From contig JAUVYB010000001.1 in assembly GCA_030603275.1 (NCBI GenBank), positions 19,832 through 83,831 of the forward strand: 64,000 bases of DNA, read 5' to 3'. This document shows positions 1 to 64,000 of the stretch, piece by piece. Within the stretch, counting starts at the first letter, position 1; every line of letters begins with the position of its first letter. The translations under genes and the position numbers were made by a program. Origin of the DNA: Deltaproteobacteria bacterium (GTDB taxonomy: Bacteria; Chloroflexota; Dehalococcoidia; Dehalococcoidales; BS750m-G39). Below the pieces are notes generated by a model that worked only from the letters and a program-made list of their open reading frames with translations, made no database searches and was not told the origin of the DNA.

Positions 1-826
1 AGAAGCCGACAGGCTCTTGAGTCAAGAGAAGGAGGCAGCCCAAAAAGCCGAGGAAGCCAGCCGGGAGCTGCGCCAGAGGCTGGAGGCTGACCACCAGAAA
101 AGCCAGGAGCTAAATAAAGAACTCGGAGCCCTCCCCCAGCTGGCCACTGATTTAACTCAGGCGGAGACCGAACACCAAACGCTGGCCGCCCGGCAAAAGC
201 AAGCCCAGGAGCTAGCGTGGCAGGCAAAATCAAAGCTGGAGCGCTGTGCTGAGCTGGAGGCACAACAGAAGGAAAAGGGTAAGCTGCTGGGTGAAGCGTC
301 AAGGGAGGAGAAAATATATAAAGACCTGGCCCAGGCCTTTGGCAAAAAGGGGATACAGGCCCTGCTCATTGAGATAGCCCTGCCTGAAATTGAAGCTGAA
401 GCCAACAAATTGCTAGCAAGAATGACCGATAACCGAATGCACGTCAAGATTGAAACCCAGAGAGAGACCAGGAAGGGAGACCTGCAAGAGACCCTGGATA
501 TAAAAATCGCTGACGAACTGGGAACACGTAACTACGAAATGTTTAGCGGTGGTGAAGCCTTTCGCATCAACTTTGCCGTCCGTATCGCCCTGTCCAAGCT
601 GCTGGCCAGAAGGGCCGGAGCGCCGCTGCCCACCCTGATTATAGATGAAGGCTTCGGCACCCAGGATGTCACCGGCATAGAAAAACTGAAAGAGGCAATA
701 AACTCAATTCAGGACGATTTTGAAAAGATACTGGTCATTACTCACATGGAGGAAATGAGGGACGCCTTCCCCACCCGGATTGATGTTATCAAGACCGCTG
801 AAGGCTCAACTATTGAGATCAGCTAA
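1..826 (+). CDS. sbcC: SbcC/Rad50-family DNA repair ATPase, C-terminal part (5' end lies outside the window)
   Basis: Coiled-coil-like Q/E/K-rich stretch, then ABC signature FSGGEAFRINFAVRIALS and Walker B LIIDEGFGTQD. The frame is open to the window edge. Confidence 0.85.
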   Translation, partial: EADRLLSQEKEAAQKAEEASRELRQRLEADHQKSQELNKELGALPQLATDLTQAETEHQTLAARQKQAQELAWQAKSKLERCAELEAQQKEKGKLLGEASREEKIYKDLAQAFGKKGIQALLIEIALPEIEAEANKLLARMTDNRMHVKIETQRETRKGDLQETLDIKIADELGTRNYEMFSGGEAFRINFAVRIALSKLLARRAGAPLPTLIIDEGFGTQDVTGIEKLKEAINSIQDDFEKILVITHMEEMRDAFPTRIDVIKTAEGSTIEIS

Positions 827-827
827 T

Positions 828-1379
828 CTATAGACCCAGGCTCGGGGCAATCCCCTTCATCGCCTCCAGCCCCAGCCCCAGAAACTCGTCAAGCTCAATC
901 CCAAGCCCAGCACACTGAGCGATTTGCTCCCTGTTAGCGCCGGCGGCAAAGCTTTTTTCCTTAAACTTCTTCCCCACCGACTTCGCCTCAACCCCGGCCA
1001 GCTTTTTATCGGGGCGCACCAGGGCGGCGGCAATGATTAAGCCGGTCAGCGGGTCGGCACAACACAGGGCTTTATCCAGATTAGTCTCCATGGGAATGCC
1101 ATGGGCCTGATTATGGCACAGAATGGCGTGAGCCATCGCCTCGCTACCTCCAAGCTCCCTGGCCAGATCAGCCCCCAGCCGGCTGTGGGTGCTCATATCC
1201 CCTTCGGTAAGCTCCAAGTCAATATCATGCAGTAGCCCGGTAAGCCCCCACTCCTCCTCATCCTCGCCGAAGCGCCCGGCTAAAGCCCGCATAATAGCCT
1301 CGGTAGCCAGCATATGCTTTATCGTGTTGTTATTCTCGATATTGGCTTTGATTGAGTCCAGCGCTTCTTCTCGAGTCAC
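828..1379 (-). CDS. HD-domain metal-dependent phosphohydrolase
   Basis: 183-aa ORF with the HD motif LLHDIDLE and downstream His residues. Convergent with sbcC, stop codons 1 nt apart. Confidence 0.7.
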   Translation of the reverse strand: MTREEALDSIKANIENNNTIKHMLATEAIMRALAGRFGEDEEEWGLTGLLHDIDLELTEGDMSTHSRLGADLARELGGSEAMAHAILCHNQAHGIPMETNLDKALCCADPLTGLIIAAALVRPDKKLAGVEAKSVGKKFKEKSFAAGANREQIAQCAGLGIELDEFLGLGLEAMKGIAPSLGL

Positions 1380-1408
1380 CCTCGCCCCCTTTACTGCCAG
1401 GCAAAATG

Positions 1409-4270
1409 CTACCCACTCAAAGCATACTCCATGTCCTCGTCTTTATGCAACACTCGGCGCAAATACTGACCGGTGGCGGAAGATTTCTCCTTAGCAATCT
1501 CCTCAGGGGTGCCGGTGGCAACTATATAGCCACCCCTGTCGCCAGCCCCCGGCCCGAGGTCAACGATATGGTCAGCGTTCTTTATTACATCCAGGTGGTG
1601 CTCAATAACCACCACGGTATTACCGGCATCAACCAGACGCTGCAGCACCCTCAGCAGCACGGCTACATCCTCAAAAGAAAGGCCGGTGGTTGGTTCGTCA
1701 AGAATATAGAATGTCCGGCCGGTAGAGCGCCGTGACAGCTCGGTGGACAGCTTAACCCGCTGCGCCTCACCACCGGAGAGGGTAGGCGCCGGCTGACCAA
1801 TACGAATATATCCCAACCCCACATCCCGCATCGTCGCCAGTTTATTTTTTATCTTGGGGAAATGGTCAAAGAAGGCAAGCGCCTGCTCCACGGTCATATC
1901 CAGCACCTCGGCGATGTTCTTGCCCTTAAACCTGATTTCCAGAGCCTCCCGGTTATAACGCTTCCCCTTGCACACCTCGCAGGGGACGGTCACATCGGGC
2001 AGGAACTGCATCTCAATCTGGTTAAACCCCTCCCCACGGCAGGCTTCGCAGCGCCCTCCCTTAACATTAAACGAGAACCGACCCGGCCCGTAGCCCCTCA
2101 TCCGGGCCTCGGGAACAGTGGCAAAGAGCTCACGGACGGGGGTAAAGGTGCCGGTATAGGTAGCGGGGTTGCTGCGCGGGGTACGCCCGATAGGAGACTG
2201 GTCGATATTGACCACCTTATCAATATGCTCAACGCCGGTGATATCGTCACAGTCGCCCGCTCTCTCCCGCGACCGATAGAAGAGATTTGCCAGCTTTTTG
2301 TACAAAATATCGTCAATAAGGGTGCTTTTACCGCTGCCGGAAACCCCGGTGATACAGACAAACTTGCCCAGAGGGATACGGACATCTATATCTTTGAGGT
2401 TATTCTCCTTCGCCCCCTTGATTACGAGCTCCTGGCCCGAGCCGGGACGGCGTGTGGTGGGCAAGGGAATCTGTTTGGCGCCACTTAAGTATTGCCCGGT
2501 CTTTGACTCGGGGCAATTCATAATATCCGCCAGGGTGCCGGTAGCCACAATCCACCCCCCGTGCTCCCCGGCCCCGGGCCCCATATCTATAACATGGTCA
2601 GCCGCCCTTATCATAGCCTCATCATGCTCCACCACCAGTATGGTATTACCCAGCTCTTTCAGCCGTTTTAATGTCTCAATCAAGCGGAAGTCGTCGGCGG
2701 GGTGCAGGCCTATGGTCGGCTCATCGCAGATATAGAGCACCCCCATAAGCCCACTGCCAATCTGGGTGGCCAATCGGATGCGCTGTGCCTCACCGCCAGC
2801 CAGGGTGGCCGAAGCGCGGTCAAGGGTAAGATAGTCCAGGCCAACATCCCTCAAGAAACTGAGGCGGGATTGAATCTCCTTAATAATCTGGTGAGCTATC
2901 ATCTTCTCCCGCTTATTAAGCACTACCTTCCTGCCTTTGCCGCCAATAGCGGCAACCCACTCCAGCGCCTGATTGACCGACATAGCGCTAACATCCATGA
3001 TATTCCTGCCGCCTATGGTCACGGCCAGAGACTCCGGTTTCAACCGTTTACCCTGGCACGACGGGCAGGGTGTCAGCACCATATAGCGTTCAATGTTAGC
3101 CCGCGAATTATCCGATTCCGTCTCCCGGTACTGCCTTTCCATAGTCGGGATAATACCCTCAAAACCGTCACCATACCGCCTCAGCCGGCCGAAGCGGTTG
3201 CGGTAATACTTAGCCTCACCCCCCTCCCCATAGAGCAACAGGTTAAGTTGCTCGGGGTTTAATTCTTTCAGGGGCTTATCCAGCGAAATGCCGTGAGCCC
3301 TGGCCATAGGCTCCAGCCGATAAAAGTACCAGGTATGGAACTGCCAGGGACGGATGGCACCCTGCGCGATGGAGAGATCTTTATTTAACACCAGCTCCGG
3401 GTCTATCTCCTGTTTAAACCCCAAACCGGAGCAGGCACGGCAGGCACCGTGAGGGCTATTAAAGCTAAAGGTTCGGGGGGCAATCTCCCCCAAACTGATG
3501 CCGCAGTGCACACAGGCAAAGTGCTCCGAAAAGAGCAGTTCCTCGCCATCAGCAATAGACACCAGCACCACCCCCGCCCCCAGCTTTAGGGCAGTCTCCA
3601 CCGAGTCGGCGATACGGCTCTGGCTCCCCGATTGCCCCACCACCAGCCGGTCCACTACCGCCTCAATGGAATGCTTCTTATATTTATCCAGATGGAATTC
3701 CTCGGACAGTTCACAAATCTCACCGTCAACCCTAACGCGCACATAACCTGCCTTGCGCAGATCACTAAAAACCGTCTGGTACTCACCCTTGCGGTCTCTT
3801 ATAAGCGGCGCCAGAATCATAATACGGCTGCCAGCGGGGAGATTTTGAATGGCGTCAACAATCTGCTGCACTGTCTGCGCCGTAATCTCCCGCCCGCACT
3901 TGGGGCAGTGGGGATGACCAACACGGGCAAAAAGCAGCCTCAGGTAATCATAGGTCTCGGTTACCGTACCCACCGTGGAGCGCGGATTCTTACTGGGACC
4001 CTTCTGGTCAATAGAGATAGCCGGGCTCAAGCCCTCAATATAGTCAACCTCGGGCTTTTCCATCCTGCCTAAAAACTGGCGGGCATAAGCCGATAGAGAT
4101 TCAACATAGCGGCGCTGCCCCTCGGCGTAGATGGTATCAAAGGCCAGCGAGCTTTTCCCTGAGCCGGAGACACCGGTGATAACCACCAGCTTATCCCGGG
4201 GAATAACCACATCTATATTCTTGAGGTTGTGCTCACGAGCCCCTTTAACGACAATACTATCTAATAGCAT
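1409..4270 (-). CDS. uvrA: Excinuclease ABC subunit A
   Basis: 953 aa with two ABC ATPase modules (GVSGSGKSS and GVSGSGKST Walker A, two LSGGE signatures). Zinc-finger cysteines CxxC are present. N-terminus reads [14 protein letters not shown]. Confidence 0.97.
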
Positions 4271-4343
4271 TCTTCTTTTTGCGCCCTTCTACTATTAAAT
4301 TCTACCATTTGCCCCAAAGCACAACAAGTTTGAGCACGAATCC

Positions 4344-4372
4344 TTGATTACATTTCCGGCATCAGATATACT
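4344..4372 (+). promoter_or_regulatory. Candidate sigma70-type promoter for iorAB
   Basis: TTGATT (4344-4349), 17-nt spacer, TATACT (4367-4372). It lies about 55 nt upstream of the iorA start in the uvrA/iorA divergent spacer. Confidence 0.35.
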
Positions 4373-4427
4373 ACCTAATGGCTAGCTGATTGAATGATGC
4401 CCTATAAGACAGGGAAGGAGGCTGGCC

Positions 4428-6326
4428 TTGAAAGAACTAACCATAAGCTCTGACGCCCCCGGCCAGCGGCTTTTTGTCCTGGGCAATGAGGCGATAGCCA
4501 GGGGAGCTATTGAGGCCGGAGTTCAGGTTGCCGCCGCCTACCCCGGTACTCCTTCCAGCGAAATAACGGAAACCCTGGCCGCGGTGGCTAAAGAGCTGGA
4601 CATGTACGTCGAGTGGTCAACTAATGAGAAGGTAGCCTTTGAGGTTGCCCTGGCCGCTTCGATCTGTGGGGTAAGAGCCCTGGCCTCGATGAAACATGTC
4701 GGGGTAAATGTAGCTCACGACCCCCTGATGACCGCCAGCTATATCGGTGCCAAAGGGGGACTGGTTCTGCTCTCCGCCGATGACCCCTGGGCGTGGAGCT
4801 CCCAGAACGAGCAGGATAACCGCTATATCGCTGAACAAGGCTATATTCCCGTCCTTGAACCCTCCTCAGTCCAGGAAGCCAAAGATATGATGGCTGACGC
4901 CTTTAAGCTCTCCGAGCAGTTCCGGCAGCTTTTCATGCTCCGCTCGGTAACCAGGATAGGCCACGCCCGCAGCGATATTACCCTGGGAGAGATATCAAGG
5001 GAAAGAAGAAAAGGGCAGTTTATAAAAGACCGCACCCGGCTGGTCTATACCCCGCGTGAGGCCAGAATAAACAAGCCTCTAATGCTGGAAAGGTTTGAGA
5101 AAATAAAGAAGGCGGTCAATACCCTGCCCTATAACCAGCTAAAGCTGGCCGACGGCGCTAAACTGGGTATCATCGCCTGCGGCCTGTCCTACAGCTATAC
5201 TTTAGAGGCGGTAAAATGGCTGGAGATTGAGGATAGAGTTTCCATACTCAAGATTGGCACCCCCCACCCCCTCCCCGAGGAACTGGTTATAAAGTTGCTA
5301 AAATCAGTAAAAGAGGTGCTGGTAGCCGAGGAGCTGGACCCCTTTGTTGAGCTTCATGTCAAAGCCATCGCCGGAGAGCATAATATACCGGTCAAAATCC
5401 ACGGCAAGGATTTACTGCCCCGGATTGGGGAGCTATCCGCCAGAAAAGTCACCGAAGCCGTCGCCCGCTTAACCAAAACCAAGACGCCAGTGGACTTCGC
5501 CAGTATAGATAAGCTGGAGCAGGAGACAGCCCCCCTCCTCCCCTGGAGACCTCCCGCCCTCTGTCCCGGCTGCCCCCACCGCGCCTCCCATTACGCCATC
5601 AGGGTAGCTTCACGAAGAGTAGCCAGAGACCTTGGTAAAGAGGTAGAAGCTATCTACCCCGGTGACATTGGCTGCTATGCTCTAGGCTACAACCCACCGC
5701 AGGAAGCCTCAGATACCATCATCTGTATGGGGGGCAGCTTCGGCATTGCCAATGGGCTAGCCCGCGTCGTCGACGCACCGATAGTAGCCCACCTGGGCGA
5801 CTCCACATTCTTTCACTCCGGGATACCACCGCTGGTAAACGCCGTCTATAACAAGGCAAATATAACAATGATGATACTGGACAACTCGGCCACGGCCATG
5901 ACCGGCTTCCAGCCCCACCCCGGCACTGGCTATACCGCTATGGGTGATGAGACGGTTCTACTCAAGCCAGAGGATATAGCCAGAGCCTGCGGGGTAAAAT
6001 TCGTCGAGGTCGTCGACCCCTTTAACCTGAAAGAGGCAGCCGAGACTATTGAAAAGGCGATAAGGTTTGAGGGACCGGCCGTCGTCGTCAGCCGGAGGCT
6101 CTGCGCCATAATCGATCAGAGGGAGAGGAAAAAACGGAAGGAAGAGACTATCCCCTACCGCGTAGACCAGGACAAATGCAACAGAAAATGCAACGCCTGC
6201 ATCGAGCTTCTGGGCTGTCCGGCGATAATAAAAGAAGGGACTAAGACGGTAATCGATAGCTCGCTATGCACCGGTTGCGGCATCTGCGCCCAGGTCTGTC
6301 CCTACAAAGCGATAGTACCGGAGTAA
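4428..6326 (+). CDS. iorA: Indolepyruvate/arylpyruvate:ferredoxin oxidoreductase alpha subunit
   Basis: 632 aa with a TPP-dependent 2-oxoacid:ferredoxin oxidoreductase layout. C-terminal ferredoxin domain has CNACIELLGCP and CTGCGICAQVCP. TTG start with GGAGG 8 nt upstream. Confidence 0.85.
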   Translation: MKELTISSDAPGQRLFVLGNEAIARGAIEAGVQVAAAYPGTPSSEITETLAAVAKELDMYVEWSTNEKVAFEVALAASICGVRALASMKHVGVNVAHDPLMTASYIGAKGGLVLLSADDPWAWSSQNEQDNRYIAEQGYIPVLEPSSVQEAKDMMADAFKLSEQFRQLFMLRSVTRIGHARSDITLGEISRERRKGQFIKDRTRLVYTPREARINKPLMLERFEKIKKAVNTLPYNQLKLADGAKLGIIACGLSYSYTLEAVKWLEIEDRVSILKIGTPHPLPEELVIKLLKSVKEVLVAEELDPFVELHVKAIAGEHNIPVKIHGKDLLPRIGELSARKVTEAVARLTKTKTPVDFASIDKLEQETAPLLPWRPPALCPGCPHRASHYAIRVASRRVARDLGKEVEAIYPGDIGCYALGYNPPQEASDTIICMGGSFGIANGLARVVDAPIVAHLGDSTFFHSGIPPLVNAVYNKANITMMILDNSATAMTGFQPHPGTGYTAMGDETVLLKPEDIARACGVKFVEVVDPFNLKEAAETIEKAIRFEGPAVVVSRRLCAIIDQRERKKRKEETIPYRVDQDKCNRKCNACIELLGCPAIIKEGTKTVIDSSLCTGCGICAQVCPYKAIVPE

Positions 6327-6331
6327 AGGGA

Positions 6332-6937
6332 ATGGTAAAAGAGTTCAATATATTAATCACCGGGGTCGGCGGGCAGGGGGTAATTCTGATGTCAGAACTG
6401 CTGGGACGAGCCGCCGTCACCGACAAACTAAGGGTCAGGGGCTCGGAGATACTGGGGATGGCGGTCAGGGGTGGCTCGGTAACCAGCGCCATCAGAATCG
6501 GAGAAGAGGTCTACGGTCCTCTCATCCCCACCGGCAAGTGTAATACCCTGGTCGGCATGGAGCCCTCGGAAGCACTGAGGAATATCGCCTGTCTATCAAA
6601 GTCCAGCCTGGTCATAATTAACACGGCGGTAACCACCCCCTTCACCGTCTTCATAGGTGAGAGTAACTACCCCAGCCCGGAGGAAATACTGGAAAAACTG
6701 GGTAAAGCCTCCGGCAGGATAGTCCAGCTGGATGCGGCTAAAACTGCTCAAGATGCGGGAAGCCGCCTGGCTATCAATATCGTGATGCTGGGGGCATTAT
6801 TCGGCACCGGGCAGCTACCCATAAAAATAGACACCATAAAGGAAACTATAAGAGAGCGCTTCCCGGCTAAACTAGCTCCGGTTAACATCAGAGCCTTTGA
6901 CCTGGGCTACGAGACCTGCCGGCAAGCGGTTAAATAG
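6332..6937 (+). CDS. iorB: Indolepyruvate:ferredoxin oxidoreductase beta subunit
   Basis: N-terminus MVKEFNILITGVGGQGV is typical of the gamma/beta-type OFOR subunit. I moved the start from 6266 to the ATG at 6332, just after the iorA stop. Confidence 0.8.
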   Translation: MVKEFNILITGVGGQGVILMSELLGRAAVTDKLRVRGSEILGMAVRGGSVTSAIRIGEEVYGPLIPTGKCNTLVGMEPSEALRNIACLSKSSLVIINTAVTTPFTVFIGESNYPSPEEILEKLGKASGRIVQLDAAKTAQDAGSRLAINIVMLGALFGTGQLPIKIDTIKETIRERFPAKLAPVNIRAFDLGYETCRQAVK

Positions 6938-6940
6938 CCG

Positions 6941-8230
6941 TTATTCCAGCAGCTCCATAATATGCATCACCTTTACCGGCACCTTATTCCGCAGCAGACT
7001 GTCAATCAACTGAATCTCGCAGCCGGGGCAGCTGCTGGCGACAATATCAGCACCGGTGGACTTTATCGCCTCCACCTTCTTATCGGCAATCTGCTTGGAT
7101 AAGTCGTAATAGTACATGCTGAATGACCCGGCCATCCCGCAGCACCGGTCGGCATTGGGCATCTCAACGTATTCTATATCAGGTATTGACTTTATAATCT
7201 GCCTTGGCTGGCTGGTTATCCCCAGATGCCGGCTCAGATGACACGGGTCGTGCCAGGTAATCTTCTTGCCTTTAACTTGAGCCGAAGGTTTATAAGCCGA
7301 TGCCGGCAGTTTAAGCACATCAACCAGGAACTGGGAAATATCCAGTATCTTGCCGGCAAACTTGGCGTAAGCCTCTTCTCTCTCCGGGGTATCGGCCAGA
7401 AACTTGGGGTAGTCCTTAAGCGCCGAGGTACAGGTGGCGCAATCGGAGATAACATAGTCCAGGCCCTCAAAGGCTTTAACATTGCTATCAGCCATCTTCC
7501 GGCCGGTGTCAAAATCGCCCGCCCCCAGAAATACCGGTGCCCCACAGCACCCCTGCTCTCCGGGCACTATCACCTCCACCCCGTTCCTGGTCAGAAAATC
7601 AATTACATGCTTACCCAGGTCAGGCAGGACAAAATCGGTCATACAGCCGGTAAAATAGCCCACCGTCATCGTGGCCTTAACGCCACCGGGCGGCTTATTT
7701 ACCACCGGAACCATCTGCCTTAAGAACCTGGGGGCAATCTGAGGTATATTCCGCCCCTTACCCAGAGCCGAAAGAAACATGGAAAGGTGTCTGATGGTAC
7801 CCTCGGTCTTAGGCAGAAAAATCCCTTGAAACCAGGAGGCAAAGCGGATCACCCGGCCAAAAAGCGTCCGGCGGGGTAGTAGCCAGCGGTAGATGATATT
7901 ATAGGGGAATTTCAACCCCCTGGCCTTGACCATATCCGCCCTGGCAGCGACGATAACGTTGGGAATGTTGGCTTTAGATGGACAGTTGGCGGTGCAGGTC
8001 ATACAGAGGGTGCACTTGTTCAGACGGTCGGCGTACTCCTTAGTATAATCAAGCTCGCCGGCTAGCAGTCCCCGTATCATCATATTTTTACCGCGGGCAA
8101 CCGAAGGCTCTATCCGCTCCTCCTGATATACCGGGCACCAAAAGGTGCAAAAGCCGCACTTCATGCACTTAGTTAGGTCAGCCTCAAACCTTTTTATCTG
8201 CTCGTATCTATCCTGCTTGCTCTTTGCCAT
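6941..8230 (-). CDS. GlcF-like Fe-S oxidoreductase (2x[4Fe-4S] plus two CCG domains)
   Basis: Contains CMKCGFCTFWCP and CTLCMTCTANCP ferredoxin motifs, plus CCG motifs GCCGAP and RCCGMAG. The start lies 1 nt after the stop of the glcD-like gene. Confidence 0.8.
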   Translation of the reverse strand: MAKSKQDRYEQIKRFEADLTKCMKCGFCTFWCPVYQEERIEPSVARGKNMMIRGLLAGELDYTKEYADRLNKCTLCMTCTANCPSKANIPNVIVAARADMVKARGLKFPYNIIYRWLLPRRTLFGRVIRFASWFQGIFLPKTEGTIRHLSMFLSALGKGRNIPQIAPRFLRQMVPVVNKPPGGVKATMTVGYFTGCMTDFVLPDLGKHVIDFLTRNGVEVIVPGEQGCCGAPVFLGAGDFDTGRKMADSNVKAFEGLDYVISDCATCTSALKDYPKFLADTPEREEAYAKFAGKILDISQFLVDVLKLPASAYKPSAQVKGKKITWHDPCHLSRHLGITSQPRQIIKSIPDIEYVEMPNADRCCGMAGSFSMYYYDLSKQIADKKVEAIKSTGADIVASSCPGCEIQLIDSLLRNKVPVKVMHIMELLE

Positions 8231-8231
8231 A

Positions 8232-9623
8232 TCATACCCTTTCCTCTTCCCATATCTTGCCGGGGTTGAGGATGTGGTTGGGGTCCAGTATCGTCTTTAT
8301 CTTACGCATCAGGTTGAGGGCGACCGGGTCCATAGCTTTTTTAAGAAAACGTTGTTTTTCCAGACCAATGCCGTGCTCCCCGGAGAGGACACCGCCCAAA
8401 GACAGCGCCGCTTCGAATATCTCCTCCATCGCCTTCTGGGCTCTGGCAAATTCCTCCTTATTCCTGATATCGGTAAATATGGACGGGTGAAGATTACCGT
8501 CGCCGGCATGACCCAGGTAGCAGATAAAGAAACCGGTCCTCTCCGATATCTCATCCAGCTTGCGGATAAACTCAACCAGCTTATCCCGGGGCACAGCCAC
8601 ATCCTCAGCCATAACGGTGTGGGCGGCGCCAAAGGTAGCGGCAAAACCGGCGCTTCTCATCTTCCAGTACATAGCCGCCTCACTGGCGTCCTTGGCTACC
8701 TTAATCTCTTTAGCTCCGCTCTTTTTCAGGATATCAACGATTTGCTTAGATTCTGCTTCCACTGCCGCCGGCGAACCGTCAGCCTGAAGCAACAGCAGCG
8801 CCTTGGCATCCACTGGCAGCCCCATAGGGGTCATCTCCTCAATCCGCCGCAGGACAAAATTATCCACAAACTCAATCTTGGCTGGCACCACCCCACTGGC
8901 CATGATATTGGATACTGCCTGCCCGCCGACGGCCATATCGTCAAAGACCGCCATCATGGTCTTGTTGGCCGGTGGCATTGGTATTAATCTCAGCGTTATC
9001 TTGGTGATTAACCCCAGCGTCCCCTCGGAGCCGGTGAACAGCATTATCAGCTCATAGCCGGTACGGTTCTTAACCGTCACCCCGCCAAGGTTCATGATGT
9101 AGCCGTTGGCCAAAACCACCTCCAGCCCCAGAACATACTGCTTGGTCACGCCGTACTTAACGCAGTACGGACCACCTGCATTCTCAGCTACAGTGCCACC
9201 TATAGTACAGCCGAGAAAGCTCTGGGGGTCAGGGGGATAGAACAGGCCCTGCTTAGCCAGGGCAATATTAAAGTCCTGAAGCACGACGCCAGGCTCAACC
9301 GTAGCCGTCAGGTTAGTCTTGTTTATATCCAGGATTTTATTCATCCTGGTGGTACAGAGGACAATACCCCCCTTTATCGGGATGGAGCCACCGCTGACAT
9401 TGGTGCCAGCCCCCCTCGGGGTAACCGGAATTTTGCTCTCGTCAGCCAGCTTCAGAATCTGGGAAACCTGCTCGGCAGTCGTCGGCAGCACCACCACATC
9501 AGGCGCATGAGTCCAAGTAGTGGTGCCATCATAGGAATAGGCATTAAGGTCCTCCCTGGAGGTTAGAACCGCGTCCTTACCCACGACATTGCGCAACTGT
9601 GTTATAATCTTCTTCTCCAGCAT
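8232..9623 (-). CDS. FAD-linked oxidase, GlcD / D-2-hydroxyacid dehydrogenase family
   Basis: 463 aa with an FAD-binding PCMH-type N-terminal domain (PRGAGTNVSGG) and C-terminal GEHGIG. Tightly packed behind the 261-aa ATPase gene (1-nt gap). Confidence 0.85.
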   Translation of the reverse strand: MLEKKIITQLRNVVGKDAVLTSREDLNAYSYDGTTTWTHAPDVVVLPTTAEQVSQILKLADESKIPVTPRGAGTNVSGGSIPIKGGIVLCTTRMNKILDINKTNLTATVEPGVVLQDFNIALAKQGLFYPPDPQSFLGCTIGGTVAENAGGPYCVKYGVTKQYVLGLEVVLANGYIMNLGGVTVKNRTGYELIMLFTGSEGTLGLITKITLRLIPMPPANKTMMAVFDDMAVGGQAVSNIMASGVVPAKIEFVDNFVLRRIEEMTPMGLPVDAKALLLLQADGSPAAVEAESKQIVDILKKSGAKEIKVAKDASEAAMYWKMRSAGFAATFGAAHTVMAEDVAVPRDKLVEFIRKLDEISERTGFFICYLGHAGDGNLHPSIFTDIRNKEEFARAQKAMEEIFEAALSLGGVLSGEHGIGLEKQRFLKKAMDPVALNLMRKIKTILDPNHILNPGKIWEEERV

Positions 9624-9624
9624 A

Positions 9625-10410
9625 TCAACCCCCTTTAGAAACTTTTTCCCAGGCTACCAAAGCCGCCCCCAGGGCAGCCACAATCCGCGGCTCCTCGGGA
9701 AGCAGAAGGCGGCAGCCCAATCCCTCCTCTATGCTCTTCACCAGCCCTATATCCTTAGCCCCCCCACCAACTACAGCACAATCAGGCTCAATGCCAAGCC
9801 TGGCCACCATGGTCTGGATTTTAGCGGCTAAAGTCCTATGCAGGCCAGCCAGAATGTCTTCTTTAGCCGCACCTTCAGCAATGCGGGATACCGCTTCCGA
9901 TTCAGCGAATACGGCACAGCCGGTATTAAAGCTAACCCTGTTTTTAGACTTGAGGGATAACTCGCCGATATCTTCCAGGTCAATCTGCAGCACCCTGGCA
10001 ATCACCTGCAGGAAACGCCCGCTGCCGGCAGCGCATTTCTCACTCAGCAGAAAGGCGGTGGCTCTTCCCCGATTATTCAGCTTAAGCACCCTGGTAAATT
10101 GCCCACCGATATCAATGGCAGTTCGAGCAGCCGGAAATAGATAATACACACCTCTGGCCAGACAGGATATATCGGAAGCCGTTTCACTAGAAAAAGAGGC
10201 GCTGGCAGCACCATATCCGGTAGCTACAGTATAAGCTATATCCTTTAGCGATAGTCCTGCCTTAGTCAAAGCCTCCTCAATCACCTGCTCAGCGGTGAGT
10301 TTATAATTCCCTCCCGATGGCATTACTTCGTAGGCTATAATTTCGTTTTCGGCCATTATTACCGCTTTAGAGAAAGCGGAACCGATATCAATCCCTGCAA
10401 CATAAACCAT
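9625..10410 (-). CDS. Activator-type ATPase of the BcrA/BcrD/HgdC (BadF/BadG/BcrA/BcrD) family, paralogue 2
   Basis: 261 aa with ASKHA N-terminus GIDIGSAFSK. Cluster-ligand contexts EKCAAGSGRFL and TGCAVFAESE are present. Confidence 0.85.
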   Translation of the reverse strand: MVYVAGIDIGSAFSKAVIMAENEIIAYEVMPSGGNYKLTAEQVIEEALTKAGLSLKDIAYTVATGYGAASASFSSETASDISCLARGVYYLFPAARTAIDIGGQFTRVLKLNNRGRATAFLLSEKCAAGSGRFLQVIARVLQIDLEDIGELSLKSKNRVSFNTGCAVFAESEAVSRIAEGAAKEDILAGLHRTLAAKIQTMVARLGIEPDCAVVGGGAKDIGLVKSIEEGLGCRLLLPEEPRIVAALGAALVAWEKVSKGG

Positions 10411-10440
10411 TTTTATCTTAGAACCCTATCCCCTGTATCC

Positions 10441-10499
10441 CCTTCCCCTTGTTAAGAGGAAGGGGAAGGTTTTTTTCTGAAGAGGGACGAAGTCCCTCT
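10441..10499. other. Two adjacent GC-rich hairpins in the 100-nt spacer between the two ATPase genes
   Basis: Hairpin A pairs CCTTCCCCTT (10441-10450) with AAGGGGAAGG (10460-10469), followed by T7 on the plus strand. Hairpin B pairs AAGAGGGAC (10480-10488) with GTCCCTCTT (10492-10500) around a GAA triloop. Confidence 0.6.
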
Positions 10500-10510
10500 T
10501 AAACTCCCCA

Positions 10511-11356
10511 TTATGTAAAAATACTGGCCTCTGTCAAGCGGCGTTCGCTTCTGACCAGGGTTTCCCCCTTTTCCACCGCCTCTCCAACTATATCTTTACC
10601 CAGCAGCGCGGCCCCGATAGCCCCGGTAAGCAAGGGCTCAGGAGGCAGCAGCACCGGAAAGCCCAGTTTAGCTTCCAAAGCCTTTACCAAACCGATATTC
10701 TTAGCCCCACCGCCGGTCAGGGCTACCTCCCTTTCTATCTTAAGACGTCTTACCATCCCATATATCCGGGTGGCAATCGCCTCATGCAGACTGGCGATAA
10801 TATCAGGCAGTGCCACCCCCTCCGAAAGCCTGGCTACCACCTCCTGAGCGGCAAACACGGTACAGGTGTTACTTATCTCAACCCTATTCTTAGCCTCCAG
10901 TGACAATCTCCCCATATCCTCCAGGCTTACACCAAGCCCCTCGGCCATCACCTCTAAAAACCGGCCGGTGCCGGCAGCACACTTGTCATTCATGACAAAG
11001 TCCACCGCCCGCCCTGCCTTAAGCTTAATCCCCTTGCTGTCCTGACCGCCGATGTCAATCACCGTCCTTGCATCAGGCAGCAGGTGACCAACCCCCCGGG
11101 CGTGACAGGATATCTCGGTTATCTGTTTATCAGCAAAGGGGACATTAATTCGCCCATAACCGGTAGCCACCACATAGGTTATCTCATCAAAGGAAAGCCT
11201 AGCCTTCGCCAACGCCTCTTCCATTACCCGGTTGGCGAGCTTCCTGTGCTCAGGCCCGGTAGGACCGATGACCGAGGCCAGTGTTGCCTCACTCATAATC
11301 ACTACCTTGGTCATAGTGGAACCAATGTCAACCCCGGCAAAATACTGGCTCTTCAC
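10511..11356 (-). CDS. Activator-type ATPase of the BcrA/BcrD/HgdC family, paralogue 1
   Basis: 281 aa with GVDIGSTMTK, DKCAAGTGRFL and NTCTVFAAQE. Its ATG overlaps the stop of the upstream subunit gene by 4 nt. Confidence 0.85.
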   Translation of the reverse strand: MKSQYFAGVDIGSTMTKVVIMSEATLASVIGPTGPEHRKLANRVMEEALAKARLSFDEITYVVATGYGRINVPFADKQITEISCHARGVGHLLPDARTVIDIGGQDSKGIKLKAGRAVDFVMNDKCAAGTGRFLEVMAEGLGVSLEDMGRLSLEAKNRVEISNTCTVFAAQEVVARLSEGVALPDIIASLHEAIATRIYGMVRRLKIEREVALTGGGAKNIGLVKALEAKLGFPVLLPPEPLLTGAIGAALLGKDIVGEAVEKGETLVRSERRLTEASIFT

Positions 11357-12690
11357 CGGCTCTTAACCGCCTCCAGGGTATCAATAAATGCGTCTATCCT
11401 GGCTCTGGTGTCAGCCTCGTTATAGGAACTGATATCGACGATATCACTCTCCAGAATTAGCGATGGAATATCGCGGTAGATCCTCTTCAGCTGATTAAGC
11501 TGCCAGATTAAACCGGGATGCCAGCTGCGGCAGGAAAAGGCTTCATGCATAACTACCCCGTCTATTTTATAATCCTCAATATACTCAATAAGGCGCTCAA
11601 CATCGGGATTAGAGCCGGGGCGCTTTCTTGCTTTATCATGCCGATATGCCCAGTATTTGACCCACCTCCAGGCCAGGTGCTCCAGAGGGTCACTAACCCT
11701 AGGCAAGTCCAGATTATACACCGGTTCCACCAGCCGGTAGGTGACCTCAGCGGGAAATACCGCCCCCTTACTGTTGAAGTAGTTAAAATCAGTCAAAGCA
11801 AACCATGATGGCAGCCCCCCACCCCACAGCAGCCGGTATTTCTCATCGGGAATTACCCCTTCCCTGTTAGCTATCTTAAGCTGCAGCTCATCATATAAGT
11901 CCTTAAAGAAGTCATAAGCCTCCTGAGTTCCCATCATAAAGGTCATGGGCACCATGGTATTCATGGCGTCACCGGTACCCATGGGACAGGGTACCGCCTT
12001 GCGCAAATCATATGCCTCAGAAATCATGTTCCAGGTCCGGTCACTGATGTCAATCACCTCGCTTAAGCGGTCCCAGTCCATCTTCCGGTTGGTATGCCGT
12101 TCCAGAAATGCCACCAGACCCCGCAACTCCTCTACTATATATTTCACATAGTAGCCCTGAACATCGCGGTAATCATAATCGTCCTCATAGGGCGGATAGG
12201 GAAGCCCGGCAACATAGACCGGTACGTCAGGCATATAATGCTGCGCCGCCTGATACCACTTGTACCTGGGGTCGCAGATAATCTGGCCGCTACCCAGCAT
12301 TACCGTAGGCCGGGCCTGCCCTCCCCAGGGAGGATTGGGGGGCATTTCCCCCGTCTCCTCACGCCAGCTATCAAAGCCCAAACCGCAAAGGGCATAGGTG
12401 CAAAGGGAACGGGAGAAGTTCTCCGATTCCGCCTTCTCCAGAAATCTCTGGGCATCACGCTTGACACCGCATACGCCGGCGTAATTCTCCGTCCAGGCAG
12501 GTACTATATCCATAGCCCTGATAATCTCATCGTAGCCGCTATAGATAAAAGAATAAGCTATGGGCCTGCCTTCCTCTTTTGCCCGCAGATTTTCCGCCAG
12601 GGCTGCCTTAACCATGGGACCTACTCTACTGGCAGCCTCGGTAGCTGTCTTTCTCCTTTTCCTCTCTTCCGGTTTCTTCTCCTCAGTCAT
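11353..12690 (-). CDS. Benzoyl-CoA reductase B/O-type or 2-hydroxyacyl-CoA dehydratase large subunit family protein
   Basis: About 445 aa with HgdA/BcrB-family resemblance. I moved the start from 12825 to the ATG at 12690 (MTEEKKPEE...), which has GGAGG upstream and clears the previous gene. Confidence 0.75.
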   Translation of the reverse strand: MTEEKKPEERKRRKTATEAASRVGPMVKAALAENLRAKEEGRPIAYSFIYSGYDEIIRAMDIVPAWTENYAGVCGVKRDAQRFLEKAESENFSRSLCTYALCGLGFDSWREETGEMPPNPPWGGQARPTVMLGSGQIICDPRYKWYQAAQHYMPDVPVYVAGLPYPPYEDDYDYRDVQGYYVKYIVEELRGLVAFLERHTNRKMDWDRLSEVIDISDRTWNMISEAYDLRKAVPCPMGTGDAMNTMVPMTFMMGTQEAYDFFKDLYDELQLKIANREGVIPDEKYRLLWGGGLPSWFALTDFNYFNSKGAVFPAEVTYRLVEPVYNLDLPRVSDPLEHLAWRWVKYWAYRHDKARKRPGSNPDVERLIEYIEDYKIDGVVMHEAFSCRSWHPGLIWQLNQLKRIYRDIPSLILESDIVDISSYNEADTRARIDAFIDTLEAVKSR

Positions 12691-12712
12691 ATCCGCTCTC
12701 CTCCATATACCG

Positions 12713-13888
12713 CTATTTTGAGCCGAGCACTTCCAGAAATGCCTGAATTCTGGTTCTAAGCCGACCAATGGTTGACATGGAATACTCATCCTCAAGATAA
12801 AGCACCGGAGCCCCCACCGATTCAATGTAGCTTTTCATCGCCGGCACATCAAAGCCATAGGGGTCGCAGTACTTATAGATATAGAGCACCACCCCATCCA
12901 CCTTAAAATCCTTGATAAAACGCCCGATATGCCCGAATCTCTCCTCAAGATAATCATCGTAGTCACCCTTCTTCTCCCTGAAGGTCCGGCCGCACTTTAT
13001 CTTCCTCAAATACCGCTCAGCTATACCTTCGATAGGGTCAGCGGTGACATCTGCATCATCAAAGAACTCCCTGGCTCCGGGGCACAAATCATCAGCCACC
13101 ACCCAGGCACCGCTATCCTCAATCAGGTCGATAAAAGTGACATCATCAACTTCGGCGCCGACCACCATTATTCGGGCTGGTTTGGCTGCCAGAACACCAC
13201 CCCTCTGTTTGACCTCCTTGATAACACTATCTATAAGCAGGGTGGCTTCCTCTACCGGCATACTCACCGACGCTATAAGCAATTTGGCTACCTCAGCGCC
13301 CGAGATTAAGGGTGGGGAAGCCTTCCTTAACTCATACAACTCCCTCACCTTAGCCCTGTTTTGATTATAGAGACTAATTGCCTGATTAAGACTCTGGTCA
13401 GAAATCTCCTTACCGGTGAACTTGCTCAAGCTGGTTCTAAACGTATTCAGCAGCGCTTTATAGAATTTGAGCGACGGCCCATCAGTGGAATGGGGCATAT
13501 TGATGAGATGGGAATAGGGGAGGTTAAGGGTATTTTTCCAGACATTGTAAGTCGTGGAGATACTATCACAGGCGTGAGGGATGACGATGCCGTCAAGGAA
13601 CTCATATTTCCCTTTTAGCGACATATCAAACCAGCTCCGCACCAGAGGACAGACGATAGTTTCCATCTCGGTATCAGCCTTGGTAATGGGCTCGTTGACA
13701 TCACCTTTTATCCGGAATGGAACCAGGCCGGCCGCAGCTATAATCTCAACCGGAGTCAAGGCACAAAGATAGCCTATTATCTGCTTCCCCTGCTTTTTCA
13801 GCTCTCTGACTCTGGAGCCGTAGTCCTCATAGTATCTATCTGCCGCCGCCAATCCCCTACTACCAGCTTCTTCTGGCATAACGTCCAT
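12713..13888 (-). CDS. Benzoyl-CoA reductase C/N-type or 2-hydroxyacyl-CoA dehydratase subunit family protein
   Basis: About 391 aa. The N-terminal GKQIIGYLCALTPVEIIAAAGLVPFRIKG is typical of this family. The start is ambiguous: TTG 13900, ATG 13888 or ATG 13879. Confidence 0.75.
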   Translation of the reverse strand: MDVMPEEAGSRGLAAADRYYEDYGSRVRELKKQGKQIIGYLCALTPVEIIAAAGLVPFRIKGDVNEPITKADTEMETIVCPLVRSWFDMSLKGKYEFLDGIVIPHACDSISTTYNVWKNTLNLPYSHLINMPHSTDGPSLKFYKALLNTFRTSLSKFTGKEISDQSLNQAISLYNQNRAKVRELYELRKASPPLISGAEVAKLLIASVSMPVEEATLLIDSVIKEVKQRGGVLAAKPARIMVVGAEVDDVTFIDLIEDSGAWVVADDLCPGAREFFDDADVTADPIEGIAERYLRKIKCGRTFREKKGDYDDYLEERFGHIGRFIKDFKVDGVVLYIYKYCDPYGFDVPAMKSYIESVGAPVLYLEDEYSMSTIGRLRTRIQAFLEVLGSK

Positions 13889-13910
13889 TCCTTTCCCCAA
13901 AAGCCCGGCT

Positions 13911-15119
13911 TCAAGGTATTACCTTTTCATTCTTTAAGTTAGTTATGTCATCCCAGGTATAACCCAGCTCTAACAGAATCTCTTCGGTGTGCTGCCCAAG
14001 CTCAGGCGCTTCTCTTTTCACCGAGGCCGGGGTCTCATGGAAAGTCCACGGGAAACCAAGCATCTTTATCTTGCCCCACACCGGGTGGTCAACCGGGATG
14101 ATATAATCATTAGCCAGGGCCTGCGGGTCCTTAAAAACCTCACTGGCCGACTGAATTGGAGTATGGATTACATTCTCCTTCTTAAAAATCTTCATCCACT
14201 CATCTCTGGCCTTGGTAGCAAATCTCTCATCCAGAATAGCCACCAGCTCTTTGCCATTATCATGCCTGGCTTCTATAGTACTAAATTTGGGGTCATGCTC
14301 CAGTTCCTCCAGGCCCATTGCCTTACACACGTTAGGCCAGTACCTATCCGGTTGGAGGTGAGCAATGACAATCCATTTGTCGTCGGCACACTTATAGTGG
14401 CTATAAATAGGGTTACCCGCTTCCGACCTGAGCAATCTGGGGAACTCCTGCCCCAAAACCCCGGGAGCGGCAAAGTTAACTCCATGCAAAGCAATCAGGC
14501 TGCCCATTAATGAAGTATCAACCACCTGCCCCTTACCCGTCTTCTCCCTAGCATAGAGTGCAGCGGTCACCGCCCAGGCACACATAAGCCCACCCTGCTC
14601 GTCACCCATCCCTGGAATCAGGGTTCCCGGCGGACCACCCCTCTCCCCACACATCATCATGGTTCCCGACCTGGCTATACCGGTGTAGTCAAAGGAAAGC
14701 TCATTAGCATCCGGGCCTTTTCTGCCCCAACCAGAGGCATGAGCATAAATAAGCCGCGGGTTCCTCTTGAGAAGTTCCTCAGGATCAATCCCCATCCTCT
14801 TTGGTGCCTCTATACTCATATTGGTCAGGAAAACGTCAGCCTTATCGATCAGCTTTAATAATATCTCCATCCCTTTTTTGGTTTTCAGGTCCAGAACGAT
14901 GCTCCTCTTATTGCGATTATTACTCTCAAAGTAATAGTTCCGCCCTTTTAAACCAGTATCGGCGCCAACAATCCTCATCATCCCTCTCGCCGGGTCTCCA
15001 GTATTAGGTTCAACCTTAATTATATCGGCACCCAAATCACCCAGTCTCATTCCAGCCACCGGCCCCTGCTGAAACATAGTTATCTCCACCACCTTAACCC
15101 CATCTAAAGGTCCAGCCAT
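13911..15119 (-). CDS. Family III CoA-transferase (CaiB/BaiF/Frc/FldA family), copy A
   Basis: 402 aa. N-terminus PLDGVKVVEITMFQQGPVAG and the catalytic-Asp context GMGDEQGG fit the family. Confidence 0.85.
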   Translation of the reverse strand: MAGPLDGVKVVEITMFQQGPVAGMRLGDLGADIIKVEPNTGDPARGMMRIVGADTGLKGRNYYFESNNRNKRSIVLDLKTKKGMEILLKLIDKADVFLTNMSIEAPKRMGIDPEELLKRNPRLIYAHASGWGRKGPDANELSFDYTGIARSGTMMMCGERGGPPGTLIPGMGDEQGGLMCAWAVTAALYAREKTGKGQVVDTSLMGSLIALHGVNFAAPGVLGQEFPRLLRSEAGNPIYSHYKCADDKWIVIAHLQPDRYWPNVCKAMGLEELEHDPKFSTIEARHDNGKELVAILDERFATKARDEWMKIFKKENVIHTPIQSASEVFKDPQALANDYIIPVDHPVWGKIKMLGFPWTFHETPASVKREAPELGQHTEEILLELGYTWDDITNLKNEKVIP

Positions 15120-15222
15120 AATTCACACCTCCTTTAGCAAACCTTAACCGAGGCAGGTTCCCCACTAATAATAACAGGAACCGAAGCCAGATAACAGATG
15201 CCCCATTATCCCCCCTCTCGCT

Positions 15223-16431
15223 CTAAAGTATAGCCTTTTCATCCCTTAGCTTGGTAATATCATCCCAGGTGTAACTCAGCTCTAACAGAATCTCCTCAGT
15301 GTGCTGCCCAAATTCAGGTGCCTCCCTTCTTACCGAAGCCGGGGTTTTACTGAAATCCCAGGGAAAGCCAACCACCTTGGTCCTACCCAAGACCGGGTGG
15401 TCAAACCAGGTAACGTAGTCATTGGCTAGAGCCTGGGGGTCATCAACCACCTCGCCGGTCGATTGAATAGGGGTATAGATTATACCCTCCTTCTTAAAAA
15501 TATCAAACCACTCCTCCCTTGTCTTGGTAAGAAACTCTTTATCCATAATAGCGATAAGCTCTCTGGCATTCGCCCCCCTGGCTTCTATACTATTGAACCT
15601 GGGGTCTTTTTCCAACTCGGGCATACCCAGAGCCCGGCATACATTAGGCCAGTACCTGTCCGGCTGGAGGTGAGCCAAAATGAACCATTTGTCATCCCTA
15701 GCTCTATAGTGGTTATAGATTGGGTTACCAGCCTCAGCTCTGACTTCCCTGGGGAATTCCTGGCCCAGTATAGCCGGCGCCGACAAAACCAGACTTAACA
15801 TAGACACTATACTTCCCATTAGCGAGGTATCAACCAGCTGCCCCTTGCCCGTCCTCTCCCTGGCATAGAGGGCAGTGCAAACCGCCCAGGCACAGACCAT
15901 CCCCCCAAGCTCATCGCCCAGCCCGGGCAATATCTGGGCGGGAGGGGTACCACGCTCCCCACAGGACATCATAAGCCCCGAACGGCCTATACCAGTATAA
16001 TCAAAGGAAAGCCCGTTGGCATCAGGGCCCTTCCTGCCCCAGCCCGAGGCTTGAGCGTAGATAAGCCTTGGATTTCTCTCAAGCAGCGCCTCAGGGCTAA
16101 TGCCTATCTTTATCGGTGCCTCTATACTCAGGTTAGTGACAAAGACATCAGCGCCATCAATCAGCTTTAAGAATATCTCCATACCCCTTTCCGTTTTCAG
16201 GTCCAGGACAATGCTCCTCTTATTACGATTGTGATTCTCAAAGTAATAATTCCGCCCCTTCAAACCAACCATGGTACCAATAATTCTCATAAAGCCTCTG
16301 GCCGGGTCTCCAGTTGGAGGTTCCACCTTAATTACATCGGCACCCAGATCCCCCAGCTTGGTGCCGCAAACCGGCCCCTGCTGAAACATGGTCAGTTCCA
16401 CCACTTTAACTCCATCTAACGGTCCAGGCAT
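15223..16431 (-). CDS. Family III CoA-transferase, copy B (tandem paralogue)
   Basis: Also exactly 402 aa and about 70% identical to copy A by eye, with GLGDELGG. The same CATAATTCACACCTCCT string spans both start sites. Confidence 0.85.
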   Translation of the reverse strand: MPGPLDGVKVVELTMFQQGPVCGTKLGDLGADVIKVEPPTGDPARGFMRIIGTMVGLKGRNYYFENHNRNKRSIVLDLKTERGMEIFLKLIDGADVFVTNLSIEAPIKIGISPEALLERNPRLIYAQASGWGRKGPDANGLSFDYTGIGRSGLMMSCGERGTPPAQILPGLGDELGGMVCAWAVCTALYARERTGKGQLVDTSLMGSIVSMLSLVLSAPAILGQEFPREVRAEAGNPIYNHYRARDDKWFILAHLQPDRYWPNVCRALGMPELEKDPRFNSIEARGANARELIAIMDKEFLTKTREEWFDIFKKEGIIYTPIQSTGEVVDDPQALANDYVTWFDHPVLGRTKVVGFPWDFSKTPASVRREAPEFGQHTEEILLELSYTWDDITKLRDEKAIL

Positions 16432-16466
16432 AATTCACACCTCCTCCTTGATATTTTATTGCCTCT

Positions 16467-16496
16467 AATAAACAAAAATCCCTCCGCCTGGGAGGG
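16467..16496 (-). promoter_or_regulatory. Hairpin plus U-run in the leader of the CoA-transferase operon (possible attenuator)
   Basis: On the minus strand, CCCTCC-CAGGC-GGAGGG is followed by ATTTTTGTTTATT. It sits 36-65 nt upstream of the ATG at 16431. Confidence 0.3.
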
Positions 16497-16784
16497 TTAC
16501 TTTCGGATTTCGTTATTTGTTATTAGCTAAGTATTATCAAATTTTCGAATAAGCTGCCCCCCAAGCGCACCTGGTGCGCCCCGTAAAGACGAAGCTGGTA
16601 AAACCTGATAAGACAGCTTGGTTCAACATGATATACCGCGCTAACTTTATCATACGAGATATAGTTTGTCAACAATCCTGGTTCATTGACACCCGGCAGG
16701 CGTTCTGTCCCAGTCCCTTGTTTTGTATTTTAGAAATCCATATAATAGCCTCAATCCCAGAAAAGGGGGCTGTCCAAGATAGCA

Positions 16785-17486
16785 ATGCTGTGCAGATTGA
16801 CAGAGCTATTTACAGTGGCAAAGCGTACCTTCCAAACGGAAGGATTACCCCCTTTACTCACGCGTGGATTTGCCTTTCTGACAGGCTACTTCTTCCAATA
16901 CGGAACTTACTACCTTTATGAAATCGATATTTCGAAGGTATTGAAGCAAAACAATAAGCCCGATTTCCTGCCTGACATCCCGAATTTAACTCTCAAGATA
17001 GTCTCCACAAATGAGCAAGCCGATGAGTTGGATAGAGAGGGTTTTGAGTTTCGCTCACAGTTCATCAATGCTAGGAAAAGACTGGACAGAGGAGCAATAG
17101 CATTCTGCATTTTTATAGGGAGGGAGCTCGCCAACATAGGGTGGATTACCCTGACTAAGCAAGCCAAGGACAGCTTAATTGAACTGCCCTTCAAGGTAGA
17201 TTTTTCAAACAAGGAAGCCTGCACCGGAGGCGCCGTGACAGCTCCAAAATACAGGAACATGGGCATAATGAGGTACAATTATTTTAAAAGGCTTGAATTT
17301 CTAAAGGAAAATGGAAGGCTAAGAGACCGGGCTGCAGTGGCCAAAGGCAACGTCGCGGCTCAGACGGGGGTTGCCAAAATCAGCGATATAAATATAGATG
17401 CTGAAGCCCGCTTCCTAAAACTGCTGTGGTGGAAATTCTGGTGGGAAAAACCGCTAACACCGCCCAGCGTTCATAATCAGGCTTAA
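16785..17486 (+). CDS. Hypothetical protein, GNAT-like acetyltransferase fold suspected
   Basis: 233-aa ORF. The segment GGAVTAPKYRNMGIMRYNYFKRLEFL resembles GNAT motif A. The region is visibly AT-richer than its neighbours, and no clear SD precedes the start. Confidence 0.5.
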   Translation: MLCRLTELFTVAKRTFQTEGLPPLLTRGFAFLTGYFFQYGTYYLYEIDISKVLKQNNKPDFLPDIPNLTLKIVSTNEQADELDREGFEFRSQFINARKRLDRGAIAFCIFIGRELANIGWITLTKQAKDSLIELPFKVDFSNKEACTGGAVTAPKYRNMGIMRYNYFKRLEFLKENGRLRDRAAVAKGNVAAQTGVAKISDINIDAEARFLKLLWWKFWWEKPLTPPSVHNQA

Positions 17487-17558
17487 ACTATCTGAGCACG
17501 TAAAGTCGCCAATATATTCCGCACGCATAAGGGTTTATGGTATAGTGTAAAACAAATC

Positions 17559-19079
17559 ATGCTAGCCAAAGTAACCACCTGTGCTGTAGTCGGGCTGGAA
17601 GGGTTTATTGTCGAGGTTGAGGTAGACATTTCCCCCGGTTTACCCTCATTCACCATAGTGGGACTGCCCGATGCCGCCGTCCAGGAAGCTAAGGAACGGG
17701 TGCGTGTCGCCATCCGTAACTCCGGCTGCACCTTCCCCATGAAACGCATCGTGGTCAATCTGGCTCCGGCCCACCTTAAAAAGGCAGGCCCGGCTTACGA
17801 CCTGCCCATTGCCGTCGGCATTCTCCTCAGCGCAGAGCAGGTGACAGCCGATGTCTCTCAAAACATCCTCCTCGGCGAATTATCTCTGGACGGCATCCTG
17901 CGCCATACCAACGGCATCCTACCCATGGTGGCCCTGGCTCACCAAAAGAAGCTGTCCACCATTATCGTGCCTGAGGTTGACGCCAGAGAGGCATCACTAA
18001 TAGAGGGCACCAAAATCCTCCCCTTTACCTCTCTACCCCAGCTGGTCAGCTACTTCCGGGGAGAAATACCAGCCCCGGAATACAAAGGGGAACCAGCAGA
18101 GAAATATACCCCATCCACCCTGCCCCACACCGACCTGGCCTATATCAAGGGGCAGGAGCATGTAAAACGGGCTCTGGAGGTGGCGGCGGCGGGCGGGCAC
18201 AACCTAATCATGATGGGACCGCCGGGCAGCGGCAAAACACTGCTGGCGCGCTCTCTGCCATCACTACTGCCACCAATGACCAACGCCGAAGCCCTGGAGG
18301 TTACCAAGATATATAGTGTTAGCGGTCTGCTGCCGGCCAATACCCCGCTGCTCAGGGAGCGACCCTTCCGCTCCCCCCACTATACCATCTCCAATGCCGG
18401 GCTGGTGGGCGGCGGGCAGTGGCCTAAACCGGGTGAAATAAGCTTGAGCCACCGGGGGGTGCTATTCCTTGACGAGCTTCCCGAATTCGGGCACTCCGTA
18501 CTGGAAGTCCTGCGCCAGCCCCTGGAAGACAGGGTAATCACCATCAGCCGGGCCCAGGGGAGTGTAACCTTCCCGGCCAACTTTATGCTGGTGGGAGCGA
18601 TGAACCCCTGCCCCTGCGGCTACTACGGCGACCCGTTCAAGCAGTGCACCTGCTCCCCGGGGCTGGTCAGCCGCTACCAGAAACGTATCAGCGGTCCGTT
18701 CATTGACCGGGTTGATATCTTTGTCGAAGTACCCCATATTGACTACGAGAAGCTGGCTGACGATAGGCTAGGGGAAAAATCAGAGAAAGTTCAGAAGAGG
18801 ATTGAAAACGCCCGCTCAACACAGCGCCAGCGCTTTGATGGTACAATACTAGCCTGTAATGCCGAGATGACACCTACTGAGGTAAGGGAATTCTGCCAGG
18901 TAGAGGAATCGGCCCAGAGCCTGCTCAAGACGGCAATGAAACAGCTTTATCTTTCCGCCCGTGCCTTCCACCGCATCCTCAAGATAGGTCGCACCCTGGC
19001 TGACCTGGAAAATACTGATATCATCAAAACCCACCACATTGCCGAAGCTATCCAGTACCGGCCGAGAAGTCTCGTGTAG
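17559..19079 (+). CDS. comM: YifB/ComM-family Mg-chelatase-like AAA+ ATPase
   Basis: 506 aa with an N-terminal Lon-protease-like domain, Walker A GPPGSGKT, Walker B VLFLDELPEF and a C-terminal ChlI-like region. Confidence 0.9.
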   Translation: MLAKVTTCAVVGLEGFIVEVEVDISPGLPSFTIVGLPDAAVQEAKERVRVAIRNSGCTFPMKRIVVNLAPAHLKKAGPAYDLPIAVGILLSAEQVTADVSQNILLGELSLDGILRHTNGILPMVALAHQKKLSTIIVPEVDAREASLIEGTKILPFTSLPQLVSYFRGEIPAPEYKGEPAEKYTPSTLPHTDLAYIKGQEHVKRALEVAAAGGHNLIMMGPPGSGKTLLARSLPSLLPPMTNAEALEVTKIYSVSGLLPANTPLLRERPFRSPHYTISNAGLVGGGQWPKPGEISLSHRGVLFLDELPEFGHSVLEVLRQPLEDRVITISRAQGSVTFPANFMLVGAMNPCPCGYYGDPFKQCTCSPGLVSRYQKRISGPFIDRVDIFVEVPHIDYEKLADDRLGEKSEKVQKRIENARSTQRQRFDGTILACNAEMTPTEVREFCQVEESAQSLLKTAMKQLYLSARAFHRILKIGRTLADLENTDIIKTHHIAEAIQYRPRSLV

Positions 19080-19109
19080 CCGGGGAAGCAGGAACAGCCT
19101 AACTTTCCA

Positions 19110-20345
19110 TCAAGGCAATTCTTTACGCTTCCACCCCGTTTCCTTCACGAAAATAAAAGCCACCAGTCCCAGAAGCCCAAAAGCCGCCCAGAGAAAGAAT
19201 GGTAAGGGCGATGCGGGATTACCGGGGTCGGCAAGGCTGTTACCCAGGGGGGGAGAAATAAGCGAACCGACATTGAGAACAGTCTGCACCAGCCCCATGG
19301 CCGTTGCAGCGTAGACTACCCCAATCCCCTTTGTCTCGGTGCTCATAGTCAGACAGACAGCCATAAACCCGTCACGAGCTACGCCAATCAATATCATCAG
19401 AACGCATACCATGGCGTTATCAACCAGCGGCAACAGGGCTACACCCACAATAGTAACTACCAGCACCGGGAAAAGAACCGCTTTTTTCAAACCAATCTTA
19501 GCGGATAACAGAGCCAGCGGGATGGCGCCCAGGGCACTGACCACACTAAAAGCGGCTAATGTGCCGTCAGCACTAGCTGCCGTCCAGCCGATATTACGAA
19601 GATAGGTAGGGAAATAACCAATCAATCCTTGAATACAGGCCGTATAACCTAACAGAGTCAAACCGAGAAGCCAGAGGGATTTGATAGGAAATACGCGTGA
19701 TATCGACTGGCGCAACGGCACACCACTTATAGAAATTGCTGTTCCAATCCCACCATGTTCCCTTACTGTGAAAAGCCACAGCAAGCCGATTATGACTGAT
19801 ATGCCACCGTACAAGAACAACACGTTCTGCCAGCCACCCAGTAACGGCGACAGTATAGTGGCACTAATCAGTGACCCCACGGTAAACCCTAATCCCATAC
19901 CGGCTGACACCGCGCCATTAGCAATCACGAGCCGTCTTCCTGAGAACCAGGTGGCGGTGGTCTTAAAGACACTGCTCGGTATAACCCAAACCGCCAGACC
20001 CATGAAGAAAGTGAACAATACCAAGCTGGGAAAGTCCCCGGCGATGCCTCTCAGGGCACCAGTCAGTCCCGCCAGTAGACAGGCAATACCCATAACACGC
20101 TTGGCCCCGTAGCGGTCAGACAGCAACCCACCGATGAAGACAATAAACAAACCAGCCAAGGCGGGTATACCCCAGATAACACCTATTTCCACCAAACTCA
20201 AGCCAAGGTCCTCTGATATCTCCTTGAAAAGGACCGTCATGCAAATCTGCTGCATGGCAACAGTAAAGGTGAAAGTTAGTGCTGCCAGGGTAAGCACATA
20301 CCACCGATGATTGGGTCTGTTGCTTTGGCTATTAAACATGCTCAC
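19110..20345 (-). CDS. MFS transporter
   Basis: 411 aa with about 12 predicted hydrophobic helices and the motif GGLLSDRYGAKR between TM2 and TM3. Confidence 0.8.
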   Translation of the reverse strand: MSMFNSQSNRPNHRWYVLTLAALTFTFTVAMQQICMTVLFKEISEDLGLSLVEIGVIWGIPALAGLFIVFIGGLLSDRYGAKRVMGIACLLAGLTGALRGIAGDFPSLVLFTFFMGLAVWVIPSSVFKTTATWFSGRRLVIANGAVSAGMGLGFTVGSLISATILSPLLGGWQNVLFLYGGISVIIGLLWLFTVREHGGIGTAISISGVPLRQSISRVFPIKSLWLLGLTLLGYTACIQGLIGYFPTYLRNIGWTAASADGTLAAFSVVSALGAIPLALLSAKIGLKKAVLFPVLVVTIVGVALLPLVDNAMVCVLMILIGVARDGFMAVCLTMSTETKGIGVVYAATAMGLVQTVLNVGSLISPPLGNSLADPGNPASPLPFFLWAAFGLLGLVAFIFVKETGWKRKELP

Positions 20346-20544
20346 TGCTGAAAAACGTCCCTAAACAACAATAAAACTTTCAGAAGATAGCCCATCGCCG
20401 TGGGGCTATAGAAAGTGTGGCCATTCCGGGGGCTAACGGAAATACCGAAGTTACTTCACCTGTAATTCAGGATGCTGCCTTCCAGGGCATGGAGCCACCC
20501 ATTGAAAGTGTATTCCGCCACCGGGGCAAATACCTTGGGTATTT

Positions 20545-20802
20545 TTAACCCCAAAACCACAGGGCACCACCCACCACCACCAGAACCAGACCAACAGACA
20601 GAGATATCCAGCCACCTATCTGCCCCGCCCCAATCCTCGGGCGCTGCGGCCAGTGTTCCAGAAATTCCCTGACATCGTGGCGACCGGCAAGAGAACTGTA
20701 ATATCCTTTCTCTTCACCCCTGCCCCAGCAAATCAGGATTATGCCCAGGATGACGAAAATACCACCTACGCCCATAAATATAAAATGATCGCTCAGAGGC
20801 AT
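20545..20802 (-). CDS. Small membrane protein (hypothetical)
   Basis: 85 aa with two hydrophobic helices. It starts 18 nt after the rplL stop, with AAGGGG upstream. Confidence 0.5.
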   Translation of the reverse strand: MPLSDHFIFMGVGGIFVILGIILICWGRGEEKGYYSSLAGRHDVREFLEHWPQRPRIGAGQIGGWISLSVGLVLVVVGGALWFWG

Positions 20803-20820
20803 AATTGAAACCCCTTAGCT

Positions 20821-21423
20821 TTATTTAACTTCTACAGTAGCCCCGGCTGCTTCCAGTTTCTGTTTTATGGTAGTTGCTTCTTCCTGATTAATCCCTTCTT
20901 TTACCGTCTGAGGGGCACTCTCAACGAAGTCCTTTGCCTCTTTCAGCCCCAGGGTAGTAACCTCTCTCACTGCCCTGATAACGCTGATTTTATTAGCCCC
21001 GATTTCTTTGAGAACAACGCTGAACTCCGTTTTCTCCTCAGCCGCCGCTGGAGCTTCAGCCGCTGCTGCCGGCGCTGCTACCGCAACCGGAGCGCTAACG
21101 CCGAACTCAGTCTGTAGCGCCTTGACCAGCTCTGATAGCTCAAGCACACTCATCTTCTTTATACTGGTCATTATCGCCTCAACGGCTGCCGAGCTCTTCA
21201 CCTTAGCCTTGGCTTTGGGTTCCTTTGTCTCAGCCTTGGCTTCAGGTTCCTTCACCTTGGCCTCAGCTTTAGGCTCTTTTACCTCAGCTTTGGCTTCAGG
21301 TTCCTTCACCTCGGCCTCAGCTTTAGGCTCTTTTACCTCAGCCTTGACTTCAGGTTCCTTCACCTCGGCCTCAACTTCAGGTTTCTTGGCTGTTTTTTTG
21401 CCCTTGGCTTCCTCTTCTGGCAT
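20821..21423 (-). CDS. rplL: Ribosomal protein bL12 (L7/L12) with a roughly 75-aa repeat-rich N-terminal extension
   Basis: Residues from about 78 to 200 are canonical L7/L12 ([21 protein letters not shown], an Ala/Pro hinge, and a C-terminal domain ending GATVEVK). The ATG at 21423 sits 5 nt after GAGGGAGGA at the end of rplJ. Confidence 0.9.
21200..21390. repeat. Coding tandem repeat, 54-bp unit (27-bp sub-period), about 3 copies
   Basis: Units at 21231-21284, 21285-21338 and 21339 onward differ by only a few bases. They encode KEPEAKAEV-type nonapeptides. Confidence 0.85.
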
Positions 21424-21424
21424 A

Positions 21425-21949
21425 TTATCCTCCCTCTAATTGCTGAATTCTTGCTTGTAACCCAGCTATAAGCCCCATCATTGGGGAAGTAAGCTGGCCC
21501 ACCAGAGCCGAGATAGGACCTTGCACCCCACCCACAACCATGGCCAATAACACCTCTTTCGACGGTAAGGCAGAAAGGGTGATTACCTCCTCCTTGGTAA
21601 GTAGCCTATCAGGTAAAAGGCCTCCCTTGATACTCATGGTGGCTTTTGAGTCCTCAATGTAAGTGGCTAAAGCTTTAGCCGGTTCAGTTATATCGCCATA
21701 GCCAAAAGCAATCGCCACCGGCCCATCAAGGAAACCGAACAGTTCTTCCCTGCCCGATTTCTGGGCGGCAAACCGGGCCAGCGTGTTCTTCACCACCTTA
21801 TACTCAATCCCCGCCTCCCTCAGCCGGCGCCGCAACTGGGTCATCTCGTTAGCTGATTGACCCCGGTAATCGGTCAGAATAGCAACGCTGCACCGAGAAA
21901 ATAGCTCCTGCAGACTATCGATAATCGCTGTTTTCTTTTCCCTGGACAT
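21425..21949 (-). CDS. rplJ: Ribosomal protein uL10
   Basis: 174 aa with typical L10 sequence ([25 protein letters not shown]) immediately upstream of rplL. Confidence 0.95.
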
Positions 21950-21987
21950 TGCCCTTTACCCCCAATTAACACTATAAATATTCACCT

Positions 21988-22024
21988 AAAAAAGCAGGCC
22001 CTTGCGCCTGCCGCACAAGGGCCT
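21988..22024 (-). terminator. Intrinsic terminator or attenuator hairpin between the DUF35 gene and rplJ
   Basis: On the minus strand, AGGCCCTTG (11-nt loop) CAAGGGCCT forms a 9-bp stem followed by GCTTTTTT. It ends about 38 nt upstream of the rplJ ATG. Confidence 0.6.
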
Positions 22025-22127
22025 ATAATTCAAGCCCTTTGTATCCTCGGCAGGCAGTTCATTAAGCCTCAACTGGCACCCGCTGTCTCAGGAAACCTGT
22101 TTTATCCTGTTATTTTATTCTATTTTA

Positions 22128-22616
22128 CTACTTTACCGGCTCAAAAGCAAAAAACACCCTCGGCGCCTCCTCCATCACACCGCCCCTTTTTTCTATTATC
22201 ATCGGCGGTACATCATAGACAGCCAGCTTGACGGTATCGCCTTCTTTAAGCTGCCCCTCTTTGCAGTTAATGACGCGGGAGATAAGCTTGCGCCCGTCCT
22301 CCAGTTCAATACGGGCGTGAATCAGAGGTGACTCAAAGCCGAGAGGGACTCCGGCTAACTCTTCGGTAAACCGAAGCACCTTGCCCTTAGTGGGCAGGTC
22401 AACCCACTCCAGGGAATCGGAATTACACTTCGGGCAGACCACCCGCGGCGGGAAAGACACGGTGCCGCATTTGGTGCACTTGGTGGTGGTAAAGCGGTTC
22501 TCCCTCAGGTTTTCGTAAAACTGGTGAACACGGTTAAACTCTTTAGCCTCGAAAGGATACATATCCAGAGTCGATGGGTATAAACCTTCTAAAATCGGTA
22601 CTCCCGGTACTGGCAT
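22128..22616 (-). CDS. DUF35 OB-fold/zinc-ribbon protein (thiolase partner)
   Basis: 162 aa with the zinc ribbon CTKCGTVSFPPRVVCPKCNS followed by an OB-fold-like region. Confidence 0.8.
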   Translation of the reverse strand: MPVPGVPILEGLYPSTLDMYPFEAKEFNRVHQFYENLRENRFTTTKCTKCGTVSFPPRVVCPKCNSDSLEWVDLPTKGKVLRFTEELAGVPLGFESPLIHARIELEDGRKLISRVINCKEGQLKEGDTVKLAVYDVPPMIIEKRGGVMEEAPRVFFAFEPVK

Positions 22617-22654
22617 AAACTTACCCCCTTATAATCTAGCGTTAATACTCTCTC

Positions 22655-23836
22655 TTAGGGCTCTCTACCGTAGATGAGTATGGTATGCTCAACGTTAAGG
22701 CCGCTCAGGTTATGGGTCAACCCTATCTTGGCGTCCTTCGCCTGATTTATCGCCCTGCCCTGCAACTGGAAGAAAATCTCCATCGCCTGGCGGATGCCGG
22801 TGGCACCAAAAGGATGGCCGCAGGAGAGCAGGCCGCCATCGGTGTTTACCGGAACCTTACCACCGAAATCGTTCTGTCCCGATTCTACAAAAGCACCCCC
22901 CTCCCCCTTCCTGCAGAACCCAAGGTCCTCCATCTCGATAATCTCCGAGATAGTGAAGCAATCGTGGGTCTGGGCAACATCGACATCTTCGGGACTGACC
23001 CGCGCCCTCTCGAAGGCCTTCTTAGCGGCGGTTCTCAGGTGAACCCAGTCGGACAGGTCTTCACCGAGCCAGTTCATCGACATACTGTGAAGAGAAGCCT
23101 GAGCCGTCCCCCGGATATAGACCAGGGGTCTATCGGTAAGCTCTTTGGCCTTATCCTCACTGACCAATATCACGGCGGCACAGCCGTCGGTGATAGGGGT
23201 ACAGTCAAACAGGCCGAGGGGCGGCACCACCGCCCTGGCATTTATCACCTCTTCTATGGTAACCGCTTTCTGGAACTGCGCCTTGGGGTTGTTGGCACCG
23301 TTACGGCGGTTCTTCACCGAGACAGCCGAAAGCTGCTCCTTGGTCGTGCCGTAGCGCTTCATATGATCCTGGGCAGTCATGCTGAAGAATGGGGGCGGCA
23401 GACCCATACCCTGGGCACCATCCCAATCATGGTCGATGGAAGCCATCTCGCTGTAATAGGTTTCCCAGCGCTGCGGCGTATATAGCTTCTCGCCGCCGGA
23501 TACCATCACCACATCGGCCATCCCTGCTTTTATCAGGCCAGTAGCCATGATAATGCCCGAACTACCACCGGCGCAGAGGGTGTCCACCCTGGTGCAGATG
23601 CTAGTCGGCTTGATACCGATGCGCTCGGCGACTACCGGAGCAGCGTTAACCTGGAAGGCGCTCCGTCCGCAGTAGGAAGAAGCAAAGATAAGGCCGTCTA
23701 TGTCATCTTTCTTCAGTGCCGGTACATCGTCAAAACAATCCTTAGCTGCTTCCTGAGCCATGTCTATTATGCTTGCCTCTCTAACCCCCCACCGATCCAT
23801 ACCCGCGCCGACAATACAAACATTTCTATCCGCCAT
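22655..23836 (-). CDS. Thiolase-like protein (SCP-x / lipid-transfer-type thiolase family)
   Basis: 393 aa with a thiolase fold, an active-site Cys context (TLCAGGSSG) and C-terminal GHPFGATG and NLSG motifs. Confidence 0.8.
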   Translation of the reverse strand: MADRNVCIVGAGMDRWGVREASIIDMAQEAAKDCFDDVPALKKDDIDGLIFASSYCGRSAFQVNAAPVVAERIGIKPTSICTRVDTLCAGGSSGIIMATGLIKAGMADVVMVSGGEKLYTPQRWETYYSEMASIDHDWDGAQGMGLPPPFFSMTAQDHMKRYGTTKEQLSAVSVKNRRNGANNPKAQFQKAVTIEEVINARAVVPPLGLFDCTPITDGCAAVILVSEDKAKELTDRPLVYIRGTAQASLHSMSMNWLGEDLSDWVHLRTAAKKAFERARVSPEDVDVAQTHDCFTISEIIEMEDLGFCRKGEGGAFVESGQNDFGGKVPVNTDGGLLSCGHPFGATGIRQAMEIFFQLQGRAINQAKDAKIGLTHNLSGLNVEHTILIYGREP

Positions 23837-23859
23837 GTTAAAACCTCCTTAAATATCGC

Positions 23860-24273
23860 CTAACCCTTTATAAATTCGTAGGCAATCCTGCCCTCAGGCA
23901 GTTTCACCGGGCTGACCGTTAAATTCATGCCGATCGTGATATCCTTCTCCTCAATATCCCGGCTCAATCGGGCCAGGATCTGTATGCCCTCATCAAACTT
24001 AGCCAGAGCCAGAATATAGGGAGCGTCGTTCTCAAAACCGCTGGGACCGTAATTTACCACAGTATAACTTGCGAGCTTACCCTGGCTCTTAACTTCGAAC
24101 CACTCCACATCGCTGGAAAGGCACTTCGGGCAATCCGCCTTGGGTGGAAAGTAGCTACCCCCGCACTTCCGGCATCTGGTGGCCATTACCTTGCCTGCCT
24201 CCAGTTGGGTTATAAAATCAGCCACCTTGGCTTCGGCAGTAAAGCTAACCGTGCCAAAATTCTCAAAGCCCAT
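23860..24273 (-). CDS. DUF35 OB-fold/zinc-ribbon protein (thiolase partner)
   Basis: 137 aa with the zinc ribbon CRKCGGSYFPPKADCPKCLS. Confidence 0.8.
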   Translation of the reverse strand: MGFENFGTVSFTAEAKVADFITQLEAGKVMATRCRKCGGSYFPPKADCPKCLSSDVEWFEVKSQGKLASYTVVNYGPSGFENDAPYILALAKFDEGIQILARLSRDIEEKDITIGMNLTVSPVKLPEGRIAYEFIKG

Positions 24274-24279
24274 TTAAAG

Positions 24280-25431
24280 CTACCTCCTCAAAATGGTTAC
24301 GTTGCCGTATTGCCCGACGCCACCGATATTATGCACCAGGCCTATCTCTGCGTCCTTCACCTGAGCCTCGGTGGCCTCCCCCCGCAGCTGGCGGACAATA
24401 GTCCGAATTTGCGAGCCGCCGGTAGCGCCTATCGGGTGTCCTTTAGATAACAAACCGCCGTCGACATTTACCGGTATCTTGCCATCGGCATAGGTCTCTT
24501 TATTCTCAATCAACCCCACTCCCTCCCCGGGCTTGGCAAAGCCCAGGTCTTCATAAGCCAGAAGCTCGGAAACGGTAAAACAATCGTGAACCTCGGCCAC
24601 ATCAATATCCTGAGGTTTAACACCGGCCATCTTATAAGCCTGCCTAGCAGCCTCCTGAGCACACCGCAGTCCGGTAAGCGATTCCCTGCCGGCCATGGTC
24701 ATGGTATCAGTGGCCGCCCCCAGACCGGCAACCCAGATGGGGGTTTTGCTTATACTCTTGGCAACATCGCCTCTGGCCAGGATAACGCAGGAGGAGCCGT
24801 CGGCATTGGCGCAACAATCAAACTTCTTCAGCGGGCTGGTTATCATCTCCGAGTTCAAAATAGCCTCCAGGCTCAGCTCCTTGCGGTAGTTGGCCTTGGG
24901 ATTGTCCACCCCGTAGTGGGAGTTCTTGACCCGCACCTTGGCTAAGTGCTCCTCGGTAGTCCCGTACCTGGCCATATGAGCCCGGGCGTACATGGCATAG
25001 CCAGCGGGCATGGTTATCCCAAAGGGGGATTCCCAGATTATATCTCCCCCCCGGCCCATCCTCTCGGCAGCGTCACGGGAGGAAAGCTCGGACATCTTCT
25101 GAAAACCTATCACCGCCACCGTCTTGTGAAGCCCCGCCTTTATCAGTGACCAGGCTACTCTTAAACCCGTGCTGCTGGAGGAACAGACCGTCTCCACATA
25201 GAAGGTCGGCTTGGGGGTCAACTCCAGATACTCCGATATTAAGCCCGATGGTGAGCGCTGTTTATCATATTCCGGCGCCGAGCAAACAACAGAGGCATCT
25301 ATATCATTACCGGTGATATCCAGGCCCTCCAGTGCCTCCTTATAAGCCTCAAAACATAACTCCCGGATAGATTCACCGCAGCTACGACTAAAAACGCTCT
25401 GACCAGCACCGATGACAGCAACATCTTCCAT
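24280..25431 (-). CDS. Thiolase-like protein (SCP-x / lipid-transfer-type thiolase family)
   Basis: 383 aa with VCSSSSTG, GHPIGATG and NIGG motifs. It starts 31 nt after the rplA stop, with AAAGGGGA upstream. Confidence 0.8.
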   Translation of the reverse strand: MEDVAVIGAGQSVFSRSCGESIRELCFEAYKEALEGLDITGNDIDASVVCSAPEYDKQRSPSGLISEYLELTPKPTFYVETVCSSSSTGLRVAWSLIKAGLHKTVAVIGFQKMSELSSRDAAERMGRGGDIIWESPFGITMPAGYAMYARAHMARYGTTEEHLAKVRVKNSHYGVDNPKANYRKELSLEAILNSEMITSPLKKFDCCANADGSSCVILARGDVAKSISKTPIWVAGLGAATDTMTMAGRESLTGLRCAQEAARQAYKMAGVKPQDIDVAEVHDCFTVSELLAYEDLGFAKPGEGVGLIENKETYADGKIPVNVDGGLLSKGHPIGATGGSQIRTIVRQLRGEATEAQVKDAEIGLVHNIGGVGQYGNVTILRR

Positions 25432-25462
25432 TAGGCATCCCCTTTATAAGACTATTGTATTA

Positions 25463-26176
25463 TCAACCAGAGGTTAACGATAAGGTTGGTTTCAGATCAA
25501 GCTTTATGCCAGGTCCCATAGTAGTAGTCAAAGAAGCGGTCTTGATATACTGGCCCTTGGCACCGGCAGGCTTAGCCCGGGATATTGCCTCAATCACAGC
25601 GGTAAGATTGCCCATCAGCTTATCAGCCTCAAAACTAACCTTACCCAGCGAGACATGAATAATAGCCGTCCTGTCCAGTTTAAACTCCACCCGCCCCTGG
25701 CGGGCCTCGTTGATTGCCCGGGGCAAGTTTTCGCCAGCCACAACCGTCCCCGACTTGGGGTTAGGCATCAGTCCCCGCCTCCCCAGAATTTTCCCCAGCC
25801 GGCCTACCTTACCCATCATATCCGGGGTAGCTATAGCAGTATCAAAATCCAAAAAGCCACCATCAATCTTCTTAATCAAATCATCGCCACCCACCAAATC
25901 AGCCCCAGCGGTCTCGGCGTCTCTGGCCGCTTCACCTTGAGCAAAAACCAGAACCCGCACCTTTTTGCCCAGACCATGGGGCAAAAGAGCCACACCGCGC
26001 ACCTGCTGGGTAGCATCACGGGGGTCAACACCCATCCGCAGGTGAAGCTCAACCGTCTCATCAAATTTGGAGTAAGCCACCTTCTTGGCCAGCTCAATAG
26101 CCTCCAGGGGAGGATAAAGCTGGGCACTGTCTACCAGACCGACCGCTTCATTATATTTCTTACCGTGTTTAGTCAA
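25463..26176 (-). CDS. rplA: Ribosomal protein uL1
   Basis: 237 aa with typical L1 sequence (GKKYNEA..., [15 protein letters not shown]). Confidence 0.95.
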
Positions 26177-26178
26177 CG

Positions 26179-26604
26179 TTATTCCACCTCAATACCCATA
26201 CTTTGGGCGGTGCCCTCAATAATTCGCTCCGCCCCTTCAATACTGCCAGCATTCAAATCCTTAGCCTTAAGTTGGGCTATCTCCCGGAGTTGGGCTCGAG
26301 TTATCTTACCCACCTTTTCATGCCCGGGACCGGTTGAGCCCTTTTCTATGCCCAGCGCTTTTTTGAGCAAATCGGTAGCCGGCGGCGTTTTGGTAATAAA
26401 GGTAAAAGAGCGATCCTCAAATACGGTTATTTCCACCGGAATAATAGAACCTTCCTGGCTGGCAGTACGCTCGTTGTATTCCTTACAGAAGGCCATAATA
26501 TTAAGCCCATGCTGTCCCAGGGCAGGTCCTACCGGCGGCGCCGGATTAGCCTTCCCCGCTGGAATCTGTAGTTTAATGACAGTTACAACCTTCTTTTTGG
26601 CCAC
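26179..26604 (-). CDS. rplK: Ribosomal protein uL11
   Basis: 141 aa starting [33 protein letters not shown]. Confidence 0.96.
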
Positions 26605-26613
26605 TTTGCCTCC

Positions 26614-27159
26614 CTAAAGCTTCTCCACCTGCAAAAAATCAAGCTCTACCGGCGTCTCCCGCCCGAAAAGGGAAAGGAGCACTCTTACCTTACCCTTATC
26701 CATACTGATTTCACTCACCACCCCAACAAAATCAATAAAGGGACCGCTGGTCACCCGCACACTCTGCCCTTTACGGAAACCAACCCTGACCCTTGGTGCT
26801 TCCGCCTCCATCTGTTTCAAAATTTTATTAACCTCCTCTTCCTCAAGAGGAGTCGGCTTATTACCGCTACCAACAAAACCAGTGACACCGGGGGTATTAC
26901 GCACTATATTCCAGCTCTGGTCGCTCAGCTCCATCTGAACCAGAATATAACCGGGCAGTATCTTTTTATCCACATTGCGCCGCTGCCCGTTCTTAACCTC
27001 AATCTCCACCTCAATCGGTATAACCACCTGGGAGATTTCCTCCCCGCTGTCCATGTACTTAATACGTTGCTCCAGATTCTTCTTAACTCGTTCTTCATAC
27101 CCGGAGTAGGTATGAACCACAAACCAACTTTTCTGATTCCCTTCCACCGATAACCTCAT
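26614..27159 (-). CDS. nusG: Transcription termination/antitermination factor NusG
   Basis: 181 aa with an NGN domain (WFVVHTYSGYEERVKKNLE) and a KOW domain (GQSVRVTSGPFIDFVGVV). Confidence 0.95.
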   Translation of the reverse strand: MRLSVEGNQKSWFVVHTYSGYEERVKKNLEQRIKYMDSGEEISQVVIPIEVEIEVKNGQRRNVDKKILPGYILVQMELSDQSWNIVRNTPGVTGFVGSGNKPTPLEEEEVNKILKQMEAEAPRVRVGFRKGQSVRVTSGPFIDFVGVVSEISMDKGKVRVLLSLFGRETPVELDFLQVEKL

Positions 27160-27198
27160 TCAGACCAAGACTCCTTAAAAAAGCCAGGCTAGAAGCTT

Positions 27199-27408
27199 CT
27201 ATCCGCCCAGAAAGAATTTATCGACCAGGTTGGTAAAACCAAAATCAAAGGCTCCCAGAAGTAAAGCCACTATAACAGCCACAATTAGCACCATAAAGGT
27301 CAAATAAGCCGCCTCTCGTCTGGTGAGCCAGACTACCTTTTTTAACTCGGCTATGGTTTCACCAATAATACTAAACCTAGAACGTTTGGAAGTAGCACGA
27401 TGAGTCAT
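27199..27408 (-). CDS. secE: Preprotein translocase subunit SecE
   Basis: 69 aa with ELKKVVWLTRRE followed by a single TM helix. Positioned between rpmG and nusG. Confidence 0.85.
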   Translation of the reverse strand: MTHRATSKRSRFSIIGETIAELKKVVWLTRREAAYLTFMVLIVAVIVALLLGAFDFGFTNLVDKFFLGG

Positions 27409-27443
27409 GAAAGATCCTCACATACCTTTTTAGTTGCCGACCG

Positions 27444-27611
27444 CTACTTTGTCTCCTTATGGAGAGTATGAGTGCGACAACGGGGGCAATACTTCTTGAG
27501 TTCCAACCTCTGAGAGTCGTTGCGCCTATTCTTACTAGTAGTATATGTTCTCTCCCTGCATTCGGTGCAGGCAAGATAGATAATATTCCTGGCTTCAGCC
27601 TTTCTCGCCAT
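27444..27611 (-). CDS. rpmG: Ribosomal protein bL33
   Basis: Absent from the ORF track, so I translated it by hand. It gives 55 aa: [55 protein letters not shown]. Confidence 0.9.
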
Positions 27612-27613
27612 CT

Positions 27614-28819
27614 TTACTCGATGATGCGGCTAATGGTACCGGCACCTACCGTTCTACCCCCTTCCCTGATTGCAAAACGCAGACCTTGCTCCATGGCCAC
27701 CGGATAGATAAGCCTTATCTTCATGTCAATATTATCGCCGGGCATGACCATTTCCACCCCTTCCGGCAGCTCGATAGTCCCGGTAACATCAGTAGTCCTG
27801 ATATAAAACTGTGGCTTATAACCGTTAAAGAAGGGTGTATGCCTGCCTCCCTCATCCTTACTCAAAACATATATCCGAGCCTCAGCGTAGGTATGGGGCT
27901 TAATGCTCCCGGGGGCAGCTAACACCTGACCCCGCTCTATCTTCTCCCGGTCTATACCCCGCAGCAGAACGCCGACGGCGTCTCCCGGCTCAGCATAATC
28001 CAGAGTCTTATGGAACATCTCCAAGCTGGTAGCCACCGTCTTGTGGGGCTCGTGGTGCAAGCCAACTATTTCAATCTCATCCCCGGCTTTAATCACGCCT
28101 CTCTCAACCCTCCCCGTGGGCACGGTACCCCGCCCCTTGATGCTGAAAACATCCTCCACTGACATCAAGAAGGGCTTGTCTTTAGGCCGCTCCGGGGTCG
28201 GAATATAGCTATCAACGGCATCCATCAACTTCCAGATAGCACCGCACCACTCACACTCCCGCTTGCCACAGCCGCACTCCAGAACCTTAAGGGCGCTCAC
28301 TCTAATTATGGGAACCTCGCTGCCGGGGAAGCCATACTTGGGCAGTAATTCCTCCCTGAGCTCCATTTCGGTCACCTCTAAAAGCTCCGGGTCATCCACC
28401 AGGTCTATTTTATTCAGAGCGGTCACTATGTACGGCACCTCAACCTGATGCGCCAGCAAGAGATGCTCCCTAGTCTGAGGCATCACGCCGTCATCAGCCG
28501 CCACCACCAGTATGGCACCGTCCATCTGGGCAGCACCGGTTATCATGTTCTTAATATAATCGGCATGCCCCGGACAATCAATATGAGCGTAGTGACGTTT
28601 CTCAGTCTCATACTCAATATGAGCAATAGCGATGGTCAGTCCCCGCGCCTTTTCCTCAGGCGCATTATCAATAGTGGCAAACTCACGGTAAGAGGCAAAA
28701 CCCACCTTGGACAACACCAGGGTAATCGCCGCGGTCAAGGTTGTCTTGCCATGGTCAACATGACCGATAGTGCCCACATTGCAATGGGGCTTTGTCCGCT
28801 CAAATTTCTTCTTTGCCAT
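27614..28819 (-). CDS. tuf: Elongation factor Tu
   Basis: 401 aa with G motifs [13 protein letters not shown] and NKID. Unusual cysteine cluster at residues 182-192. Confidence 0.98.
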
Positions 28820-28837
28820 TTTTCCCCCCTTTATTTA

Positions 28838-28910
28838 AGCCCACAACCAGATTCGAACTGGTGACCCCGTTCTTACCAAGAACGTGCTCTACCAACTGAG
28901 CTATGTGGGC
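28838..28910 (-). tRNA. tRNA-Thr (anticodon GGU)
   Basis: Hand-folded cloverleaf: acceptor GCCCACA/TGTGGGC, anticodon loop TTGGTAA, T-loop TTCGAAT. CCA is not encoded. Confidence 0.9.
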
Positions 28911-29223
28911 ACCATGCCTGAATACATTTTAAGTCAAGATGGATATAGAGTCAACAAAATATAGTGTTTCTACTTTAGAACGTCATATAAAAGTTAAGTT
29001 GATAAAGTAACCATTGATTTTAAGGCAATGCACGGGTGAAAGTCAAGCAGGAGGCAGGGAAGATGGGAAGTCTAGCTGAAAAAGTATATATGGATTTGAT
29101 GGCAAGAGGCAAGGATATTAAGACTGCTAGGCGTTGGCGTAATTGGACTATGAAGTTTGAGGTTTGCTGTGAGAGTAAGAGCAAATATGACAGGGACGAT
29201 ATCATAAGGTATTTAAGCCACGG

Positions 29224-29307
29224 TGGAGGGGGTAGGATTCGAACCTACGTAGCCCTTTGGGCGGCAGATTTACAGTCTGCTCCGATTAACCACTCCGGCA
29301 CCCCTCC
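29224..29307 (-). tRNA. tRNA-Tyr (anticodon GUA), long variable arm
   Basis: Acceptor GGAGGGG/CCCCTCC and anticodon arm GCAGACTGTAAATCTGC. Overall very similar to E. coli tRNA-Tyr. Confidence 0.9.
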
Positions 29308-29327
29308 CCACATCACCAATAAATCCC

Positions 29328-29400
29328 AGCCCGAGAGGGGATTCGAACCCACTAACCTACCGATTACAAGTCGGTTGCGCTTCCATTGCGCCACTCGGGC
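29328..29400 (-). tRNA. tRNA-Thr (anticodon UGU)
   Basis: Acceptor GCCCGAG/CTCGGGC and anticodon loop CTTGTAA. One mismatch in the hand-folded T-stem. Confidence 0.8.
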
Positions 29401-29525
29401 AATATTTCTGACGCTAGTCAACTGGAATATTATAAAAACGTAAGCGGTAAAAGTCAAGCTTGATAGGGTTTGGGCTCATGTTTTGCCCGCTGTCCATCAC
29501 TGCTCCAACAGCAGAAACCTGCCTA

Positions 29526-29554
29526 CTTGACAACAAATGAGTTTTTATGTATAC
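29526..29554 (+). promoter_or_regulatory. Sigma70-type promoter of the trp/aro operon
   Basis: TTGACA (29526-29531), 17-nt spacer, TATACT (29549-29554). Confidence 0.6.
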
Positions 29555-29560
29555 TAGCCC

Positions 29561-29858
29561 AAACTGAATATTGAATAAAGGCTGAGAACGAGACTAGTAG
29601 GCTCCAAGCGGGGCTAAAGAGAGCCGGGTAAGGTGTAAGCCGGCGCCAGCGCAGGGGTTGAATGGACTCGGGAGCCGCAAACCGAAAGGGATTCCCAAGT
29701 AGGCTTTGACGGAGGGGCACCGTTAGCTGAGCCCAGAGTATCGCTTTAAATATTAAGGCTGTACCCGAAAAGAGATGGTTGCCATTTTGGTAATCAATTA
29801 GGGTGGCACCGCGAAGGATTAACCTTTCGCCCCTATAGGGGTGGGAGGTTATTTTTTT
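29561..29858 (+). promoter_or_regulatory. T-box leader RNA, probable Trp (UGG) specifier
   Basis: T-box sequence AATTAGGGTGGCACCGCG lies at about 29796-29813. Also present: AGAGAG (AG-bay-like), an AGTA motif, and GAA-TGG-A with TGG at 29663-29665. A terminator follows directly. Confidence 0.8.
29823..29858 (+). terminator. T-box terminator hairpin
   Basis: CCTTTCGCCCC-TATA-GGGGTGGGAGG forms an 11-bp stem including 3 G-U pairs, followed by TTATTTTTTT. The RBS AAAGGAG and the GTG start of trpE follow. Confidence 0.75.
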
Positions 29859-29881
29859 AGGGAAAAGGAGTTAAGTTTACT

Positions 29882-31342
29882 GTGTACCATCCAACACTGG
29901 AAGAATTTAAAGCACTGGGAAAGAGAGGAAATCTGGTGCCCGTCTACCGCGAGGTTGCGGCGGGTTCGGATACACCGGTTTCCGCCTTCTTGAAGGTAAA
30001 ACGCGGCGGTTATTCCTTCCTTCTGGAGAGCGTGGAAGGCGGCAAACAGGCGGCTCACTACAGCTTTATCGGCACCGAGCCCTACCAGGTGCTCAGCACC
30101 AGAGAGGGAGATAAAACCGACCCCCTTAACCTCATCGCCGAAGAAATGAACAAGCACAGGCTGGTACCGGCAAGCGGACTGCCTGATTTCTGCGGCGGCG
30201 CCGTCGGCTACCTTGCCTACGAAACGATACGGCGCCTGGAAGAACTTCCCTCACCAGACTCTGACCCCCTGGCTCTGCCCGAATCGGTGTTCATGTTCGT
30301 TGATACTATGCTCATCTTCGACCACGCTGCTAATAAAATCAAAATCGCAAGCCACGCCCGCCCCGATGGCGACGCCGACAGCGCCTACCAGGCAGCAATA
30401 GAGAAGATAGAGGAATTAGTAAACAGACTCGCCCAACCCCTCAAAAACCCCCGGCACCTGATAGCAGACACACCAGCACAACCTGCTGAAATCTCTTCCA
30501 ACCTCACTAGAGAAGAATTTGAAACCAATGTCGAGAAGGCAAGGCAATATATAACCGAGGGCGAAACCATCCAGATTGTGCTCTCCCAGCGCCTGAGCCG
30601 GCGCACCAACGCCCATCCCTTTGAAATCTACCGGGCCCTGCGGAGCATCAACCCATCACCCTATATGTTCTTCCTGGACTTAAAGGACTTCCAGCTCATC
30701 GGCTCATCCCCCGAAATCCTGGTAAGAGCGGTAAACGGCACGGCGACCACCCGCCCCCTAGCGGGGACAAGGCCGAGGGGGAAGACACCCCCCGAGGATG
30801 CCCGGCTGGAAAAAGAGCTCCGCAATGACGAGAAGGAACGAGCCGAGCACATAATGCTGGTAGACCTGGGGCGCAACGACATCGGGCGGGTGAGCCTGCC
30901 GGGAACGGTCAAGGTCAGCGAACTTATGGATGTGGAACGCTACTCTCACGTCATGCACCTGGTCACCAATGTGGAAGGCAAGCTGCGCCCCGAACTCACC
31001 CCCTTTGACGCCCTGCGCGCCTGCTTTCCCGCCGGCACCGTCTCCGGTGCGCCCAAAATCCGTGCCATGGAGGCTATCGCCGAGCTTGAGCCGGACAAGA
31101 GAGGCCCCTACGCCGGCTGCGTGGGCTACTTCAGCTTCTCCGGCAGTATGGATACCGCCATAACCATAAGGACTATTATCCTGACCGAGGGAACAGCCCA
31201 TGTCCAGGCTGGCGCCGGCATTGTCTATGACAGCGTGCCGGCGCGGGAATATGAAGAAACCATGAACAAGGCCCGCGCCCTGTTAAAAGCCATCGAGCAG
31301 GCCGAGGCTACGGAGATGACCTATGCTGCTGCTGATAGATAA
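29882..31342 (+). CDS. trpE: Anthranilate synthase component I
   Basis: 486 aa, chorismate-binding family (LLESVEGG, GAGIVYDSVP). GTG start. Confidence 0.95.
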   Translation: MYHPTLEEFKALGKRGNLVPVYREVAAGSDTPVSAFLKVKRGGYSFLLESVEGGKQAAHYSFIGTEPYQVLSTREGDKTDPLNLIAEEMNKHRLVPASGLPDFCGGAVGYLAYETIRRLEELPSPDSDPLALPESVFMFVDTMLIFDHAANKIKIASHARPDGDADSAYQAAIEKIEELVNRLAQPLKNPRHLIADTPAQPAEISSNLTREEFETNVEKARQYITEGETIQIVLSQRLSRRTNAHPFEIYRALRSINPSPYMFFLDLKDFQLIGSSPEILVRAVNGTATTRPLAGTRPRGKTPPEDARLEKELRNDEKERAEHIMLVDLGRNDIGRVSLPGTVKVSELMDVERYSHVMHLVTNVEGKLRPELTPFDALRACFPAGTVSGAPKIRAMEAIAELEPDKRGPYAGCVGYFSFSGSMDTAITIRTIILTEGTAHVQAGAGIVYDSVPAREYEETMNKARALLKAIEQAEATEMTYAAADR

Positions 31343-31904
31343 TTATGATAGCTTTACCTATAACCTGTACCAGTACTTAAGCGAACTGGGGGAAGAGGTA
31401 CGGGTAGTCCGCAATAACAAGACAACTCTGGACGAAATTGAAATGATGAACCCGGAGCGCATCGTAATCTCACCCGGCCCCTCCACCCCCTTAAACGCCG
31501 GCATATCCAACGATGTCATCCGGCATTTTAGCGCCAAGGTGCCCGTCCTCGGCGTTTGCCTGGGTCACCAGTGTATCGGCTATAGCTACGGAGGCGCCTT
31601 TGGCCCGGCCAGGAAGATTATGCACGGTAAGTCGTCTCTGATCTACCATAACAATACCGGCGTCTTTAGTAGCCTCCCCAACCCATTCCCCGCCATCCGC
31701 TATCACTCTCTGGTCGTAGTCCGGGAAGAACTCCCCGACTCTCTGGAGATAACCGCCTGGACCGAAGATAACACCATCATGGGGCTTCGTCACCGCCACC
31801 ACCCGGTGGAGGGGGTGCAGTTCCACCCCGAATCTTTTATGACCCACGCCGGGAAGGATATACTAAGAAATTTCCTGGCCAAGGAGGTGGCCCGGCATGA
31901 TTAA
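31323..31904 (+). CDS. trpG: Anthranilate synthase component II (glutamine amidotransferase)
   Basis: 193 aa with MLLLIDNYDSFTYNLYQYL, GVCLGHQ and FHPES. Confidence 0.95.
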   Translation: MLLLIDNYDSFTYNLYQYLSELGEEVRVVRNNKTTLDEIEMMNPERIVISPGPSTPLNAGISNDVIRHFSAKVPVLGVCLGHQCIGYSYGGAFGPARKIMHGKSSLIYHNNTGVFSSLPNPFPAIRYHSLVVVREELPDSLEITAWTEDNTIMGLRHRHHPVEGVQFHPESFMTHAGKDILRNFLAKEVARHD

Positions 31905-32928
31905 GGAAGCTATTACCTTATTAATAGATAGGCAGTCCCTCACTATGGAGCAGGCCGCCGGGGTGATGGAGGAGATGACCACGGGACAGGTAACACCAGC
32001 CCAGTTCGGTGCCTTTGTCACTGCCCTCAGAATCAAAGGTGAGACCGCCGACGAGATTGCCGGGCTGGCCAGCGTCATGCGGGCTAAATCAGTCCGGGTA
32101 AAGACCACCGACCCGGTGATTGATATTGTCGGCACCGGAGGCGATAACTCCCGGAGTTTCAATATTTCCACCGCCGCCGCCTTTGTTGCTGCCGGCGCCG
32201 GGATAAAGGTAGCCAAGCACAACAACCGCGCCGTGACCAGTCAGTGCGGCAGTGCCGATGTCCTAGAGGCACTGGGAATAAAAATTGAACTCAATGCTAA
32301 TCAAGTAAAAGACTGCCTGGAAAAGGTAGGCATAGGCTTCATGTTTGCCCCCCTCTTCCACCCGGCAATGAAGTTCGCCGCTGCCCCCCGGCGTGAGATT
32401 GGCATACGCACTATATTTAATATCCTCGGCCCGCTGACCAACCCGGCGCTGGCTGAGTCCCAGGTTCTGGGTGTGCCCGGCGAGGAACTCGGCGGAAAGC
32501 TGGTTCAAGTGCTCCAGCGCCTGGGTTCAAAGCACGCCATGGTGGTCCATAGCCTGAACGGAATGGATGAATTCTCAATAGCCGGCAAGTCCCGGGTTTG
32601 GGAACTAAGCAACGGCAAGATAACCGATTACCCTGTCGCCCCCGAGGACTTCGGGCTGGTGGCCGCCGGAGTAGAGACACTGTTGGGAGGCACACCCCAG
32701 GAGAATGCGGCCATACTGCGCTCGGTGCTGGAGGGGGAAAAAGGGCCGAAAAGAGACGCCGTGATTATGAACGCCGCCGCCGGCATAGCGGTCAGTCACC
32801 GCACTAAAAATCGCTCAGGGCTGCCCGCCCTGAAGGAAGGCGCCGAGATAGCCCGGGAAACAATAGACAGCAGGCGGGCGCTGGACAAACTGGATAAACT
32901 AATTACACTAAGCCAGAGCTACGGTTAA
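31897..32928 (+). CDS. trpD: Anthranilate phosphoribosyltransferase
   Basis: 343 aa with DIVGTGGD and KHNNRAVTSQCGSADVLEALG. Confidence 0.95.
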   Translation: MIKEAITLLIDRQSLTMEQAAGVMEEMTTGQVTPAQFGAFVTALRIKGETADEIAGLASVMRAKSVRVKTTDPVIDIVGTGGDNSRSFNISTAAAFVAAGAGIKVAKHNNRAVTSQCGSADVLEALGIKIELNANQVKDCLEKVGIGFMFAPLFHPAMKFAAAPRREIGIRTIFNILGPLTNPALAESQVLGVPGEELGGKLVQVLQRLGSKHAMVVHSLNGMDEFSIAGKSRVWELSNGKITDYPVAPEDFGLVAAGVETLLGGTPQENAAILRSVLEGEKGPKRDAVIMNAAAGIAVSHRTKNRSGLPALKEGAEIARETIDSRRALDKLDKLITLSQSYG

Positions 32929-32933
32929 GAGCC

Positions 32934-33704
32934 ATGTTTCTAGATAAGATTGTTGCCGAAAAGCGGGAAGAGCTAAAGCAGAGGCAGGAAACTGTCCCCC
33001 TGCCCGAGCTCAGGACGGCCATCATGGAAAGGCCTTTGCCCCTGAATCTGGCGGCGGCTCTTAGCGGGGATGGTCTCCGTTTAATTGCCGAGGTCAAGCG
33101 GGCGTCGCCTTCCCGGGGAGTATTATGCCCTGACCTAGACCCGGTTAAGCTGGCCGGCACCTACGCCCAGTGCGGGGCGGCGGCAATATCGGTGCTCACC
33201 GAGTCGCGGTATTTCGGGGGGAGCAGGGAAGACCTTGAAGCCATTAAGCGCGCCTTACCCGATATTCCCCTATTAAGGAAAGACTTTATCCTGAAGCCCT
33301 ACCAGATATTTGAATCGTGTGCCTGGGGAGCCGACGCCGTGCTGCTGATTGTGGCCATATTGGATGACTTCGAACTCGGGGAACTGCTCTCGTTGACCCA
33401 CGCTCTGGGAATGCAGTGCCTGGTTGAAGTGCACAACAAAAATGAGCTCAAAAAGGCGCTGGCACACAATATCAAGATAATCGGTATTAATAATCGCGAC
33501 CTTGATACCATGATTGTAGATATAAACGTGACCAGGCAGCTTCGCCCCCCCATCCCCCGGGGCCGGATAGTGGTCAGTGAAAGCGGCATCAAAGGGCGGG
33601 ATGAGGTCGAGAAGCTGAAGGAATGGAAGGTTAACGCCATACTTGTTGGCGAGGCGCTGGTTACCGCCGATGACGTGGCGGCCAAGATAAAGGAGCTACT
33701 TTGA
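32934..33704 (+). CDS. trpC: Indole-3-glycerol-phosphate synthase
   Basis: 256 aa with IAEVKRASPSRG, LRKDF and GINNRDL. Confidence 0.95.
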   Translation: MFLDKIVAEKREELKQRQETVPLPELRTAIMERPLPLNLAAALSGDGLRLIAEVKRASPSRGVLCPDLDPVKLAGTYAQCGAAAISVLTESRYFGGSREDLEAIKRALPDIPLLRKDFILKPYQIFESCAWGADAVLLIVAILDDFELGELLSLTHALGMQCLVEVHNKNELKKALAHNIKIIGINNRDLDTMIVDINVTRQLRPPIPRGRIVVSESGIKGRDEVEKLKEWKVNAILVGEALVTADDVAAKIKELL

Positions 33705-34342
33705 CCAAAATTAAGATTTGCGGCATTACCAAGGTTTCCTACGCCCAGGCGGCGGTAGAAGCCGGGGCTGACCTTATCGGGGTGGTCTTCGTTCCCAGCC
33801 CCCGTCAGGTTACTTATAGGAAAGCCCGGGAGATAGTGGCTGCGCTCAAAGAACACTATTTCCCGGTTGTCGGGGTATTCGTTAATATGCCCGCGGCCAC
33901 GGTAAATGCTGTGGCTGCTTTCTGCGGACTGGACTGGGTGCAGCTCAGCGGCGACGAGGGCTGGGAGTACTGCCGGCAAATCGAAAAACCGGTGATAAAG
34001 GCAGTACATATATCTAATAAGCTGGGGGAGGAGGAGCTACTGGCCCACCTGAAAGAAGGCAAACGGGTACTTGGTTCTCGTCCTTCCATCTACTTGCTGG
34101 ACACTTTCGCTAAGCAAAAGTACGGGGGAACGGGAAAAGTCTTCACCTGGGAGACAGCCAGACGGGCGGTGGCCAAATACCCGGTTATAATTGCCGGCGG
34201 ACTCCACCCGGAAAATGTAGCAGAGGTGGTATCAAGCTTAAAACCCTGGGGGGTTGATGTTTCCAGTGGGGTCGAGAGCCAGGAGGTTAAAGATGTGGGA
34301 AAAATTAAGGCTTTTGTCCAGGCCGTCAGGTCAGCGGAATAA
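33701..34342 (+). CDS. trpF: Phosphoribosylanthranilate isomerase
   Basis: 213 aa starting TKIKICGIT, with GADLIGVVF. TTG start overlaps the trpC stop by 4 nt. Confidence 0.9.
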   Translation: MTKIKICGITKVSYAQAAVEAGADLIGVVFVPSPRQVTYRKAREIVAALKEHYFPVVGVFVNMPAATVNAVAAFCGLDWVQLSGDEGWEYCRQIEKPVIKAVHISNKLGEEELLAHLKEGKRVLGSRPSIYLLDTFAKQKYGGTGKVFTWETARRAVAKYPVIIAGGLHPENVAEVVSSLKPWGVDVSSGVESQEVKDVGKIKAFVQAVRSAE

Positions 34343-34378
34343 AGCAATGGATTATCCAATCAAAGGAGGAACAGGCAA

Positions 34379-35374
34379 ATGTTGGTGGTAATGAAAAACG
34401 ATGCTACCGAGGCACAGGTAAAGGCAATCATTCATGAAATAGAGAACATGGGTTACCGCGGCGTTCCCATGCCCGGCGCCCAGCGGACGGCGGTTTGCAT
34501 TATCGGCAACCAGGGGCCGGTCGATGACTCACGGCTTCTGGTCATGGAAGGCGTAAAGGAGACCATCAGGGTAACCAAGCCCTATAAACTGGTCAGCCGG
34601 GAGACGCATCCGGAGTCAAGAGTTATCGCCGTTGGCGATATCAAGATTGGCGGAGGCAAACCGGTAATAATGGCCGGGCCCTGCGCCGTAGAAAGCGAGG
34701 AGCAGGCACTGACCATCGCCCACCTGGTGAAAAAAGGCGGTGCCCAGGTCTTCCGCGGGGGCGCCTTCAAACCCAGAACCTCACCCTACAGCTTCCAGGG
34801 TTTGGGTGAGGAAGGACTGAAGATACTGGCTAAAGTCCGCCAGGAGACCGGCCTGCTAATCGTAACCGAGGCTACTGACCACACCAATATTGAACTGGTA
34901 GAAAAGTACGCCGATATTATCCAGATCGGCGCCAGGAACATGCATAACTACTCCCTGCTGCGCCGGGCCGGTCATTCCTCTAAACCAGTCCTGCTTAAGC
35001 GCAGTTTTGCGGCAACAATCGAAGAGCTGCTGATGTCAGCGGAATATATCAGCTCGGAAGGGAACAACCAGGTTATCCTGTGTGAACGGGGAATACGCAC
35101 CTTCGCCGATAACACCCGGAATACCCTGGATTTGAGCGCTATCCCTTCAATCAAGGAATCCAGCCCCCTGCCTATCATCGTTGACCCCAGCCATGCCGCC
35201 GGCAAACGCGACTATGTTATTTCTCTGTCAAAAGGAGCTATCGCCGTCGGCGCCGACGGCCTGCTGGTGGAGGTGCACCACGACCCGCCCCATGCCCTCT
35301 CCGACGGAATGCAGTCCCTGTATCCGGAACAGTTCGGCGAACTAATGAAGGAGATAAATAGTCTAATCAGATGA
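34379..35374 (+). CDS. aroF: DAHP synthase, type I-beta, with an N-terminal ferredoxin-like/ACT-like regulatory domain
   Basis: 331 aa. It aligns along its length with Thermotoga-type DAH7PS (MAGPCAVES, FRGGAFKPRTSPYSFQGLG, IQIGARN, DPSH) and carries a roughly 65-aa N-terminal extra domain. Confidence 0.9.
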   Translation: MLVVMKNDATEAQVKAIIHEIENMGYRGVPMPGAQRTAVCIIGNQGPVDDSRLLVMEGVKETIRVTKPYKLVSRETHPESRVIAVGDIKIGGGKPVIMAGPCAVESEEQALTIAHLVKKGGAQVFRGGAFKPRTSPYSFQGLGEEGLKILAKVRQETGLLIVTEATDHTNIELVEKYADIIQIGARNMHNYSLLRRAGHSSKPVLLKRSFAATIEELLMSAEYISSEGNNQVILCERGIRTFADNTRNTLDLSAIPSIKESSPLPIIVDPSHAAGKRDYVISLSKGAIAVGADGLLVEVHHDPPHALSDGMQSLYPEQFGELMKEINSLIR

Positions 35375-36474
35375 TGAGCCGAAAAGAAAACTCAACAGAA
35401 TACGTCATTAAACTGGAAAAGGTCAGGCGCTGCCCGATTGTTGTCGGCGACGGCATTATAAACCAGCTTGAGCGGTATTTTGACTTCAGTGGTTATTCCG
35501 GCATTGCCCTGCTCACCGATACCACCGTCCAAAAGCTCTACGGCCAGAGCCTGCTCCAGGCGCTGGAGGCAACGGGAAAGAAGGTATCTCTGCTCACCCT
35601 GCCGGTGGGGGAGAGAGCCAAGTCGCTGAATACAGTGGAGCGCGGCTATAAATTTCTGCTGGAGAATAATATCGACCGCAAGGGGCTGATATGTGCTCTG
35701 GGGGGAGGGGTGGTCGGTGATGTGGCCGGGTATATCGCCGCCAGCTACCTGCGGGGTATTGACTACATTCAACTGCCCACCACCCTCCTCGCCCAGGCAG
35801 ACAGCAGCATCGGCGGCAAGGTGGGGGTCAACTTCGGTGGCAAGAAGAACATGGTCGGCAGTTTCTACCAGCCGAGCGCCATTATCGGCGACGTCGCCTT
35901 ACTTAAGTCTTTACCCCCCGCCGAGATGCGAAACGGCCTGGCTGAGGTAATAAAGTACGGTTTAGCAATGGACGAGGAATTATTCCACCTCCTTGACCAA
36001 AAGAAGGAAAGGGAATTTTCCACGGCCGAGCTACAGGATATTGTTATACGGTGCTGCCGTTTGAAAGCCGGCATAGTAGAGGTGGACGAGACGGAGCGGA
36101 CCGGCCAGCGAGCCATACTGAACTTCGGCCATACCGTCGGTCACGCCCTGGAAGCCGCCACCAAACTGCAAGAGCTGAGTCACGGAGAGGCGGTGGCTAT
36201 CGGGATGGCAGCCGCCGCCAGAATAAGCGAGCAGGTCGGCATGCTTGACCGGAGCAATATCCCCATAATTGAAAACCTGCTATCAAGGTTCGGCCTGCCT
36301 GTCTACTATCAGGGGGTAAACCCCGACGAACTGGTTAGCGCCACCCGCTTTGACAAGAAAACAACCAAGGGGCAGACCGGCTGGGTGTTACTCAAGGGCA
36401 TCGGCAATGGGGTAACTAGCCAGCCGGTGGCAGATGACGTGGTCAGAAAAGTCCTTATGGAGATATGCCGATGA
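35371..36474 (+). CDS. aroB: 3-dehydroquinate synthase
   Basis: 367 aa with GGGVVGDVAGY and NFGHTVGHALE. Confidence 0.93.
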   Translation: MMSRKENSTEYVIKLEKVRRCPIVVGDGIINQLERYFDFSGYSGIALLTDTTVQKLYGQSLLQALEATGKKVSLLTLPVGERAKSLNTVERGYKFLLENNIDRKGLICALGGGVVGDVAGYIAASYLRGIDYIQLPTTLLAQADSSIGGKVGVNFGGKKNMVGSFYQPSAIIGDVALLKSLPPAEMRNGLAEVIKYGLAMDEELFHLLDQKKEREFSTAELQDIVIRCCRLKAGIVEVDETERTGQRAILNFGHTVGHALEAATKLQELSHGEAVAIGMAAAARISEQVGMLDRSNIPIIENLLSRFGLPVYYQGVNPDELVSATRFDKKTTKGQTGWVLLKGIGNGVTSQPVADDVVRKVLMEICR

Positions 36475-36917
36475 AAATAATGGTAATTAACGGCCCCAAT
36501 CTTAATATGCTGGGCAAAAGGGAGGCCAATCACTACGGCACCGATACCCTGAAATCTATAGAACAGGCACTCACCGGGAAAGGCAAGGCGCTGGGCTGCG
36601 AGCTTATTTTCTTCCAGTCCAATCACGAGGGGGGTATTATCGACTTTATCCAGGAGAAAACAGGCGCAGCCGACGGCATATTGATTAACCCCGGCGCACT
36701 GACCCACTACGGCTACTCCCTGCATGATGCCCTCGCCGATTCCGGACTGCCCGTGGTCGAGGTGCACCTGTCAGACATCCAGGCCCGCGAAGAGTGGCGT
36801 AAGATATCGGTTATTTCAGACGTGGTTATTAAACAGATTAGCGGTCTTAAAACACAGAGCTATTTAGTGGGGCTGGAAACCCTGGCCGAACATATCAGGA
36901 GCCGGAAGAAAAAGTGA
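36465..36917 (+). CDS. aroQ: Type II 3-dehydroquinate dehydratase
   Basis: Contains MVINGPNLNMLGKRE and HLSDIQAREEWR. The ATG at 36471 (ATGA overlap with aroB) is an equally good start. Confidence 0.92.
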   Translation: MPMKIMVINGPNLNMLGKREANHYGTDTLKSIEQALTGKGKALGCELIFFQSNHEGGIIDFIQEKTGAADGILINPGALTHYGYSLHDALADSGLPVVEVHLSDIQAREEWRKISVISDVVIKQISGLKTQSYLVGLETLAEHIRSRKKK

Positions 36918-38203
36918 AAGTAAGAATAACCCCATCATCGGTGACGGGAGAGGTCTCGGCACCGCCGTCCAAGAGCTATACCCACCGGGCGGTGATAGTG
37001 GCCTCGCTGGCAACGGGGGAGAGCCTGATTGAGGACCCCCTGCTGTCGGATGACACCCGCTACACCATTGACGCCTGCCGCTCCCTGGGCGCCGATATTG
37101 AGCTCAAGGGCAACCGGCTGATGATTACCGGCACCGGCGGCCAAATCAGGGTTGCCCCCGGTAACGAGAAGATTTTTGCCGGCGACTCGGGGAGCACCAT
37201 CCGCATGGTAGCCCCGCTGGCGGCGCTAGCCCCAACCAAGGTCATCCTTGACGGCGATAGCCGGCTGCGCCAGCGCCCGGTAGGCGACTTGCTCTCGGCA
37301 CTAAAAAGCCTGGGGGCCAGCGCCCGCTCGCTGGGAACTAACGGCTGCCCGCCCATAGAAATCCAGGGGGGAAAGCTCACCGGGGGAGAAATCACCACCC
37401 CCGGCAGGGTAAGCTCCCAGCACGTAAGCGCCCTGCTCATGATTGCCCCCTATACCGAAAACGGGCTCAGAATCAAGATTGCCGAGGGGTTCCATTCCAG
37501 ACCATATATAGACATAACCCTGGATGTCATGCGGGACTTCGGCGTTGAGGCGGTAAATAAAGACTATAAGGAGTTATTGGTCAAAGGCGACCAGATATAT
37601 AAAGGAAAGCGCTACCGGATAGAGGGCGACTACTCCTCGGCCGCTTATTTCTTAGCCGCCGGCGCCATCGGCGGCCGACCGGTAACGGTAAAAAATTTAA
37701 AGATTAACTCAGCACAGGGTGATAAATATCTCTTGAACATCCTGTCACTGATGGGGTGCACTATTGAACGTCAGAAAGAGCAGGTGACGGTTTCCCGCCG
37801 TGATGAGCTAAAAGGCGTTACCGTAGATATGGGTGACTATCCCGACCTTGTCCAGACGGTGGCGGTGGTCGCCGCCTATGCCCGGGTCAAAACGGAAATG
37901 ACCAATATCGGCCATCTCAGGTTCAAAGAAACAGACCGCCTCGGCGACACGGCTGCCGAACTGGGCAAGATGGGGATAAGAGTAGATGCGACCGATAACA
38001 CTATAGTAGTCTACGGGGGAAAGCCCCGGGGCACTGAAATAGAAGCCCACAACGACCACCGCATGGCGATGAGCCTGGCTATTGCCGCCCTCTTTGCCGA
38101 GGGTGACTCCATTATTAACGGCGCCGAGGCGGTAACCAAGTCCTACCCCCGGTTCTTTACCGACCTGGCAAGCTTAAGGGCGAAAATCGAGGAGCTGTCA
38201 TGA
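36914..38203 (+). CDS. aroA: EPSP synthase (3-phosphoshikimate 1-carboxyvinyltransferase)
   Basis: 429 aa with PSKSYTHRA, GDSGSTIR and a DHRMAMS-type C-terminus. GTG start. Confidence 0.95.
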   Translation: MKVRITPSSVTGEVSAPPSKSYTHRAVIVASLATGESLIEDPLLSDDTRYTIDACRSLGADIELKGNRLMITGTGGQIRVAPGNEKIFAGDSGSTIRMVAPLAALAPTKVILDGDSRLRQRPVGDLLSALKSLGASARSLGTNGCPPIEIQGGKLTGGEITTPGRVSSQHVSALLMIAPYTENGLRIKIAEGFHSRPYIDITLDVMRDFGVEAVNKDYKELLVKGDQIYKGKRYRIEGDYSSAAYFLAAGAIGGRPVTVKNLKINSAQGDKYLLNILSLMGCTIERQKEQVTVSRRDELKGVTVDMGDYPDLVQTVAVVAAYARVKTEMTNIGHLRFKETDRLGDTAAELGKMGIRVDATDNTIVVYGGKPRGTEIEAHNDHRMAMSLAIAALFAEGDSIINGAEAVTKSYPRFFTDLASLRAKIEELS

Positions 38204-38724
38204 ACATCGTCCTTATCGGCATGAGGGGCTCGGGGAAGACCGCGGTGGGCAAAATTTTAGCCCAAAAACTGGGCAAAGAGTTTATTGAGATGGATGAGCT
38301 TATCACCCGTAAGACGGGGCTTAGCATCCCTGAAATTGTGGAAAAACACGGGTGGGGGAAATTCAGGGACATAGAAGAAGAACTAACCGGCGAAGTCTCC
38401 GGGCGGGATAATATCATCAATGCCAGCGGGGGCGGGGTGGTGACCAGAGAGAAAAACATCGCTAAACTTAAAAAAAGCGGGGTACTGGTCTGGCTGCAAG
38501 CCGATTTTGATACCCTGGTCAGCCGTACTGGAGAAGATACCGACCGGCCGCCGCTGGTCGAGGGCAGGACACGGCGGGAGGATATGGAGATAACTTTTAA
38601 AGAACGAAAGCCACTCTACCAGCAAGCCGCCGATTTGACTATCAACACCGAAAACAAAACGCCGGAAGAAGCGGCTGACCTGGTTATAAACCTGCTGGCG
38701 ATACGGGGGTTCACCGGTGATTGA
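38200..38724 (+). CDS. aroK: Shikimate kinase
   Basis: 174 aa with IVLIGMRGSGKTAVG, followed by DELI. Confidence 0.92.
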   Translation: MNIVLIGMRGSGKTAVGKILAQKLGKEFIEMDELITRKTGLSIPEIVEKHGWGKFRDIEEELTGEVSGRDNIINASGGGVVTREKNIAKLKKSGVLVWLQADFDTLVSRTGEDTDRPPLVEGRTRREDMEITFKERKPLYQQAADLTINTENKTPEEAADLVINLLAIRGFTGD

Positions 38725-39565
38725 CGCTAATACCAAAATATGTTGCCTTATCGGCGACCCGGTGGAGCACTCGCTTTCCCCGCTAATCCATAATACCGGC
38801 TATCAGGCGCTGGGCATCAACTACGCCTATGTATCATTCCGGGTCAGCGACATCAAGCGGGCGATAGAGGGTATAAGGGGGCTGGGTATACGGGGGGCAA
38901 GCGTTACCATCCCCCACAAAGTCAGCGCTATAAAACACCTTGATAAGATTGACCCGCCGGCTGAGGAAATCGGCGCCGTCAACACCATCGTCAACGATGA
39001 GGGTGTGCTAACCGGATACAACACAGATGGCGACGGCGCCTTACAGGCACTGGAGGAAGTGACCACGCTCAAGGGGAAAAAGGCGGTACTGATTGGCAGT
39101 GGCGGCGGCGCCCTGGCCATCGCCGTGGGGCTTAAAGCCAGGGGGGTTAAGCTGGTGGTCTTAAACCGAACCGAGGATAAAGCCAGAAAGCTGGCCAAGC
39201 AGATTAACGCCGGAGGCTTTGGTGGCTTGAAAAAGCTATCGGAAATCGCTTCGGCCGATATCCTGATAAACGCTACCCCGGTGGGGATGTTGCCCGAGAC
39301 AGACCAGTCAATCATCCCCAAAGACCTTCTTCATAATAGGCTCACCGTCTTTGATATTGTCTATAATCCCGGAGAAACCAGACTGCTAATTGAAGCCAGA
39401 GAGAAGAGATGTGCCGTTGTTTATGGCTATAAGATGCTGCTCTATCAGGCAGCCAGACAATTTGAGCTCTTTACCGGACTCAAGGCCCCTTTACCAGCCA
39501 TGGAGTCCGCCCTAACTCAGGCTTTGGAAGGAGGAGAAGATGCTACGCATTTTGACCGCCGGTGA
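38717..39565 (+). CDS. aroE: Shikimate 5-dehydrogenase
   Basis: 282 aa with SLSPLIHN, VTIPHK, NTDG and GSGGGALA. GTG start. Confidence 0.92.
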   Translation: MIDANTKICCLIGDPVEHSLSPLIHNTGYQALGINYAYVSFRVSDIKRAIEGIRGLGIRGASVTIPHKVSAIKHLDKIDPPAEEIGAVNTIVNDEGVLTGYNTDGDGALQALEEVTTLKGKKAVLIGSGGGALAIAVGLKARGVKLVVLNRTEDKARKLAKQINAGGFGGLKKLSEIASADILINATPVGMLPETDQSIIPKDLLHNRLTVFDIVYNPGETRLLIEAREKRCAVVYGYKMLLYQAARQFELFTGLKAPLPAMESALTQALEGGEDATHFDRR

Positions 39566-40691
39566 ATCTCACGGCCCGGCCTGCGTAACCATTATCGAGG
39601 GAATGCCCGCCGGAGTCAGCGTCCGCGTTGAGGATATCGACCGGGACCTGAAACTGAGACACTCCGATTCCGGCCGCGGTGGCCGGGGACTAATTGAAGA
39701 GGACAAGGTGGAAATCCTCTCCGGTATCCGCTACGGCAGGACGCTGGGCAGCCCGATTACGCTGATAGTCAGGAACCTGGACTTCGCTAACTGGCAGGAT
39801 GAGATGAGCATTGAGGAGACCGAAAAGCCAGCGGCTAAGATAACCAGGCCCCGCCCCGGCCACGCCGACCTGGCCGGTGTTTTAAAGTATGGCCAGAATG
39901 ACATCAGGAATATCTCGGAGAGGGCCAGCGCCCGAGAGACGGTAGGCAGAGTCATGGCGGGAGCGGTTATCAGGCTGCTGCTGCTGGAGTTCGGTATCAG
40001 GATAGCCAGCCACACCGTCCAGATAGGCCCGGTAAGGCTAACCCACCGTTACTCTGATTTTAAAGAGGTCGCAAAAGTCTTTGAAACCGACCCCGATATA
40101 AGGTGCATCGACCGGGAAACCTCACAGAAAATGAAAAAGGCAATCCTGGAAGCCGGCAATAAAAAGGATACTCTGGGCGGGGTGGTCGAGGTTATCGCCA
40201 CCGGCGTTCCCGTCGGCCTGGGAAGCGTTATGCACTACGACCGCCGTCTTGACGGCAGGCTCGCTCAGGCCCTGATGAGCATCCCCTCGGTGAAGGCGGT
40301 GGAGATAGGCAACGCCATTGCCGGGGCGGCTATGTTCGGCTCCGAGTTCCAGGACCGGATTGCCTATAATGATGGCCGCTTTTCCCGCCAGACCAATAAT
40401 ATGGGCGGCATAGAAGGCGGCATGAGCAACGGCGAAGATATCGTCTGCCGTGTCTACCATAAACCCATCTCCACCCTGGGGGCTCCGGCAAAAACAGTAG
40501 ATATCACTACTCACCAGTCGGCGCCAGCCACGGTAGAGAGGTCGGATATCTGCGCTGTCCCCCGCGCCGGCGTTATCTCGGAAGCGATGCTGGCTCTGGC
40601 TCTGGGGCAGGCAATGACAGAGAAGTTCGGCGGCGACCATATAGAAGAGATGAAACGCAATTTCAGTTCTTATATCAAGTCACAGCCGTAG
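39540..40691 (+). CDS. aroC: Chorismate synthase
   Basis: 383 aa with MLRILTAGESHGP, RPGHAD and GGIEGGMSNG. Confidence 0.95.
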   Translation: MLRILTAGESHGPACVTIIEGMPAGVSVRVEDIDRDLKLRHSDSGRGGRGLIEEDKVEILSGIRYGRTLGSPITLIVRNLDFANWQDEMSIEETEKPAAKITRPRPGHADLAGVLKYGQNDIRNISERASARETVGRVMAGAVIRLLLLEFGIRIASHTVQIGPVRLTHRYSDFKEVAKVFETDPDIRCIDRETSQKMKKAILEAGNKKDTLGGVVEVIATGVPVGLGSVMHYDRRLDGRLAQALMSIPSVKAVEIGNAIAGAAMFGSEFQDRIAYNDGRFSRQTNNMGGIEGGMSNGEDIVCRVYHKPISTLGAPAKTVDITTHQSAPATVERSDICAVPRAGVISEAMLALALGQAMTEKFGGDHIEEMKRNFSSYIKSQP

Positions 40692-40708
40692 GGTATTTAT
40701 AGGGGGAT

Positions 40709-41896
40709 ATGATGCTACCTGATGAAAGAGGCTACTTCGGAGACTACGGAGGGCAGTTTGTCCCCGAGACTCTGATGCCGGTTCTGGATGAACTGGCAAC
40801 CGCCTACAAGGAAGCCAGGGCTGACAAAGCCTTCTGGAGTGAGTTTGAGGCGCTGTCCCGTGACTATTCGGGGAGACCGACGCCGCTCTACCTGGCCGAA
40901 AGGCTGACCGAAAATTGCGGCGGCGCCCGTATTTTCCTCAAACGGGAAGACCTGGCCCATACCGGCGCCCATAAAATCAATAACGCCCTGGGACAGGGCC
41001 TCCTCGCCCGGAGGATGGGCAAGCGCCGGATTATTGCCGAAACCGGAGCCGGCCAACACGGCGTGGCCGCCGCCGCCGTCTGCGCCAAGCTGGGGCTGGA
41101 GTGCATCGTCTACATGGGTGAGGAGGATGTGCGCCGCCAGTCACTCAATGTCTTCCGGATGAGGCTGATGGGCGCTGAGGTCAGACCGGTACACGGGGGC
41201 AGCCGCACCCTTAAGGATGCCATCAACGAGGCGATAAGGGACTGGGTGACCAACCCCGATACCTACTACCTGCTGGGCTCGGTGGTCGGCCCCTCCCCCT
41301 ACCCCGTGATGGTGCGGGACTTTCAGTCGGTAATCGGTAAAGAGACCAGGCAGCAGATTCTGGATAAGTCCGGCCGCCTCCCCGACTATATCATCGCCTG
41401 CGTCGGCGGCGGCAGCAACGCTATCGGCATTTTTTATTCCTTTTTAAACGATAAGGAGGTCAATCTTATCGGCGTGGAGGCGGCGGGGAGGGGGCTCAGC
41501 ACCGGCGAACATGCCGCCCCGCTGATGGCGGGAACAGTCGGCGTGCTCCACGGGACGAAGTCCTATGTCCTCCAGACTAAAGATGGGCAGATTAGAGAGA
41601 CGCACAGCATATCGGCCGGGCTGGACTATCCCGGCGTCGGGCCCGAGCACAGCTACCTCAAGGACAGCGGGCGGGCGACTTATGTGGCGGTAACTGACCA
41701 GGAAGCCCTTGAAGGCTTTAAGTTGCTCTGCAAGACCGAGGGCATCGTCCCGGCCCTGGAACCGGCTCACGCCATATTTCATGCGGCTAAAATGGCCAGC
41801 TCGCTGGAGAAAGAGAAAACCATCGTGGTCAACCTCTCCGGGCGTGGCGATAAAGACATGGACATAGTAGCCCAGGCGCTGGGGGTGAAACTATGA
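40709..41896 (+). CDS. trpB: Tryptophan synthase beta chain
   Basis: 395 aa with [22 protein letters not shown] and GGGSNAIG. Confidence 0.97.
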
Positions 41897-42681
41897 GCAA
41901 AATCGCTTCTGCCTTCAGCCCGCCGGGGCATAAAGCTCTCATCGCCTATGTTACCGTAGGCTACCCCTCCGTTGAAGCCACTCTAAAGGTAGTCCCTCTA
42001 CTGGCCGATAGCGGCGCTGACATTGTAGAGCTGGGGATACCATTCTCCGACCCCCTGGCCGATGGGGTCACCATACAAAAGTCCAGTTTTCATGCCCTGC
42101 AGAACGGCGTAACCCCCCGGCTCTGCCTTGAGCTGGCCGGGCAGTTAAGCCAGAAGGTCAATATACCACTGGTGTTTATGACCTATTATAATCCGGTCTT
42201 CAGCTACGGGCTGGATAAGTTCTGCTCTGCCTGTGCCGGTTCTGGTATTTCCGGGATAATCATCCCTGATTTGCCCCCCGATGAAGGCTCAGACCTGGAG
42301 GCTATCAGCCAGAGGCAGGGTCTTGACCTCATCTACCTTCTAGCTCCAACCAGCACCGGGGAGCGCATCAGGCTGGCCGCTCAGAGGTCACGGGGGTTTA
42401 TCTACCTGGTTTCAGTAACCGGGGTTACCGGGGCAAGAGACAGAGTGCCGGCGGATTTGGAGGCATTTGTGACCAGAGTAAGGAATACAACTGCCCAGCC
42501 CCTATGCGTTGGCTTTGGCATATCCACCCCGGAGCAGGCAAGCCGGATAGCCCGGATTGCCGATGGGGTAATTGTGGGCAGCCGCATAATTCAGCTTATG
42601 GAGAAGGAGGACGACTTCGCTTCACTGGCTGAACTGGTAAGGAGTTTAAGGGGCTCTATCGATAAGATATCCGGGCAGTAG
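41893..42681 (+). CDS. trpA: Tryptophan synthase alpha chain
   Basis: 262 aa with [13 protein letters not shown] and GFGIS. ATGA overlap with trpB. Confidence 0.95.
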
Positions 42682-42708
42682 CTTTAAGCATAAAGCCCCT
42701 GAGGGCGG

Positions 42709-43758
42709 CTACATCTTGCCCCCATCATAGCCAACCCCTCTTGAGAACCGGTCGAGCATTAAGTCCACAATCTGGTCAATGGGTGTCTTATTCTGGGCGA
42801 TAAGCTCGGCCCGCGTCTGCAACAGAATGATACTTTCCGGTAATAGCCTGTCTTCTTCTACCGCCCATTCCACATCTTGAGCTTCGCCAAAATGCTTCTC
42901 CAGCACCTTGCCCAACTTCCCTATTTCCCTGACCTCCTCGTCACTCAAGCAGAATTTGCCACTCTTGCCTGGCGGAGCTTTCTTTTCTATCACCCCACCC
43001 TTTTTGAAGGTTACATACCTGGACTTCGGCCCCAGTTTCTTTTCCTGTATTTTCAGACTCTTCTTATCCAGAATATAAATGTCCGGTGTCGACTCACCGC
43101 CGACCACGCTTTCGCCCAATCCCCAGTTACCCTCGATTATCATCCTGGCCGCATCGCCGGTATTAGGGTCAGCCGTGAAGATAACCCCGGCAGCACGCGC
43201 CTTCACCATCTTCTGCACAGCAATACCGATAGGGTCGCTCTCCAGTGGCATCTTCTTCCGGCTTCGAAAAACCAGGGAGCGAGTGTTAAAGGTACTGGCC
43301 CAAACCTGCTTGATTTTGTCTACCAGAGCTGGCCCCCCAACCACATTAAGATAAGTCTCATACTGCCCGGGGTGACTCACCGTCCCGGCCGAACGTGTTG
43401 ACACAGCAATTTCATCAGTATGGCACCGTCGGCTTAGTTCATTATAGTGTGAGACTATTGCCTTCTCTATCTTCTCAGGCATGGCTTTCGACTGCACAAT
43501 CTGGCGTATATCGACGCTCGCTTGTTTACACTGCTTCAGGTCTTTGGGTTTAGACTTAGCCAGGTATTCCCCTATTTCATCAACAACCCCCGTCATACTC
43601 ATAAAATCCTTGTAGGCTTCAACAGAGAGGGCAAACCCAGGGGGTACTCTCAACCCAATCCTGGCCATCTCACCCAGGTTAGCGCACTTTCTGCCCACCA
43701 GTTCTCTGTCATCTTTGCCCACTTCCTCAAACCAGAGCACCAACTTCTCAGACACCAT
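42709..43758 (-). CDS. PEP synthase N-terminal (ATP-grasp, PPDK_N) domain protein, PpsB-like
   Basis: 349 aa with GRKCANLGEM and the typical PPDK_N layout. It has no phospho-His swivel domain of its own. Confidence 0.8.
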   Translation of the reverse strand: MVSEKLVLWFEEVGKDDRELVGRKCANLGEMARIGLRVPPGFALSVEAYKDFMSMTGVVDEIGEYLAKSKPKDLKQCKQASVDIRQIVQSKAMPEKIEKAIVSHYNELSRRCHTDEIAVSTRSAGTVSHPGQYETYLNVVGGPALVDKIKQVWASTFNTRSLVFRSRKKMPLESDPIGIAVQKMVKARAAGVIFTADPNTGDAARMIIEGNWGLGESVVGGESTPDIYILDKKSLKIQEKKLGPKSRYVTFKKGGVIEKKAPPGKSGKFCLSDEEVREIGKLGKVLEKHFGEAQDVEWAVEEDRLLPESIILLQTRAELIAQNKTPIDQIVDLMLDRFSRGVGYDGGKM

Positions 43759-43797
43759 GTCCTCCCCTCAGGGACTTAACGGTTTATGTCAACCAGG

Positions 43798-45489
43798 TTA
43801 AGCCTTATTATTACGCAAGATATGGACCACGCCGAGGTTGCCATCAACCTTCACCCTTTGGCCGGTCTTAATCTTCTTGGTCGCCTCTAGGCAGCCGGTA
43901 ACCGCCGGAATGCCATACTCCCGGGCCAGAATTACAGCGTGAGACAGAGCGCCGCCGCCATCGGTGATAACACCCTTGATCATCTCGAAAGCCGGAGTCC
44001 ACGGCGCACTCGTTCCCGGTGCCACCAAAATCTCTCCCGGTTTAAGCTCGGCTAACTTATTCTCAGTCACTATTACGCGGGCAATTCCCTCCACCACGCC
44101 GGGGGATGAAGCAGCACCGTAAAAGTCAGCCTTTACATCTTTCCTGATGATAGGAACCGAAGTGGCGACACTAATTACCGGGTCTTTTCTCAGTATTTCC
44201 TGCGCCAGATCTATATTTCCGTAATATGGCCTGGGAGTAACCTCAAGATAGCCTTCCCATTCCTTCTTCCGCACATTGACCTGATGGTGCAGTTTATTCT
44301 TCCCCATCGGTACTAAAGCCTTCTCTATATCATCAGCAAGCAGGAAATAGACGTCCTCGGGGTCATCAATAACACCAGCCTCAGCAAAGCGCTGCCCGAT
44401 TTCCCTGGTTATCCACCGCCCTATCCCGTTACAGTAAAGGTCCAGGTAATAATTATGGTCCTCACTCCAGTAACCAGCCTTTTGGGCGGCTTTCATAAGG
44501 GTTTCAAACCACCCCCGCTGCTCTGCCGGCACCCTGTCCAAAACCTCCTTTTCCGCCTTTTCCCTCTCCCTGATAGCCTGCCCCCTCCGCTCATCTATGG
44601 TGTAAGTTCCACCGCTAGTTATAGCCACCTTTATCAGCGGTATACCCAGGCTCGGCTTCTCAATCCAGCTCGGAGTCGCCCAGTCAAGCATACGCTCATT
44701 GCGCCAGCCATGCACCTCAAGAAAATCATAGTATTCCTTAAGCCACTTCCTCCCAGCCTCGCTATCCTCCAACCTGGAAAGCAGCACCTTATCATCTTTG
44801 GTGGTACGGAACAACTCACCTAACCCAAGTTCCACCGCCCGGTTACCAAGTCGCCAGATTTTTTTATTGAACCGGAACACCATGCTATCAAAACCGGTCA
44901 TTAACTTGGCAAACAAGGGGTCGGCATAACCGAATCCAAGCAGTTCATTGCACATCTGTTCAAACAGCCCGAAGAGGTAATAGGCCGGCACCATCATCTC
45001 CATATGTATACCCCACTGCTTCCGGTCCACCTGCATATAATCGTCAAAGAGGTCCAGGAGCTCAATATTACTCAGCTTCTTAATATCCCCATACTTTTTC
45101 AGCCCATACCCCTTCTTAAGCTCCTTATAAGTATTCATCATGTCAGTCTTGCGCTGTTCCCAGATGGCATCGAAGTCCTCAATGTAAGGTCTTATCCTCT
45201 TCCGGAATACTGGCTCGCGCTTCTTCGCCTCCTGCTCGGAGGTCTCAATTACAGCAAGGTAAGAGTAACCATCAATGTATCTCGCGTCCCAGCCTTTGGT
45301 TGTCGGCAGTGAGAGTTGTTCAGCCGCCCGCTGTACAGCGCGGTAAACCCAGCGTCCCCAACTCTCTACAAAGAAAAGAGGGCGCCATGGCGGCGTACCA
45401 TGGACAACATCGGCCAGAAACACAGCGTAGTTTTCAAGGTCCTTCTCTTCATCAAACTCGAACCGTGTTACCCCGTATACAGCCGCCAT
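43798..45489 (-). CDS. PEP-utilising-enzyme mobile (phospho-His) domain protein, PpsA-like
   Basis: 563 aa with a C-terminal swivel domain (GEILVAPGTSAPWTPAF, GVITDGGGALSHAVILAREYGIPAV). The long N-terminal region has no ATP-grasp. Confidence 0.8.
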   Translation of the reverse strand: MAAVYGVTRFEFDEEKDLENYAVFLADVVHGTPPWRPLFFVESWGRWVYRAVQRAAEQLSLPTTKGWDARYIDGYSYLAVIETSEQEAKKREPVFRKRIRPYIEDFDAIWEQRKTDMMNTYKELKKGYGLKKYGDIKKLSNIELLDLFDDYMQVDRKQWGIHMEMMVPAYYLFGLFEQMCNELLGFGYADPLFAKLMTGFDSMVFRFNKKIWRLGNRAVELGLGELFRTTKDDKVLLSRLEDSEAGRKWLKEYYDFLEVHGWRNERMLDWATPSWIEKPSLGIPLIKVAITSGGTYTIDERRGQAIREREKAEKEVLDRVPAEQRGWFETLMKAAQKAGYWSEDHNYYLDLYCNGIGRWITREIGQRFAEAGVIDDPEDVYFLLADDIEKALVPMGKNKLHHQVNVRKKEWEGYLEVTPRPYYGNIDLAQEILRKDPVISVATSVPIIRKDVKADFYGAASSPGVVEGIARVIVTENKLAELKPGEILVAPGTSAPWTPAFEMIKGVITDGGGALSHAVILAREYGIPAVTGCLEATKKIKTGQRVKVDGNLGVVHILRNNKA

Positions 45490-45735
45490 TTAACCCTCCT
45501 TGTGTTCGATACTGAAAACCTTAAACCCCGACGATATTCTGGCTACTGGCCAACACTTTCAACCCGAAATAAAGAGGTATTTTAATGACCATTTAAACTA
45601 AGACCCCCCACTATTATTCCACTCCGCTCCTGTTAGCGCAACCCCACTTATAACTGTAATGGTTATAGCTTGGCTTTTCCAAGGGTCCATGCCGTTCGAC
45701 AGTGGGGAGCAGACGAGATTTACCAGAGTAGTAGA

Positions 45736-45812
45736 TGGTAGCGCATACCGGATTCGAACCGGTGATCTCCTCCTTGAGAGGGAGGTGTCCTAAACCCCTA
45801 GACGAATGCGCC
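45736..45812 (-). tRNA. tRNA-Glu (anticodon CUC), CCA encoded
   Basis: Sequence GGCGCAT-TC-GTCTAGGGGTTTAGGAC with anticodon loop CTCTCAA and T-loop TTCGAAT. Architecture as in E. coli tRNA-Glu, with a G1-U72 wobble. Confidence 0.85.
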
Positions 45813-45822
45813 ACCGAAAGGT

Positions 45823-45896
45823 TGGCTGGGGAAGAAGGATTCGAACCTTCCCTTACGGATTCAGAGTCCGCTGTCCTACCACTAGACGATTCCCCA
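45823..45896 (-). tRNA. tRNA-Gln (anticodon CUG), CCA encoded
   Basis: Acceptor TGGGGAA/TTCCCCA with U1-A72 and G73, which are Gln identity features. Anticodon loop CTCTGAA. Confidence 0.85.
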
Positions 45897-45998
45897 GCAC
45901 AGGTAAATTATAGCATAGGGTTAGATTCAGGACAATAACAAGACCGGTTGACACTGCAGACCTGACCCCGTATGCTTAACTATTAGAAGGAACCAGCT

Positions 45999-46697
45999 AT
46001 GACTGATTTAGCCGCACTACAAAATACCCTGGGCGTCTCGTTTAAAGACCCCTCCCTCCTGGAACAGGCCCTGGTTCACAGCTCCTACGTCAATGAGAAC
46101 ATGGGCATCGCCACCTCCAACGAAAGGCTGGAATTCCTGGGCGATGCCGCCCTGGGTTTTATAATCGCCAGAGAGCTGTACCAGCGCCTTCCCCAGTCCA
46201 CTGAAGGGGAGATGACCGAACTCCGCTCCTCGCTGGTGCGCGGGGATACCCTTTCCCGCTTGGCAGAGGCTATCAGCCTGGGCAATTACCTATATCTGGG
46301 CAAGGGGGAGGAGGCGAGCGGGGGACGGCTTAAGCCAGCTAACCTGGCCGGAGCTATGGAAGCAGTAATAGCCGCTATTTTCCTCGACCAGGGCTCGAAT
46401 GCCACCAGAGATTTCATCCTCAAGCTGATGGATAAAGAGCTAAATAAAATATTGAGCCAGGGGATAGAGCCCGATTATAAATCACAATTGCAGGAGCTTA
46501 TCCAGGCCAAGTATCAGCAAACGCCTACCTACCAGGTTATAGAAGCACTAGGGCCGGACCACGACCGAAGGTTCACCGTTGAAGTAAGGGTGGGCAATAC
46601 CGTTCTGGGGAAGGGGTCGGGCAAAAGCAAAAAATCAGCCGAGGCGGAATCTGCCCGCTCTGCTTTAGACCAGCTTCCAACCGACTTTACACCATAA
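45999..46697 (+). CDS. rnc: Ribonuclease III
   Basis: 232 aa with the catalytic signature NERLEFLGDA and a C-terminal dsRBD (GSGKSKKSAEAESA). Confidence 0.95.
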   Translation: MTDLAALQNTLGVSFKDPSLLEQALVHSSYVNENMGIATSNERLEFLGDAALGFIIARELYQRLPQSTEGEMTELRSSLVRGDTLSRLAEAISLGNYLYLGKGEEASGGRLKPANLAGAMEAVIAAIFLDQGSNATRDFILKLMDKELNKILSQGIEPDYKSQLQELIQAKYQQTPTYQVIEALGPDHDRRFTVEVRVGNTVLGKGSGKSKKSAEAESARSALDQLPTDFTP

Positions 46698-46761
46698 CTC
46701 CTATTTGCTAAACTTCAACTAGCCGTGCCACCGGTTATCATGCTCAAATAGAGGTGTTTCT

Positions 46762-46914
46762 ATGGGAAAGCGAGATTACCGACATAGAGAAACGAAGAAA
46801 TCCAAAAAGGATGTAAAAAAAATAGTCACTACTACTATCCTGTCGCCTCCAGTAACGGTGGAAGTAGTTAAAAAGAGGAAAAAGCGGAAAGATGAAGGGG
46901 AGGAACAGGGATAG
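46762..46914 (+). CDS. Small basic hypothetical protein (50 aa)
   Basis: Absent from the ORF track, so I translated it by hand: MGKRDYRHRETKKSKKDVKKIVTTTILSPPVTVEVVKKRKKRKDEGEEQG. AGAGGTG lies 6 nt upstream of the ATG. Confidence 0.4.
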   Translation: MGKRDYRHRETKKSKKDVKKIVTTTILSPPVTVEVVKKRKKRKDEGEEQG

Positions 46915-46950
46915 CGGCTTACCCGCTGAGGTCTATCTCAAGGTAAGGCG

Positions 46951-47241
46951 ATGGGCGGTAGCGATTTAGCCTCAGTTCAGGCAACAGTACACGGCCATGT
47001 CCAGGGTGTCTTCTTCCGCTCCTTTGTCTCCCAACAGGCTGAAGACCTGGAATTAGCCGGCTATGTTAGAAATCTGCCCGGTGGGAATGCAGTGGAAGTC
47101 CATGCTGAAGGGGAAAGGAAACGGCTGGAAAAGCTGGTCAGTCGCCTTAAAGCGGGGCCCCCAGCCGCCAGGGTGGAAAGGGTAGTTGCCAACTGGGTAG
47201 AATATAGCGGAAGTTACTCCGGGTTCAGCATAAGGTATTAG
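46951..47241 (+). CDS. acyP: Acylphosphatase
   Basis: 96 aa with VHGHVQGVFFR and GYVRNLPGGN. Confidence 0.9.
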   Translation: MGGSDLASVQATVHGHVQGVFFRSFVSQQAEDLELAGYVRNLPGGNAVEVHAEGERKRLEKLVSRLKAGPPAARVERVVANWVEYSGSYSGFSIRY

Positions 47242-47256
47242 AGAGCCAGTCTATAT

Positions 47257-47988
47257 CTAGCCCTCCAGCCCTACTCTGGCCTCTTTAATCAAGTCAAGGT
47301 AACCGGCCTTAAGCCCCAACTCCCTCGAAGCCTCGCTATCCACTTCATAAGGCTCACCAACGAAAACCTTGCCGTACTCTTCGACCTCTCCCCTGGTAGG
47401 GTCATCCGGCGCTATGAATTTCTGGCTAGCCTCGATAATCCCCAGGTCAAAGGGCAGAGTAAAATAGAGGTCAGCTATTACTTTAGCAATCCCCAGACTA
47501 TATAAAGACTTCCAGCCCCGTGGTGCCCCTATCCCGTACTTACTGGTGGGTAATACGGAAAGGAGGTTCATTATGCTCAAACTAACCTTACCCTTAATCG
47601 CCTTCAAGGGAGCCACTGTTATCAGGTAATCGCATGACAGGATAACATTAGGCACCCAGAAGGTAGGCACAACCAGTGGCTTGGGTAACGGATTATCCAC
47701 CTCCACCCAGACACAATCATTCACATCCAGCGTCAGTACGCGGGGAAAATCGTAGCCCAAGGCCTGATATACGGGAAAGATAGGCTCTCCCCCCGGTGTG
47801 CCCGCCAGGAGCAGAATATCAGCATCGCTAATCCGCCTTATACCATCTATTATCGTAGAAAGCATGCCCTGGCTGGTAGTCACCGGATATGGTACCGGGT
47901 AGGCGGCGCTGGGTTTAATCAAAACCCGCCGCGCCCGGGATATCACCGCCGGTGGTTCAAAGACGAACCCCGAAGCATCATATATCAA
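47257..47988 (-). CDS. Hypothetical protein, DUF362-like
   Basis: 243-aa ORF. RRVLIKPSAAYPVPYPVTTS resembles the DUF362 N-terminal motif. The family call is tentative. Confidence 0.5.
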   Translation of the reverse strand: MIYDASGFVFEPPAVISRARRVLIKPSAAYPVPYPVTTSQGMLSTIIDGIRRISDADILLLAGTPGGEPIFPVYQALGYDFPRVLTLDVNDCVWVEVDNPLPKPLVVPTFWVPNVILSCDYLITVAPLKAIKGKVSLSIMNLLSVLPTSKYGIGAPRGWKSLYSLGIAKVIADLYFTLPFDLGIIEASQKFIAPDDPTRGEVEEYGKVFVGEPYEVDSEASRELGLKAGYLDLIKEARVGLEG

Positions 47989-48009
47989 GCCTGCCTCCTC
48001 CAGTGATTA

Positions 48010-49269
48010 CTAGACCTCTTCACTCCAATTCAGCATCATTACCTCAACCACATCCCCCGGCTCCACGCCGGGCTTATCCTCGGGAACGATAGCCAAACCG
48101 TTTGCCAGAGTCATTGAGGTAAGAATCCCCGAACCCTGGGGGCCTGTAAGCCGGGCAAAGTATCCATCACCGCGCTTTTCCACCAACACCCGGGTGAAGA
48201 CACGGCGCCCATCGGTATTTTCAATAGCATCCTCCACCACCGCTCGCACCGTGGGTTTGGCCAGATTCTTCCGGCCCATCATCTTAAGAATCGCCGGCCG
48301 AGTAAAAAGCTCAAAGTTAACCATAGCGCTAACCGGATTACCGGCCAAGCCAAAGAAGGGTATATTTTTAGCCTCGCCCGTTTTACTCCGCCCCTTAAGC
48401 AAACCGAAGACCAGGGGTTTCCCCGGCTTTTCCCGAACCCGCCAGAAGACAATCTCACCCTCTTTCTCCAGAACCTCCCTGACAACGTCGTAATCGCCCA
48501 GCGAGACGCCGCCGGAGGTTATCACCGCGTCAGCATCCCGCCCGGAGCCAAGCTTGTCCACCAGCGAATCCTCATTATCCAAGGCTATGCCCAACACCTT
48601 AGGAACAGCGCCGTAGTGCTGGACCAGAGCCGCTAGGCTATAGCTATTACTATTATATATCTTGCCATCGGGCAACGGTTGAGCGATGTCCACTATCTCA
48701 TCGCCAGTGGCTAAAACAGCCACCACCGGACGGCGGATAACCTTTACTTTTCTGCAACCCAGTGACGCCAGCACACCGACCTCCGCCGCCCTGAGCACTG
48801 TCCCCTGCTTAAGCACAGGTGACCCGTTGGCGATGTCTTCTCCGGCCCGCCGGATTTCAGCCCCGGGCGCCACCTCAATCATTACGCCTATCTCGGCTGG
48901 AACCCCCTGGCGCTCCGACTCATCAGTATCCTCAAATTTGACCACTCCATCAGCACCCTCAGGAACCGGTGCCCCGGTCATAATCCGGACAGCCGTGCCC
49001 GGCTCTACCTTGGACCGGGAAACAGCCCCGGCAGCAACGGTACCAATAACGCGCAGAATACGGGGTGACCTAAGGCTGGCACCACGGGTATCCGCCGACC
49101 TGACGGCATAGCCATCCATGGCAGAATTATCCAGCGGAGGGATGTTGATGGTAGAAAACACATCCTCGGCCAGAACCTGCCCCAGACAGCTTAAAATCGG
49201 GCTTTCTTCCGCCTCAAGAATGGCCACATGCTCCAGAACCTTCTCCAGGGCCTGGTCAACAGTTATCAC
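48010..49269 (-). CDS. moeA: Molybdopterin molybdenumtransferase
   Basis: 419 aa with the MoeA domain layout (PPLDNSAMDGYAV, TSGGVSLGDYD). Confidence 0.92.
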   Translation of the reverse strand: MITVDQALEKVLEHVAILEAEESPILSCLGQVLAEDVFSTINIPPLDNSAMDGYAVRSADTRGASLRSPRILRVIGTVAAGAVSRSKVEPGTAVRIMTGAPVPEGADGVVKFEDTDESERQGVPAEIGVMIEVAPGAEIRRAGEDIANGSPVLKQGTVLRAAEVGVLASLGCRKVKVIRRPVVAVLATGDEIVDIAQPLPDGKIYNSNSYSLAALVQHYGAVPKVLGIALDNEDSLVDKLGSGRDADAVITSGGVSLGDYDVVREVLEKEGEIVFWRVREKPGKPLVFGLLKGRSKTGEAKNIPFFGLAGNPVSAMVNFELFTRPAILKMMGRKNLAKPTVRAVVEDAIENTDGRRVFTRVLVEKRGDGYFARLTGPQGSGILTSMTLANGLAIVPEDKPGVEPGDVVEVMMLNWSEEV

Positions 49270-49913
49270 AGCTTCACATCCTTCATTACCATTTGACGCG
49301 CTTTCTCCAGATCAGCCTCAGTATTCACATTGAAAAAGCTCAGGTGTTGCGGATCGGACCGGTCAATCTCGTCAGATTCCACATACCTCACACTGACCAG
49401 TTCAAACAGCCCCCTAACCTCCAGATTGTCTCGTTTTAACATCCTTTCCATAGGAACCAGGCAGCTTTTGGAGTAAACGCCGTGAAGTGGCTCCACCAAA
49501 TCCCCCAAGCGGGGAACCACCAGGTCAAAGCCAGCCGAAAGTCCCATCATGTAACGCAGCAGGGCTCTGTTCAGGAAGGGCATATCACAGGCAACAACAA
49601 GGTTATACTGGGAGCTTGACGCAGCCAGTCCCGTATAGATACCACCCAGGGCACCTCCACCGGGGTATATATCAGCTACTACCCTAGACCTCTGATAGCC
49701 ATTAAACGGGGGGAGGGACTTATCACCAGCAGTAACTATTATAATATCACGGTTAAAGGGAGCCAGTTGGGATAACACCCGCTGGAGCAAATTATCGGCG
49801 CCAACAGTCTCCTGAACCTTGTCCCGCCCCAAACGCAAGCCCTTGCCACCAGCAAGAACAATACAGGTTATATCCAAAGTATGATTTTCAATCCCCTCTA
49901 GCCTCACCCCCAT
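49266..49913 (-). CDS. mobA: Molybdenum cofactor guanylyltransferase
   Basis: 215 aa with VLAGGKGLRLG and ACDMPF. 4-nt overlap with moeA. Confidence 0.85.
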   Translation of the reverse strand: MGVRLEGIENHTLDITCIVLAGGKGLRLGRDKVQETVGADNLLQRVLSQLAPFNRDIIIVTAGDKSLPPFNGYQRSRVVADIYPGGGALGGIYTGLAASSSQYNLVVACDMPFLNRALLRYMMGLSAGFDLVVPRLGDLVEPLHGVYSKSCLVPMERMLKRDNLEVRGLFELVSVRYVESDEIDRSDPQHLSFFNVNTEADLEKARQMVMKDVKL

Positions 49914-49948
49914 ATATTATTATACCACTATAGTCAACAACTTTGAAG

Positions 49949-50596
49949 CTATAACGCTGTTTTCAGCACTATAATCTGACCGGTGGCGGGCAGTTCCCCC
50001 GGCTTAAATTCCGCCTGGCTGGAATCCGGCCGGCTGACATTGGCTTTACCGCGTAGAAATTCGTCTACCCCGGCGATATTTGGGAGGCCTTTCTCCGTCT
50101 TATAGTGCATGGGCATAATTACCCTCGGCTTTAACTGGTTACAGACCTCGGTGGCGACTTCGGCATCAATGGTATAAAGGCCACCCACCGGTACGAACAA
50201 TACATCTACACGGCCTATCTCTTTTAGCTGCTTATCATCAAGCCGGTGACCCAGGTCACCAAGGTGACAGACCCTTACCCCATCTACCTCAAAGCAGAAT
50301 ATAACGTTATCGCCCCGTAACCTGCCCCTGGCATCGTCATGAGAGCTGGCAATGCCCCTGACCTCTATCCCTCCAGCCTCAGACCGGCCCGCCCGGTTAA
50401 CCACCTCAGGATTACCCTTCACCGCGGCCACATTGTTATGGTCATGATGGCCGTGACTGACGGTAACAACATCAGCCGACTCGGTTATCTCCCCGTAGGT
50501 CAAATCAGGCCCGGGCGCATAGGGGTCGGTGATTATCTTAACTCCCTTGTTTGAGGTGATAACAAAGGCGGCATGGCCCAGGTATTTAATCTTCAT
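49949..50596 (-). CDS. Metallo-beta-lactamase-fold hydrolase (UPF0173-like)
   Basis: Contains MKIKYLGHAAFVI and SHGHHDH. I moved the start from 50629 to the ATG at 50596 to clear the upstream gene. Confidence 0.8.
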   Translation of the reverse strand: MKIKYLGHAAFVITSNKGVKIITDPYAPGPDLTYGEITESADVVTVSHGHHDHNNVAAVKGNPEVVNRAGRSEAGGIEVRGIASSHDDARGRLRGDNVIFCFEVDGVRVCHLGDLGHRLDDKQLKEIGRVDVLFVPVGGLYTIDAEVATEVCNQLKPRVIMPMHYKTEKGLPNIAGVDEFLRGKANVSRPDSSQAEFKPGELPATGQIIVLKTAL

Positions 50597-50615
50597 AACC
50601 AACCCTACCCAGCCC

Positions 50616-51683
50616 CTAGAAGTAACCACCCACCGATTTAATAGCCTCCACCACCAGGTCGGTGGTCTTTACCAGGTCTTTCAGGCTCAATACCTCCACC
50701 GGCGTGTGGATATACCTTGAGGCTACGCTAATCACCCCCGAGGGAATGCCTTCACGCGTCAAACTGATAGCAGTGGCATCAGTAGTGCCCCTCTCGGTTA
50801 CATCCATCTGATAGGGAATACCCTTGGCTTTGGCCGTTTCCCGCAGCCATTCCAGCACCTTCGGGTGCGCAATCACCCCCCTGCCGCCGGCATCCATCAC
50901 TGTAATCGCCGGTCCCTGGCCGACTTGAATGGAGGAGTCCGTCTTCTTTATGCCGGGGTGGTCCCCCGGTATACAGGTATCAATGGCAACGGCAACGTCG
51001 GGGTTCAGCCCAAAAGCAGATGTCTTAGCCCCTTTTAAGCCCACCTCCTCCTGAACGGTGAAGACAGCCATTACCGTGGGCTTTAAGTTCATACCGGCGA
51101 TTCTCTGCAGGGCGGCAACCAGCGCCACCACGCCGGCGCGGTCATCAAAGGCCTTACCGGTGACCTTATCATTGGCCAGTGCCACCAGTTTCCGGTCCAT
51201 GGATACCGGTACGCCGGGCTCGATGCCCATCGCCATAGCGTCGTCCCTCGACGAAGCACCAACATCGATGAACATATCCTTGGCCTCTATCGCCTTCTTG
51301 TGTTCCTCGCTCTCCATCACGTGCACCGGTTTGGAGCCGATGACTCCGGCAACTACGCCCTTTTTGGTATGCAATAACACCCGCTGGTTAACCAGCGTCT
51401 GGTCAAACCAGCCGCCCACTTTGGCGAACCGGATGAAGCCCTCGTCATCAATATATTTGGCCATCAGGCCTATCTCATCCATATGGGCGGCCAGCATAAC
51501 CGAAGGCGACTTCCCTTTTTTGATGGCGATTAAATTGCCGAATGTATCGACTTTAACCTCGTCCACATACGACTCTACTTCTTTCTTGATAATCTCCCTG
51601 ACATTTCCCTCGTACCCGGAAATCCCGTGAGCATTAGATAATTTTTCCAGCAGATTCTTTATTTTCTTAGTCTCTTCATTCAT
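50616..51683 (-). CDS. M42-family aminopeptidase (FrvX/CelM-like)
   Basis: 355 aa with GISGYE, AAHMDEIGLM and FTVQEEVGLKGA. Confidence 0.88.
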   Translation of the reverse strand: MNEETKKIKNLLEKLSNAHGISGYEGNVREIIKKEVESYVDEVKVDTFGNLIAIKKGKSPSVMLAAHMDEIGLMAKYIDDEGFIRFAKVGGWFDQTLVNQRVLLHTKKGVVAGVIGSKPVHVMESEEHKKAIEAKDMFIDVGASSRDDAMAMGIEPGVPVSMDRKLVALANDKVTGKAFDDRAGVVALVAALQRIAGMNLKPTVMAVFTVQEEVGLKGAKTSAFGLNPDVAVAIDTCIPGDHPGIKKTDSSIQVGQGPAITVMDAGGRGVIAHPKVLEWLRETAKAKGIPYQMDVTERGTTDATAISLTREGIPSGVISVASRYIHTPVEVLSLKDLVKTTDLVVEAIKSVGGYF

Positions 51684-51885
51684 GTTCTCATAACCCCCTA
51701 TCTCGTTTTATAAAATTAGTGTCTCGCCGCACGAACAACCTTGTCCAGCACCGGAGTAATATCTCTGGAGGTATCCACCGCATAGTGGTTGCGGTGCATA
51801 TGCTCAGCCGCTGCACATCAGAAAGAAGCCTGCTGTCCTCCACAACCCCCATTATAGAATGTTTGCCGCCGTTTGACTAGACAGC

Positions 51886-52503
51886 TTACTGTTTTTTACC
51901 TTTACGCCCGCGGTCAAAGACAAAACCCTTAACACTCCGCGTCCTGGCCACGGCCGCTATAGCGGTGGGGGTAAATTTCGCCAGTATTATCAAGCCGAGG
52001 ACAACGCTGAAGATGATAAACGGCGTCGATTGCATGCCCAGCCAGGCGATGAAGGGCAGCGCTAACAGCCCAACGCCCATAGACAGGGCGACATTGCGGG
52101 TGATAATAAAGAGGATAAATACTACCGCGAAGAAGAAGGCTAACCCCAGTGGATAGCCGTAGATGGGCAGCAAGACAAACAGGCCGCCTATAGCCGGGCC
52201 CATCCCTTTGCCCCCGCTGAATTTGAGGAAAAGCATCCAGTTATGCCCGACCACAGCCGCCAGCGCCGCCGCCAGGACAAAGGCCAGGGACACATCCAAA
52301 AGCCAGTAGGCTATGGCCACGGCGGCGGCCCCCTTACCCAGGTCAACGATAGACACCACCGCCGCCGGCAAAAAGCCCACCTCCCGGTAGACATTCAAGC
52401 CGCCAACATTACCCCCACCCAGCCGGCGGACATCTCTGCCCTTAGCTAAGCGGGTGACGATATAGGCTGTTGGAATAGAACCGAGCAGATAGCCCAGAAC
52501 CAC
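51886..52503 (-). CDS. plsY: Glycerol-3-phosphate acyltransferase PlsY
   Basis: 205 aa, polytopic membrane protein, with GSIPTAYIV and GGGNVGGLNV. Confidence 0.9.
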   Translation of the reverse strand: MVLGYLLGSIPTAYIVTRLAKGRDVRRLGGGNVGGLNVYREVGFLPAAVVSIVDLGKGAAAVAIAYWLLDVSLAFVLAAALAAVVGHNWMLFLKFSGGKGMGPAIGGLFVLLPIYGYPLGLAFFFAVVFILFIITRNVALSMGVGLLALPFIAWLGMQSTPFIIFSVVLGLIILAKFTPTAIAAVARTRSVKGFVFDRGRKGKKQ

Positions 52504-52524
52504 AGCTACAATACCGTAAACTAT

Positions 52525-53382
52525 TTAATCCTCCTTGTAAAAAGCCAGCCCCAGAGTCCCGGTGCCGGTAGCATAGCCCATCACCGGACTGAACTCGGTA
52601 ACCCAGAGCTCGGCGCAGTTAAATTCAGACGATACCCGCTCCTTCAGCTTCTCGGCTTCGTCCGGAGCATAGGCATGCATCACCGCCACATGAGCCGGAC
52701 TCTGTCCCACCCTATTCCTCATTATCTTAAGCATCTTATCTATGCCATGCGCCCGGCTTCTCACCGCGCCCATAAAACGAACCACGCCCCCGGAGCTAGT
52801 AAGTATCGGCTTAACGCTAAGCACAGACCCGGCCATGGCGGCTATTTTGGGTATACGCCCGGTGCGATAAATATGACGGATAGTGTCTAAAAGGGCCAGG
52901 AAGGTAACCTTATCCCTCATCTCCTCGGCGGCTTTAACCACCTCGGCCAGGCTTTTGCCCGCCTCAGCCGCCCGCGCTCCCGCCAGAGCAACAAAGCCCT
53001 CAGAGGCGGTAACCGTCTCGGAATCCACCACCTCTACGGTTATCTGAGGAAGCTCTTTCCTTGCCTCCTCTATTGCTTGCCTGGCCGCATCATATGCCCC
53101 GCTAAGCTTAGTCGAAAGGGTAACGCAAAGGATGTTCTTGGCCTGCTTACTCGCTTCGCGGTAGGCTTCGAGGAAGATGCCGGGCGAGGCGCCGGCTGTC
53201 TTAAATGACTCCGGGTCTTTCAGAAAAAGCTCGTAAGCCTCGGTCGGGGTTATATCCACCCAGTCCCGGTATATCTTTCCCTGAAAGGAAATGGGGATGG
53301 GGGCAATGGAAATACCATACTGCTCTACCAGTTCCCTGGGGAGACAGGCAACGCTATCGGTAACGATGGCTACCTTCTGCAA
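52525..53382 (-). CDS. DegV-family fatty-acid-binding protein
   Basis: 285 aa with VAIVTDSVACLP and the typical DegV length and layout. Confidence 0.88.
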   Translation of the reverse strand: MQKVAIVTDSVACLPRELVEQYGISIAPIPISFQGKIYRDWVDITPTEAYELFLKDPESFKTAGASPGIFLEAYREASKQAKNILCVTLSTKLSGAYDAARQAIEEARKELPQITVEVVDSETVTASEGFVALAGARAAEAGKSLAEVVKAAEEMRDKVTFLALLDTIRHIYRTGRIPKIAAMAGSVLSVKPILTSSGGVVRFMGAVRSRAHGIDKMLKIMRNRVGQSPAHVAVMHAYAPDEAEKLKERVSSEFNCAELWVTEFSPVMGYATGTGTLGLAFYKED

Positions 53383-53428
53383 TTATAGCCCCCCTGTTTG
53401 GATAGCAGCCTAATCCCTGGATTAATTG

Positions 53429-54328
53429 TTACCCGGAATGTCTCAGGGTTCGTTCCGCCAACGCCGGGCTGAGCAGGACCAGCAGCATTCCCACCATGAG
53501 AATCAGAAAGGCAGGTATACTGAGCCTACCCTCAGTATAATAGGCGACCATGGTTAAAGTTATCATTCCCGATACCACCAGCACCGAAACCCTTAACCAG
53601 CGCCTTCTCACCCGAATGAATGTAGTTACAGTTACCCCTAAGGCGAGGAAGGTCAACCCAATCCAGGGGGCAAAATCCTGCATGCGCTGGAGCCAGTGCT
53701 CGGGGAGTTGATTCACCGGCTCAATGGCCAAGAACCAACCGACGATGGTGGGCAGCGGTAACAGCATCAGCGAGGTGTATAACCAGTCCCTCTTTATGGT
53801 TTGAACGGTGATGGAGTATAACAGCCATAACGCCAGGGGAAGATAAACGAGGATGGCCACCCAGGACCAGCCTTTAGGCAGATAGAGCAGCAGAGCCGCC
53901 GCCACCACCACCGGCAGCAAAGAGTAACCCAGCCAGGGGAAAAGCCAGGCTGGTTTACCCCGCCACCAGCCATAGACGGCCATAATGAGAACCAGCACCA
54001 GCATACCCAAAAGCCAGCCGACGCCTCGCCACCAGTTAAGCGCAAATAAGAGGCCAAAAAGTATATGGGGCGTAGCCGCCAGTAACGCCTGAGTCCAGCT
54101 ACCCTGGCTATGAGCCTCGTATATCTGGCGGGCTACCATTTTGGCCGAGCCCAGGAGAGTCAAACAGGTGTCAGCCGCCTCCTCCTCCGATAGTCCCGAT
54201 TCCCGCAGCTCCTGGACCTCGTCCTCGATATGCGTCTCCAGCTCCTGGATAACCTCTTTCTCCGAGGAGTGGTCAAGCCTCAGGTTATCTCTTATACTAT
54301 CCAGATAATGACTGAGGACGGTCAGCAT
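53429..54328 (-). CDS. Membrane protein co-encoded with PadR regulator
   Basis: 299 aa with an acidic helical N-terminal roughly 60 aa, then at least 6 hydrophobic helices. It begins 14 nt after the padR stop. Confidence 0.6.
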   Translation of the reverse strand: MLTVLSHYLDSIRDNLRLDHSSEKEVIQELETHIEDEVQELRESGLSEEEAADTCLTLLGSAKMVARQIYEAHSQGSWTQALLAATPHILFGLLFALNWWRGVGWLLGMLVLVLIMAVYGWWRGKPAWLFPWLGYSLLPVVVAAALLLYLPKGWSWVAILVYLPLALWLLYSITVQTIKRDWLYTSLMLLPLPTIVGWFLAIEPVNQLPEHWLQRMQDFAPWIGLTFLALGVTVTTFIRVRRRWLRVSVLVVSGMITLTMVAYYTEGRLSIPAFLILMVGMLLVLLSPALAERTLRHSG

Positions 54329-54342
54329 TCCCCCACCTCAAA

Positions 54343-54678
54343 CTATTTAGGCACCGGTTGAATAATTAGATTCATGGCCGTCAGGAAGTCCAGCCACTGG
54401 CCCCTCTTGGCGGCCAGGATATTAAGCCCATTTTCCGTGATGTGATAATATCTTCTCTGCCGCCCGTTTGGCAGCGTCTGCCACTCGCCCCGTATTAAGC
54501 CCGCCTTCTCCAGGCGATGGAGGGCGGGGTAAAGAGTACCCTCTTTAAATTTAAAGTAGCCCTGGCTCCTCTTCTCCAGCTCCTTGATAATCTGGTAACC
54601 ATAAATAGGCTGCTGAACTATTACGCAGAGAAGCAGGGAGTCGATACTGCCTTTGATTAATTCATTCTTTTTTGCCAT
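54343..54678 (-). CDS. PadR-family transcriptional regulator
   Basis: Winged-helix sequence LLLCVIVQQPIYGYQIIKELEKRS...GTLYPALHRLEKAGLI. I moved the start from 54810 to the ATG at 54678 (MAKKNELIKG). Confidence 0.88.
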   Translation of the reverse strand: MAKKNELIKGSIDSLLLCVIVQQPIYGYQIIKELEKRSQGYFKFKEGTLYPALHRLEKAGLIRGEWQTLPNGRQRRYYHITENGLNILAAKRGQWLDFLTAMNLIIQPVPK

Positions 54679-54805
54679 ATCAATACCTCGCTTAGCATAA
54701 CACCTAGTATCACTATGCACAATAGCATATACCCCTTTTGTTGGCAATAGGCTTAAAAGGGGATAAAGGGCGGTATTGCCCAGTTTTTTAGCGTCGGTTC
54801 TTCTG

Positions 54806-54953
54806 CCCACCCTCCCACCCTGCAGAGGTTAGACCTCTCTCAGGTTCCTTTTTAGCCCCTTTATCCCCCCACCCGATAAAGAGGGACATTACTCCAATGG
54901 AGGGTGGGGAAAGAAAGTGTTAGAGGCGCAGCCTATAAGGGCGGGTGGGTGGG
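54806..54953. other. Nested C-run/G-run inverted repeats containing two canonical G-quadruplex motifs
   Basis: CCCACCCTCCCACCC lies at 54806-54820 (G4 motif on the minus strand) and GGGCGGGTGGGTGGG at 54939-54953 (plus strand). An inner pair is CCCCACCC 54867-54874 with GGGTGGGG 54902-54909. Confidence 0.6.
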
Positions 54954-55015
54954 TGAACAGACAATACTCAAAAAAGGGGAGGAGGAGAGGATTTAAATAA
55001 AGAAACGATTTTTCC

Positions 55016-56257
55016 TTAAGCGGAGAACTTGCCGAGGATTAGGGTGCCGTTAGTGCTGCCAAAGCCAAAAGAATTAGAAAGGGCAATCTTTACCTCGGCC
55101 TCTCTGGCCACATTGGGCACATAATCAAGGTCGCACTCCGGGTCGGGAGTTTCATAGTTGATGGTGGGCGGAATTATGCCCCGGGTAATAGTCATCAGGC
55201 TGAATATGGCCTCCACCACCCCAGCACCAGCCCACATATGACCCAACATTGATTTATTGCTGCTAATCGGTATCTGGTAACTCCGCTCTCCAAACACACT
55301 CTTTATCGCCTGCGTTTCGGATAGGTCATTGAGCACGGTTGAAGTGCCGTGGGCGTTAATATAATCAACCTGGCCGGCAGCGATACCGGCATCGCTAAGC
55401 GCCAGTCTCATACAGCTGGCTGCCCCCGTGCCACCAGGGTCAGGAGCGGTTATATGATAGGCATCGCTATTAAGGCCGTAGCCCAGTACCTCACCATAAA
55501 TCCTGGCCCCTCTACTTAAGGCAAACTCCAGCTCCTCCAGGATGACGATTCCCCCCCCCTCCCCAATAACAAAGCCGTCGCGCTCCTTGTCAAAGGGGCG
55601 GCTTGCCTTCGCCGGCTCATCGTTCCTAACCGTCATCACCTTCACCGGCTCCAGTCCGGCAAATACCAGAGGCCTGATGGCCGCCTCAGCCCCGCCGGCA
55701 ATCATAGCATCAACCTCTCCCCACTGGATAACTCTGGCAGCATCGCCAATGGCATGTGTACCTGAGGCACAGGCGGTCACCGAACACATATTAGCCCCCC
55801 TGGCCCCGAACTTAATAGCCACCTGTCCCGTGGCCATATTACAGAGGAAACTGGGAACAAAGAAAGGGGAAATCTTCTGACGCTCGCCCTTAATCAGCAG
55901 CTCGTGGTTCTTCTCTATACTTTCTATGCCCCCCATGGCCGTCCCAACCGAAACCCCAACCCGCTCACTGTTACTGGCGTTAATGACCAGCCCCGAATCC
56001 TCAAGCGCCATCCGGGCGGCGGCCAGGGCAAAATGGATGAAACGGTCTCCGCGCCTTACCAGCTTACGGTCGATGAAATCCAGCGGATTAAACCCCTTGA
56101 CCTCACCGGCAATCCTGGTCCGGAAACTGCTGGCATCAAAGCTGGTAATCGCCCCTACCCCTGATTTCCCCTGGCATAAAGACTGCCAGCTTGCCTCCAC
56201 CCCCACTCCCAGAGGGGTTACGGCACCCATTCCAGTTACTACTACCCTTCTCTTCAA
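55016..56257 (-). CDS. fabF: Beta-ketoacyl-ACP synthase II
   Basis: 413 aa starting RRVVVTGMG, with active-site TACASG, HGTST and GHMWGAAG-like motifs. Confidence 0.93.
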   Translation of the reverse strand: MKRRVVVTGMGAVTPLGVGVEASWQSLCQGKSGVGAITSFDASSFRTRIAGEVKGFNPLDFIDRKLVRRGDRFIHFALAAARMALEDSGLVINASNSERVGVSVGTAMGGIESIEKNHELLIKGERQKISPFFVPSFLCNMATGQVAIKFGARGANMCSVTACASGTHAIGDAARVIQWGEVDAMIAGGAEAAIRPLVFAGLEPVKVMTVRNDEPAKASRPFDKERDGFVIGEGGGIVILEELEFALSRGARIYGEVLGYGLNSDAYHITAPDPGGTGAASCMRLALSDAGIAAGQVDYINAHGTSTVLNDLSETQAIKSVFGERSYQIPISSNKSMLGHMWAGAGVVEAIFSLMTITRGIIPPTINYETPDPECDLDYVPNVAREAEVKIALSNSFGFGSTNGTLILGKFSA

Positions 56258-56309
56258 CGGTATTTCTCCAAAGGTGAACTATAACTAAAAACGGCTTAAA
56301 GCTCTATTA

Positions 56310-57785
56310 TTATTTCTCAGGCAGGGAATCGGTGAAAACAATCTCTCTGGGTACCTTATAGTTAGCCAGTCGCCCGAGGCAAAACTTTTTTATCTCCTGT
56401 TCGGTAGCCACCTCACCCGGCTTTAACCTGATGATAACCCGGGGCGTCTCCCCACGCACTTCATCACGTATACCCACCACCCCCACTTCAGCCACCTTGG
56501 GATGACCGGCCAGCACATATTCAATATCGCCGGGATAGATATTCTGTCCCTTGGCGATCATCACGTCCTTCTTCCTGCCCGCCGACAGAAACAGCCACCC
56601 CTCCTCATCAACCCGCCCGATGTCACCGGTATAAAGCCAGCCACTCTTTATTACTCCAGCAGTCGCCTTAGGGTTATTATAGTACCCATTCATTATCGGC
56701 CCCCTGACAATTATCTCACCCGGCTGGTTTGTTGGCAGTTCCCTGTTGTCATCGCCCACCACCTTCAGTTCCCAACCGGACAAAGGCTTCCCCACCGAGC
56801 CCGGCTTTCCCCCACCATCAGGGGACTGACAGGTAACATGAGCCGCCGATTCGGTCATACCCCAGAAATCAACCGCGGTAAAGCCCAGATACTGCCCGAT
56901 TTTGTGCGAAATATCAGCCGGCATAGCCGCCCCCGCCGTACCCCACAAACGGATAGAACTCAGGTCATGTTTTATTCCCTCGGCCTCAATAGCATTAACT
57001 ATTAAGGTATGGACAAAGGGCACAGCCATGAAAATGGTTGCCTTCTCCTTCTCAATAACCTCCATAAGATTGCCGATGGATAAACCGGGCACTATTACCA
57101 CGGTGCTACCCTTGGTAATTGCGGTCATTAATATTACCACCAGACCAAAGGCATGATGCATGGGCAGGGCGAACAGCACTGCTATATCCTTATCGGTCTG
57201 CCCAAATCCATCGCCTGACATTGCTGCCTCCCTGACCAGAGCCTGGTGGGACATCATTACCCCTCTAGGGTTAAAGCTGGGCCCTGAAGTATAAGCAATA
57301 TGGGCTATATCCCCGGGCGCCACCTCTACCACCACCGGCTCCGCCGAACCGGTAGCCATAATCTGCTCATAACTAAGAAACTGCCCCTCACCATCACCAC
57401 CCACCTCTATAACGTGAGCGATGGACTTAAAACCCGGCAGTGACTGCGCTATGAGCTTTAAAAGAGGGCTTTCCGCCACCAGCACCCTTGGCTGAGAATC
57501 ATCAAATAAAGAGGCTAATTCAGCAAGCTTATACTTGGTATCCAGGGGAACCGCAATACCGCCAATCTTGACCACGCCGAAGTAGATAGTGGCAAACTCC
57601 GGTCTATTGGACATCAGCATAGCCACCCGGTCACCCTTGCCCACCCCCATCCCGATTAAGGCATTGGCTATCTTATTCGAGGCTTCATCCAGCTGGGCAT
57701 AGGATAAACGGCTATCGCCCATAGCCACCGCCGTCTTCTTTCCATACCTTTTCACTACTTCATCTAACATCAGCTTCAAATTCAT
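56310..57785 (-). CDS. AMP-dependent acyl-CoA synthetase/ligase
   Basis: 491 aa with the AMP-binding motif variant YTSGPSFNPRGV, plus GWLYTGD and KKDVMIAKGQNIYP. Confidence 0.88.
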   Translation of the reverse strand: MNLKLMLDEVVKRYGKKTAVAMGDSRLSYAQLDEASNKIANALIGMGVGKGDRVAMLMSNRPEFATIYFGVVKIGGIAVPLDTKYKLAELASLFDDSQPRVLVAESPLLKLIAQSLPGFKSIAHVIEVGGDGEGQFLSYEQIMATGSAEPVVVEVAPGDIAHIAYTSGPSFNPRGVMMSHQALVREAAMSGDGFGQTDKDIAVLFALPMHHAFGLVVILMTAITKGSTVVIVPGLSIGNLMEVIEKEKATIFMAVPFVHTLIVNAIEAEGIKHDLSSIRLWGTAGAAMPADISHKIGQYLGFTAVDFWGMTESAAHVTCQSPDGGGKPGSVGKPLSGWELKVVGDDNRELPTNQPGEIIVRGPIMNGYYNNPKATAGVIKSGWLYTGDIGRVDEEGWLFLSAGRKKDVMIAKGQNIYPGDIEYVLAGHPKVAEVGVVGIRDEVRGETPRVIIRLKPGEVATEQEIKKFCLGRLANYKVPREIVFTDSLPEK

Positions 57786-57966
57786 TACTCAGCTTCCTCC
57801 AGTACAATCCAAGCCTTTACAGCTATAGCATCATCGTTATCAGGCGAAAAACCAGGTTGAAGGATTAACCTGTAGTGTAGCAGATTTTGCCAGCTTTGCA
57901 AAGCAAAATGATAGCGCCATAAACCCTTTGCTGAAATTTTACCCGCATGCTAAAATAAGACTAGCC

Positions 57967-59082
57967 ATGAAGAAAATGAGTCTGAAATATCTACTGGCCT
58001 GTCTGGTCATAATTGTATCTCTTTTTGTTGCCAGCGGCTGCCCGCTGCCGCCGATAGTCACCACCCCACCCACCATCCCACCAGCAGACTCTACCGCTAA
58101 CCCTATTGACCCCGGCTGGACGCCGCCATCAACAGACGGCCAAGCGCTGATATTACCCTCTATTGCCGATGTGGTGGCTCTGGTCAGGCCTTCAGTAGTG
58201 GCCATCAATACCGAGTATACCGGCTATGATATTTTCAACCGCCCGTTTACCCAGCAGGGGGCCGGCTCGGGGTGGATTATAGATGAGGACGGGCTTATCG
58301 TGACCAATAACCACGTGGTAGAGGAGGCTGATAGCGTCACCGTAACCCTGGTTGACGGCCGGACTTTCTCCGCCGAAACGGTGCGCACCGACTGGCTTAG
58401 CGACCTGGCTATAGTCAAGGTTAATGCCGGTAACCTGCCGGCGGCAAAGGTGGGCGATTCGGACACGCTGCGGGTTGGTGACTGGGTGGTGGCTATCGGC
58501 AATTCACTGGGCCTGGGGATAAGCGCCACCGCAGGCATTGTCAGCGCCCAGGAGGTTTCTCTCTCCGTATCGGCGGGGCAAACCCAGGAGGACCTTATTC
58601 AGACCGATGCCGCCATCAACCCGGGTAACAGCGGTGGACCACTGGTGAACATGTCCGGCGAGGTAATCGGCATCAACAGTATCAAGATTGCCCAGGTGGG
58701 GGTAGAGGGTATGGGCTACGCCATAAGCAGCAACACGGCCCAGCCAATTATCCAGCAGCTGGTGCAAAAGGGATATGTGATTCGCCCCTGGCTCGGGGTG
58801 GGGCTTCATACCGTGGACGAGTACGCCGTATTGAGATATGACCTGGCCGTAGACGAAGGGGCGCTCATTACCGAGGTGGCTGTTCCCAGCCCCGCCTCCG
58901 AAGCTGGAATGGAAGCCGGCGATGTCATTACCGGCTTTGAGGGCGAAGAGATAACCAGCGCCGATGATTTAATCCAAGCGATACACTCACACGAAATCGG
59001 ACAGAGCGTAGAAATAACCTTCTGGCGAGGCAATATCCAGAACACCACCCAAGCTACCCTGGTGGAAAGACCGCCGTCTTAA
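57967..59082 (+). CDS. htrA: HtrA/DegP-family serine protease with PDZ domain, probable lipoprotein
   Basis: Catalytic GNSGGPL, His and Asp contexts, and a C-terminal PDZ domain. I chose the ATG at 57967 (MKKMSLKYLLACLVIIVSLFVASGC), whose signal ends in a lipobox-like cysteine. Confidence 0.88.
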   Translation: MKKMSLKYLLACLVIIVSLFVASGCPLPPIVTTPPTIPPADSTANPIDPGWTPPSTDGQALILPSIADVVALVRPSVVAINTEYTGYDIFNRPFTQQGAGSGWIIDEDGLIVTNNHVVEEADSVTVTLVDGRTFSAETVRTDWLSDLAIVKVNAGNLPAAKVGDSDTLRVGDWVVAIGNSLGLGISATAGIVSAQEVSLSVSAGQTQEDLIQTDAAINPGNSGGPLVNMSGEVIGINSIKIAQVGVEGMGYAISSNTAQPIIQQLVQKGYVIRPWLGVGLHTVDEYAVLRYDLAVDEGALITEVAVPSPASEAGMEAGDVITGFEGEEITSADDLIQAIHSHEIGQSVEITFWRGNIQNTTQATLVERPPS

Positions 59083-62000
59083 CTAAAGCCGCTTAACCCC
59101 CAGTGCTATGTCATAGCCACTCAGTTTATGGCTTTCGGCAAAAACACCCTCTTCGGGAACCCCCTCAACCAGCTCGCGGGAAAGCGTCTCCTGCTTGATA
59201 TAGTCGGCAAAATCGGCCATTACCTGCCTGATGTAAGCCTCCCCCTGATAATAGGTGGTAATATGGTCGGCAATATCAAATCCGGCAGAGCGGCGCATGG
59301 TCTGCAACCTTCTCACTATCTCCCGCGCCACCCCCTCCGCCCGGAGTTCGGGAGAAATCTCAAGAGAAATGGCTGAATTACAAGGACTTTCACCAACAAC
59401 CACATAACCATCCTTAGTAAGTGCCGCCACATTTTCAACAGTATCGTATTTCAATTCTTTCACATTCATCTCTTCCAATATCTGTGGCTTAACCCTCTCC
59501 AAACTCTCTCGCCCTTTCAAATCAATGCCGACATAATTAACTGCCAGGGGCTGGCGCACCTTGATACCGGCCTGGCTCCTGGCTGCCCGTCCCAAGCTTG
59601 ATACCTTCATGGCCAGCCGTATATCTTCACCAAGCTGTTTATCAATCTTACTCTCATCCGCCACGGGGAAATCGGCCAGGTGCACGCTATCCGGAGCCTC
59701 AGTAAACACCGAACAGACCAGGTTCTGATACATCTCCTCAGCCAGGAAAGGAATAAAAGGCGCCAGCAGCTTTGCCAGCGTAACCAGACACTCATACAGC
59801 GTGCTATAGGCCGCCAGCTTATCGGCGTCGCTCTCGCTCTTCCAGAAGCGCCGCCGGCTGCGGCGCACGTACCAGTTGGACAGGTCGGCAACAAAGCCCT
59901 CTATCCTTCTCCCCGCCTCGGTGGGATTATAACCGTCCAGCCCGCTATCAACATCAACTATAAGCTGGTTAAGCTCGGAGATAATCCACCGGTCAAGCTC
60001 CGATAATTCTACTGAAACTCCCTCCCCGCCGGGGGTAAAGCGGTCGATGTTGGCGTAGGTGACAAAGAAGGAATAGACATTCCACAGGGTAGATAAGAAG
60101 CGGCGGCTCACCTCGGCCACCATAGACTCATCGAAGCGATAGACGTTGCCCGCCGCCGTGCTGGTGAAGAAATACCAGCGCAGGGCGTCAGCCCCGTACT
60201 TATTGATTACCGCCCAGGGCTCAACCACGTTCCCCTTAGCCTTGCTCATCTTCTCCCCTTTGGCATCAAGGACGTGCCCCAGGCAGATGACATTGCTGAA
60301 ACAGCGGCGGTTAAACAGCAGGGTAGCTATGGCATGCAGGCTGTAAAACCATCCCCGCGTCTGGTCAACCGCCTCGCTGATATAATCGGCGGGAAGGCGT
60401 CCATCTTCAAGCAGGTTCTCATTCTCGTAGGGATAGTGATGCTGGGCTATGGGCATGGCTCCGGAATCAAACCAGCAGTCGATTACCTCGGTCACCCGCC
60501 GCATCTTTCCTTCACACTTTTGGCAATCAAAGGTCAGCTCGTCAACAAAGGGTCGGTGCAGGTCTAAAGGCTCTTTGAACCCGGACAACCCCGGCTTTTT
60601 CTCCAGTTCCTTTATACCACCCACACATTCGTAGCTGCCGCAGGACTCACAGCGCCAGACCGGCAACGGCGTCCCCCAGTACCTCTCCCGGGAGAAAGCC
60701 CAGTCAACATTATTTTGCAGCCAGTCGCCAAAGCGCCCGTGCTTGATATGCTCCGGGTACCAGTTTATCTCGTCGTTATGGGCAATAAGCTCATTCTTTA
60801 CCGCCGTGGTCCTGATATACCAGGTCTGCTTTGCGTAGTAGAGAAGGGGTGCCTCACAGCGCCAGCAGAAGGGATAGGTATGGCGTATCTTTTCACTGCG
60901 GAAGAGCAAATTTCTTGACTCAAGGTCAGCGATAATGTCTTTATCGGCATCTTTAACGAATTTGCCTGAAAAGGGATAACTACCGGTAACAATACCCTGT
61001 AAATCCACGGTGTGGATAAAATCAAGGTTATTTTCTATACCGGCCTCATAGTCAACCTCACCGTAAGCCGGCGCCATATGTACTATCCCCGTCCCCTCAT
61101 CCATAGATACGAAATCGGTAGCAATTACCCGATAGGTCAACTTCTTATCGGCTTTTTGCAGTTGCAACTCCGAACTTCCCTGAAATCTTCTTCTTTCCAC
61201 CCCGAACTCATGGGGGTTAAACAGGGGTTCATACTCGGCACCCACCAGCTGTCTCCCCTTTAATTTCTCTTTTACCTTATAATCATCAAGCCCAACTGCA
61301 TCAAGTCGCGCCGATGCCATAATAAGATACTCTTTATCATTTCCCACCACCACGTACTCCGCATCAGAAGCCACCGCTAAGGCTGTATTACCCGGCAAAG
61401 TCCAGGGAGTAGTCGTCCAGGCTAGAAAATAGGTCGGCTTATTTTTAGACAACCCCTCCGGCAGCCCTTTAATTATTTTAAACTTTATGTAAACCGAGGG
61501 GTCTTCGGTGTCATCCCGGTAACCTAAAGCGACCTCGTGGGAGGAAAGAGAAGTTCCGCAGCGGGGGCAGTGGGGAGTTACTTTATAGCCCTGATAGACC
61601 AGCTCCTTATCCCACATCTGCTTTATCGCCCACCAGACGGTCTCTATGTAGTCGTTATTCATGGTGACGTAGGCGCTATCCAGGTCAACCCAGAAGGCAA
61701 TGCGCTCGGTTATCGCCTCCCACTCTTTAAGGTAGCTAAAGACGCTCTCCCGGCAGCGGGCGTTAAACTTGTCTATGCCAAAGTCTTCGATATCCTTTTT
61801 ACTGGTAAGACCGAGCGCCTTCTCCACCTCAAGCTCTACGGGCAGACCGTGGGTATCCCAACCGGCAATACGCGGGGCATAGTAGCCCTTCATCGTCTTA
61901 TAGCGGGGTATAATATCCTTGAATACCCGGGCCAGCACATGATGTATCCCGGGGCTGCCGTTAGCCGTCGGCGGTCCCTCATACAAGACGAAGCGGCGCC

Positions 62001-62112
62001 CGTCCCGCCGGGCCTCTACGCTCCGCGCAAAGACGTTTTTATTCTTCCACAAGACGGATATCTTTTCCTCAAGCTGTGGAAAATTCGTCCTGCTATTTAC
62101 CGGGTGGAACAT
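59083..62112 (-). CDS. ileS: Isoleucyl-tRNA synthetase
   Basis: 1009 aa, class I aaRS, with HIGH variant PTANGSPGIHH and KMSKS as KMSKAKGN. Zinc-binding cysteines are in the C-terminal half. Confidence 0.96.
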   Translation of the reverse strand: MFHPVNSRTNFPQLEEKISVLWKNKNVFARSVEARRDGRRFVLYEGPPTANGSPGIHHVLARVFKDIIPRYKTMKGYYAPRIAGWDTHGLPVELEVEKALGLTSKKDIEDFGIDKFNARCRESVFSYLKEWEAITERIAFWVDLDSAYVTMNNDYIETVWWAIKQMWDKELVYQGYKVTPHCPRCGTSLSSHEVALGYRDDTEDPSVYIKFKIIKGLPEGLSKNKPTYFLAWTTTPWTLPGNTALAVASDAEYVVVGNDKEYLIMASARLDAVGLDDYKVKEKLKGRQLVGAEYEPLFNPHEFGVERRRFQGSSELQLQKADKKLTYRVIATDFVSMDEGTGIVHMAPAYGEVDYEAGIENNLDFIHTVDLQGIVTGSYPFSGKFVKDADKDIIADLESRNLLFRSEKIRHTYPFCWRCEAPLLYYAKQTWYIRTTAVKNELIAHNDEINWYPEHIKHGRFGDWLQNNVDWAFSRERYWGTPLPVWRCESCGSYECVGGIKELEKKPGLSGFKEPLDLHRPFVDELTFDCQKCEGKMRRVTEVIDCWFDSGAMPIAQHHYPYENENLLEDGRLPADYISEAVDQTRGWFYSLHAIATLLFNRRCFSNVICLGHVLDAKGEKMSKAKGNVVEPWAVINKYGADALRWYFFTSTAAGNVYRFDESMVAEVSRRFLSTLWNVYSFFVTYANIDRFTPGGEGVSVELSELDRWIISELNQLIVDVDSGLDGYNPTEAGRRIEGFVADLSNWYVRRSRRRFWKSESDADKLAAYSTLYECLVTLAKLLAPFIPFLAEEMYQNLVCSVFTEAPDSVHLADFPVADESKIDKQLGEDIRLAMKVSSLGRAARSQAGIKVRQPLAVNYVGIDLKGRESLERVKPQILEEMNVKELKYDTVENVAALTKDGYVVVGESPCNSAISLEISPELRAEGVAREIVRRLQTMRRSAGFDIADHITTYYQGEAYIRQVMADFADYIKQETLSRELVEGVPEEGVFAESHKLSGYDIALGVKRL

Positions 62113-62266
62113 CCTAAAAACTCCTCTACTAAGAGACCAACCACCATGAGTAAAGTCATGTCGGCGTTACCCATATTCGCTTATTCGGGCTCGCCAGTAA
62201 ATAAACCGAAAGGCAAATCGTGGTTCTCACTGGCTGACACCATGGGCACGCCGCTTACATCTGGGG

Positions 62267-63057
62267 TCAACGACGGTTCCACCACTCGAGGTAGATCCGC
62301 ATCAGCACTGGAGAGGGATCGCACAGAGGCCCAAGGTACTTAATTGGGTAACCAATGCCTCTTGCCTTAAGCGCCTGTAATCCTTCGACGGCCTTGGCCA
62401 TCATTTCCGGTGGTAGCGCCATAACCATCTCATCCTCGGTAACGGCGCCGAACGCCCTCTCTCCCATGCAGGGAATAGCCAGGGCCGGCTTGCCGGTGGT
62501 ATAACACTGAGCCAAGCCATCGGCGCAAGATCCTTCGCCGATGAAAAAAAAAACTGAAAACGCTCGTAGTCTTTAAACTGGAGCGCGTTCATCAGCAACA
62601 TCATCTGCGCCGGATTAGCGTAGATTAAGATAACATCGGGGTCAAATTTCCCGGCAGCCAGCGGGGCAAGCGCGATGGCCTCTCCGGGTGGAACCAGGGG
62701 ATATTCCGCCATTTGTTTCCTGGCCTCTTCTACGTTGGCAAACCAGGTATTGGCGAAGGAATCTGCCTCCCAGGCAACCTGCTTTTCGGTAGTCGGCGCC
62801 AAGCCATTGATTCGAGCGCAGCGGTCACCGAAGTTGTCTCTGGTCGCCCCTACCGTCATGCCTATAGTCCGAACCAGCGCCGGTACCTGGCAAAAAGAAG
62901 CTCGGCGCTCAAGCCGCACTACCTCCGGTATTTTCTCCAGCTCCTCCACCTTATCCAGTCTCTTGTAGGCAACCGGGCTTGTCTTCAAGCGAAGCAAAAG
63001 CTCCATCTCCTGGGTAAGTCCCGCCCAATCAATCACCGAGGCTCCTTTTTCCCCCAT
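62267..63057 (-). pseudogene. DUF169-family gene interrupted by a frameshift in a 10-nt homopolymer
   Basis: Frame A (63057 down to 62401) and frame B (from about 62540 down to 62267) together give one DUF169-like protein. The reading ...ERFQFFF / IGEGSCADGLAQCYTTGKPALAIPCMGERAF... joins at A10 (62544-62553; T10 on the coding strand). Confidence 0.75.
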
Positions 63058-63096
63058 TCGCTACCTCCTTTTCCCGGCTATTTACCGGATGACAGG

Positions 63097-63765
63097 TTAT
63101 AGCTCCTTGGGCATAATAACCACCTTACGAACCTCACCCACACCGGTGCTTTCGGTGATAACATCGGGGTCATCAGCCAGAGTCAGGTGGATAATACGCC
63201 GCTCATAAGCCGGCATCGGCTCCAGGGCAAACTGCTTTTCCCTCTCCTTAACCTGCTCCGCTATACGCCAAGCTAAAGTCTGCAAAGCACTATAGCGGCG
63301 CTGTTTATACCCCTCCACATCAACAACTATGGGCACCCGAGCCTTCATCTGATGAGCCACGATAAGCCTGACCACATGCTGTAGAGCCGCCAAGGTCTGC
63401 CCCCGCCGGCCAATCAAGATACCAAGGTCATCACCGGTCACATTAATAGTAATAACCTCGGACGCCTCCGCGCCCTGCTCAAACGGAGGTTCGGCTTCAG
63501 GCACCGCCGATGCCTCCACCCCCAGCCGAACCAGAAGATTCTCCAGGGCCTCCCTGGCCACCCCAACTATTTCACTTCTCTCCTCCGGTTCCATCACCAA
63601 AGACCTTACCCTGACTACAGCCTCCTCGGCTCCCAGCCCCAAAATGCCCGACTTACCCTCTTTTACGACGGTGACTTCGGCCTTTTCTCGGCTGACGCCT
63701 AGTTGCTCTAAGGCTTTTTGTATAGCCGCCTCCATGGTCGGGGCGCTTATCTCCAGACTCTTCAT
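63097..63765 (-). CDS. jag: Jag/KhpB-like RNA-binding protein (Jag_N, KH, R3H)
   Basis: Starts MKSLEISAPTMEAAIQKALEQLGV, with a KH-like core and a C-terminal R3H region (YERRIIHLTL). I moved the start from 63816 to the ATG at 63765. Confidence 0.88.
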   Translation of the reverse strand: MKSLEISAPTMEAAIQKALEQLGVSREKAEVTVVKEGKSGILGLGAEEAVVRVRSLVMEPEERSEIVGVAREALENLLVRLGVEASAVPEAEPPFEQGAEASEVITINVTGDDLGILIGRRGQTLAALQHVVRLIVAHQMKARVPIVVDVEGYKQRRYSALQTLAWRIAEQVKEREKQFALEPMPAYERRIIHLTLADDPDVITESTGVGEVRKVVIMPKEL

Positions 63766-64000
63766 CGCTCGAACCTTCTTCCTGTGTCGAACTCGGCACG
63801 ACAATATCAGCACCAAGTGAAGGAAACTCCTCTACCTGGGCGATGCGTTCCTTATACTTTTTATCCCTGCCCGCCGGCTTCTTGGGTTCTGACTTAACCA
63901 GACCTCCCCACCCGCCGATAAAATACTGCATGCCGATTCGGAAGACATTGGAAGTTACCCAGAAAATAGCCAGCCCGCTGGGAAATGTCATTGTCAACCA
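63653..64000 (-). CDS. yidC: Membrane protein insertase YidC, C-terminal part (5' end outside the window)
   Basis: PSGLAIFWVTSNVFRIGMQYFI matches the last conserved YidC helix. The frame is open to the window edge and runs to a stop at 63653, inside jag. Confidence 0.8.
   Translation of the reverse strand, partial: WLTMTFPSGLAIFWVTSNVFRIGMQYFIGGWGGLVKSEPKKPAGRDKKYKERIAQVEEFPSLGADIVVPSSTQEEGSSDEESGDKRPDHGGGYTKSLRATRRQPRKGRSHRRKRG

Follow-up and report, generated by a model that had tools for sequence, protein, structure and literature searches.

Why do genes for two thiolases and two DUF35 proteins lie between rplA and rplJ, amid the genes of the translation apparatus? In the window, that is, the whole 64-kb stretch of DNA analyzed here, from an uncultured Dehalococcoidales bacterium, four minus-strand open reading frames (ORFs) encode thiolase, DUF35, thiolase and DUF35, exactly where an earlier note based on the sequence alone had placed them. 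It is probable that they represent two independent beta-ketothiolase/DUF35 modules at the 3' end of a tuf-rpmG-secE-nusG-rplK-rplA run, directly upstream of the rplJL promoter and leader. The minus-strand order is tuf-rpmG-secE-nusG-rplK-rplA, thl1, DUF35a, thl2, DUF35b, L10 leader and rplJ-rplL, and from tuf through DUF35b every intergenic gap is 39 nt or less. The features are the following:

29046-29017 and 28954-28926: promoter-like sites upstream of tuf (consensus scan)
28838-28910: tRNA-Thr, upstream of tuf
27614..28819, minus strand: tuf (EF-Tu), first protein gene of the same-strand run (ORF and translation)
27444..27611, minus strand: rpmG (presumably L33, 55 aa; sequence reading and translation)
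27199..27408, minus strand: secE (ORF; the orthologue in relatives matches PF00584)
26614..27159, minus strand: nusG (Pfam NusG and KOW)
26179..26604, minus strand: rplK (L11; Pfam), 9 nt after nusG
25463..26176, minus strand: rplA (L1; Pfam Ribosomal_L1, E 5e-64)
25432..25462, minus strand: rplA-thl1 spacer, 31 nt, with the Shine-Dalgarno sequence AAAGGGGA
24280..25431, minus strand: thl1 (383 aa; ORF, Pfam, NCBIfam and PDB comparison)
23860..24273, minus strand: DUF35a (137 aa; ORF, Pfam)
22655..23836, minus strand: thl2 (393 aa; ORF, Pfam, orthologue contexts)
22128..22616, minus strand: DUF35b (162 aa; ORF, Pfam)
22095..23862, minus strand: exchangeable cassette (thl2, DUF35b, promoter-like region and first bases of the L10 leader)
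22117..22144, minus strand: promoter-like site TTGAGC-16-TAGAAT (consensus scan)
21982..22110, minus strand: L10 leader (RF00557; Rfam 61.6 bits, gathering score 44)
22025-21995, minus strand: attenuator hairpin and T-run of the L10 leader (13 pairs, 8 GC)
21425..21949, minus strand: rplJ (L10; Pfam)
20821..21423, minus strand: rplL (L7/L12; Pfam domains at residues 82-124 and 134-200)

The rpmG gene, which starts 2 nt past the tuf stop and is absent from the 60-aa ORF list, is one that we take to encode L33 from its protein sequence, without a family search. At the other end of the cluster, rplL carries an N-terminal extension of about 80 aa made of KEPEAKAEV repeats (a 27/54-nt tandem repeat in the DNA), which is also kept in relatives.

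The placement is not an accident of one assembly. In 50 of 80 species-level, independently assembled Dehalococcoidia genomes thl1 directly follows rplA, and the junction recurs in further metagenome contigs; the insertion is lineage-wide, and the misassembly that the earlier note had allowed for is ruled out. No break in G+C content is seen across the insert. Three layouts are seen: pair 1 (thl1-DUF35a) alone (type A, 18 loci), pair 1 with pair 2 (thl2-DUF35b) as in the window (type B, 17 loci), and pair 1 with a PhlA-like::DUF35 fusion plus a thiolase (type C, 12 loci). Over 41 loci, one per genome, the mean identity of thl1 is 84.5%, level with EF-Tu (83.8) and alongside L11 (82.3), NusG (81.0), L1 (77.0) and L10 (65.9). 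Thus, thl1-DUF35a is a lineage-wide core enzyme, conserved like EF-Tu.

Pair 2, by comparison, is an accessory, exchangeable cassette, and the two pairs are independent modules. Two closely related loci differ in type, L004 being C and L027 B: their flanks match at 98.8% and 97.2% identity, while the middle is replaced. A blastn comparison of the window with the locus L006 places the breakpoints at 23863 and 22094, and homology with type C relatives ends and restarts at these cassette edges. In trees, type B and type C loci are intermingled, and the second slot is always filled by another thiolase plus a DUF35-containing protein. Strains exchange the contents of this slot, probably by homologous recombination.

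Both pairs are a known kind of enzyme, probably of short-chain acyl-CoA metabolism, and what is new and conserved is their genomic placement. In Pfam, thl1 and thl2 both match Thiolase_C_1 (E 1.7e-46 and 6e-43), Thiolase_N and Thiolase_C. The former exceeds the NCBIfam PRK06064 cut-off (439 vs 420 bits) and is an archaeal/SCP2-type thiolase with its Cys nucleophile in VETVCSSS and the HDCF and GHP motifs kept; the solved structures nearest to it are 7yvy (243 bits) and 6esq_A, the Methanothermococcus thermolithotrophicus thiolase (211 bits). The latter structure is also the top PDB match of thl2 (217 bits), which is 36% identical to thl1, has its Cys in VDTLCAGG and likewise keeps HDCF and GHP. 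Both DUF35 proteins match zf-ChsH2 (E 2.2e-12 and 2.4e-13) and keep the zinc ribbon (CRKC...CPKC in DUF35a, CTKC...CPKC in DUF35b); for OB_ChsH2_C, DUF35a scores 53.3 bits and DUF35b 26.5 bits, slightly below the 27.1 cut-off. DUF35b has an N-terminal extension of about 35 aa. DUF35a, whose Shine-Dalgarno sequence lies within the thl1 3' end, starts 6 nt past the thl1 stop, and it adjoins thl1 in every locus whose sequence extends beyond thl1. Ketothiolase (KT)/DUF35 pairs are known as scaffolded condensing enzymes, several per genome (10.1101/2024.07.05.601840), and by its domains DUF35a would be the zinc-ribbon/OB-fold scaffold in a predicted complex with thl1.

The neighbors of these genes in other genomes point to their probable substrates. 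Orthologues of thl2, 67-72% identical, sit in hbd-crt-thl-DUF35 operons of Syntrophorhabdus and two other lineages, and the DUF35 proteins of these operons, 165-166 aa long, share 60-63% identity with DUF35b along its entire length; thl2-DUF35b probably derives from this (C4 acyl-CoA) operon family. Outside the r-protein cluster, thl1-DUF35 adjoins crt plus hbd or lies inside an SDR-thl-DUF35-MDR-ECH-ECH cluster. In one relative a MaoC dehydratase gene separates rplA from thl1, and 13-14 type A loci carry crt-hbd-thiolase II after rplL, on the same strand. The 64-kb window contains no hbd, crt or acyl-CoA dehydrogenase gene. Most likely, judging from motifs and neighborhoods, both pairs act as acetoacetyl-/3-ketoacyl-CoA thiolases with a DUF35 scaffold, thl1-DUF35a being of the archaeal type, and are constitutively expressed alongside the translation genes.

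How would they be expressed? The earlier note described a single terminator-like hairpin after the last DUF35 gene. It is indeed the only strong hairpin with a T-run from rplA to rplJ, but it belongs to the L10 leader, a riboswitch-like element, as its attenuator stem and is not a dedicated terminator of the metabolic genes. This leader is kept in all nine related loci tested. The candidate rplJL promoter ends 7 nt before the leader and overlaps the DUF35b stop; promoter-like scores in this region are enriched over controls, and relatives conserve -10-like boxes there, with TGnTATAAT in types A and C. Because the hairpin is the leader's attenuator and promoter-like boxes precede the leader, the insert sits at the boundary between the rplKA operon and the promoter-leader-rplJL operon, not inside one transcription unit. 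On the other side, thl1 starts 31 nt past the rplA stop behind its own ribosome-binding site, and the absence of a visible terminator that had been remarked on there is borne out: a consensus scan of the minus strand from rplA to the DUF35b end finds only weak 5-bp stems within coding sequence, and the spacer has neither a hairpin nor a good promoter match. Between rplA and DUF35b, no promoter-like site in the window scores 9/12 against the sigma-70 consensus, which Dehalococcoidia promoters may not fit. With no terminator or good sigma-70-type promoter in between, read-through from the upstream r-protein transcript into thl1-DUF35b is the simplest reading. The proposal that the pairs ride on an r-protein transcript therefore survives for the rplA side, where no signals separate them, but not for a single unit with rplJL. 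If read through from the translation-gene operon, the four genes would be expressed constitutively and in step with growth. Attenuation at the L10 leader is established in Bacillus subtilis (PMC4538822). Transcripts running past DUF35b would meet this attenuator, at which the upstream unit might also terminate under an excess of L10(L12)4, and rplJL would retain its own promoter and autoregulation.

It could instead be that the thiolase genes are insulated by a promoter of their own, of non-consensus type, in the rplA 3' end or spacer, such that the r-protein neighborhood has no regulatory meaning. The spacer is AT-rich and contains -10-like TACAAT and TATAAA, and sequences upstream of thl1 have a slightly higher mean promoter-like score than coding controls (7.5 vs 5.6). 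The rplA/rplJ junction is, moreover, a known operon boundary, with the promoters PL11 and PL10 in Escherichia coli, and some type A relatives have spacers of 60-110 nt, one of them (L058) with a hairpin plus T-run, so that thl1 may be insulated from rplA in part of the clade. We nevertheless regard insulation as unlikely here, given that only 3 of 41 loci reach a score of at least 9 upstream of thl1, versus 23 of 41 ahead of the L10 leader, that the rplA 3' end shows no synonymous-site constraint, and that almost all relatives of types B and C have a spacer compacted to 20-37 nt with only the Shine-Dalgarno sequence conserved; 31 nt is too short for a terminator. The earlier suggestion that a single hetero-oligomeric enzyme for C-C bond formation or cleavage is built from the two non-identical pairs fares worse and appears improbable. 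The four genes do lie side by side, probably on one transcript, and the constant filling of the second slot by a thiolase and a DUF35-containing protein suggests some functional link. Yet pair 1 occurs without pair 2 in the 18 type A loci at the rplA site and in about 29 loci elsewhere, a different module replaces pair 2 between genomes whose flanks are about 98% identical, and hbd-crt-thl-DUF35 operons contain pair 2 orthologues but no pair 1. The complexes solved so far show a separate DUF35 for each thiolase dimer (PMC6996347).

Three other functions were weighed against the two-thiolase reading. That thl1-DUF35a is the acetoacetyl-CoA thiolase (AACT) of an archaeal-type mevalonate pathway, within a thiolase/HMG-CoA synthase (HMGCS)/DUF35 complex, would fit its similarity to the M. 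thermolithotrophicus enzyme and the HMGCS-like::DUF35 fusion adjoining it in type C relatives. Other Chloroflexi have an archaeal-type AACT and the mevalonate pathway, but Dehalococcoidia are reported to have the MEP pathway only (PMC6107057). As had been noted earlier, the window lacks HMGCS; in the HMGCS-like protein of relatives the catalytic Cys is missing (FACKAG replaced by HSLRGG), as it is in PhlA, and the neighbors elsewhere are crt and hbd rather than mevalonate-pathway genes, which makes this role very unlikely. Just as doubtful is the proposed affinity to BbsAB-like thiolases or Ltp2/ChsH2-like retro-aldolases of aromatic, hydrocarbon or steroid side-chain degradation, although BbsA is the sole NCBIfam match of the DUF35 proteins and Bcr/HgdAB-type and CoA-transferase genes lie 6-15 kb away in the window. 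Scores against the BbsB equivalog (170 and 180 bits, cut-off 750) and BbsA (43 and 37, cut-off 250) fall far short, and in the PDB the archaeal thiolase (211-217 bits) scores well above BbsB (147-163 bits) and Ltp2 (120-131 bits). A MaoC-DUF35 fusion partner is absent, and both thiolases keep the Cys nucleophile and the HDCF Cys that are lost in Ltp2-type aldolases. It is hardly credible that a DUF35 protein moonlights in translation and so accounts for the neighborhood. The Sulfolobus DUF35 protein Trf (Sso2509) does act on aIF2 and mRNA (PMC6996347), and thl1-DUF35 adjoins prfA-prmC in some relatives, but Trf is solitary and archaeal, a thiolase partner lies beside each DUF35 in every locus with downstream sequence, and nothing in the sequence suggests RNA binding.

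Among known systems, the M. thermolithotrophicus complex (PDB 6ESQ/6ET9) shares the thiolase subfamily, the Cys, HDCF and GHP residues and a zinc-ribbon/OB-fold DUF35 encoded beside the thiolase; it differs in having HMGCS, and the class to which the present host belongs is reported to use the MEP pathway (PMC6107057). Saci_1121/1120 of Sulfolobus acidocaldarius, the KT/DUF35 pair of an ACP-independent fatty acid synthase complex, has the same order of KT gene then DUF35 gene with several such pairs per genome, whereas the host here is bacterial and the Saci_1120-type DUF35 is reported to be confined to archaea (10.1101/2024.07.05.601840). The window has no reductase or dehydratase gene, while thl1-DUF35 relatives cluster with the enzyme set of that pathway (SDR, MaoC/ECH and MDR-type reductase genes). 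The uncharacterized hbd-crt-thl-DUF35 operons of Syntrophorhabdus and other anaerobes share the long DUF35 of about 165 aa; the window has only the thl-DUF35 half of such an operon, lacking hbd and crt and placed in an r-protein cluster. BbsAB (PDB 7PXP) and Ltp2-ChsH2(DUF35) (PDB 6OK1) likewise combine a thiolase-fold protein with a DUF35 partner; our pairs stay far below the equivalog cut-offs, retain the catalytic Cys residues and have no MaoC fusion. The Pseudomonas Friedel-Crafts acyltransferase PhlACB (PDB 5M3K) resembles the type C cassette, which is absent from the window, which combines an HMGCS-like protein lacking the catalytic Cys (125 bits to PhlA) with a DUF35 domain and a thiolase-like protein, although in the cassette DUF35 is fused to the PhlA-like protein. 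Finally, the rplKA/rplJL(-rpoBC) boundary of E. coli and B. subtilis has the same separate promoter-like site and L10 leader with terminator hairpin before rplJ; here an MFS transporter gene, not rpoBC, follows rplL, and 3.3 kb of metabolic genes have been added on the rplKA side.

The run of genes from tuf to rplL in the window holds two thiolase/DUF35 pairs, thl1-DUF35a and thl2-DUF35b, between rplA and rplJ. Open reading frames, Pfam and NCBIfam matches and measured gaps indicate that the earlier note described the gene content, order and spacing between rplA and rplJ accurately. Every gene from 28819 to 20821 lies on the minus strand. Pfam and NCBIfam support all assignments with the exception of rpmG, which was read by hand and translated without confirmation from either database, and secE, which is based on Pfam-annotated orthologues in relatives.

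Genes from tuf to rplL in the window, with the gap to the following gene
28819-27614, minus strand, tuf (EF-Tu); 2 nt to rpmG
27611-27444, minus strand, rpmG; 35 nt to secE
27408-27199, minus strand, secE; 39 nt to nusG
27159-26614, minus strand, nusG; 9 nt to rplK
26604-26179, minus strand, rplK; 2 nt to rplA
26176-25463, minus strand, rplA; 31 nt to thl1
25431-24280, minus strand, thl1, thiolase of 383 aa; 6 nt to DUF35a
24273-23860, minus strand, DUF35a, 137 aa; 23 nt to thl2
23836-22655, minus strand, thl2, thiolase of 393 aa; 38 nt to DUF35b
22616-22128, minus strand, DUF35b, 162 aa; 178 nt to rplJ
21949-21425, minus strand, rplJ
21423-20821, minus strand, rplL

When one genome per species was scanned, 462 genomes contained a relative of thl1. 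Gene order was scored by tblastn in the best 80 of these; nearly all carry the label Dehalococcoidales, Dehalococcoidia or Chloroflexota, with five under Deltaproteobacteria or Anaerolineae.

Layouts among the best 80 of 462 genomes
Layout A, rplA-thl1-DUF35-rplJ, 18 loci
Layout B (that of the window), rplA-thl1-DUF35-thl2-DUF35b-rplJ, 17 loci
Layout C, rplA-thl1-DUF35-(467-aa HMGCS-like::DUF35)-thiolase-rplJ, 12 loci
Layout D, thl1-DUF35 at another site in the genome, or contig too short to tell, about 29 loci

Three further contigs stop just past rplA-thl1. Other genes can separate rplA from rplJ in other bacteria, such as Mycobacterium tuberculosis. The synteny survey proposed in the earlier note shows the rplA-thl1 junction to be lineage-wide (50 of the best 80 genomes). 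Because the junction recurs in 50 independent assemblies, and metagenome contigs as long as 415 kb show the same arrangements, a misassembly is excluded. A recent horizontal insertion is likewise disfavored, since we looked for a break in G+C or skew across the insert and found none. Over 41 loci, thl1 has a mean identity of 84.5%, compared with 83.8% for EF-Tu, and is more conserved than L11, NusG, L1, L10 and SecE. Such conservation would be expected of a core enzyme with high expression. In three public MAGs titled Deltaproteobacteria (L005, L006 and L021), the ribosomal protein genes share 82-99% identity with the window's (93-99% in L005). Their titles are probably taxonomic mislabels; nearly all other relatives of the window bear the name Dehalococcoidales or Dehalococcoidia.

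Several lines of evidence bear on how the inserted genes are transcribed. The 31-nt spacer between rplA and thl1 contains only a Shine-Dalgarno sequence, and, in agreement with the earlier note, no terminator was found in it. On the minus strand from rplA to the end of DUF35b, our scan found neither a terminator-like site nor a promoter-like site scoring at least 9 of 12 against the sigma-70 consensus, to which Dehalococcoidia promoters may not conform. The spacer is 20-37 nt long in nearly all layout B and C loci, and GAAAGGGG is its only conserved element. A promoter hidden in the 3' end of rplA is disfavored: four-fold degenerate sites there show no extra conservation relative to the rest of the gene (entropy of 1.25-1.47 bits at the 3' end vs 1.24-1.52 bits elsewhere). 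Nor are promoter-like scores enriched: by a simple -35/-10 score over 41 loci, values of at least 9 occur upstream of thl1 in 3/41, compared with 2/41 and 8/41 in coding controls. Given a spacer without a terminator or promoter match and these comparative tests, the simplest reading, in line with the earlier note, is that the inserted genes are probably co-transcribed with rplKA. Part of the clade may be insulated from rplA transcription, as some deeper-branching relatives have rplA-thl1 spacers of 60-110 nt and the spacer of one of them (L058) contains a hairpin and a T-run.

The downstream edge of the insertion is of a different kind. The earlier note had placed a terminator-like hairpin after the last DUF35 gene, and a terminator scan indeed finds a 13-bp hairpin and T-run at 22025-21995. 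However, this hairpin falls within a match to the L10 leader RF00557 at 22110-21982, directly upstream of rplJ (61.6 bits vs a gathering score of 44, full model 1-138), so it belongs to the leader and is not a dedicated terminator of the metabolic genes. In 9/9 related loci tested, the leader separates rplJ from the last inserted gene, and in the relatives' alignment conservation of the leader region is highest at the hairpin GTCCTTGTGCGGCAGGCGCAAGGAC and the T5 that follows it. In Bacillus subtilis, the L10 leader controls transcription by attenuation that depends on L10(L12)4 (PMC4538822). A promoter-like site, TTGAGC-16-TAGAAT (22144-22117), ends 7 nt ahead of the leader; -10-like boxes occur at the same position in relatives, with TGnTATAAT in layouts A and C, and a score of at least 9 is reached upstream of the leader in 23/41 loci. 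Thus, while the genes do lie between rplA and rplJ, they are not embedded within a single transcription unit: given the leader and promoter-like site, they sit at the boundary between rplKA and a promoter-leader-rplJL unit, on the rplKA side. More generally, a "terminator" beside rplJ will usually turn out to be the attenuator of the L10 leader.

The two pairs are not equally fixed. In rough neighbor-joining trees, layout A is the deepest branch and layouts B and C are intermingled; we used the trees only for this intermingling, which DNA comparison proves independently. L004 (layout C) and L027 (layout B) share 98.8% identity across the 9.5 kb that end at the DUF35a stop and 97.2% from the L10 leader on, and the stretch between is replaced; comparison of the window with L006 (layout C) gives the same edges, at window positions 23863 and 22094. 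As the middle is replaced between near-identical flanks, thl2-DUF35b and its promoter-like region form an exchangeable cassette. The two pairs are thus independent modules rather than parts of an obligate unit, which makes the single hetero-oligomeric enzyme suggested in the earlier note unlikely. The alternative cassette encodes a 467-aa HMGCS-like::DUF35 protein that is PhlA-like and lacks the catalytic Cys, followed by a 392-aa thiolase (L001-L004, L006, L007, L015, L021-L023, L025, L026, L031, L038, L054 and L060; for example, L002:9581-12190), and the four-gene unit containing it also occurs away from ribosomal protein genes (L076, L078). One MAG has this locus on two contigs, L022 and L023, which points to two strains binned together.

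Both pairs are of the ketothiolase/DUF35 kind, that is, by sequence, an archaeal/SCP2-type thiolase with a DUF35 scaffold. The thiolases match Pfam PF22691 (Thiolase_C_1) at 158 (thl1) and 147 bits (thl2), which places them in the SCP2/archaeal thiolase subfamily; against NCBIfam PRK06064 (cut-off 420), thl1 scores 439 bits and thl2 359 bits, under the cut-off. Among solved structures, thl1 scores best against the acetyl-CoA acetyltransferase 7yvy (243 bits) and 6esq_A (211 bits), and thl2 against 6esq_A (217 bits) and 4yzo (214 bits). The two thiolases are 36% identical and, aligned to 7yvy and 6esq_A, each keeps the Cys nucleophile (VETVCSSS in thl1, VDTLCAGG in thl2), the HDCF-loop Cys (VHDCFTV, THDCFTI) and the GHP His (GHPIGATG, GHPFGATG). 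A DUF35 partner lies directly 3' of each thiolase (gaps of 6 and 38 nt). Both partners match zf-ChsH2 and OB_ChsH2_C, the OB domain of DUF35b at 26.5 bits being just below the cut-off of 27.1, and both keep the Cys4 zinc ribbon CxxC...CxxC. A thiolase-DUF35 complex and thiolase/Claisen activity are predicted.

Other assignments for such pairs fare less well. A mevalonate-type thiolase/HMG-CoA synthase/DUF35 complex is very unlikely, as open reading frames and Pfam show no HMG-CoA synthase among the insert genes, as the earlier note had observed. The layout C 467-aa protein at first resembled HMGCS::DUF35; however, it has Leu at the position of the catalytic Cys, where PhlA has Gly, and is therefore PhlA-like and not an HMG-CoA synthase. 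Dehalococcoidia have been reported to have the MEP pathway only (PMC6107057). Neither pair reaches the equivalog cut-offs of the benzoylsuccinyl-CoA thiolase BbsAB: the thiolases score 170 and 180 bits for BbsB vs a cut-off of 750, and the DUF35 proteins 43 and 37 bits for BbsA vs 250. Ltp2/Sal-type steroid side-chain aldolases with a ChsH2/Shy DUF35 have repurposed thiolase catalytic residues (PMC12329534), and their DUF35 goes with a MaoC hydratase, either as a fusion or as a separate partner, whereas here DUF35 stands alone and the thiolase Cys residues are kept. The thiolases score only 120-131 bits against the Ltp2-type structure 6ok1_A, and Ltp2 and PhlC structures score far under the archaeal thiolase for both.

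Gene context in relatives offers some indication of function. Homologs of thl2 with 67-72% identity exist outside the class, where they lie in hbd-crt-thiolase-DUF35 operons (3-hydroxyacyl-CoA dehydrogenase and crotonase genes) in three unrelated contexts, with DUF35 partners of 165-166 aa that match DUF35b at 60-63% identity along their whole length. In layout D, thl1-DUF35 is accompanied by convergent crt and hbd, by an SDR-thl-DUF35-MDR-ECH-ECH arrangement or by nearby acyl-CoA dehydrogenases, and in one layout A genome a MaoC dehydratase lies between rplA and thl1. A crt-hbd-classical thiolase set follows rplL on the same strand in 13-14 layout A genomes, at 360-500 nt in 13 genomes and about 4.5 kb in L057. 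These neighbors point to short-chain 3-ketoacyl-CoA and acetoacetyl-CoA chemistry, which could run in either direction. In the 64-kb window itself, hbd, crt and acyl-CoA dehydrogenase genes were looked for and not found. We consider it unlikely that thl1/DUF35a is the condensing enzyme of a growth-needed, ACP-independent, archaeal-style acyl-CoA elongation (KT/DUF35, reductase and dehydratase) in Dehalococcoidales, that its fixation at the rplKA end is an adaptive wiring of lipid/C4-precursor to ribosome synthesis, and that the adjacent slot holds strain-variable condensing modules; the EF-Tu-like conservation of thl1, the MaoC or SDR-MDR-ECH neighbors and the genes after rplL in layout A genomes fit such a proposal without proving it.

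Further features of the region were recorded. In deeper-branching relatives, the crotonase and 3-hydroxyacyl-CoA dehydrogenase genes after rplL are followed by a classical thiolase II (L029, L035, L040, L042, L044, L047, L049-L052, L055, L058 and L061; for example, L047:13250-16209), so that rplJL has C4 acyl-CoA genes on both sides; the window instead has an MFS transporter gene (19110-20345) after rplL, and no rpoBC there. The rplL product (20821-21423, minus strand) is a 200-aa L7/L12 in which an N-terminal Lys/Glu/Pro/Ala repeat of about 80 aa (KEPEAKAEV; a 27/54-nt tandem repeat, mainly 21196-21387) begins at the ATG right behind rplJ and precedes a normal dimerisation domain. This extension occurs in most related Dehalococcoidales at very variable length (about 10-170 aa) and is absent in a few (e.g., L057 and L058); a literature search on bL12 N-terminal extensions found nothing relevant. 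EF-Tu (27614-28819, minus strand) has a Cys-rich stretch at residues ~180-195 that resembles a small domain I insertion for metal binding. At 29575-42681 (plus strand), a T-box leader (RF00230, 119.5 bits) stands ahead of a long run of tryptophan and shikimate pathway genes on the same strand, comprising trpE, trpG, trpD, trpC, trpF, DAHP synthase, aroB, aroA, trpB and trpA, with other ORFs interspersed. At 6941-16431 (minus strand) lie two family III CoA-transferases, two HGD-D proteins and two BcrAD/BadFG ATPases (a set of the kind seen in benzoyl-CoA reductases or 2-hydroxyacyl-CoA dehydratases), an FAD-linked oxidase and a CCG/4Fe-4S protein, a gene content indicative of anaerobic acyl-CoA metabolism near the ribosomal protein cluster; CoA-transferase III genes are also near this cluster in L001, L004 and L087.

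The Dehalococcoidales that carry this locus are abundant in sediments and aquifers and so far ungrown. What is new here is that one thiolase/DUF35 pair, conserved like EF-Tu, is joined to the secE-nusG-rplKA gene string across a large uncultured part of this order, and that behind it lies a slot in which recombination exchanges a second condensing module. The pair is therefore a probable core enzyme of carbon metabolism in the clade, with high expression, and the locus is a simple marker of strain-level variation. In the literature searched, we found nothing combining DUF35 with Dehalococcoidia, and literature retrieved with DUF35, thiolase and "ribosomal protein" does not describe a thiolase/DUF35 arrangement in rplKA; on this basis, neither the conserved placement nor the cassette exchange appears to have been described. 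The enzymes themselves are not new: KT/DUF35 pairs are already known as condensing or cleaving enzymes with a scaffold, and a genome often has several of them (10.1101/2024.07.05.601840; PMC6996347). Parallels include the archaeal thiolase/HMGCS/DUF35 complex, whose thiolase 6esq_A is among the best structure matches of both thl1 and thl2, and PhlACB, whose architecture of PhlA-like protein, DUF35 and thiolase the layout C cassette resembles.

Follow-up and report, generated by a model that had tools for sequence, protein, structure and literature searches.

A complete shikimate pathway lies nested inside a tryptophan operon in the 64-kb stretch of DNA that was analysed as a whole (the window). 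Fourteen genes on the + strand, at 29882-42681, follow one another in the order trpE-G-D-C-F, aroF-B-Q-A-K-E-C and trpB-A. By family matches, all seven enzymes of the common aromatic pathway are encoded here. The seven Trp-branch genes (trpEGDCFBA) are all present and co-directional, and they are not contiguous, because an aro insert of 6.3 kb separates trpF from trpB. Judged from its sequence, trpEGDCF-aroFBQAKEC-trpBA is probably one long, translationally coupled operon with one sigma-70-type promoter and, as its gate, a tRNA-Trp T-box of the terminator type.

Gene content and T-box leader

In a profile search, the top NCBIfam match was the expected enzyme family for each of the 14 ORFs, in agreement with the gene order given in a first-pass annotation of this DNA. 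A curated equivalog, equivalog-domain or subfamily cut-off was passed by 11 of the 14 ORFs (Table 1). The next gene, at 42709-43758, is convergent with trpA.

Table 1. Features of the leader, genes and trpF/aroF seam (positions in the window).
Feature	Position	Strand	Evidence
Sigma-70-type promoter, TTGACA-17-TATACT	29527-29555	+	11/12 matches; top + strand site of the region
T-box leader (Stem I, Stem II/IIA-B, linker hairpin, Stem III, antiterminator)	29575-29837	+	Rfam RF00230
Specifier codon UGG (Trp) in GAA-UGG-A	29663-29665	+	GAATGGA at 29660-29666; 3′ side of specifier loop, then a purine (Rfam alignment)
T-box core AATTAGGGTGGCACCGCG / AAUUAGGGUGGCACCGCG with UGGC bulge for the tRNA 3′ end	29796-29813	+	Rfam alignment
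Intrinsic terminator (14-pair stem, 4-nt loop, U7)	29820-29858	+	Stem-loop 29820-29851; T7 29852-29858
trpE, anthranilate synthase component I	29882-31342	+	TIGR00564, 572.2 bits (cut-off 517.7)
trpG, glutamine amidotransferase component II	31323-31904	+	TIGR00566, 241 bits, cut-off passed
trpD, anthranilate phosphoribosyltransferase	31897-32928	+	TIGR01245, 414 bits
trpC, indole-3-glycerol-phosphate synthase	32934-33704	+	NF001377, 321 bits
trpF, phosphoribosylanthranilate isomerase (PRAI)	33701-34342	+	NF002298, 197.2 bits, slightly below cut-off 215; every listed match is PRAI
trpF/aroF seam, 36-nt spacer with nothing but an RBS (AAAGGAGG)	34343-34378	+	RBS is the sole conserved element across loci
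aroF, type I-beta DAHP synthase with N-terminal ferredoxin-like/ACT domain (residues 1-67)	34379-35374	+	NF006421, 496 bits
aroB, 3-dehydroquinate synthase	35371-36474	+	TIGR01357, 355 bits
aroQ, type II 3-dehydroquinate dehydratase	36465-36917	+	NF003805, 182.7 bits (cut-off 146; subfamily level)
aroA, EPSP synthase	36914-38203	+	TIGR01356, 453.4 bits (cut-off 287.25)
aroK, shikimate kinase	38200-38724	+	Best match NF010553, 140.4 bits, below cut-off 204; orthologues are Pfam SKI
aroE, shikimate dehydrogenase	38717-39565	+	NF001319, 295 bits
aroC, chorismate synthase	39540-40691	+	NF003793, 409 bits
trpB, tryptophan synthase beta	40709-41896	+	TIGR00263, 639 bits
trpA, tryptophan synthase alpha, last operon gene	41893-42681	+	TIGR00262, 275 bits

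The leader was scanned with the Rfam covariance model RF00230, which it matched over the full model (positions 1-219) with 119.5 bits, above the gathering score of 93 (E = 7e-26). The orthologous leaders scored 96-116 bits. This match bears out the T-box call of the first-pass annotation, and the Trp specifier proposed there holds as well, as the Rfam alignment puts UGG in the canonical register of the specifier loop. The same alignment assigns AGGGUGGCACCGCG to the antiterminator. Nine leaders were compared, namely that of the window, those of L002, L081, L083, L161, L162, L165 and L167, and the trpS variant L087. GAATGG[A/G] was invariant in all nine, and GGGTGGCACCGCG / GGGUGGCACCGCG was identical across them. 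The promoter, found as it had been annotated, is kept in eight of the nine leaders; its pattern was not found in L087.

Both the terminator and its U-run were present as annotated, but the stem comprises 14 pairs and not 11. The 5′ arm of this stem shares sequence with the 3′ half of the antiterminator; the two structures are mutually exclusive. The U-run is common to eight of the nine leaders. Four aligned leaders contained eight compensated base pairs, and in their terminator stems four one-sided changes (U-G to C-G, G-U to G-C, U-A to U-G) kept the pairing. The discriminator base of tRNA-Trp is G, with which the UGGC bulge is compatible (TBDB preprint, 10.1101/2020.06.17.157016). The 64-kb window contains no tRNA-Trp gene, so the match of anticodon and discriminator is presumed, with the G discriminator taken from that preprint.

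The predicted operation of this switch, including co-transcription and responsiveness to tRNA-Trp, follows what is established for T-boxes. A rise in uncharged tRNA-Trp would lead to pairing between its CCA anticodon and the Stem I specifier UGG. The free 3′ end of the tRNA would pair with the UGGC bulge, which would stabilise the antiterminator and block the 14-bp terminator, and RNA polymerase would read through into all 14 genes. With charged tRNA-Trp, most transcripts would stop at the U-run. The seven chorismate-pathway enzymes would in this way be co-produced with the Trp-branch enzymes on Trp demand.

Gene junctions and the unit of transcription

From 5′ to 3′, the junctions measure -20, -8, +5, -4, +36, -4, -10, -4, -4, -8, -26, +17 and -4 nt, values that on recomputation agree with the overlaps of 4-26 nt and the gaps of 5, 17 and 36 nt given in the first-pass annotation. 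Most are overlaps (-4 to -26 nt), and the remaining gaps do not exceed 36 nt. In five of the 4-nt overlaps, stop and start codons overlap as ATGA, GTGA or TTGA. At the seams, the RBS alone is conserved across loci; the trpF/aroF spacer varies from 19 to 40 nt (19 nt in L161), and L161 and L162 have overlapping aroC and trpB. The GC content is even across the seams, which indicates that the nesting is not recent.

A sequence scan found no convincing terminator within the operon, as the first-pass annotation had also concluded. Terminator-like sites in the region numbered 22, compared with 17.5 ± 4.0 by chance, and the sole + strand site with at least seven pairs, at 39856 within aroC, is followed by a poor T tail. 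Nor was a convincing internal promoter found in the operon: internal + strand sites reached at most 9/12 matches, and none was near aroF or trpB. Because of the tight packing, the RBS-only seams and the lack of internal signals, transcription of the 14 genes as a single unit appears to be the most parsimonious reading.

The first-pass annotation had placed the common pathway under the control of tRNA-Trp alone. The same three features favour the single unit on which that claim depends, but sole control is not established, and weak intragenic promoters are possible. A purely Trp-gated trunk looks risky for the supply of Phe, Tyr and folate, which argues for a further expression route or a second gene set. 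Basal, T-box-independent expression of aro and trpBA could come from promoters within coding sequences such as those of trpF and aroC, with the T-box acting as a booster. The Bacillus supraoperon, which has internal promoters, offers a precedent, and the Phe/Tyr problem would be solved without extra genes. Weak 9/12 promoter-like sites are indeed found on the + strand at 31316, 32399 and 32882. However, none of these precedes aroF or trpB, and promoter-like sites on both strands exceed the chance expectation just modestly (17 compared with 10.4 ± 3.0). Moreover, a conserved -35/-10 pair is absent from the last 300 nt of trpF in the five lineages compared, and relatives have seam spacers reduced to 19 nt or to an overlap. 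We regard such a composite transcription unit as somewhat unlikely, and retain the single T-box-gated unit as the preferred reading.

DAHP synthase and the supply of phenylalanine and tyrosine

AroF has the two-domain architecture of the type I-beta DAHP synthase of Thermotoga maritima (1RZM, 3PG9), with which residues 1-329 align end to end at 53% identity. The N-terminal domain matches PF18152 (DAHP_snth_FXD; residues 1-67, 56.4 bits, cut-off 27) and is followed by PF00793 (268 bits), which confirms the Thermotoga-type domain suggested by the first-pass annotation. PF18152 scores are lowest in the trp-embedded enzymes (56-57 bits, compared with 68-85 bits). Where the T. maritima enzyme has K27-C-H29-I-S31-K-G33 (K-x-H-I-S-x-G), AroF has the strand motif R-G-V/I-P-M-P-G. 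Among 120 relatives, 118 carry RG[VI]PMPG, with Val/Ile at the position of His29 and Met at that of Ser31, and all 120 carry Cys at the position of G40. We take His29 and Ser31 to be contacts of the Tyr ligand in T. maritima; AroF lacks both residues. In the T. maritima enzyme, the Tyr site is made by pairs of ACT domains (PMC5493349).

The ferredoxin-like/ACT domain probably provides a second, post-translational layer of allosteric control on DAHP synthase. Feedback by Tyr or Phe had been suggested for this layer; the domain is present and strongly conserved, but the replacement of the His29 and Ser31 positions in 118 of the 120 relatives qualifies that part of the suggestion. Since these positions are Val/Ile and Met, the effector of AroF may differ from Tyr or Phe. 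The enzymes thus offer a DAHP synthase family with a distinct, invariant regulatory-domain motif.

No pheA, tyrA or chorismate mutase gene was found in the operon, as already annotated, or in the rest of the 64-kb window, and as far as 10 kb from the operon the three different neighbourhoods likewise contain none of these genes. By contrast, chorismate mutase and tyrA do belong to the trp/aro clusters used for comparison, L117 and L133. Also absent from the operon and the window is hisC. The genes iorA and iorB, 23 kb upstream of the operon, pass equivalog cut-offs and adjoin a 2-hydroxyacyl-CoA-dehydratase-type cluster in which every match is below cut-off. The aro-block proteins contain 5 Trp residues, whereas about 11 were predicted from free-standing homologues (Poisson p about 0.03).

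These observations could mean that the shikimate pathway serves mostly Trp, that Phe and Tyr come mainly from peptides, or from aryl acids via indolepyruvate:ferredoxin oxidoreductase, and that the DAHP synthase domain has been retuned from Tyr. The branch-gene pattern, the nearby iorA/iorB, the nearly uniform RG[VI]PMPG and uniform Cys40 of the relatives and the Trp-poor aro enzymes all point in this direction. On the other hand, the absence of branch genes is an absence from the surroundings of the operon, cultured Dehalococcoides synthesise their own aromatic amino acids, the dehydratase cluster stays below cut-off throughout, and the roles of His29 and Ser31 are presumed. We consider this physiology quite unlikely. 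A further, unlikely proposal is that the lineage's only shikimate pathway is wired wholly to Trp, by the T-box in transcription and by an ACT-like domain that now responds to Trp or some other effector in place of Tyr, with Phe and Tyr taken from the environment or made from aryl acids via the same oxidoreductase. If true, aromatic metabolism would have been reorganised around Trp in a bacterium that is abundant in sediment.

The supply problem would vanish if the nested aro genes were a second, Trp-starvation-inducible set, with a constitutive or Phe/Tyr-regulated aro set, pheA and tyrA elsewhere in the genome. A parallel is E. coli, where TrpR controls aroH, a DAHP synthase isozyme specific for Trp. 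The trp operon of the relative L086 contains aroF alone, and its genome must therefore keep the other aro genes elsewhere. A separate origin of the nested block would also fit the divergence of its AroF, which shares only 45-47% identity with its free-standing counterparts in other Dehalococcoidales (L025, L029, L052), together with its use of aroQ and its different gene order; elsewhere in the Dehalococcoidales, free-standing aro clusters run aroF-aroB-x-aroE-aroK-aroA-aroC. Weak evidence against this comes from a peptide-pattern scan of incomplete MAGs, in which the three nested-operon MAGs each gave the nested copy alone among the best 80 of 594 AroB-encoding loci of GTDB species representatives. 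Typical Dehalococcoidales AroB sequences scored within the range of these 80. Dehalococcoidia genomes are also typically small, and a second set of seven genes would be a costly load; we hold a Trp-dedicated duplicate to be very doubtful.

Conservation, origin and known systems

At least nine independent contigs carry this 14-gene order, and the genomic neighbourhoods are of three kinds, characterised by tuf, hem genes and recA-recX, respectively. Its recurrence on many independent contigs argues that the arrangement is not due to chance. Operon proteins are 66-97% identical across the conserved loci, and the same Trp T-box leader is present on all eight nested-operon contigs that include the operon 5′ end. 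In L165 and L167, aroK and aroE are fused. The lineage is uncultured and probably belongs to the Dehalococcoidia and not to the Firmicutes. It is abundant in metagenomes: clustering at 90% identity gave over 120 protein clusters for its DAHP synthase alone.

Other relatives carry aroF alone (L086) or trpS (L087) at the trpF/trpB junction, and these states are possible intermediates. Trp T-boxes precede canonical trp operons in L087, L108, L117, L126 and L153. The nested arrangement probably arose stepwise: in a Dehalococcoidia lineage whose trpEGDCFBA was already preceded by a Trp T-box, aroF would have entered at the trpF/trpB junction, the state seen in L086, and aroB-Q-A-K-E-C would have been added behind it. 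The reverse order, with loss from the full block to aroF alone, could apply equally. The loci offer a natural series for stepwise operon growth (trpF/trpB, +trpS, +aroF, +aroFBQAKEC), and pose a testable question: how three amino acids and folate are balanced when the shared trunk listens to tRNA-Trp only.

In E. coli, aroH and aroL belong to the TrpR regulon, and Trp-specific transcriptional control extends into the common pathway. There, a protein repressor acts on scattered genes and affects isozymes alone, next to parallel Tyr- and Phe-controlled isozymes, whereas here the entire pathway lies within the trp operon behind an RNA switch. In Dehalococcoides CBDB1 and 195, T-boxes precede trpE and a trpB-like gene; this trp operon has the same regulatory device, and the organisms probably belong to the same class, but it contains no aro insert (PMC2494555). 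Aro/trp supraoperons have been published for Bacillus and Desulfovibrio. In a further type of known system, common-pathway genes and a complete trp operon are joined in one long co-directional cluster (PMC1173090). Such clusters are tandem and not nested, and genes of the Phe/Tyr branches (chorismate mutase, tyrA, pheA) form part of them; in clusters L133, L135 and L136, the T-box motif was not found.

Aromatic supraoperons are a textbook case of operon merging with regulation following. In Bacillus, the trp operon lies within an aro operon, and the supraoperon is a complex functional unit (PMC1173090). The B. subtilis version (aroF-aroB-aroH-trpEDCFBA-hisC-tyrA-aroE) likewise unites co-directional common-pathway and Trp-branch genes through insertion of one operon into another (PMC1173090). 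The present operon cannot be assigned to this type: the nesting is reversed, with aro inside trp, as the first-pass annotation had correctly recognised; all seven common steps are included rather than some; hisC, tyrA and chorismate mutase are absent; and the leader is a Trp T-box, not a TRAP-binding one, in another phylum. With a Trp T-box before trpE and aro/trp supraoperons both already published, the operon reveals no new mechanism and is an assembly of known parts in a new arrangement. It mirrors the Bacillus case and is the most complete of these supraoperons, with seven common and seven Trp steps behind what would be one RNA switch.

Organization of the nested operon and its leader

The nested operon comprises 14 co-directional ORFs in the order trpE, trpG, trpD, trpC, trpF, aroF (DAHP synthase), aroB, aroQ (type II dehydroquinase), aroA, aroK, aroE, aroC, trpB and trpA. 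For each ORF, the top NCBIfam match was the expected enzyme family, in most cases above the curated cut-off. The 13 junctions measured, in order, -20, -8, +5, -4, +36, -4, -10, -4, -4, -8, -26, +17 and -4 nt, and stop/start overlaps (ATGA, GTGA or TTGA) accounted for 5/6 of the operon's 4-nt overlaps. All genes and upstream elements listed in the first-pass annotation were recovered in place by NCBIfam, Rfam, and promoter and terminator scans.

Features of the window and of related loci
Feature	Contig	Position	Strand	Details
iorA	window	4428-6326		indolepyruvate:ferredoxin oxidoreductase, above NCBIfam equivalog cut-off
iorB	window	6266-6937		indolepyruvate:ferredoxin oxidoreductase, above NCBIfam equivalog cut-off
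iorAB with adjoining cluster	window	4428-16431		2-hydroxyacyl-CoA-dehydratase-type cluster
rplJ	window	21425-21949
L10 leader	window	21982-22110
Thiolase/DUF35 insert	window	22128-25431		two thiolase-like genes and a ChsH2/DUF35-like zinc-ribbon/OB gene
rplA	window	25463-26176
Promoter TTGACA-17-TATACT	window	29527-29555	+	best + strand promoter match of the region
T-box	window	29575-29837	+	Rfam, full-length; 119.5 bits (gathering score 93); E = 7e-26
Linker hairpin	window	29706-29770
Terminator stem-loop	window	29820-29851	+	14 pairs, then seven T; overlaps 3' half of antiterminator
PEP-synthase/PPDK-like pair	window	42709-45489		N-terminal ATP-grasp protein, then PEP-utilizers protein
PEP-synthase/PPDK-like pair	L162	18286-20996
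ileS region	window	59083-62400		IleS of 1009 aa
trpC-trpF-aroF-trpB-trpA	L086	1-4178		contig starts in trpC
trpE-G-orf244-D-C-F-trpS-B-A	L087	4960-15069		Trp T-box; followed by TrpB2-like gene
Tandem DAHP synthase genes	L117	15162-17327		each with ferredoxin-like domain
17-gene tandem cluster	L133	6170-20142		also in L135 and L136; aroH is CM_1
aroK-aroE fusion	L165	13795-15123		442-443-residue shikimate kinase/dehydrogenase protein
aroK-aroE fusion	L167	13831-15162		442-443-residue shikimate kinase/dehydrogenase protein

The Rfam structural alignment places GAA-UGG-A on the 3' side of the specifier loop. UGG followed by the usual purine identifies the specifier as a Trp codon, as had been proposed from the sequence; this assignment is based on the structural alignment, and in the leader's MFE fold part of the specifier is base-paired. 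AAUUAGGGUGGCACCGCG forms the T-box core, and its bulge is UGGC. The orthologous leaders of three other nested operons (L002, L081 and L083) scored 96-116 bits in Rfam. Across four aligned leaders, the promoter was conserved, with an invariant -35 hexamer, and both GAAUGG-purine and the UGGC core were invariant. Eight base pairs in Stem II, the linker hairpin and Stem III had two-sided changes that kept them paired, and the one-sided changes in the terminator stem also preserved pairing. The same landmarks were found in the leaders of four further loci (L161, L162, L165 and L167). The Trp T-box was present in all eight nested operons with their 5' end on the contig. The linker between Stem IIA/B and Stem III holds an extra hairpin of ~30 nt (A1 columns 235-266), an insertion relative to Rfam that is preserved by compensatory changes across the four leaders.

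Evidence for a single transcription unit

The region contained 22 terminator-like sites, compared with 17.5 ± 4.0 expected by chance, and no good combination of stem and T-run was found on the + strand within the operon. As in the first-pass annotation, no internal terminator was found. Internal promoter-like sites on the + strand reached at best 9/12 matches, and none lay before aroF or trpB in the scan of the region. At the two seams, the ribosome-binding site was the sole conserved element. The trpF|aroF spacer measures 36 nt in the window, ranges from 36 to 46 nt in several relatives and is as short as 19 nt in L161. The genes aroC and trpB, 17 nt apart in the window, overlap by 4 nt in L161 and L162. 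An internal promoter at the end of trpF was rejected: when the last 300 nt of trpF and the spacer were aligned across five lineages, only coding motifs and the ribosome-binding site were conserved, and these 300 nt held no conserved -35/-10 pair. Because no convincing internal signals were found, the seams conserve only a ribosome-binding site, no -35/-10 pair is conserved, and the gene 3' of trpA is convergent with it, the parsimonious reading would be that all 14 genes are co-transcribed. The interpretation first suggested is partly supported, with exclusive control of this unit by uncharged tRNA-Trp as a possibility.

A split PEP-synthase/PPDK-like pair converges on trpA in the window and in L162. 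An isochorismatase-family gene that the window lacks separates the two genes of this pair in L162 and L164.

Recurrence across lineages and operon history

GTDB species representatives were scanned with AroB and metagenome contigs with TrpF. Among the species representatives, the AroB scan found the nested order in no loci beyond the closest three, L001 (AroB identity 92%, submitter label Deltaproteobacteria), L002 (69%, record title Dehalococcoidia bacterium) and L003 (72%, record title Dehalococcoidales bacterium). Other Dehalococcoidales and Chloroflexota carry a free-standing aroF-aroB-x-aroE-aroK-aroA-aroC cluster. As L001 is labelled Deltaproteobacteria, the class assignment of the nested-operon lineage is one from record titles, not from phylogeny. 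The L001 label is probably wrong, because the next relatives carry Dehalococcoidia or Dehalococcoidales labels. The proteins of L001 (JABMRW010000001.1) are 84-97% identical to those of the window's operon.

The full nested order was also found on the metagenome contigs L081 and L083. An AroF protein search returned >120 clusters at at least 88% identity, and each of the four clusters sampled for context (MAG GCA_964396965.1 from NCBI, one 160-kb JGI contig and two others) had the nested operon. The operon occurred in three neighbourhoods (tuf-secE-nusG-rplKA, hemACDBL and recA-recX). Since the surroundings differ and the order stays, the nested block is conserved as a unit. This confirms the architecture described in the first-pass annotation as real and recurrent across lineages.

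In L165 and L167/L168, aroK and aroE are fused, although in the pathway order of the genes one step does not directly follow the other. In the window, and also in L161 and L162, the thiolase/DUF35 insert lies between rplA and the L10 leader with rplJ and splits the usual rplKA-rplJL cluster.

In more remote relatives, whose TrpF is 42-55% identical, the trp operons are canonical, and several have a Trp T-box 5'. These T-boxes scored just below the Rfam gathering threshold (91 bits in L087; 70-82 bits in L153, L117, L108 and L126), which missed them; they were recovered by a core-motif scan and E-value searches. They agree with a 2008 report on Dehalococcoides, in which T-boxes precede trpE and a trpB-like gene (PMC2494555).

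In three relatives (L085, L088 and L089), trpF and trpB are adjacent, and in the window's clade the full aroFBQAKEC block occupies this junction. The simplest history would start from an ancestral T-box-controlled trpEGDCFBA operon, into which aroF would have been inserted, with the remaining six aro genes added later; the order may instead have been the reverse, by loss from a full block. A recent horizontal insertion of the aro block was rejected, because GC content stays at 52-62% throughout and neither seam shows a step; an older transfer is possible.

On contig L086, a DAHP synthase gene is the sole embedded aro gene, and this locus is a possible intermediate state. Its AroF is 84% identical to that of the window and has the same regulatory-domain motif (RGIPIPG-type). 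In L087, the trpF|trpB junction is occupied by trpS (tryptophanyl-tRNA synthetase), at the site of the window's aro block; orf244 of this locus had no Pfam or NCBIfam match.

Aromatic amino acid supply and comparison with known systems

Residues 1-329 of the window's AroF aligned with the Thermotoga maritima DAH7PS (1RZM/3PG9), and residues 1-67 form the ferredoxin-like domain PF18152. The T. maritima enzyme binds Tyr at sites built from pairs of these ACT domains (PMC5493349). The PF18152 score was lowest in the trp-embedded enzymes (56-57 bits compared with 68-85 bits). Positions 27-33 read R-G-V/I-P-M-P-G in these enzymes, whereas K-x-H-I-S-x-G stands there in T. maritima and most comparators. 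Mutagenesis work on the T. maritima enzyme assigns ligand-contact roles to His29 and Ser31. Gly40 is replaced with Cys in the trp-embedded enzymes. Among 120 relatives, RG[VI]PMPG was found in 118 and Cys40 in all, and the N-terminal domain was nearly as conserved as the catalytic barrel (mean majority fraction 0.91 vs 0.94). Because the domain is conserved and its motif replaced, we infer that it is functional, yet probably not a simple Tyr sensor. The regulatory domain noted in the first-pass annotation is present, but with the replaced motif its effector may not be Tyr or Phe. Contig L117 encodes two tandem DAHP synthase paralogues, with H-L-S and H-L-I at positions 29-31, which may be differently regulated isozymes; 5' of the pair lie a trp operon with a T-box and a gene for an AroH-type chorismate mutase.

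As noted initially for the operon, pheA, tyrA and chorismate mutase were absent; none was found anywhere in the 64 kb of the window, nor within 10 kb of the operon in the remaining neighbourhoods. In each of three nested-operon MAGs, the nested copy was the only one among the best 80 AroB loci, which is weak evidence against a second aroB.

The cluster adjoining iorAB encodes, on the opposite strand, a GlcD-like FAD oxidase with a CCG/Fe-S protein, two BcrAD/BadFG activator ATPases, two HGD-D dehydratase subunits and two family III CoA-transferases. With all matches below cut-off, it resembles an aryl- or alkyl-lactate dehydratase-like pathway, and together with iorAB it suggests arylpyruvate traffic in one direction or the other.

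The operon proteins contain 0.35% Trp compared with 1.23% in the remainder of the window, and the aro block has 5 Trp residues compared with ~11 predicted from free-standing homologues. This low content fits enzymes made under Trp starvation and is only suggestive, as these families are Trp-poor everywhere.

T-boxes are known from Chloroflexi, and among biosynthetic T-boxes, those for Trp on trp operons belong to the commonest. A T-box was reported at ileS in Dehalococcoides (PMC2494555), whereas none was detected 5' of the window's ileS, even at E <= 1. Three other loci (L133, L135 and L136) have a tight tandem cluster, trpEGDCFBA-aroH-aroF-tyrA-aroA-E-C-K-B-Q. A search for T-box motifs found none in these three loci, and the Rfam scan gave no hit in L133 or L136. 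In L117, the T-box trp operon is followed by aroH-aroF-aroF-tyrA-aroA-aroE. In contrast to the window's operon, all these clusters include chorismate mutase and prephenate dehydrogenase genes.

In the literature searched, no trp operon under T-box control was described as enclosing the whole common pathway; an earlier mention is possible. The nested operon is a well-conserved natural case of operon accretion and raises a question of regulatory logic. In the Bacillus aro/trp supraoperon, trp lies within aro under TRAP control, and the Desulfovibrio vulgaris aro/trp supraoperon is a tandem with pheA and tyrA (PMC1173090). The window's operon differs from both: aro lies within trp behind a T-box, and the arrangement is nested, without pheA and tyrA.
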